Assembly (NCBI RefSeq): GCF_963853765.1
Contig: NC_088859.1
Span: 36,084,001 to 36,148,000, forward strand
Origin: Magallana gigas
Taxonomy: Eukaryota
Reading direction: 5' to 3'
DNA: 64,000 nucleotides
Each line of letters opens with the position of its first letter. The first letter of the stretch is position 1. This document shows positions 1 to 64,000 of the stretch, piece after piece. Both the position numbers and the translations under genes were made by a program. The notes beneath the pieces are model-generated. The model was not told where the DNA came from, ran no database searches, and saw nothing but the letters and a program-made list of their open reading frames with translations.

Positions 1-217
1 TATATATGAAGAGAGTTTTCAGTTGTTTATTGATTTCTTAGACATTCTTGTGTATGAAACTTGATGCATTCATTGGCGTTACTACCTCATTATGATTCAA
101 CATGTAATACTAATTTCAACCTAAGCCATATGTGGTACTTATTCTTTGAGTTTACAATAATCATAGTTTGATTTTGTTAGAGTGTATCAGGTTTTCATGA
201 AATTGTCCTTATTCCAG

Positions 218-1616
218 ATATTCCATAAGTCTGATGCCGTAGAGAGAATGATTAATGGAGATATACCCAATGTCCGGTGTACAGGAGAACTCAGGGAATT
301 TATAATGAATATCAGAACACGGCCATTAGAGGTTTGTTACAGAATGATGTTCTATATTGCAATAAATAAAATTAATACTAATAAAACTGTCATTTATAAT
401 ATGATTAGATTGTTAAAAAGTAGATTTTGGTGTTCCTTACTGTATGGTTGGTACAGTACCAACCAGACCCAATTTAACACCAGGGCAGACCCCAACTAAG
501 TCCTGGTTTTACCGGTACCGTTGGGGTTAATTTACTCGGGGTACGATTTTTGGAAATTTGCATCCACTGGGAGTTTACTTTTGGTCCACTCGGGGTAACT
601 TTGGGTTTACTCAGGGGTTGCTTTTGAGGTCCACTTTACTCACTGAGGTGTGAAGCAGACCTGTCTTTTATCTTAGCACCTTACCGCCTGTAATCCCTTC
701 CCCTTGTACCGGTATATTCCAAATACACATGAAGCATCTGCCTCTGATCAGGGTTTACTCTCTGTGTCCACTCTGGGTTTACTTTTGGTTTACTCAAGGT
801 TAACTCTTCGTCTGATCTTGTAAACCCAGAGTAAACTCCAAGCAGACCTCAAAAGTAAACCCAGGGTTTAGTTGAGGTCTACTTTCTGTTATGGTGGATC
901 TGATCTGTATTGTATGTAGTTAATGAAGGAGGTTGGATGGTCAAAAGATTACAAATCAGATATGAAAAAAGGATAGCTCGAAATAGGTTACGTGTGACAC
1001 TGATATGTGTCATGAATTTGACCCTGCAACTCCCGTATAGGTCAAAGTCAAATAAACGCAGTAAAATACACATGTATGTCCAATTCAATATGTTGTGATT
1101 TAAAAACATGTTATGCTTTTATGTGGAACATTCCAGTTTAAACATACTGCTTTACCGTTAAATTCAAATCTTTAAAATAAAGATTGTTTTGTTGATGAAG
1201 GCAAAGGTCATTTTATTAATTATTTGGTCTATAATTTTTTTGAAGAGAGGTGTGGGCATTTTGATATGTGTATTTGCATAAGAATGCTCAAGTGTCATAT
1301 CAATACGTAATTTTTAAACATAACTTTTTTTCTTTGTACATGTAGTACATGAAATTAACCTCATTTTGTTTTTAAAATAAAGATAACCTGACCTGGAGTG
1401 GGGTTTTTTTCTTTGTAAAATTCAGCTCTAATTGGATTTCTTATGTTTTAGAATGAATATGACCGCAATGTTCTGCTTACAAAGGCCAAACAAAAGATTG
1501 ATGGACTTCTGACAAGTCTTGCAGCCAGGAAAACTCGTCTGAAAGAGAACATGGATTTCTGTGCAGTGACTGAGTGGTTACTACGTGTCCGAGGTCTGAA
1601 CTGTCCCAGTGTCTGA
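218..1616 (+). CDS. Last two coding exons of an unidentified gene entering from the left edge
   Basis: Exon 218-331 (ttccag|ATA...GAG|gtttgt, 114 nt, phase 0) joins exon 1452-1616 (ttttag|AAT...GTC TGA). Product: IFHKSDAVERMINGDIPNVRCTGELREFIMNIRTRPLE-NEYDRNVLLTKAKQKIDGLLTSLAARKTRLKENMDFCAVTEWLLRVRGLNCPSV*. Family not recognised. Confidence 0.7.
455..880. repeat. Degenerate repeat element with internal direct and inverted GGGTTTACT/AGTAAACCC motifs, in an intron
   Basis: gggtttact recurs near 603, 752 and 775; the inverse gtaaaccc occurs near 820 and 855. GC content is higher than the flanks. Ends not resolved. Confidence 0.4.
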
Positions 1617-2723
1617 GGCATTGTGTAGGTTACAGTGGATATTGAAAATGTTAGTCCATGTACTGGTATATATCATGATTCAAAACTTAAACAATGAAAT
1701 GAAATTCTGTGGCTCCAGTATTCAATAGTCATTGAATACAGGTATCAAGGTCTTCTTTTTCAGATTTTGCCCATCGCTTGGCGTAATCTTCAACAGAATT
1801 CATGATATATATAAAATTACGACGCCATGTGAAGGATCTAGGCTCCCCACAATTTTCATTGTTGGGTTAATCCATGAAATTAAATGATCATCAAAGGGGA
1901 ATATCTAATAACACTTTATGTAATGATGGGGTCATTGTCCATGAATTTACGTATCCTTGAAACTTTGATTTCCATTTAATCCACAAAAACTGATTCCCGT
2001 GATTATATATTGATGAAACCACAGAATCAGAATATGTCTAGTGCAATAAATTCTACCCTATTTGTTTAGTCTGAAATGTTCATATTTGTTTCAGACAAAC
2101 TAAAGGGTTTTTGAGGAACATGCTTATAAATGTACTTATATTTTCAATTTCTGTTATAAATTATTGTTTTGTATTCATTTGATAGACTTTAAATAGATTT
2201 ATCTTTTATATTTCTTTTTCTTTTAAATAGTATCATTATAAATTCATATCAAAGACTGTTTTTGAATGATTAATTTTAAATTATTATATCAACAAGCATC
2301 ATACACATTAATTAAACTTTAATTTACTAGCCAAGGCTAAGAGAATAGTTTTGGGTAGAGTGTTGAGAGAGAAAATGGAAAAAATAAAAGAAACGCAAAA
2401 AAACAGGTTTTTTTTTTATCAATATATTAGTCAACTGCAACAAACAACGATAAAAAAAACCGTTATATGTAAATTTTCATTTTGTACAAACTCTAGGGGT
2501 TTCATTATGTGCCAGACAAACTTGGTCTAATCCAGTGGAAATTTTCACTCTTGAGGCAATATCCAAAAACACACACAGACAAACTGGCCAATGGTTTTGT
2601 TCATCAATGTTTGTTTATTTTTTTAATCAAATTTTCTATTGGTCTTTTTTTCCCTTTTCGTCCACGGGAATTTAGTATTCTCTTGAAAAAAGTCAAATTT
2701 AATATCAGTTTTGGTTAAATGGG

Positions 2724-4442
2724 TCAATATTTGGCTGTGTACTCCGGTGGGGCGCTGCTGATGGGGGGTGGGCTGGCAACTGGGAACCAGGCCTGCTCCT
2801 TTGTCCTCCCACCAATGGACGGGGTGTAATCCCGGCCCAGGGAGTGAGTGTTCTTCTCGGGATTCAGCTCAGTGCGAGAGTCGCTAATCTTCTTCTTGCA
2901 GCATTTCACGCGAATTATGCTGTAAAAGATGAAGGAATAAATACAAACTGTATTTTTTTTTTCAAAGTTGAACAAAAAAAATCGAATTGATTTAAGAGGG
3001 TTAGATGGTCTTTTCCATTTTTAAGACTAGATGTAATATAATACCGGTACATGTACATGAATTCATAATTTTGAGAGGAAGAGTTCTGTATGATAAGATA
3101 ATATTCAAATTTTATTTACAATATTTGGGGTTTTTTTTGGGGGGGGGTATTAAGTAAAAGTTTATGACCTAAGAAAGCGTATCAACAATTTTAAGGTAGA
3201 ATTGATGTGTACTAATTGACCACCCAGCCTCCTTATTATACTACATACCAGCCGACGACGATGCCGACGACAGTCAGGGCGACGACAAGGATGACGATTT
3301 TGACGATCATCGAGTGACGCTTCTTCCGGCGACAGTCGTCCTTGTCCTTCCTGTTGGATTTCTTGTCACAGTCATCATCGTCGTCATCTCGTTCTAGATA
3401 TTAAGAAAAAGAAGGCGATAATGATGTGAAGAAATGTACATCATAGATTCAAAATCATTAAATAATTATGTTTATTTATTATTTACGATGGCTCAATTTT
3501 CCCAAACAGTGAAGAAAATGTTGCATGCGCTGATCCAGATAAATTGTCAAGGGGGAGGGGGGGGGGGGTCGCGGGATATATTTGTTTGTCAAAGGATGGG
3601 GGGGGTCTTTACTAAATGAATTTAATGAGTTTGAATTTTAGAGGGGGGAGGGGTCTGGTTCCCACTGATATTACCCCTAGATCCGCGCATGTTTTGAGAT
3701 TGATCTGCTAGCTGCCTGAATGAATAGATTACCTGCTTTTATGCAGACCTTCCCCGACCCCCCGGAGGTAACTGTGCAGCACTTGTCCCCAGCTGTGGAG
3801 CACTGAGTGTCATCGGTACAGATCGGCAGAGAGCCGTTCGATCCCGTGGCGGGAACCGTATCCGGGCATTCTACGGACAAAAACAAATTGAAATTATGTA
3901 TAGTGATATTCAGTATTCAAAATAGAATAAAACATCTTTACACTCAAAATGAAAAGCTGATAAGTAACTTCTGTATATTTTCAAAATAAGAATTATTTAT
4001 TCTTAAGTATAAGTCTTAAGTTCTTTATAAGTATTTTCAAATAAGAAAAATATTTAGTATTTATATTAAGTATTCTTACTAGGCCTACATAGATTACGAT
4101 TACACATACAAGAGCCTTTATTGTGTGTAAAGAACGTTGGTAAAATGTTTGCAACTAAAATGAAAAATGATAGCGAAAATGCCTTTCAATTGGTTGTGAT
4201 TCTTACCTAGGTGAGAAGATGCAGCAATCTCACCTGAAAAATATCAATGTATATATGCAAAATTCAATTTATACTAGAAATTCATTTCTAAAATTAATTT
4301 GTAGATTATTCAATTTCTCTTTTGTTTTCAGATAGAGACATACATTTCCATTTGAAAAAAAAATCGATAAATTAAAATGTATCTTTTAATACTTACCGAC
4401 AAGGAAAATAATCACACAGAAAGCGAGTGTTTTAAACTCCAT
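2724..4442 (-). CDS. Cluster gene A: 183-aa type-I membrane protein (signal peptide, 6-Cys WAP/STMC6-like domain, poly-Asp/basic stalk, TM, PPxY tail)
   Basis: Exons 4397-4442, 4207-4233, 3733-3870, 3249-3393, 2724-2919; all GT-AG, total 552 nt in frame. MEFKTLAFCVIIFLVGEIAASSHLECPDTVPATGSNGSLPICTDDTQCSTAGDKCCTVTSGGSGKVCIKAERDDDDDDCDKKSNRKDKDDCRRKKRHSMIVKIVILVVALTVVGIVVGCIIRVKCCKKK...SAPPEYTAKY*. Confidence 0.88.
3524..3691. mobile_element. G/C-run MITE with CATGCGC(G)GATC termini in gene A intron 3
   Basis: catgcgctgatccag ... ctagatccgcgcatg; same termini as the 13896-14069 element. No clear TSD. Confidence 0.6.
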
Positions 4443-6760
4443 GCCTCACAGATATCTCCCGCGTAATGATAGACTATGCTAACAAGCTAGAGTTCAAAAA
4501 TACCCGAATACACGATCAACAGAAAAAATTCTTTGTTAATGTATTGACAGTCTTTAAGGTTCACGGATTAAAAAGGACAACTTCGTGCCTCCGATAAATC
4601 GTTTACCATTATACATTCATCAATGGATCTTTAAAAAGATTTTAAAACATATATTCCAACTTCGTGCGATTAGGCAAATAGTTCTTTATACACTGATCGA
4701 TTACACATATAATGCTGCTTATTGGCGTTTGAATCGTCCTTGTTCGGAAAATCACGTAATCTTTTTAATGAGGTTATATCTATTGGGTAGTTTGATAAAA
4801 ATCGATGTTGTAATAGTTGAATACAAAGAAGTCTTTGTTATTCCACTGAATGTATGATAAGCATCCATTTATTATTTAAATGCGGGTTCAATAATATTAT
4901 GAAATATGATGCAGGTTCAGAAAAGGGGATAAAAGCTTGATTTTTCCTTAAAATTTGAGTACTGTAAACTGGAATACTTTACGTTGTTTAAATTTACTAT
5001 ATTCGCGATTGGACAAATGTTCCGCGAAAATTTAGTCATTGTGAATACATTGTCATGTGATTTCAAATTTTTATCACCTAAATTCATCTAGCCTGTAATA
5101 ATGAATAATAACATGTACCAGGTCTTGCATTTCTCTCAAGATCACAGTAGCACTTGCTTAACCATTGCTGTCTGTCGTCAATCCTGCGATAGGCGTCGTT
5201 CGTCGTTAGTTACTTATCAATTAAACATAATAACGGACATGACAACATACATTCTTCCATAGAATGCTTAGACACATGTATATCCCCCCAAGGTCGTTTT
5301 TAAAATATATCCTTTTTCAGTCCTTGGATTCTCGCAGACAAACTATAGGTTATAAAGAGCGAGAAGGCCTCTGCCGCAATAAAATATTCATAACCCCTTT
5401 GATTCAGGTTCTTGGATTTAGGGCGGCACAATATACTGTATAGACCATGCATTATACACAAGTCTCCACTCTAGCGAGGGCATCTTACAGACAACAAAAT
5501 GCGTGTTTACGATAGGTAGAGATGCTTGTAAAATTACATGTAATTCGTGGTTCCAATAGAAGCTTGTTTCTGACGATTGGCATAATAAGTCTGATTGGTC
5601 TTATACACTGTACATAGCAGAATAATTGTTGCTTTATGAGGGCTAATGATGAGATATCTATCATTCTCACCCTATATCCTCTCTTGATCCGCTCTCTATT
5701 AGATTTTGGATATAACGAAGATTAATCAAACGCATGTATTACTTCAAATAATTAATGCTATGACGTACACAATGTCAGAAAATCAGTGAAATATTCGTAA
5801 AATTGAACGTAAACAAAGTTCTAAAAATCCACTTCCACTGGACTTTTATAATACATCGCAAAACAATGTGTTTTAAAAAAAAACCAAAACGAAAATAATC
5901 TCTTTGAAATCTAATACGTGTACTATATTTGCTTCAACAAATAATTTCGTTTCAGTTTATAAGCAAATCCCATTAGTACTTTCAGTACTTTGATATTTTA
6001 TCTTTGCTTACATTCCACCTCTAAATCAGCTACATATTTTTTTTATATTTTGCTCTACCAGATATTGATTATTGAATTACCATTGTGTACATACTTCAAA
6101 GGATTGTTTACACAAATACCCCACGTGTGTTTTATTCATATGATATCATGTGTCAGTAACGTTTTCTAGATACATGTATGAATATAGAAATCATTATTTT
6201 GCAATTTAGTCTTTCTATTCTAATATTTCTGTAGTGAACAAAAATCAATAAGACAACAAGGCATGGCCTTTTCTAGGAATTCTAACAATGTATCTGAAGT
6301 TTACATTATTACATGTATGGTTTTCCAGAATATACGGTAACGAAGACGTTGCAAAGTATACTTTGATTTGTAATTTATATAAGTATACACATGCAAAATA
6401 ATTTTATAATACCATATGTCACAATACTCTAGCTTTGCAAAAATGGCATTATTGCAAAGCCTTGTGTGTAAAATATAATTATCCTCTACACGTTGGCTAT
6501 ACCTTCATATTCCATACGGACAAAGAAGCCATTTTATTGATTAAATATATAATCATTCCAGCAGTTACACAGTTTCAGATTAGCAAAATCTTTCATAACG
6601 CATATTAAGTCAAGATCAAAGTGTCTTTTCGCAATTATTTTACTCGGTGAACACCATTAAAACACGTTTTTATTATCGACAGATACATGTTTTCAAAAAT
6701 AATTTCTCAACACAAAAGAAGTAAGAGTGAAAAAGTGAAAAATAAAGACGTAAAAAATAA

Positions 6761-8274
6761 TCAATATCTAATTTTTTCGTCCTGATTTGCAGTTTGTTTG
6801 TATTTGGGTGGCGGATCTACGGTATAAGCGGGAGGAGCGGACGGTGCCATGAAGTAGGGAGGGGGTGGAGAAGTGTCCATCCAGTTGTGTGGGGTTTTCT
6901 CCTTTTTACAAGGTTTATCCTCGTCTGTTGACTTTGATTTGACGGTATAATCTGAAGCTCGACCTTTCATTCCCCCACTCACTGTATTTAGATCCGTTCG
7001 AGAATTTCCTATTTTACTGCGGGCACGTGTACAGAACTTTCGGATAAAACTGTAAAAAAGAATGATATACAATGTAAAACGATTTAATTTTGTTTCTGAC
7101 TTAATACAGCCAGTTTCATAGAAGCCCATATTTGTTATTGGAAGATCCCTACGTCAACTTTCTCTATACAATTACATTTATTAACCAAACCCCTTACAGG
7201 TCTGCCCTAAACTTGAAAAATGACTTTTTTGGCAATTAACTGTCATATGGTAAAGAAAAATCCAAACATTTTACAGCATAAAAATTTGAACATTTTCCCC
7301 ATGTCTTTAAAGTTTGTACAGAACTCTCCGTGTAATGGAGGTAAAGATAGCCTATTAATGGCCACGACCATCAATCTCTCATATAAACTACATAAAGTTA
7401 GAATACTCACGTCAACATAACAATGATAAACAACACAACTATAAGAAAGATGGCTGTTATAATCAGAGGATGGACGTAGGTATGTCGGTGGCACTTTGAT
7501 TTTCTCTTCTTGTAGTCGGACCCTTTCTCTTCATCGTCACAATCATCATCATCGTCGTCGTCATCTTTTTTCGTATATTTGTCTAGTCAAAAAATAACGA
7601 GAGGCTCTAAAGATAGTTTATGTGTCTGTGTTTTATTAGAGCATATATATTTTAACGTTCATAGTTTAAATGCACAGTATGATTTTTTTTAATACTTGAA
7701 ATACATTTTCATTCTCTTTTTCAAATAAAAATTTGATTTAATTTAAATTTAGTATTATATTCAATCGTTAAAATTAGAAGAAGAAAAAAGAATCACATTG
7801 CAACACCTGCATGCAATTAACAGAATCAAAGCATATGGTTTATTTTCTCTAAATATATACAACGATATCAAATATCTGAATTTACCGGATTCTTAACACA
7901 GTCATATTAGTTTCTGTACATGGATCTTTGTGATTCTTTATCAAGCTTTATATGACATAACTCAATTCATCATGTAACGCACTACATATATACTGTGTAG
8001 TTCTCTACATATATGATTATATGTACCTTGGTCCACCGTGTCGAGACACCGCGGGCCGCTGGGAGTTCTACAACACTTCTCCTCCTGTCCACACTCCCCA
8101 TCACTCAGACAAAGGGGGGCTTTGTTCAGTTCATCCGGGTCCATTAGCTGGACCTTGTCCGAGGACGGACATCTCTCTCTACGGCTCGCTGTAAATGTGG
8201 GTTAAAAGTAATTGTTATTTGTTCCTTTAACGATAACAAAGAAACGATTGAAAATATGAGTTCATAACATAATA

Positions 8275-8329
<55 letters not shown>

Positions 8330-8475
8330 GTCAGCTGACTTTAGAATAAAGTATAACCATAAATAAAATAAGGAAATAAACACAAATCTTAATGTAATTT
8401 AAATAGAATATATAGCATACCTTGTACATTTCCGAAAACGAAAGCCAAAACGCAGGAAATCAAGAGGACCTTCAT
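6761..8475 (-). CDS. Cluster gene B: 225-aa type-I membrane protein (6-Cys domain, poly-Asp stalk, TM, three PPxY motifs)
   Basis: Exons 8421-8475, 8027-8188, 7411-7582, 6761-7049 (678 nt, phases 1,1,2). MKVLLISCVLAFVFGNVQASRRERCPSSDKVQLMDPDELNKAPLCLSDGECGQEEKCCRTPSGPRCLD...KKDDDDDDDDCDDEEK...KCHRHTYVHPLIITAIFLIVVLFIIVMLTFIRKFC...PPPPY...PPAY...PPPKY... Confidence 0.88.
8278..8327. repeat. (GA)n microsatellite in gene B intron 1
   Basis: Uninterrupted ga dinucleotide run. Confidence 0.95.
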
Positions 8476-9792
8476 TTCAAAAACATACCTTAAACCCCTC
8501 TGAAGCTATCCATTTCAGAATTATTGGCAGATCATCAACGAAAATAATTAGTTGCAAATAAAAAATTAAAGGGAAAAGAGATCGATATTGGCTCAATATA
8601 TTTTCATTATCCTTGAAATAACCCCGTTTTTATGTGTCAAATCTCGATATGCATGATGTTTCACAATACCTGCAAAAATAAATAAAGTGTGGATGGCATG
8701 TTTATTTTATTCAGACAGAATCAATACACTTAAGATTTTTTTAAAGGTACGTAATGTGTATTTGCCACTCGCCAAATCGGTAAAACCGAGTGCATTATCT
8801 AGAACATTTTCTTGAACATTTTCTTGGCAGTCATCCAAGAAACGTGACGGAGTTGATAAAAAATAAGTACTTAAAAACATTGCAATTGTATTGTGAAAGA
8901 TGCTCTTAAATTATACAAAAGAGGGTTTTGCCCTGTCGTGTTTCAGGCTAGTGTTCTTCAACCATATCGTAACAATATATATTGCGCTAAAAATATTTTC
9001 ATCTTTTGAAAACAACAATGCAACATATTAAGGTCATAAATGAATTAATGATGAAAAATAAATTATTTATTGAAAATCTAAATGGGGCTTGGTGGTCGTG
9101 GCTAATTTTGGGCTATATGAATTTTATTTTAGAAGAAGAAGTTTGTATAAAAACATAAGAAATATTAAAATATTAAATATAAATCATCAGGAATTTTTAT
9201 TTACTTAATAGTTTATTGCTGAAGAAATCGTGTCTAAAACTAGATGATTAATCTGTTGATCATCAATTCTGCTGAAAGTTTAAGGACTAAGTTATTTAGT
9301 GATACCCCGGCCAAGATTGATCTCGCATCCAGTTACGACTCAATTGTTTTCTGGATATTATAAATCACTAGAAAATTCCTTTAACTATTATTTACTCCAG
9401 TGTCAAGGTCTTATAAAGAGTGTTGATTTGGCATCATTGATGTCATGTGTCCTTGACTTGAAAAGGTAACCCGCCTTTTAACACTTACACTTAAATAAAA
9501 TATAGACAAAACATATAAACTATGGCATACTTTATTTGTCATTCTGTACACTTGTTTCATAATAAGTACTCAAACTACCCTGTCCTGCAGGGTTTAGATC
9601 GCCTGTTCGTTAATGACACCTAGGGTCTACAAATCCTCATGTTAATCTCAGCTTGAATAAAAAGTAAAAGTACAAGTTCAAGGTTCGATGCTCCAGTTGT
9701 AATGAAGACCTTCTTTAATTACTTTCATTAAGTATAAACATACAATTTAAAATCAGAACCGAGAAAAGTCAAATCAATGTCAGGTTTTGACA

Positions 9793-11139
9793 TTATATAC
9801 GATCCTTTTCCTCCTCCAGTTTCTTATAGGGAGGGTCAGACTTTACGAATACTTCAGGGGAGAAGTCGAGCCCCAGAAACCCTTTCATGGTCGATTTGTC
9901 GGGAACGGGGGCGAAAGTTCCGGGGGTGTATGTGTTTTTCTTGGCAGCTTCTGCTGCTTTTCTCATGCGCTGTCTTCGTCGGCGAATGCAGCTACAAGAA
10001 ATAATACACACAAATTATTATTACGTTGTCTCTATTTTTTCATCGAATATACATTCTTCATTAATAAAATCATTTGAATACTTCAGTACTATACATACCA
10101 GGCAACAATGGCGACGATTGTGATGAGAACCACCAATCCGACGATAGGAGCAGCGATCTTCATGATTTTGTGGATCCTTTTATGATGATGACACCTCATG
10201 CGATGTTTTTTATGATGATTTTTATGATGTTCCTCATCAGCAAAGCGGTCCGTCTCGAATACTTTGTCCTCTTTCTCGTGATGGTCATCGTCATCATCAT
10301 CATCATCGTCATCGCATTCGTAGTCTTCTCCCTCCTTTCCCATGAGCTTCATCTTCATCTCTTCCCAAAATGACTTCTCCTCCTCTGCCGAAAGTTCCTC
10401 ACCTAAGCAATAACGATAAAAGAAAAAGTTGTTTTGAAATTCTAGATAATAATCAAATCTTTCAATGTTTTGAAATGGCCTTTAGGTCAGTCTAGTGAAT
10501 TTTGATCTTTAGATTTATTTGTTATATTTGTCCCGAGGATTTGGAATGGGTGTCATTTCATCTCAGTTTACGTGATGCAAGAAACACGCCTTTGTTCCAG
10601 TCTACTTACCGTCCATTCGTGGCCTGATGCAGAATTTTTTGCCGCTCTTTGGACAAGGACAGCACATCAGCCCCTCCGGACAGTATGGTTTCTCTGCTCT
10701 GCATGGCTTAGGTTTTAACATATACTCAAGCATCGAGAATTCTCGGGGACATTTCCCCTTTGCAGGATCTGGAATCAATCAAATAAAAAGAAATAAGAAC
10801 ACATACTGGGTAGATCTTATGTTTCGACGACAGTGCCAAATGATATGTCGATAGTATATATAAGGACGTCACTCAAATCTTAAATGATAAGACTATCATT
10901 CTACAGCGTGTTTTACTGGAAATCGATAAATAAATAAATAAAATACGTATTTTTGTTTTTGTTTATAATTTATATTGTATAATATAATATTATGAAAATA
11001 ATACTATTATAAATAAATATATAAATAATATAATATAAATAATAATAATATAACAAATTTCATTACCTGGAGTTGGATCCTGTGAATAACACAGCCCAAC
11101 AATGACCACAGCGACGAGGAGCGAGAATGTGTGCTTCAT
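9793..11139 (-). CDS. Cluster gene C: 244-aa type-I membrane protein (WAP-like 7-Cys domain, Asp- and His-rich stalk, TM, YxxL tail)
   Basis: Exons 11067-11139, 10610-10768, 10099-10402, 9793-9991 (735 nt, phases 1,1,2). MKHTFSLLVAVVIVGLCYSQDPTPDPAKGKCPREFSMLEYMLKPKPCRAEKPYCPEGLMCCPCPKSGKKFCIRP...YECDDDDDDDDDHHEK...HHKNHHKKHRMRCHHHKRIHKIMKIAAPIVGLVVLITIVAIVACCIRRRR...DPPYKKLEEEKDRI*. Confidence 0.88.
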
Positions 11140-11185
11140 GGCTGTAGAGAGTCGTCTGCTGGATTTAACGATCGGCTGCGGCTTA

Positions 11186-11193
11186 TATTTATA
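11186..11193 (-). promoter_or_regulatory. Probable TATA box of cluster gene C
   Basis: TATAAATA on the - strand ~47 nt upstream of the ATG at 11139. Confidence 0.5.
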
Positions 11194-11550
11194 TGTAGGT
11201 AATGGAATTTACGTACCCGACCTGTATATCCAGAATGTGCAGCCAGATGGAACAGGAAGCAAGCTTACTAGGGTACGGATTCGTGATCTTCACACAATGA
11301 GGAACTATTTTTAAAGGGATCCATTACATAGCGCCGATAAAACGAGGACTGTTTGGGGTTTTGATAAGCTTGTATTTACATTTAACAAAAATGAAATAAG
11401 AAGTTTTAAGTACTAGGGACCCCCCCCCCCCCCGTCCCAAGCACGACGAAGCTCATCATCCATGTTATAGATTGTCATACCGAAGTAAGGAAATAAATGT
11501 TACTAGATATTTTATTCATTACAAAATGCTTCGTTGATAATTAGAATGTA

Positions 11551-12639
11551 CGAAAGCCCATTGAGCTCATTTTCGTAGGTAAAAAAAATTTTTTTTTCAC
11601 GAAATAACGCGAAACTTTCGCGAATAAACTCGTAGCTATCGCGATATAACGCGTAACTTTCGCGAATAAACGCGAAAATTACGCGATATAACGCGTTATT
11701 TTCGCGAATAAACGCAAAATTTTTGCGAATAAACGCGAAACTTAAATATAAATATTGTTATTTCATAAAAGAACCCCTTTGAAGAATAATTACTGAAAAC
11801 AAATATGCTAATTTGAATAAAACAAAATGATATTATATAAAGATGTAAATAAATTAGATTTAACCATATACAAATTAACATAACTTCAAACGTAGGAAAT
11901 CTTTAAAATCTTAGTACTGATTTTCAAAGGACACAATGCATCGCGCTTCTCACATTCTAATGGGCGCTGTATTATTGAAAATGAGGCAGCAACATATTTT
12001 ATTCATATAACAATTTTAATTCGAATTAAACGTTTTATTAAGTATCATTCAAGAATTTAAAGGATATCATTGTTTAAAACGTTATAATATATGTTATATC
12101 GCCGCGACATAGTTAACGTCTAGTTTAATATCAGAAAGATAAGTCAAGCTGTGAATTAAAATTTTTAAGATAATCAGTTCGAACACAGGGTCGGCAAACA
12201 AATGAAAATTGTAATATGATGCTCAAACTTATTATCTATCTTGGACATATAACATATAAAAATATTATAAAGTTTTATCAGATTTATTATTATCTATATG
12301 CAAAAAAGATAATTTTTTCTTCATAAATCAACGTAACACGGATATCATAATAATAATGAATAATAAGTATTTTATGATATAAAACTTAAAATGTGTTTGT
12401 TTTCAATCGTTTTTCTTCATAAGGGTTTTGTATGAAATGATGATATTTATATAATGGTTTCGCGTTAATTCGCGAAAGTTACGCTTTTATTTGCGAAACT
12501 AACGCGTTATATCGCGAAAATTTTGCGTTTCTTCGCGCAAGTTTCGCGTTTATTCGCGACACTAACGCGTTATATCGCGAAAGTTTCGCGTTTATCGAAA
12601 AAAAAATTAACCTACGAAAATGAGCTCAATGGGCTTTCG
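11551..12639. mobile_element. Foldback-like non-autonomous DNA transposon with long modular TIRs and TA TSD
   Basis: TA|cgaaagcccattgagctcattttcgtagg ... cctacgaaaatgagctcaatgggctttcg|TA. Subterminal tandem ttcgcgaataaacgcgaaa units are mirrored at both ends; the core is AT-rich and non-coding. Confidence 0.88.
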
Positions 12640-13112
12640 TAAGATTAAGACCAAAATATCAATTTTTGATGAAAACCATTCATGTACACTTTATCTATTG
12701 TTCCTGGCTTTTAATACTTAAAGTTCCAAGCGTAATTTATTCGTTTGCAATGTGTATGGTGTCCCGATAGGGCCATTTGCAAAAGTGTAACAACGCGCTA
12801 GCCCTTGATATGTTTGATATGGGAGAATCATATTTTAAAAACATATTTTAACTCAAGTATCGTATTATTAATTCACATTAGTTGAAGTATCCTGCAATAT
12901 TTAAATTTTTTAGTGCCACTGACATTTTAACAGTCTTTGTGAAAACACTACGAATTGTCTTTGTACATGTAATGTACATTCCAATTAAAGTTTACATGAC
13001 GTATTGTTGGGTTGCAAGCGGGGTTTGCATAATTAAAAGAAATGAAAATCATCATAAATATATCAATATTCCAATGATTAATTGTACAGTTGCTGAAAAA
13101 TTATTTAAATAT

Positions 13113-13266
13113 AATAAGGAATCATTCTTTAAAACTAGTATTATGAGGTGATAATTTGAGTCGAGGCGTGATCAAATCTATCATAAAAACCTTCGAGATT
13201 GATTCGATTTGACCACGCCTCGACCAAAATTATCAACTCTTAGTACCCAAAGAATGATTCCTTATT
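13113..13266. mobile_element. Palindromic MITE (TIR aataaggaatcattcttt)
   Basis: aataaggaatcattcttt ... aaagaatgattccttatt with an internal inverted gaggcgtg(a/g)tcaaatc. A partial related copy lies at ~54030-54105. Confidence 0.75.
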
Positions 13267-13895
13267 CCTTAATTAATGTTATTTTTCAAAAATGCTAAAT
13301 AAGCTCATAAAATTACAGTAATATTGAATTACAAATCGTGATAATTTTCTACGCCAATTTTCTGCCAAAAAATATAGTCTTTGTTAAATTCTAAATTTGA
13401 TTTCTATATTTCTATGCCAAATTGTACAATAATAAGAAAAAAAGGTAAATATGATATTTTTATTTCCTTGCATCTTAATTTAGTGAACATTTGATCAAAG
13501 GATGACTGCACGTAACGCCCTGTTTTGGGCCCTTTTCGGTCGCTTCTGTTGCGTGTATTTCTTAACCTAATATCACTTTTGTTAATTTTTTAAAGAGTCT
13601 AGTCAATTTGCAATATCTATTAAGATTTTAGACTGTGATACAAAAAGCTCATTCTACTTTTTTCTCCTTACAACTTTCGAAAAAGGAGAATTTTCGCGTA
13701 TATGCCCTTGATCAAACATAAGATTGATATTAATATGCATGAGAGGTGGAGCTGACATTATCAGAATTGTACTAAAATTAGACTAGCATTAATGACAATG
13801 CCATGTATAAAACATTATGTGATCACTCTTTCACCATAACCCTATCTAGTCTATATGGTACAAGTATACTAATACTATCGCTTCAACAATTAGAC

Positions 13896-13898
13896 CAT

Positions 13899-13932
<34 letters not shown>

Positions 13933-14029
13933 GAAGGATAATTGTGTTTGACAGGGGGGGTCCGAGGCATATTTTCGCGATAATTTTACTATGTAAATTT
14001 AATAAATTTTCATTTTCCAGGGGGGGTCG

Positions 14030-14069
<40 letters not shown>
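13896..14069. mobile_element. hAT-like MITE with 8-bp TSD
   Basis: aattagac|catgcgcggatc ... gatccgcgcatg|aattagac. CA-starting TIR plus an 8-bp TSD is the hAT signature. Confidence 0.85.
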
Positions 14070-14133
14070 AATTAGACCATGCCCATGTAAGTATATACAT
14101 GTAGAAGACTTTAAATCAATGCTTGACAACTTA

Positions 14134-14714
14134 TAGCTGCAGGTCTGTAGCTCCCGGTCTGAAAAAATTCGGATGGACGACCTGGGAGCTACAGTGCCTC
14201 CCACAGTAAAAATCTGCAATTTACGACGCACAAAAATGTTTTAGACTAATTAACCTTATTTTTACACAAATTCTGTGGAAAACATTAGTACCATTAAATT
14301 CTTCAGTCAATTTACTACTGATATCGGTACTTTACTTGCCTCAAACTTTCTTTTAAACACGTTAACCGACCTCAGAAATTGAAGAAAGTTAAATTCAAGT
14401 CGAGATCGAGAGTCGCCATTTTTACATGTAAACAAACTGCACCACTTCACATTACGGGGCTGGTGAATGGTGATGGTGTTTTAAAGAATATCAAAGGCAA
14501 GTAAAGTGACGATATCTTTAGTAAAGTGTCCAAGGAATTTTTTGGAGTCAAATATCTGTATAGAATGTGTTTGGAAATAATTAAGGTTAATCAGTCCAAA
14601 ACTAGCGCAAATATTTGTGCGCCGTTAATTGCAGATTTTTAGTATGGAAGGCACTGTAGCTCCCAGGTCGTCCATCCGAATTTTTTCAGACCGGGAGCTA
14701 CAGACCTGCAGCTA
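14134..14714. mobile_element. MITE with ~60-bp perfect TIRs, TA-flanked
   Basis: tagctgcaggtctgtagctcccggtctgaaaaaattcggatggacgacctgggagctacagtgcct is matched by its exact reverse complement ending at 14714. Confidence 0.9.
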
Positions 14715-14832
14715 AACGAGTTTGAAAAATATTGTCCTAGTTAGCACATAACATTCTACCTTACACGTCACGTGATGGAATTTTGTATTCACAAAGTTTC
14801 CTGAGGTGAGAAATCACGTGGTGAATTATAAT

Positions 14833-15306
14833 GGGCACGCTTGATTAAGCTTAACTTGGTGTACACCGGTATACACCGGTGTAAAAATTTTGTATTGTAT
14901 ATCAAGTCCACTTCAATGGTGTAGTGTACATGGCATAGGGAAGTTAAGAATGAATATGACGGAAAAGGGTGCAGTTTTAACAAAGAATCTGCTATTCTGC
15001 GACAATTAATAGTTTTTTTTGTGATATAAATGCAATAAAATAAACACATTTCAAATGGCTTTCATACAAACCACAACTTTTATGCGACTTCTAATCCGTT
15101 ACATTATTTTAAAAATCATTTTCCAAGTTTCCATCATAACATTCGTCCTCCATATTGGTTCAGTGAGCTACACCCAACAACACATGCCCCTGACTCGATG
15201 TAGAAAAGTGTACACCCGGTGTACACCTAAACGCTACACGCTACCTTTGCACTTGATTTACAAAAGTGTACACGGTGTACACCTTTTGGTAAAATCAAGC
15301 GCGCCC
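14833..15306. mobile_element. MITE, PIF/Harbinger-like
   Basis: TIR gggcacgcttgatt / aatcaagcgcgccc, possible 3-bp aat duplication, internal ggtgtacacc palindromic repeats. Confidence 0.6.
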
Positions 15307-15668
15307 AATGTTCAACATGCATCAGCCCTTGGTTACAAACTTTGATAATGCAAATATACAACTACTGTTAAACGGAGAACAAAAGACAAACATGCGCTGA
15401 CTATGTATGAAGTCAGTATAAAAGTGGGTGTCCTCATTAATTATCGTATGGAGATAGAAGAAATCGTGATGACCCCCGCCTATGAAGACAAATTCGTTTA
15501 ATAAAGCTTAAATTGACAAAGATACAAGAAACTTTATTTCATTATAATTCAATTATAATTCAATGGAGTCAAACAATTAATAATAATTATTATCAAATCT
15601 AAGATTCTCGCCAAATATTATAAGCCAAGATAAAAAAAAAAAAAGGACGTGCATACAAGAACTACTTT

Positions 15669-16493
15669 AACACCCCTGCGAATGTGTTCGGAATGTTTTC
15701 TTTATTGTTGCTAAGTATGTAATAAATCCAGAGGTGCTCGAATGAAAGTTCACGAGACTTCACTGAGATTTGTTCAGTTCCAGTGAAATTTTGACCGGAT
15801 GTATAAGTGTTCGGATAATATTCTCAAAATACATAAGTACTGATCGATTTTCATATCATATTCTACTTTGATTTATGTTAAAACATCAATATCTTTTAAG
15901 ATGTATGTCTTATTTCACCATCTAGCGGTTTTTTTTAAATCAAACGATGATAATCAGAACAGAGTTATCGTTCGTGTTCAACCACGTGTAGAGTGGTTAA
16001 TGATATAAAAATTAGGTTGCTTAATAAAATCATAGCCATGTTTGATGCTTGTGGTGTGCAATACCAATTTTTTAAAAAAATTAATGGGTGAATGTTTTGC
16101 ATAAAAACTTATTGTATCGAGCCATTTTCAAGGAACATTCTGCATAAAATAGTACAGTCTGTTTCACTATTATTTTATTACTAGGTCAGGCGCGGATCGA
16201 AAATTAATTCTTAGAGGGGATCTCTACTACGCATGTTTATTGTCGCAACAGCAGAGAAAAAAAACTATTTTTTGTATTGTTGTGTTTATTTCTAGAACAC
16301 ATTTTATCCACCAATTAATGAAGATAAAGTTTAAAATCAATAAACCTCTAGAATTTATATTTGACTACAAGTATACCTAGATTCTCTAAAATAGACTATA
16401 AACACGAGGCACGATTTTTACTGCGAAACAGAAAGTGTCAAATAAAACCACGTGGTCTAAAATTTAAATGACAATAACATTCGCAGGGGTGTT
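15669..16493. mobile_element. Non-autonomous TIR element (17-bp TIR aacacccctgcgaatgt)
   Basis: aacacccctgcgaatgt at 15669 and acattcgcaggggtgtt ending at 16493; AT-rich non-coding interior. Confidence 0.7.
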
Positions 16494-17585
16494 TAAGGCA
16501 TGTTATAAAAATCGTTAAGGTTTTCGTGCCGATTCTGACGTACAAAATTGACATTTCACACTTAAGAATTAATTTTAATGTGAAGGTGATAAAAGTTAAT
16601 CATAAAATTAAACACTTGCACATATTTTTAGTTGATTGTCTAAATTCAATTGTAAAAAGCTTTCACAGTGTAAAATTTAATTTTGATAAAATTAATAAAT
16701 ATGACATCGACACCATATCTGTTTATAACGCTACTAACGTACCATGTGATATCGTTAAACTGATAAACACATTGTATATAGGGTTTTTTTTTCTTATCAT
16801 TAGGTGCAAAGTAAATAAATATTTTCACATGTAGACAAGTTTGAAATATTCCAATTCTAAAAACGGTATTCTTCAAATATTATTTTATCAATCAAAGTAC
16901 TGAAGTGCTGACGAAAGTTGATTATTGATTATTATTTATGTTATTTTGCATGGAAATAGATTCTCAGCTTGTATTTAAATAATTACGCAATTTTTTCTAT
17001 TAGAATTCTCGTGCTTTTCCCACAAGAATTCCTAGCTAAGGACGGAAAACTCATAAAAATTGAATCCAAGAAAGTTTGTAACAAACAAATAATAAGTGTT
17101 GTCCACGCCAGTACTGCTTTAGTTTGGATAGTCTACCCTTGATTCTAGGCACAACTGCTGTAGAAATAGCGCGTTAGTAATCAATGACAGCGAACCAGTC
17201 TTATTTAACTATGGGGTAAGAATATACAACTGTATATGACTACAAAGTACAAACTACAATCAAAGTACTGAAGTACTGTCGGGAGTTGATCTTATTGATA
17301 ATTATCAATTTTAAAATCAACGATATGTTATTTTGCCTGGCAATTAGTTTCTAATCTGTATTTGAATTACGTTTTACATTTAATTTTTTTTTTACATTTT
17401 TATAATATGAATTCTCGAACTTTTCCGACAAGAATTTTCAGAAAATCCCGTATGAATCATGTTGTGTGATATTTAAAGATATTAAAGATAAAATTAATTC
17501 CATTAAACTGTATCAGTAATTAATGAAATGTTTCTAAAAATTGTACACGTCTGGATCCAAGCAATATTGAGCTCTAGTCTTGTTC

Positions 17586-17677
17586 AACCAGACGCTCGGC
17601 TGTCTCCGTTAATCTCCGACTACCAAGAGAGACTCTCTGCTTGTCGGTGATTTACGGAGACAGCCGAGCGTCTGGTT
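17586..17677. repeat. ~92-bp near-perfect hairpin (miniature palindromic element)
   Basis: aaccagacgctcggctgtctccg pairs with cggagacagccgagcgtctggtt, with further inner pairing. Confidence 0.8.
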
Positions 17678-18072
17678 TTGAACTCTGGCGTAGGAATACA
17701 TGCAACTACAAAAAACAATTAAATTGTTCGTACTATATAAAATCTGACTATTTTCAAGGTATTTATAAATACGTTTCTTTTGAAAAACAATGGTACAACA
17801 TACAGTACACCGAATTTATCTATTATTTTCAAGATCTACGTCTTGTCAGTGGTGATGATTTGTGCTTAGGTCCAAACACTGTTTCACTTTCGGTTTGCCA
17901 GAGTAACTGCATAGGAGAGTTGATTAAAATCAACTCCCAAAAACTATCCTTATTGTTTATACATGCCTTTTAAAATCCGAGATGCAGTCATTGAAAGGAC
18001 ATATATTAAAATAAAATTATAATGAACCATATATTGATTACTAATTAGTTAATATGTAATAAATTAACTCAT

Positions 18073-18075
<3 letters not shown>

Positions 18076-18116
<41 letters not shown>
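18076..18116. repeat. (CT)n microsatellite just downstream of gene D
   Basis: Uninterrupted ct run. Confidence 0.95.
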
Positions 18117-18119
<3 letters not shown>

Positions 18120-18175
18120 CTCTCATGATACAACATTATGTAACAAAAAATGGTTAAAACAACACAATATCTATA

Positions 18176-19452
18176 CTAAATTGATGCAGTTCTCTCCCTT
18201 TCTTGATCATGCAGTTGCACATTTGTAACGTCACTTGGGCGGTTGCGTGGATTTGCTTGTTTTCCCGCGAGGTCTTCCATATTAAGGAATACTTTCATGC
18301 CTTTTCCGACCCTCATTACGTATACAGGATTTTGGTCGTGGACGGCAGTTGCCATATTTTGTTTCCTCAATTTTTTGTTGGGGTTTGATTTAGTATTGCC
18401 TTTTTTCTTCTGACTGTTTAAAAAAGAAAAAGAAAGCTTAAAAACGAAAATACACATAAAATTAACTGAAACGTTATTTCGATGCATATTTTTCTTGAAA
18501 CGAAAAATAAAATCCGTTCAATTAAGAAAATTGCAATGTAAAATCAATCCCTTGGCTGTATAATGACTTACTAAATCATCAGCCCGGCTAAACCAACGAC
18601 GACACACAATCCACCAGAACAGAATAGGAAAAGTATATGTCTCCACCGGAAACCATTGGAACAGCTCCTTATTTTTCTGCCAATTTTATCAAAACATTTA
18701 TAACTTGTCCCGGATCGCAACGCCTTCTCCATACGCCCCTTATGCCAGTTCTCACTTTTATTTGTCTGAGAATTCTCCCACTCCGACAAGTTTAAGATTT
18801 TTGACAACTTGGATCGTAGGTCCATTGACCGGGGCTCATTTGTCTTTTTATCTGTTAAAAATACATTAAGTGTATTTTAAAAATAGTTTTAAAAACTGTT
18901 ATAATGTTGGTTTGAGAAGCATAACACTGAATCTTTGACATGTTTGGCATTACCAACGATGTCCTTACCATGCAAATAAATGCACATGTTTCCTCCTAAA
19001 ATCCCACAGCATTTACCGTTAGGGCAATCGGAATCCTTCTCGCAGAGAAAATCAGTCGTTTTGATTTTACGAGAAAGAGCATGCTTAACAGTACCCGGAA
19101 ACCCAACTGGGCATGCCTGGTGTTCGGCGCCTGAAAAAACTTGCAACAATGATCAAAGTAGAAGGAACTTGATGGTCACAATCATAATTATCACGCCATT
19201 ATTATCATCGGCATCAATTCACTCTATATGTAAGAATGTCAATACTATTCTATATTAGATTTTAAATTTACATATTATAGTAATCTTCTTCCTCAAAGAC
19301 ATGGAGTATGAAATTACATAATGAAAACTAATAATATTATGGGGGAAATGCACCTATTAACTTATTTGTGAGAATTATGATATTATACCTGATTCGACTA
19401 AAATGATGCAAGCGTTGAGAAAGACTCCAAAAATACAAAAGCTGAGAGACAT
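18176..19452 (-). CDS. Cluster gene D: 247-aa type-I membrane protein (6-Cys WAP-like domain, basic stalk, TM, NPxY tail)
   Basis: Exons 19389-19452, 18969-19130, 18572-18851, 18176-18413 (744 nt, phases 1,1,2). MSLSFCIFGVFLNACIILVESGAEHQACPVGFPGTVKHALSRKIKTTDFLCEKDSDCPNGKCCGILGGNMCIYLH...HILFLFCSGGLCVVVGLAGLMIYQKKK...DQNPVYV... Confidence 0.85.
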
Positions 19453-21642
19453 ATCTTCGACAGGCGTTTTCCTTTTCAGTAATACTGGCTTAAGTTTCTA
19501 TGAAGTATATATCTTAAATACTAAAAATTAGAATCGATATAATTTTTTTCTACTTTAACCACACCTCTGTATTAAAAAGTCTTTCACAGGTAAACCCTGC
19601 CTATCCTCAGTGGGTCCAAATTCATGTCGCTTACAAATAACAATGTTTTACTTTTCGTTGCCTAGCAATGTATGAAATTCAAAGGCACGCTGGAAATGTG
19701 TTAAGTAAGAAGAGACACGATGGTATGAAGTACGACCGATTTTAATTGTATTCTGATTTGATGGTGTGAAACTGTACTGTTTGTTGCGGAGAAAATGGCA
19801 CAGTATGAAACACTGTTCTGCTTTCATTTAATTCTTTTCTGTCATTTAATTCTTGGAACAAAAATAGATGTTTAAAGGTAGGTTATTAGACCATTTGTGA
19901 TCAAAATAAACACTTTCAAAAAAAATGATACTTATTTCTTTAAATCATAATTTTAAGGGAATATGGGGCAAACAAACATATTTTTTTTTAAATCAGCAAA
20001 TTGATTTATTAGATCTATGAGTGAACGGCAAAAAAAGTCAAGTTTCATGTTTACCACTTTAGTCATAGTTTATTGTATGATATTTCCTTAGAGCATTGTA
20101 TAATTAAAAAAGATTATTAATTTATGTTGTTATCGCAATTTTTCTGTCTAAATAAAAGAATCCTACAATTGGTGCAATTTATTCATGTACGAAACAAGTC
20201 ATTGGATGAGAGAAAAGTTATGTATCATGTAACCTCTGTTGATTACGCAGTAATATTAGTTTTATTGAATAGAGTAATATGAAATATATATATTGTATTA
20301 CTCATCCAAATATTCCAATTGTAATATGCTTAACATATCTGATGGCAAATATCATAAATCTCTGGTAATTCTTTTAGTTCACTGATACTCTCCTAAATCA
20401 AAAAATAATTCTATCCTATAAATCTTAAAACGAGGCTGGGGGTGGCTGCCATATTAAAGCGTTTTTATCTCTACACAAAAAAGATTTTCACTTTAATGTT
20501 CTATAACTCTTACATCGTACTGAAATTGTTTTTTGAAAAAAATGGATATGATGGTACTGAAGCATGATTTAAAGAGTCAATTGATGGTAACCAAGGGATA
20601 CAAGATGCCAAAAAATCATTTTAGCTGTTTTACTATTCAAAGGGAGGTAACTTGTAAAACTCCAAATATTTTGTTCAAATATTTTCTTTCTTTTTATTTT
20701 ATTTTTTAATTTCACCATCAAAAATCTTTTTTAATGCTCAATCTTTATTACATATGTAATGATTATTATCCTGTTAAAATTTGGAAATAATTTTGTGGCT
20801 ACTTTTTTTTTCTTTACGTATTTGCATTTGTGTGTCAAATATATTTTTTGGTAAAATTGTAAAATTTTTCTTTATAACAAATAATGTTAAGTTTTTGTTA
20901 TTGTGTTTATTTTTAGTGATGGTATTGGTATCTTTTTTAAGCCTTAAATAATTTTTCATATATTTTTCATATATTTTTTTTTTACATAATGTGCAATTGT
21001 TTCAGATGCAATAAATGATAAAATTAACGATGATTGTGATGTGGTCTTTCACATTAAAATGTAAATTAAGAGTATATGAGACATTTCTGCAAATTTGGTG
21101 AAATTTGGAGACAATTTTTTTGGACCCCCCAGCCTCCTTTAGTAAATTTACGGATACCTTTCGGAATTTTTAGAATCTCTTATGACATAAAAATATCGAT
21201 CTGTCGAATCGTCAGTGATTCAAAACTTGATTATTATATGCTCATGACTTGTTCCTTTTATCTTACAAGAGGCCTACGGGCTAATTCGCTCAACAGATCG
21301 ACACTCTACAACTCTTTTTCCATTTTACTTTTATATATTTAACGATTGCTTTTTATTCATAATTTTTTTTCTTATAGTACCACCATTTTATAGTAACACC
21401 GGCAATTTGTCGAAATATTCAGAAATTCTGCTCAAGCAAGGACGTCTTATAAAAATTAAAAAATTAAAAAGAACACATACGCAACATTAAAACAAAACAA
21501 AGCAAAATTTAAAAAACCAGAAACTCTACTTTATTCAATGAAAAATAACATCACGTTTTACTGTTTAATTTTATAAGTTTCAAAAATGCAAATGTTTATA
21601 AAATTGAAAATCGTAAATACAATTCAAGGGCAAAACACACAA

Positions 21643-21772
21643 NNNNNNNNNNNNNNNNNNNNNNNNNNNNNNNNNNNNNNNNNNNNNNNNNNNNNNNNNN
21701 NNNNNNNNNNNNNNNNNNNNNNNNNNNNNNNNNNNNNNNNNNNNNNNNNNNNNNNNNNNNNNNNNNNNNNNN
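21643..21772. other. Assembly gap (N run)
   Basis: 130 N. Confidence 1.
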
Positions 21773-21812
21773 TATTTTGATAAAATTAGCTTGATGCTAG
21801 AGTCGGGCTACA

Positions 21813-24800
21813 TCAAGTATTCCTTTCACTGTCTTGCGTGTTTTCGTCATAATTCTCAGACTCTAAATTGTTATAATTCGGATTTTCACCAAATTGTTGA
21901 ACTAGATCAATGTTATCAGTGGCTTGCCTTTCTTTTCTGTATCTATACAAGTATATGCCGCCCACACCAATCGCCAACCCAACGATAAATAGAGCTATAG
22001 ATGCTCCGGCCAATGAGCCTAAAGCAAAGAAAATTAAAAAAAAATTAGACAAGGAAATCTTAGGATACTATGAATTTTTTAAGCTAAAAAATTTAAAGAA
22101 TTATTCTCAAACAGTAAAATTTTGTTCAATAACTGCAGTCTAGTACCTCCGCTATAGCCATTATTAGGTTGGCTTGACCTCCTGCCTTGAATTTTACTTG
22201 GTTGAGAATACGATGACGGCTGGTAAAAATTTCCTACAAACAATTAATAAAAGGGGAAAATATTGTATGTTGAGAGCTTGATTCATGTAAAACACCATCC
22301 ATATCATAAATATTTTTGTTGGAATTCAAAAATTACATGTATCACGTAGAATTAATTATGTGTATGCTCATTACACAGTAATTTACGTGAAGCACAATCA
22401 TGGCTTTTTGATAACAACAATCAATCATTTTTAAAAATTGCAAAAATCTGAATACAAGTTTTATTCGCAAAACCTTACTTGAATATAAGTCACACATGTC
22501 GCTCTTAGAAACAGCGTTTCCAGACTGAAACGGATGAGATGATGTCAGTCTACACAATGACGTCATATTGCAATATGCAAAGCTCCTGCAGGCTGCTCCT
22601 TCCTGTTCCACACATAGTTTGGCGCACTGGGAACTGGTGATATTCGAAAATTCCACAACGTTTGTAAACGATATTGTCATCCTTTTTAACAACTTGAAGT
22701 CATAGAAATAGTTCTCTAAAAAATAAAAGAAGAAATATATCGAAGAACTGTCAGACCAAGTTTGGCAATGTGTTTGGTATACACGAGAAGAACACTGAAA
22801 AGGCAAGTATAGTCATTTCCTTATCTACATATACTCACTGCTGTAAAAGGAGCATGTAAGACTCTTTGAAGCTGTTTTTCCCACCATATCAAGTTCATGC
22901 ATCTTCAACAGGAGACAGTTTTTGGTACTTGTACAGTATTCAAAAGATTTGCACTGAAATGCAGTATATTGTGAGCAAAGCTTTGCACAAAGGTTTGCGG
23001 ATGGCACATTGGGGAGTGTTGCGTCAGCCTTTACTGAATACGTCAAACCAGAGGATTCTGTGTACTGATCAAGAAAATAACCTGTGAAAAGTAAGAAGAT
23101 CCATTTTATCACGAGCTTGGACTTGGGTAGTTATCAAACAGCAAAGTGACGTAGGTCTGTCTATTTCATTGTTGACTACTCAGCCATAGCTCTTTGAAAT
23201 CAACAAGATTTGACTGGCTTTTGAGCTTTAACTACGCAATCGGTGCATGTTTTGCTTAAACCAGGGTAATTTTATACGAAAATGCCAAAATATAAGATCG
23301 TTACGTCCTATCGAAAGTACAAGGCCTTGTTAAAATGGATCTTAATCAAAATCTTAGAAAGTCCAGAGACTTCAATTATTGAATTTTCCAGATAAGGGGA
23401 TTTGAATAACGTGACTTACGTGAGTACAAATCACAGTATTCCTGACGTTGTACAATTCCAGAGGAGTTGTCCGCATGGACGTGGCTAAGGAAGCAATCAC
23501 CAAGGTCAAAACAGTAACTAAACGATAGGCACTCGTACTCCATGTTGTTTATACAGCGGCGCGCGCAGTCCTCAACCGACAACCCAGCAATGGAAGTGTC
23601 GGTATTGGTAAAAATAAAGTATTGGCGATAGATGTAGAAATGTGTCAGAAGTAGATCTAAAACAGAGGGGAAATACATTATAATGCTTTTTTTCTAAAGA
23701 TTTAAACTATTTCACGACAATCTGATCCAGTACATTTTGATTTCACATATCAATTTATATTTTAAGTTTCAGAAATTATCTCCCAAAAGATCTTTTACAA
23801 CCAATTTGAAAAAAGTATGAACACTATCTATGCATCAGTTGTATCAATAAATTACTTGATTCACTTGGTCTTCCGTTTCTTAGAATACGTGTCCTAATAT
23901 TCGTTGCGTTAAATGTCTGAAATTATAAACAAAAAACCACTTCTTACCAAAACTATCTGTAGCATGGCATGTTATGAAATGTTCTTAATCAGTTTATGTC
24001 ATTCTAGGATTTCAGAATACGAAATACTTAGCCAACTTTCTGTTGCAGCTGTCCATATTTCTTGAAGAGAAATACTAATATATGTCCTAGTAGTTGTTTT
24101 TACATTTACATGCATTTACAATGTACATGTATATCACTTACGTAAATTGCACTTCCATAATTAACGGGCACTTGTATTAAGCCATCGTAGATTGAATTGG
24201 AAATCTTCGATACTATGACGTCAGTTGGTGGTTGCACAGTGGATGTCGAATTTACAGTTCCTGTTCGTAGAAAAGTGGCATTTTTTAAAAGAACAGATAA
24301 AGATTCATAGTGCAACAGATTTTCACTTCATTTGCAAAAAGATACAGATTAGTTTTAGATTAAAACTGGGTGAAACAAAGCAAAACAAATCTTTAAAAAA
24401 TAAAAGTACATGTATATATTATCAATATAATATGAATATATTATCAATATAATATGAAGGATGAAATCCGTTTATTGTTTTAAGGGATTTTGCGGCTTTT
24501 TTGGATTGCTGGAACAGGGGGTTCCTGAAAATGCAATCTTGCGTACAACCAAGCTTCAAATACACATAAATGTTCAAGCTTACTCAATATTAATCTTGCA
24601 TGTCATGCGTGTCCGCAAATTATGCCCCAAAAAGGAACGTATGATTTCAGATTTGTGTACAAACATTACTGTAAATTAAAAAAAATATTACTGTGGTTCT
24701 AATTTCATTATGTTTACGGTTTTATGATCTTCCTGTGAATTCCTGTGAATTCAAATTATAATTTCTTCAATTAAGACAACGTACATCTACCCACGTAAAT

Positions 24801-26688
24801 TACTATCAAGCATTCCGTTAAAACTTTAATGTGACTTTTACTTATCTTTATATAAAATCTGGGTTCGCTTTATATAATATATGCACTATACTTGAGTAGT
24901 GGTCACATAACAATGCACTGTTGGTAGAGGTACTGGAGTCGGCGTGGGTCGGTCTCAATACACAGGTTGACCCAGAGGCACAGTAATAAAAGCCCTGACA
25001 TGGGAACTTGGAGTTCTGGCGACATTGGCTGGCACACGCTGTCGCTGAGGCAATGTTTGTAAGGGTCTGGGCGCCTCTAGGTGGGTTCATGCCCGTATTT
25101 GTTTGTGTAAAATCATCTGCAGGGTAAAAGAATCAACTAGTGTTAATATTCCAAGGGTACAATTCAGTAACAGTTTCATGGATTCTGGTTTTCTTTATAA
25201 CCAAAGATGAGTACATTTGAAATAGAACTATTTTTTAACATTTTAACAGTCCGCAAAATATACTGGAAAATTTTCCTAGAGCAGAATGTATTTTAAATGG
25301 TCGCTCATTCTGTAATCAGATTCAAAATAGAAGTCATCACTGGGCTCTCTTGTGTTTCTCATCTATGTAGCAAATTGAATTAAACATACAATCTTAATGA
25401 CATATAGTATACAATATTCATACTTTAATTAGACATACATTCTTACCAATATAAGGGGCGGGGTCGACCAGTGTTCCGATTAGGAATAAGTAGGGAGAAA
25501 CACTGTCGTAAGTGACCTCTAGTTTCTGGAACCGTAACGGGGACGCCTTAGAGGATTCCGACATCATAACCCTAGCAGCCTTTTCAAAAAACTTCTCATT
25601 CGTATTCAAATATGGATGGTAGGAACCTATGACAACAAAATGCCATAACTTTTAATGGCAGTTATGTTATTCAAATATCAATGAAAAGAAGTTTCTATAA
25701 TACAGAAAATAGTATTGCATACAAAACTGACCATTGAACACGATGACAAAATTCTCTTGTTGATCTGCCGTAAAACATGGCGTTATATCGAAATTCTTTA
25801 GATCGGGGTCCTCCTCGTTAAAGTTGTAAAAATTATATGTCAAGGATAGCCCAACCTGAGACATACAGTAATGAAAATAGTCCATGAAAGCATATAACTA
25901 CTACGTGTTATAAAGAAATGTACTTCCATTTGTTGGAGTCAAAAAAACTGGTTTTTGCTAACTCGTACGATTTGAAGTACATACCTCTGCTGAGGATATC
26001 ACCAGTTTGATTGGCTGGGCATTCACAGGGTTTGAGTCTGTATCTGGTGTTTCTGACCAACTGTCCTACAAACAACATAAGCTTCGTTTATTTGCAATCA
26101 GAAATAACTTGTAGAACTTACTTTGGATCCAAATCTTTAAAAATATCTAAACGCTGTTGGAAGAAAACCTTTTACCTTACTGTCACTTACCGACATAAAA
26201 AAGAATTGGAGAATGCTTGTGAAAGTCTGGGTTATGGATGGAACCTTGAAATCAGTTGTCGTAGCCTCAAAGACGTCGCAAAGCATTCCTCGCACAGTTC
26301 TCTACAAGAAAACATGGATCTTTAAAAAGAAGTATTCAAAACATTAAACTTCAATGATCTTGATTTACTTGAAATTATTTTCAATTCAAACATTGAAGTA
26401 TACGAACTTGGCCAGCCCATCGATAGGACTCGTTCATTGAGAAAATGTCCAAAGGTCCTTTCATCTTTATAACATAAGCCCCGTTCTTCATGAGTGCCGT
26501 TTTGTCTTGTTGAGTTGCGAAGCTTCCGAGCTGTATGGGGTGTATGGTACAGTTGCCAAGGGAACGGTCAATGCTGTAAGATGTTCCTTGGTTGCAAAAG
26601 GATAGTTTGAGATAGAATTTGAAAAATGAATACATCAAGATAAAGTATAGAGGAGAAAACGTTTGCCATGCAATGCAAGACTGTAAAC

Positions 26689-26724
<36 letters not shown>

Positions 26725-52377: not shown

Positions 52378-52725
52378 ATCGTGCGGCGCATGTCCGATTC
52401 CCTGTGACACCGACAAAGGGTCCTCGCATCGTCGCAAATCATGACCAATATCATTATGTGCAATCCTCTTCCATCGGAGAAAATTATTCGGACTCCGGGC
52501 CATGACTTGTGAAACGAGCTGTAACTGCGGTCTCCAAATCGTTATAGGTAATGGCATGATGACAAACTACGCTGTTTGATCGCTTTGTGGGTCTTTTGAA
52601 CCACACCACGAGTCCATGACCTTGCGTTGCATTGGATGCTGGAATTTTTATAAATAAAGTTTTAATTGAAATACACGTTGATTGTCCGGTGCATATTGAC
52701 TTACGTCACGATGAAATCGTCACAA

Positions 52726-54420
52726 TCATACCCCTGATTCACTCGATGCAACGGAAGAACCATGCGAGTTGGAGAAGAACTGTTGCCAGATATCCTTTTT
52801 TGTTGGAACTTTCTTGTGTTGCTTTCCAGCCTGCTCAGGTGGAGATGCGTTATCGTCATCATCATAGCACGGGTTCTTGAATGTGACGTCGGGTGTGGGT
52901 GTGTCCGCTTGGTGTGTAGCTAGTATTTTATGTAGATGGTTTGGAGGTTTCAACAATTGTTCCTTGTCATGCTCCACGGTCAGACTCGGTGTCGTCTTCG
53001 CCGCTGGAATCTCATTTTTGTCATAATCAAAGTAAGCGCCTGACATTTTTATTCCGTAATCGTCCTCCGCGGTTATCACAATGTCGGGAGTTTTTCGCTG
53101 ATGGGACAAAGATGCTCCATTGTCTGTTGGTGTTGGGAAAGGTCTTTCTATTTGTCTGTGCTGAGCATGCGCCTCATTAAAGGGTTCAGTGGCAGTTGAA
53201 CAAGAAGCACATTTCCGTGTGATTTCAGAGCTCGCGTTACTTATGGAATGCAGTCTCCTAAGAGAAAGATCTTCATGCAACTCACACGTACAGTCCCACG
53301 AAGTAGGACCTTGACAACGAATACCCTCTGCGATGTCAATGTAATTCTTCTCTAGGATATCTTGCATCATTTGGGCCACATTGATTTTGTTTCTTTGAAG
53401 CAGTTTTAGATTTTCAAACACATACTTCCATACCTTGCTTCCCTTAAATTCTGATTGTGGATCGATGTATTTTCTTAACGCCGTGGCCCCTATAATCCCC
53501 CGTGAAAACAGTTCATCGATGATTTCCTCCGGCTGGACTCTTCTACTGATTTGACATCGTACACACGTCACTTCTATCTTATCGTCCTCAAACAAATTAA
53601 CATCCTCCTCTTTGGCATTCCTCAAACATTGCTCCAGTTCTTCTACCAAATGGCCGTGCGATTCTTTTAAAACTTCAAGAAAAGCATTGAATTTTTGGGC
53701 GTCATAGGATCCAAGTTTTAGCAGAAATACTCGCAACTGATTCGTTCTGCTCTTGTGGCTCTTTATTTCGTCCAAAGTTTCACGGTTTATGACGTCATTT
53801 TGAATGAGTTTGTCAATTTCTGATTCCAGATGAAAATCTTGCAGCAGTTTTCTGTGGGCTTTTCTGAGGGCAATCTTGTGAGGGGCCACAGGGTAATCTA
53901 AAACAGAAACAATCAATTAATACAGAAAAATTTACATGTTATTTCAAATAATACACAAAAATGTTATTTCAAATAATACACAAAATTGTAATTCTAAATA
54001 ATACACGAACATGTGTAGACCGAAGGGCTTTATGATAGATTTGATCACGCCCCGACCGAAATTATCACCTCATAATATTTAAAGAATGATTCCTTATTAC
54101 TTATATTTATATAATTTTAAGCCATTTTAAGCCGTTATCACGGGCAAAGACACTGGAAAATGTAAATATTTGTCGATAAATTGCAATGTTGAGAATGCAA
54201 AAGGAGAACTGTTGCAATAACATACCGTGCGCTCTGTGTAGTTGTATCCCGATGGTCCGCTGCTCAAGGATATTATCAAGTTTGGCTTCTATTCTCTGAA
54301 GTCTGTCTTCAAGCGCAGAGATCATCTCGTGTCTGGTTGTACTGTAACTAGATAGACAAACCAACAAGGTTTTATGCAGTGTCCGCGTGTATTTCAAAAC
54401 ACACACCTTGATATTTTCAT
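52726..54420 (-). CDS. Tandem death-fold (CARD-like) protein with N-terminal coiled coil and disordered C-terminus
   Basis: Main exon 52726-53897, preceded by 54226-54347 (MISALEDRLQRIEAKLDNIL) and possibly 54407-54420; start codon uncertain. CARD-like: LRKAHRKLLQDFHLESEIDKLIQNDVIN...SRTNQLRVFLLKL...FNAFLEVLKESHGHLVEEL. Second helical repeat: VQPEEIIDELFSRGII...YIDIAEGI. Confidence 0.75.
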
Positions 54421-54877
54421 TTCAGACAATTTAAGTGTTGCAGTTTGATGTCTCGGCCATGTTGCACATGATGAACAAAACAATTTACAGTGGCTAAACT
54501 ACATTCAACTGAATAAATAAGTATACTATGTGCATATTTTTCGTTTATAAATTTTTGACGGTTTATTCTATTAAAGAATCTTTAAAATATCTACCTAACT
54601 TACTTTTCATCAGCGACTTCCGTTTTAATTTTTAGGACCTCAATGGATAATTTTTGTCAACCTATATTTGATCGCATCTACTTTGTATCTGTGGATTTAA
54701 AAATCAAATAGAGTTATCAGTTTTTCAGTGTAATCTTAACGTTCTGAATAATCTATAACAGATAATGAGATATGTGGCTTTATCAAATATGGTCATCTAA
54801 GGTCACATTACCCCCCTCTCCACTGTGCATAGAAAAGGTCTATGTATCATTTCAAGCTTGAATTTATTTCCAAATAT

Positions 54878-55925
54878 TTACATCTACCAAGTATTATTCC
54901 CTCTATTTCTTACGGAAACTTATAGTTCATAGCTCTATAGAAACAGCCAGACTGAAATCTACACGCCCCGTTTATCGATTGGTCAAAATCTACAGCGGCT
55001 GAAACTGACAATAAGCTGACAGGACAGATATCGACCCGCCTTATTTATTGACTGGCTCAAACCTACAGCGACCTAGGAAAAATCACGGACTGCACGAAAT
55101 AATCATGACAATGTCAGACTCATAGTCTCCCAGGTTACGATTTGGCTGTTTATTTTAGCTAACGTACTTACATACATTAACAGTAATTTATTAAAGTTTA
55201 CTTACTTTTCTTAATCAATTTATCAATTAGCTGAAAGAAAGATGTTAATATAAAAAACAAAATGCTCTCTTTGGTGATTCATTCGGGTTATGAAGGTAGC
55301 GATCCTTGCGGGAAAAAAATTATATAACCCGCGGGTTATGTATTTTTTCTGCAATGTCGCTACCTTCATATGAATATATATATATATTCATATAAGAAAG
55401 CATTTTATTGTTTAAATAATTACATCTACCAGTATTGTTCCCTCTATTTCTTACGGAAACTTATAGTTAACTCATAGCTCTATAGAAACAGACAGACTGA
55501 AATCTACACTTCCCGTTTATTGATTGGTCGAAAGCTACAGCGGCTGAAACTGACAAGACACGCCCTGTTTATCGATTGGTTGAAACTTACAGCGACCTAA
55601 GAAAAATCACGGACTGCACGATGTCAGACTCCAGTTCTCACAGGAGACGATTGGACCATTTCTTTTAGCTAACGTGCTTATCTACGTTAACAGTAATTTA
55701 GTGAATTTTACTTTCTTTTCATAATCAATTTATTAATTAGTTAAAAGAAGTTAATACATGTATAAACAATAAAATGCTTTCTTTAATGATTCATGCGGGT
55801 TATGAAGGTGGCGATCATTGCAGAAAAAAAATTACATAACCCGCTAACGCGGGCCATGTATTTTTTCTGCATTGTCGCTACATTCATATCCCAATGAATC
55901 ATCAAAGAAAGCATTTTATTGTTTA
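54878..55925. repeat. Tandem duplication of a ~530-bp unit, each copy ending in a ~165-bp palindromic MITE
   Basis: ttacatctacca...ccctctatttcttacggaaacttatag starts at 54878 and 55420. Each unit ends with aacaataaaatgct...agcattttattgttt inverted arms. Confidence 0.85.
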
Positions 55926-56088
55926 ATTGAAATTTGAATAAATGACAACTCATATGCAGACCAGACAAAAAGATTCCCCTTTTATATTTAGATGCTATTA
56001 GATTATACCAATAATAAATGTAAAAATAAATACTACCATCACCCCCTCCTACCCAAAAATGTATTTTACCATGTGTGTAACTAGCTGT

Positions 56089-57393
56089 AACAAGATATCT
56101 GTGAGCCAGTGCTCACTAGTGATACCCCCGCTCTGACGTGAATATGCAAAATAAGCAAAGTCGACGTTTAACAGAAAGCTGGCATCCGATCGGTACAGAA
56201 ATATATCCCACAATATGGCATGCCTAAACAAATACTGTGTAAAGAATCCCAAGCATCTGCGATAAATAGCTGCTGAGAAATCTTTGACAAAAATTTGTTT
56301 GAAAATTTTGGCTAAAAATAAACAAAGTACTCATTAAACAGGAAGTTGACGTCTGATTGGTACAAAAATGCATCCCGCGATATAGCATGCCTATACAAAT
56401 ACTGTGTAAAAATTTCAGGCATCTGCGATTAACAGTTGCTGAGAATTCTTTGACAAAATTTGTTTGAAAATTTTGGCTAAAATAAACAAAGTACTCATTT
56501 AACAGGAAGTTGACATCCGATTGGTACAAATATATATCCCACGATATGGCATGCCTTAACAAACACTGTGTAAAAATTTCAAACATCTGCGATAAATAGC
56601 TGCTGAGAAATCTTTGACGAAAATTTGTTTGAAAATTTTGGCTAAAAATAAACAGTCATTATTTAACAGGAAGTTGACGTCCGATCGGTACAAAAATATA
56701 TCCCACAATATGGCATGCCAAAACAAAAAGTGTGTTAAAATTTCAAGCATCTGCAATAAATAGTTGCCGAGAAATCTTTGACGAAAATTTGTTTGAAAAT
56801 GTTGGCTAAAAATTAAAAAAGTCGTCATTTAACAGGAAGTTGACGTATGATTGGTCCAAAAAATCCCACGATATGGCATGCCTATACAAATACTGTGTAA
56901 AAATTTCAAGCATCTGCGATTAACAGTTGCTGAGAATTCTTTGACAAAATTTGTTTGAAAATTTTGGCTAAAAATAAACAAAGTCGTCATTTAACAGGAA
57001 GTTGAAGTTCGATTGGTACAAAAATATATCCCACGAAATGGCATGCCTATACAAATATTGTCCATAAAGTTCAAGCATCTGCGATTAATAGTTGCTGAGA
57101 AATCTTTGACGAAAATTTGTTTGAAAATTTTGGCTAAAAAATAAGCAAAGTCGTCATTTAACAGGAAGTTGACGTCCGATTGGTCCAAAAAATCCCACGA
57201 TATGGCATGCCTATACAAATACTGTGTAAAAATTTCAAGCATCTGGGATAAATAGTTGCCGTGATAAATGCGACAGAAATTTTTGTTACGGACGGACAGA
57301 CAGACAGACAGACAGAAGGACAGACGGACAGAATGACAGACACACAAGAGTAAAACAGTATACCCCCTCACCTTCGGAGCGGGGGTATAAAAA
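56089..57393 (+). mobile_element. Second HINE-type element with ~7 monomers of a different ~165-bp satellite
   Basis: 5' aacaagatatctgtgagcc...atacccccgc. acaggaagttga recurs near 56338, 56502, 56667, 56832, 56994 and 57160. Then (GACA)n and the 3' hairpin taccccc...gggggtataaaaa. Confidence 0.85.
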
Positions 57394-57688
57394 TATTTTT
57401 CAAAATTACAGAATATTACATAAAATAAAAACAACAACATCCATTATACAGTAAACAAAATATTTTTTATGTGTCATTTCATTTCAAATTGTACAAATTG
57501 TAATATACGATCAATGAAAATGCATTAACTTTATTTCACCCTTTTTTCACTAATTCCCATTCATGGTCACTGGCATCATCTACATGTAACAAAGCACTTC
57601 TTTATGATAAACAATCACAGTCACACATTGTTTGTACTCTGTTCTACAGTGTTCCATTTCATATTGGCCAATATTAAACCACAACATT

Positions 57689-60600
57689 TCAGTTTCTTTG
57701 GTAAGGATGAGTACTGGATCCCTGTTTGATATTTGTTTTAATAGAACTCTGTACTTTTCCATGGGCATTTCCTTTAAAATTAAAACAATAAGCCATAAAA
57801 TAAACTATAAATCTGTACAAAGTATGTAATATATGTATATCAATAACAAATAATTGTAAACAATAAGTAACAAATACTAGTGAACAGTGAGTACAAGCAC
57901 CTTGTTGTTTTTGTTGCGCTGCCTGTTGCTGAGCCTGCATGTTGCTCTGCTGTTGTGCCATGTCTGTCCTTCTCATGCCGCTGGATTTGAAACCTTTCCC
58001 TGTTAAAACCGCAGACAACAGTGTGTTGGTGTCAGCCTGAGAAGATGTCTGAGAGAGGGATGATTTCTGATCTGAAAAATTAGGATAAACAATCAGTTGA
58101 AAGTGCATCTTTACATGTTGCAAAACCACTGTCAGAGAGTAACTAACATTCACAAAATAAAAGAAGAGGAAAAATTAGTACCATTAAGATCTGAATTTTA
58201 TCACTCATACAAAAGAAACTTTAAACCAATGTTACATGTATGTATATAAACTAAACTAGACTAACTGGCTTCTTTTTCCATGGTTTCTTGGTGAGATTTG
58301 ATGATATCCACAATGTTACTGGTCATTTTATTCATAGCATTTATCTGCTTCTGAAAAACAAAATGTTACTTTTCTGTCATATAAAGTCTACTGAAAGTTG
58401 AAAGCTGAGAAAAATATGACAAAAACGATCATGTAGAATGCTGAAACACATAATTCTATCAATACCTGAGCTGCCTCTGGGGTCAGTGAGGAGGCCCTGT
58501 TTAGAACAGGCTGAAGTCGCTCCTCTACCTCTGGTTCTGGCTTTGTTCTGAGATAATGGGGTACCACATCAGCATTGAAGGCGATAACTCTCCTCTCTGT
58601 TACTTTCTATCATAAATTTGACAAAATTCTCATAAAATTGATTGTTTTGCTTACAATCAAATCAGTGATATGGGATTTTCATTGATGAAGTATATACTGT
58701 TATCGTATTATAATTAACAAATCCTGAATACAGGGATCAACCACCGAACAAAACAATTTAGTGAAAAGCACATTGCTACCATTACATGTACTACTGGTAG
58801 GTACAGTATGTACCTCTTTCAAGGAGAGATAACTGTTAGATAAATTTACAAACTTTCGATTTCTGTCAAATTTTGCTCCACAAGATATGTTGAAATTGTG
58901 TGCATTTCTGTGCATCAAAATTAAATAAAAACGTTTTACCTCCAATTCTGGATCTCTGTCCCCCGATAGAGCAATTGGCAGTAATATAGAATTGCGTAAT
59001 GGTGGTACTTTTTCATTTCTGAGAAGTTTTCCTAGAGTGTTCAGCTGTCCAGATAACAGGGCAAAATTGTCCAGCATTGATGGCCTAAAATTCATAAAAG
59101 TAAGATAATGACTCAATTCAAAATGGGAAAAATAGTGTACATCATCATGTATGCCTATACATATACATGTATTTCTTTTTCCATCAAATATTGTGCCTGT
59201 AAAAGATAAAGACGACTGAATATCAATACCAAGATCGAAACACAGTTTCTTGAAACCCATTTTTCCCTTAATAATTAAGTTTGAAGATTTTCTCACATAA
59301 AAGAATAAAATATAAAACTGCACTGAAAACTTTTTTTCACTTTCAACACAGTGAAGCACCTCATTTTCCAACTGAAAAGGTTTATAATTGGTAAATTTAG
59401 GGATGTCATTGAGTACTTGGGTACTTATTTTTGCTTGGTCCTAATAAGGTGGTATGGGACATCTGTCGATATAAAATTAAGATACTTTCTCCAGTTTAGA
59501 ATTTTCAAATTTTGCAAAATTTAACCAAAAAATATGTTAAAAAATTTTTGGAAAGGTAAAAATTTTAAAATCCCCAGCATATTCGAACCCATGACCTAAA
59601 GATTTGTAGTGAACACTCTAACCCACTGTATCACACTGTTACATAGGCGTCGGAACCGGGGGGGCTAGGGGGGGCTTCGCCCCCCCCCCCACATTTTTTG
59701 CAAAGTTAGACCTAACCATTTGGCACATAGCATCAGAGAGGGTTCAGCCCCCCCACTTTTTTGTCGCAGGAAACATAATTGTTCCTAAAATTAACTTGAA
59801 AGGATTGAAATATATTACCCCAGGGGTCATGAACTTTATAGTTTACATAAAGAACTTCATGGACATCATAACAATGCATTCAGTTTTCTAGGATTAAATA
59901 CATTTACACTAAAAGGTCATAATGACCCAACCCATGGGCCTGAACCCCTAACATATGGACCATGAATTTCATAATTTTGATTGAGAGCTTTATGGTTATC
60001 ATAACCATGCATTCAGTTTATCTCCCCATGCAGTGATTTATTACATTTACACTATATGGTCAAAATGACCCAACCCAAGGACTAAGGGCCATGAATTTCA
60101 CAATTTTGATTGAGGGCTTCATGAACATCATATTAGCATGCATTCAGTTTATCTACCCACGGAGTGTAAATAGAGAAGCGGATTTTCTCTAAGATTGAAT
60201 ACTTTTTTATTATAAGGCCATATTTGCTCTGATTAAGAGCCTGAACTCCTGACCCAGGGACAATAAATTTCATAACTTGGTAAAGGGCTTCATGAACGTA
60301 ATGCAACCAGTTTACCACCTACAACTGTGGAAGTAAAGAACCAGATTTTTTAGGGAAAAAGATTTTCTAAGATTTAACACATGTTAACTATAGGGCCATA
60401 TTGGTCCTGTCCTATGGCCTGCACCCCAACCCAGGGGCCAGAAATTCACAATTTTGGTAGATGGTTTCATGGACATCATAACAAAGCATTTAGCTTTCTC
60501 CTACATGGGTGAGATTAGAGATTGAAGATGAATCCGAAAACTTTCTTCTATTTTGAATTTTTTGCTCTGTCTATGAGGTCCTGGGGTGGATTGGTAATCA

Positions 60601-61792
60601 ATTTCTCAATTCAGATCCCTCTTATCCTAGAGATGTTTGAAACAAAAAATGGTAACAATATTGGCCAGGTAATACTCAAAAAAATGTTAAAAAACATAAA
60701 ATTGTTCATGGACATTCCACAACAACACATGAGGACCAATAGCAATATGTCATCTGAGTGATTAAGGTGGCCTAAATAGAACATAAATTTTAACTTTGAA
60801 AACTGAAAACGTTCTTTTATCTCTTTGCGGAGTTCTTCTAAATTAAGGGTTATTTTTCAAGTTAGAAATTTGGTAAACAGACAAGTAACACCATGAAATA
60901 AAAAATAGACTATACTCTGTCCCGAGTTTTTGCTTCCACCACTTTTCGCTTGATATTTCGATAATAATAAATACCTTTGTGCTCAAACTATGTTCATCCA
61001 TTAATATGAAAAATGTCCAGATTATCTGTTTTGAAACGCCCCCTCTATCTCTTCAGGTTCAATACACATCCCAAAATAGAAAAACTACGGGGATTTTGCA
61101 TTGCATCAGCCATTAATAAGCCCGGATGATAACGTTGAAAAATTGCACGAGGTGTCCGGAGTACTGGTACTTCTGAATGGAGAAAAGATGTAAACATTTC
61201 CCAATATAAATCTCCGTAAGAAATTTGTTTTTGTTCCTGTGAAATTTTGTGAGTGAAAAGGGATAATTTGTCAATGAAGAAATCGTGGATATTTTACATT
61301 GCATTTATTTCAACTGTACTTCTTCTAAAAATCATTAAAAAGTGATGGAAGCAATAACTTGGGACAGACTTAAGAAGTAATTACAAGTACATACTATTAA
61401 ATGTCATAATTTACAATGGACAAATAGGCTTATACATTTTGTTGAACAGAAAAATGTTATGCCTTTTTTGTTTTCCCACGGAACAACTAAACAATAAGGA
61501 CTTATAAATCTATTGAAACAACACACCTTTGATCATCATTGTTTATATCAATTTATAATGAACACGAGAGGACTTTACCATTGTAGAATATTGTATTCAT
61601 TTTCCAGCTTTACCAAAAGATTGGCAATGGAATTCTTTATATCCTGAACTCTCTGAATGAGAGATTCGAGAGTATGTTCAAGCTGTTTTTCTTCTTTCTG
61701 AAATTAAAAAATACAAAATCAAAAGGAACAAAAAACTCTACATTGATTGTCAAAAATGTCAAAAGAAACAAGAACATTTATTTTACCTGCAT
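57689..61792 (-). CDS. MED8: Mediator of RNA polymerase II transcription subunit 8
   Basis: Exons 61787-61792, 61579-61697, 58940-59084, 58466-58606, 58266-58350, 57901-58071, 57689-57771. [59 protein letters not shown]...[16 protein letters not shown]...[14 protein letters not shown]...[17 protein letters not shown] matches MED8 hallmark motifs. Confidence 0.96.
59447..60775. mobile_element. Nested repeat cluster in MED8 intron 2: truncated Kolobok-like MITE, G/C-run element and degenerate HINE-type tandem array
   Basis: aggtggtatgggac start; ggcgtcggaaccgggggg at ~59646; diverged 130-185 bp monomers (gcattcagttt, catgaatttc); HINE-like 3' end ctgagtgattaaggtggcctaaa. Confidence 0.65.
60915..61370. 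mobile_element. Tc1/mariner-like MITE, copy 2
   Basis: TA|ctctgtcccgagtttttgcttccaccactttt ... aaaagtgatggaagcaataacttgggacagact|TA; homologous to 30969-31501. Confidence 0.8.
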
Positions 61793-62382
61793 GATTAAAA
61801 CACCGGAAGCGGCAACTTCTGTTTATGTTTCAAACGCATGCGCAGTTTTGCTCCAATCAGATTCCGCCATTTTTTCTTCCCATAAAGAAGGAAACAAATC
61901 TATTCTTTGTAATATTTTGGATAATAAGGCAAATATTTTCACAACAATCTTCTCTTTCAGTGAAGTTTTTGTCTTCTACAAGAAAGAGTTTCTTCTTTCC
62001 TTGGGTTCGCGCACCTGCATTTGGACTGGATTGTACTTCGTTCTCATTGGTGGGTAGGTCATTGGTTCATGTGTTGATTGGGTATGTAAATTCTGACCAA
62101 ATTATTGGTCCAATTGCCACAATCAATCGTATCGTAGATGGCCAGCCAGTAGTTTAGTGTGTTACACTTTACAAACATTAAAATGTCACGAAATGATATT
62201 TCATTTAACTTCTTTGTAAACAGAACCGGTATATATAAAAATGTCATTTCTTTTCAACACTACATTATTATGATTATCGTCGCGTTGTCGACGTACATAA
62301 TATGCAGTACGCGCTTATTAATCTAGTAAATTGGTATGTTTGGTTACAAATTTATCAATTTCTTCCTTGAAGGCTCTGAAGA
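61793..62382. promoter_or_regulatory. Bidirectional promoter region between MED8 and NFYC
   Basis: Divergent ATGs 590 bp apart. ETS ccggaag (61803), NRF1-like gcatgcgc (~61836), CCAAT (61853), YY1-like ccgccattt (~61864), ATTGG at 62046, 62061, 62077, 62104, and CCAAT at 62110. Confidence 0.75.
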
Positions 62383-63639
62383 ATGTCTGATCCCAACTAT
62401 ACACCCGGTGGGTCTTCTCCCACTGGAGGGGTTACCATTAGTGGGGAGGCTAACATGATGCTCCAACAGTTCTGGCCAAAGACCATCAGCAACATTAGAT
62501 CTCTGAAACAGGTTAATTTGTTTTTTGGGATAGATTTTATTATAATTAATGATTTAATTACATGAATTTTAAATATAAATAAATAAAACCAACAATTAAA
62601 TTGATTATGATACTAGAGGTGTATTAAATTAACATAATTAAGAGTGTGGTTCAGAAATGCATAATTTTTATGAAATACATTTTTCAGGATGACTTTAAGC
62701 AACAAGAACTACCGTTGGCAAGAATTAAAAAGATAATGAAACTTGATGAAGATGTGAAGGTTTGTACACATCTTTTATATGTCAATGTTTTTGAAAGCTT
62801 TCTTTTGAATTCAGTAACCAAGCTTTTATTTATGATAATACATACTTTTATTTATGATAATACATATACATGTGCATATGCTCATATAACCATTTTATAA
62901 ATAAAAATTCACAGATTTTCTATATTCAGTAACCTATCATTTTATTCATATTGTTTATCTTTGAAAATGGATTTCAGGATTTGTAACGTTTTAACAGCTC
63001 TAAATGGATTTTTAATTGATACTGTACAATGTGATTGTGATTTCAGATGATCAGTGCAGAAGCTCCTGTATTGTTTGCTAAGGCTGCAGAGATTTTCATT
63101 AGTGAGCTCTCACTTCGTGCCTGGATCCACACAGAAGATAACAAGAGAAGAACACTACAGGTGAATACTTAATTCATTATTATGATATTATACTGTTTAA
63201 GGAAAATCATCACAAATATTTAAATTCTTAAAACTTTTCAGAGTATGAATCAAACTTGTATTGCTAAGTCTAAGGTAAAGCAAAATGGCAAGTACCAGTA
63301 CATCATTTTTAATGGAGTGTATGTGTATTTTTTGGCAGAGAAATGATATTGCCATGGCAATTACAAAGTTTGACCAGTTTGATTTCCTCATTGACATAGT
63401 TCCTAGAGATGAACTCAAGCCTGCAAAAAGACAAGTAAATATAAATCCATATTGGATTAGTCAGATTTATTTTTAATTTTTCAGTATTTTTAGTTATGCT
63501 ACACTAGCGTGATTGCATTTTTAAATTCTTTTTGTTTTGTTTACAAAAACAGGAAGATTCTACAAGAAATACCTCAATGCTGCCAGATCAAATACAGTAT
63601 TACCTACAACTTGCCAATCAACAAGCTCAGCAACAGCAA

Positions 63640-63671
<32 letters not shown>

Positions 63672-63790
63672 ACAACAACAACAGACACAAGTGCAGCAGA
63701 CACCCCCACAGCAAATTGTGCAACAGGCACAACCTGTCCAGACTCAAATAACACAACAGCAACCTCAGACAACACAGATACAGCTTCCTG
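62383..63790 (+). CDS. NFYC: Nuclear transcription factor Y subunit gamma (partial; continues beyond the window)
   Basis: Exons 62383-62511, 62688-62759, 63047-63160, 63339-63434, 63553-63790. Histone fold [82 protein letters not shown], followed by a poly-Q region. Confidence 0.98.
63626..63685 (+). repeat. CAG/CAA poly-glutamine tract in NFYC
   Basis: Mixed cag/caa codons encoding a long Q run. Confidence 0.9.
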
Positions 63791-64000
63791 GTACTTATCT
63801 TAATATTCTTTTATTCTCATTTCTTTTCCTAGACTGATATAGACTCTATCCAGGTAAAATAGAGTAAATCACAAAATAAAGTTGTGGTGAATAAAAGTTG
63901 GTATGCTGTATTGTTTATGAAAGAAGCACTCTAAAGTTTGAAAAGTTGAGCATGTGCTTACACATATTAATAGGACTTAAATGTTTCAATGCCTGTTTTC

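What the first reader, a model, noticed from the sequence alone, without database searches (positions are those of the whole stretch)
2724..19452. Four-gene tandem family of small Cys-domain single-pass membrane proteins, invisible to ORF calling
Seen: genes A-D are co-oriented and share one exon plan (signal / Cys domain / stalk+TM / tail; intron phases 1,1,2) and the C..C..C..CC..C pattern, yet their other residues have diverged almost beyond alignment. Known: this pattern resembles a WAP domain lacking the C2-C7 disulfide pair. It also matches the STMC6 (Shisa/WBP1/VOPP1-like) adaptors, which have post-TM cysteines and PY motifs. Inference: an old, diversified bivalve family of membrane-tethered WAP-like receptors or adaptors, possibly uncharacterised, acting in mucosal immunity, protease control or shell formation.
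Basis: partly seen in the sequence, partly recalled or inferred. Interest (0 to 1): 0.8.

Follow-up and report, generated by a model that had tools for sequence, protein, structure and literature searches.

The report
Oyster membrane-anchored WAP-domain gene cluster
Four neighbouring oyster genes encode small single-pass membrane proteins with a six-cysteine WAP-type outer domain and short inner tails carrying sorting motifs; the cluster is real, conserved across oysters and unstudied, but it combines known parts rather than being a new kind of system.

Summary
Four co-oriented minus-strand genes (A-D, 2724-19452) assemble in frame with GT-AG introns. B is confirmed by a spliced transcript contig. 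D matches an NCBI model in C. angulata except for one residue. A has five exons, not four: a conserved 27-nt mini-exon was missed. Only A (one) and B (three) carry PPxY motifs; C has a conserved YKKL and D has (N/D)PVY.

The order D-C-B-A, downstream of a LolA/PAN gene, is kept in C. virginica and Saccostrea cucullata; Ostrea edulis shows C-B-A (its fetched flank holds no D exons or LolA/PAN gene). pN is far below pS in all four genes. NCBI calls the orthologues 'uncharacterized protein'.

The ectodomain is a WAP domain without the C2 and C7 cysteines. Evidence: Pfam WAP passes for A and B; profile comparison with six-Cys nematode WAPs gives E 5e-9 to 6e-7 for A, B and D; the only PDB sequence match is SLPI; the AF2 model's top fold hits are WAP domains. 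For C, WAP identity is unproven.

The family is not STMC6/Shisa/WBP1 by Pfam; the likeness lies in the layout only. I found no relatives outside oysters.

Likely role, inferred: surface or endosomal adaptors or receptors that link a WAP binding module to NEDD4-type ligases and clathrin sorting. Interest is moderate.

The parts
4397..4442 (-). Gene A exon 1 (ATG, signal peptide start)
   Evidence: In-frame model, GT donor; orthologous exon in L007 and L008
4207..4233 (-).
   Evidence: AG/GT flanks; homologous 27-nt exons in C. virginica and O. edulis give the NCBI product lengths 184 and 189 aa
3733..3870 (-). Gene A WAP-type six-Cys domain exon
   Evidence: Pfam WAP 21.1 bits, cut-off 20.8; 80% identical to the C. 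virginica exon
3249..3393 (-). Gene A stalk (poly-Asp, Cys pair) and transmembrane exon
   Evidence: KD 3.28 hydrophobic segment
2724..2919 (-). Gene A tail exon: CCKKK juxtamembrane cysteines and a C-terminal PPEY
   Evidence: the PPxY is kept in C. virginica (PPPY) and O. edulis (PPVY)
8421..8475 (-). Gene B exon 1 coding part (the transcript extends 5' to about 8664)
   Evidence: Transcript contig L005 aligns to 8664-8421
8027..8188 (-). Gene B WAP-type domain exon
   Evidence: Pfam WAP 28.7 bits; junctions confirmed by L005
7411..7582 (-). Gene B stalk and transmembrane exon
6761..7049 (-). Gene B tail exon with three PPxY motifs (3' UTR runs to about 6556)
   Evidence: the three PPxY motifs are invariant in 6 oyster sequences
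11067..11139 (-). Gene C exon 1 (signal peptide)
   Evidence: orthologous exon in L007, L008 and L009
10610..10768 (-). Gene C Cys-domain exon (same Cys register plus an extra Cys, CCPC)
   Evidence: no Pfam WAP hit; hhalign against WAP not significant
10099..10402 (-). Gene C stalk (poly-Asp, His-rich, Cys pair) and transmembrane exon
9793..9991 (-). Gene C tail exon: CC juxtamembrane cysteines and a conserved YKKL
19389..19452 (-). Gene D exon 1 (signal peptide)
   Evidence: model differs by 1 aa from NCBI LOC128167031 of C. angulata
18969..19130 (-). Gene D WAP-type domain exon
   Evidence: Pfam WAP 18.6 bits, just under the cut-off; hhalign against nematode WAPs E 5e-7
18572..18851 (-). 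Gene D stalk (Cys pair, no poly-Asp) and transmembrane exon
18176..18413 (-). Gene D tail exon with NPVY
   Evidence: DPVY in C. virginica

Best explanation
This is a conserved, expressed four-gene tandem cluster that I could find only in oysters. Each gene encodes a small type I single-pass membrane protein with these parts:
- a signal peptide;
- one six-cysteine WAP-type ectodomain (a WAP fold without the C2-C7 disulfide);
- a charged stalk carrying one further Cys pair (poly-Asp in A, B and C);
- one transmembrane helix;
- juxtamembrane cysteines in A, B and C;
- a short cytoplasmic tail.

The tails carry different conserved short motifs: one PPxY in A, three PPxY in B, YKKL (YxxPhi) in C and (N/D)PVY in D.

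Shown here: the gene structures, expression of B, conservation, purifying selection, and WAP homology for A, B and D.

Inferred: the ectodomain binds an extracellular or luminal partner, a protease or another ligand. The tail decides trafficking and turnover. A and B would recruit WW domains of NEDD4-family HECT ligases, which the genome encodes. C, and perhaps D, would engage clathrin adaptors through tyrosine motifs. On this reading the proteins work like the PY-tailed single-pass adaptors CYYR1, WBP1, VOPP1, Shisa and PRRG, but were built independently on a WAP domain.
For: Gene models:
- All four assemble in frame with GT-AG introns.
- B's four exons are matched block by block by a 1072-nt transcript contig.
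- D differs by 1 aa from an NCBI model in C. angulata.
- A and C orthologue models reproduce the NCBI product lengths.
- RNA-type runs hold about the exonic share of the A stretch and of the B+C stretch.

Conservation:
- Order D-C-B-A after the LolA/PAN gene in C. virginica and S. cucullata; C-B-A in O. edulis.
- pN/pS is low: omega is about 0.13 (A), 0.19 (B), 0.13 (C) and 0.28 (D). The A tail exon has the lowest omega in A; the B and C tail exons are among the lowest in their genes.

WAP identity:
- Pfam.
- The family profile finds trichinellid multi-WAP proteins at E 1e-10 to 2e-5 among 1.84 billion proteins.
- hhalign against those six-Cys WAPs gives E 6e-7 (A), 5e-9 (B) and 5e-7 (D).
- The only PDB sequence hits are SLPI domain 2, with C2 and C7 unmatched.
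- The AF2 model has pLDDT 80. Its top matches are WAP domains in PDB (four of the top five Foldseek rows), in VIA-align (three of the top four) and in Swiss-Prot AFDB (WFDC1 probability 1.0, TM 0.63-0.65).

Topology: each protein has exactly two hydrophobic segments.

Tail function:
- The three PPxY motifs are invariant in 6 B orthologues.
- The genome has WW+HECT loci.
- CYYR1, with the same layout and three PPxY motifs, binds WWP1, WWP2 and ITCH through them (PMC11399591).
- Language-model look-alikes of B are WBP1-like, CYYR1, VOPP1 and Shisa-like. Scores are 0.77-0.80, so this is a lead only.
Against: - No binding, localisation or tissue data exist.
- Motif-based inference is generic.
- C and D lack PPxY, so one mechanism does not cover all four genes.
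- C's ectodomain is not demonstrably WAP: there is no Pfam hit, hhalign gives E 0.03, and the AF2 model has pLDDT 61 with no WAP fold hits.
- The fold-match statistics for the 53-residue domain are weak in themselves (Foldseek PDB E 0.3, Z 3.5).
- dS is saturated between C. gigas-type and C. virginica sequences, so the omega values are rough.
- Splicing of A and C in this genome itself was not seen directly.
Confidence: 0.55

Rival explanations
1. They are membrane-tethered protease inhibitors or antimicrobial WAPs. The ectodomain would inhibit host or pathogen proteases at the cell surface, like the membrane-anchored Kunitz inhibitors HAI-1 and HAI-2. It might be shed. The tail would only set residence time.
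For: WAP homology to SLPI, elafin and waprins. The loop between C1 and C3 is strongly conserved within each orthologue group (A exon 80% identical between Crassostrea species). The genome holds many other WAP genes.
Against: The C2-C7 disulfide is missing. In SLPI it pins the loop that aligns to this region (its role is from established knowledge of WAP inhibitors). The loop is longer here and is predicted partly helical. The strongest constraint sits in the tails, not the ectodomain. No assay was done.
Confidence: 0.25
2. They are biomineralisation or metal-handling proteins. The poly-Asp stalk (and the His-rich stalk in C) would bind Ca2+ or Zn2+/Cu2+ at the mantle cell surface, with WAP as in nacre proteins such as perlwapin.
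For: Runs of 6-10 Asp in the A, B and C stalks, conserved in four genera. C has a His-rich stalk. A perlwapin-like protein is among the fold hits.
Against: D lacks the acidic run. A membrane anchor and sorting motifs are not features of shell matrix proteins. There are no tissue data. The literature search gave no shell-proteome link.
Confidence: 0.07
3. They are true but very divergent members of the STMC6 superfamily (Shisa/WBP1/VOPP1/CYYR1), homologous to it rather than convergent with it.
For: Same layout. Sub-threshold Pfam hits of WBP-1 (E 0.04) and CYYR1 (E 0.01) on B. Atlas look-alikes.
Against: Those hits cover only the membrane span and the Pro-rich tail. No Shisa_N, WBP-1, VOPP1 or CYYR1 hit falls on any ectodomain at E<=10. 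Genome-wide six-frame scans place the matches of these families elsewhere. The ectodomain is significantly WAP. The profile search with B orthologues found no STMC6 protein.
Confidence: 0.04
4. The models are chance open frames or decaying pseudogenes.
For: None beyond the lack of direct junction reads for A and C.
Against: Transcript for B; NCBI model for D; 1:1 orthologues in four genera in conserved order; pN far below pS.
Confidence: 0.01

Closest known systems
WAP 'four-disulfide core' domain proteins (Pfam PF00095): SLPI, elafin, waprins, WFDC1, and especially the six-Cys WAP repeats of Trichuris/Trichinella 'WAP domain-containing proteins'
   Same: Same Cys register C1P...C3-x5/6-C4-x4/6-C5C6-x7/10-C8, with the D.xC and KCC motifs. 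Pfam passes for A and B. Profile-profile E is 5e-9 to 6e-7. The predicted fold matches WAP domains. The nematode repeats also lack C2 and C7.
   Different: Known WAP proteins are secreted, single or in tandem arrays. These proteins have one WAP domain tethered by a charged stalk to a membrane span and a motif-bearing cytoplasmic tail. No such architecture turned up in the literature searches.
STMC6 adaptors (CYYR1, WBP1, WBP1L, VOPP1, TMEM92, Shisa)
   Same: Signal peptide, small Cys-rich ectodomain, one membrane span and a short tail with one to three PPxY motifs (A and B). CYYR1 uses three PPxY motifs to bind WWP1, WWP2 and ITCH (PMC11399591).
   Different: The ectodomain is WAP, not the STMC6 Cys domain. 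The Pfam models fail. C and D have no PPxY.
Other PY-tailed single-pass proteins with borrowed ectodomains (PRRG Gla proteins, Commissureless; PMC5578492 listed, not read)
   Same: A small extracellular module plus a PPxY tail as a trafficking adaptor (from general knowledge).
   Different: Different ectodomain and no sequence relation. The comparison is by analogy only and was not tested here.
Membrane-anchored Kunitz inhibitors HAI-1/HAI-2 (SPINT1/2)
   Same: A small disulfide-rich inhibitor-type domain on a type I membrane anchor (general knowledge).
   Different: Kunitz rather than WAP; no PPxY tails; not tested here.

Membership tests
WAP (PF00095) | Match to the Pfam WAP model above the gathering score (20.8 bits) | tested here: met
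   A 21.1 and B 28.7 bits. B orthologues score 22.9-23.6. D scores 18.6, just below the cut-off. C has no hit, so the feature is met for A and B only.
WAP (PF00095) | Eight cysteines forming four disulfides (C1-C6, C2-C7, C3-C5, C4-C8) | tested here: not met
   Only six cysteines are present. C2 and C7 of SLPI align to non-Cys residues. The same six-Cys form occurs in 30 trichinellid repeats that Pfam scores as WAP. Disulfide pairing itself was not tested.
WAP (PF00095) | Core spacing C3-x5-C4-x5-CC with the KCC motif, and C1 followed by Pro | tested here: met
   Invariant C1P, C3, C4, C5C6 and C8 in 19 sequences. Spacings are x5-6, x4-6 and x7-10.
WAP (PF00095) | WAP fold | tested here: inconclusive
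   B model: pLDDT 80. Top hits are WAP domains in PDB Foldseek (four of the top five rows), in VIA-align over 48,161 chains (three of the top four) and in Swiss-Prot AFDB, but the scores are weak (E 0.3; Z 3.5; E 0.018 with TM 0.63). C model: pLDDT 61 and no WAP hits.
STMC6 / Shisa-like (Shisa_N PF13908, WBP-1 PF11669, CYYR1 PF10873) | Match of the ectodomain or whole protein to the family models above cut-off | tested here: not met
   No ectodomain hit at E<=10. WBP-1 scores 15 bits against a cut-off of 28.1, and CYYR1 16.6 against 31, both on the membrane span and tail only. Genome scans put the matches of these families at other loci.
STMC6 / Shisa-like | Six conserved cysteines in the pattern C*C*CC*C*C (recalled from Pei and Grishin 2012; not read here) | tested here: not met
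   The pattern here is C*C*C*CC*C. The reference pattern comes from memory, so this row is weaker than the Pfam rows.
STMC6 / Shisa-like | Single membrane span followed by a tail with PPxY motifs | tested here: met
   A has 1 and B has 3 PPxY motifs, all conserved. C and D have none. So this is met for A and B only.
Lustrin_cystein (PF14625) | Match to the Pfam model | tested here: not met
   No hit for any of the four ectodomains at E<=10.

The most novel reading that the evidence does not exclude
Oysters built, independently of the STMC6 and PRRG families, a ligand-coupled ubiquitin-ligase adaptor on a WAP domain. The ectodomain would capture an extracellular protease or microbial factor. 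The PPxY or YxxPhi tail would then drive NEDD4-dependent or AP-dependent internalisation and lysosomal disposal. The four anciently split paralogues would cover different ligands and different sorting routes. This would be the first membrane-signalling or clearance role for a WAP domain.
Probability: 0.15. Interest if true: 0.65.

Novelty: new variant of a known kind. Interest (0 to 1): 0.4.

Why it matters
WAP domains are known as secreted protease inhibitors, antimicrobials and matrix components. A conserved family that ties a single six-Cys WAP domain to a membrane span and to ubiquitin-ligase and endocytic motifs would widen what this domain is used for.

It would also add a second, independent origin of the 'small Cys-rich ectodomain + membrane span + PPxY' adaptor design.

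For oyster biology it supplies four conserved, unnamed surface proteins that can be tested directly for roles in protease handling, infection or mantle function.

It does not open a long-standing question, and all its parts are known kinds.

Tried and rejected
- Read laying. No range covering those places was sent to any search tool afterwards; only local scripts read the window file.
- Complex prediction. An oyster ITCH/WWP-like WW domain (L010) was folded with the B tail. The result was 'no answer' (score 0.04) and counts neither for nor against binding.
- The search for homologous proteins. A mixed alignment and the B-orthologue alignment retrieved no full-length A or C protein and no relative outside oysters. 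The word index and length window limit this, so absence is not shown.
- C ectodomain. AF2 gave a low-confidence model and Foldseek gave no WAP hits. This is inconclusive.
- MAFFT on only the four paralogue exons mis-registers the cysteines of C and D. The profile used therefore carried that flaw. The alignment becomes correct once orthologues are added.
- hhalign in global mode gave uninformative statistics. The local-mode run was used instead.
- Literature searches for WAP with transmembrane and oyster, WAP with PPxY, WAP with membrane-anchored, and the six LOC identifiers found nothing relevant.
- The search of earlier findings returned nothing for this place.
- A furin-type cleavage site in the stalk (RRKKR in A) was considered and dropped, because it is not conserved in C. 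virginica or O. edulis.
Full report
**What is there**

On the minus strand between 2724 and 19452 lie four genes, in the transcription order D, C, B, A. I read the minus strand and assembled each gene in a script. All junctions are GT-AG and all four coding sequences are open.

- B is 225 aa, C is 244 aa and D is 247 aa. Each has four exons with intron phases 1,1,2.
- The end coordinates of the finding are exactly A's stop (2724) and D's ATG (19452).
- A regular expression for the cysteine pattern finds these four places in the six-frame translation of the window, against 0.0 on average in 200 shuffles.
- A profile of the four domain exons finds only these four places in the whole 564-Mb genome.

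**Are the genes real?**

- B. A 1072-nt Logan transcript contig (L005) encodes a 225-aa protein (P0018) that differs from my model by one residue. It aligns to the window in four blocks that end at my junctions, and it adds the 5' and 3' UTRs.
- D. The NCBI model LOC128167031 of Crassostrea angulata (P0020, 247 aa) differs from my model by one residue.
I sent those places to no search tool afterwards. Indirect support is good:
  - NCBI annotates four co-oriented genes of 230, 232, 229 and 184 aa at the orthologous place in C. virginica. It annotates 197, 252, 225 and 199 aa in Saccostrea cucullata, and 286, 218 and 189 aa in Ostrea edulis.
  - Each window exon finds its counterpart there in the same order.
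  - Orthologue models built with the same junctions reproduce the NCBI lengths for C. virginica B, C and D and for O. edulis B.
- RNA-type runs hold 0.28-0.39 of the words of the A stretch. They hold about 0.5 of the B+C stretch, close to the exonic fractions, whereas DNA-type runs hold 0.74-0.98. This is suggestive only.

**A correction to gene A**

No four-exon model of the A orthologues gives the NCBI lengths. A five-exon model with a 27-nt phase-1 exon does. That exon reads AEITASSTP in C. virginica and SQISASPHP in O. edulis. The window has the homologous exon at 4233-4207 (GEIAASSHL), with AG and GT flanks. A is therefore 183 aa with phases 1,1,1,2. The mini-exon completes the signal peptide.

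**Conservation**

The order LolA/PAN gene, then D, C, B, A is kept in C. virginica and S. cucullata. C-B-A is seen in O. edulis, whose fetched flank shows no D exons or LolA/PAN gene. In C. angulata, D and the LolA/PAN gene align with the window.

Between the window and C. virginica, pN is far below pS in all four genes. The rough omega values are 0.13 (A), 0.19 (B), 0.13 (C) and 0.28 (D), with dS saturated. The tail exons of A, B and C have some of the lowest values, 0.08-0.15.

So the four paralogues separated before the oyster genera did, and all are under purifying selection.

**What the ectodomain is**

- Pfam WAP passes its gathering score for A (21.1 bits) and B (28.7). D falls just short (18.6) and C has no hit.
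- The family profile was searched with HMMER against 1.84 billion representatives. It returned 17 proteins at E<=0.001. Apart from exon-level ORFs and a few spliced oyster proteins, these are multi-domain proteins that Pfam scores as WAP at E 1e-50 to 1e-70. They are named WAP proteins of Trichinella and Trichuris.
- Their 30 repeats have the same six-Cys form, C1P-x12-17-C3-x5-C4-x5-CC-x7-C8.
- Profile-profile comparison against those repeats gives E 6e-7 for A, 5e-9 for B, 5e-7 for D and 8e-10 for the three together, but only 0.03 for C. The paralogues compared with one another give E 8e-4 to 0.2.
- Against all PDB sequences the family profile hits only SLPI domain 2 (E 4.5e-4). The alignment pairs C1, C3, C4, C5C6 and C8 and leaves SLPI's C2 and C7 opposite non-cysteines.
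- An AF2 model of the B ectodomain, built from a family-only alignment, has pLDDT 80 and a beta-hairpin around the CC motif.
- Its best matches are WAP domains in three searches:
  - Foldseek against PDB: SLPI twice and omwaprin twice among the top five rows, best E 0.3.
  - VIA-align over 48,161 chains: omwaprin Z 3.5, SLPI 3.2 and nawaprin 2.9, three of the top four rows.
  - Swiss-Prot AFDB: WFDC1 probability 1.0 and TM 0.63-0.65, then WFIKKN2, WAP and waprins.
- Each score is weak, as expected for 53 residues, but the agreement is complete.
- The C model is poor (pLDDT 61) and finds no WAP.

C's place in the family therefore rests on four things:
- its position in the cluster;
- the identical exon plan and phases;
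- the invariant Cys register;
- the shared stalk design.

**The rest of the protein**

- Each protein has exactly two hydrophobic segments, the signal peptide and one membrane span.
- The stalk carries one further Cys pair in all four. A, B and C have a run of 6-10 Asp before a basic, His-containing stretch next to the membrane. C is strikingly His-rich.
- Cysteines follow the span in A (C..CC), B (FC) and C (CC), but not in D. Palmitoylation of these is an inference.
- Tails:
  - A ends in a conserved PPxY: PPEY here, PPPY in C. virginica and PPVY in O. edulis.
  - B has three PPxY motifs that are invariant in six sequences.
  - C has a conserved MKGFLGLDFSPEVFV...YKKL. Its 'DPPY' is not a PPxY and is not conserved.
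  - D has NPVY, which is DPVY in C. virginica.

**How it probably works**

Shown here are the anatomy, the conservation and the WAP homology. What follows is inferred from established knowledge of the motifs.

- PPxY binds WW domains of NEDD4-family HECT ligases.
- Single-pass proteins with this layout act as ligase adaptors, activators or substrates. CYYR1, for example, has a signal peptide, a Cys-rich domain, a membrane span and three PPxY motifs. It recruits WWP1, WWP2 and ITCH through them at late endosomes (PMC11399591).
- The oyster genome has at least three loci with clustered WW exons next to HECT exons.
- YxxPhi and NPxY are clathrin-adaptor sorting signals.

I therefore think A and B couple a WAP-type binding module to ubiquitin-dependent sorting, and that C, and perhaps D, use tyrosine-based sorting. 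What the WAP module binds is open. Classical protease inhibition is less likely than for SLPI, because the disulfide that braces the inhibitory loop is absent and the loop is longer and predicted partly helical. It is not excluded. The loop is well conserved within each orthologue group, so it is doing something specific.

**Relation to STMC6/Shisa/WBP1**

- No Shisa_N, WBP-1, CYYR1 or VOPP1 hit falls on any ectodomain, even at E<=10.
- On full-length B, WBP-1 (15 bits) and CYYR1 (16.6 bits) stay far below their cut-offs and cover only the membrane span and Pro-rich tail.
- Six-frame scans of the genome place the Shisa_N matches at C2:33.26-33.30 Mb and C7:19.3 Mb. They place the weak WBP-1 and CYYR1 matches elsewhere, never at this locus.
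- A profile of six B orthologues found no STMC6 protein among 3351 candidates.
- A language-model search did rank WBP1-like, CYYR1, VOPP1 and Shisa-like clusters among the look-alikes of B, at 0.77-0.80, below the level that counts as more than a lead.

I read this as convergence of layout, not membership.

**Range and novelty**

All relatives found are from Ostreidae. This is limited by what the protein collections hold and by the short domain. NCBI names them 'uncharacterized protein LOC...', and no paper in the library mentions the identifiers or this architecture.

The family is thus unstudied and its domain combination appears undescribed, but each part is a known kind. I rate it a new variant of a known kind and of moderate interest.

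Noticed in passing
   Followed up: no
window about 14149; L006 15249-21277: The C. angulata locus aligns to the window at 96-98% from the LolA/PAN gene through D, down to window 14149. About 6 kb of it then has no counterpart in the window, and no C exons lie within 10 kb of D there. This is a structural difference (insertion or deletion) between D and C in the two assemblies.
   Followed up: partly
window about 21782-32251 (minus strand): The upstream neighbour of D is the orthologue of a gene of about 1430 aa with LolA_2nd_metazoa and PAN_1 domains. It flanks the cluster in C. virginica, S. cucullata and C. angulata, so it is a useful synteny anchor.
   Followed up: partly
window 3540-3680 and 13800-14230: G/C-homopolymer-rich stretches give similar Gly/Pro-rich ORF translations in intron 2 of gene A and between genes C and D. 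They may be copies of one interspersed repeat.
   Followed up: no
window 8285-8345 and 18075-18130: A (CT)n microsatellite lies in intron 1 of gene B and a (GA)n microsatellite lies just downstream of gene D.
   Followed up: no
window 44557-44625 (minus strand): An EGF-like cysteine-rich exon (..CKNDGHCYNGRCCCRPGYTGEFC..) of another, unexamined gene.
   Followed up: no
window 45250-45438 (+) and 63630-63731 (-): Cys-codon-rich low-complexity tracts give poly-Cys open frames. They are probably simple repeats rather than genes.
   Followed up: no
G000 C8:24.51-24.64 Mb, C4:24.80-25.16 Mb, C2:11.64 Mb: Large tandem clusters of canonical WAP-domain exons. At least 42 Pfam WAP matches occur genome-wide, and gene B's exon is the weakest of them.
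   Followed up: no
G000 C2:33.26-33.30 Mb and C7:19.32-19.34 Mb: Tandem groups of Shisa_N-matching exons. These are probably the oyster's own Shisa-like genes and are unrelated to this cluster.
   Followed up: no
L008 7466-8823 (O. edulis C orthologue): The NCBI product length (286 aa) could be reproduced only by models that read through what are introns in the other species. This suggests a mis-annotated or alternatively spliced C orthologue in O. edulis.
   Followed up: partly
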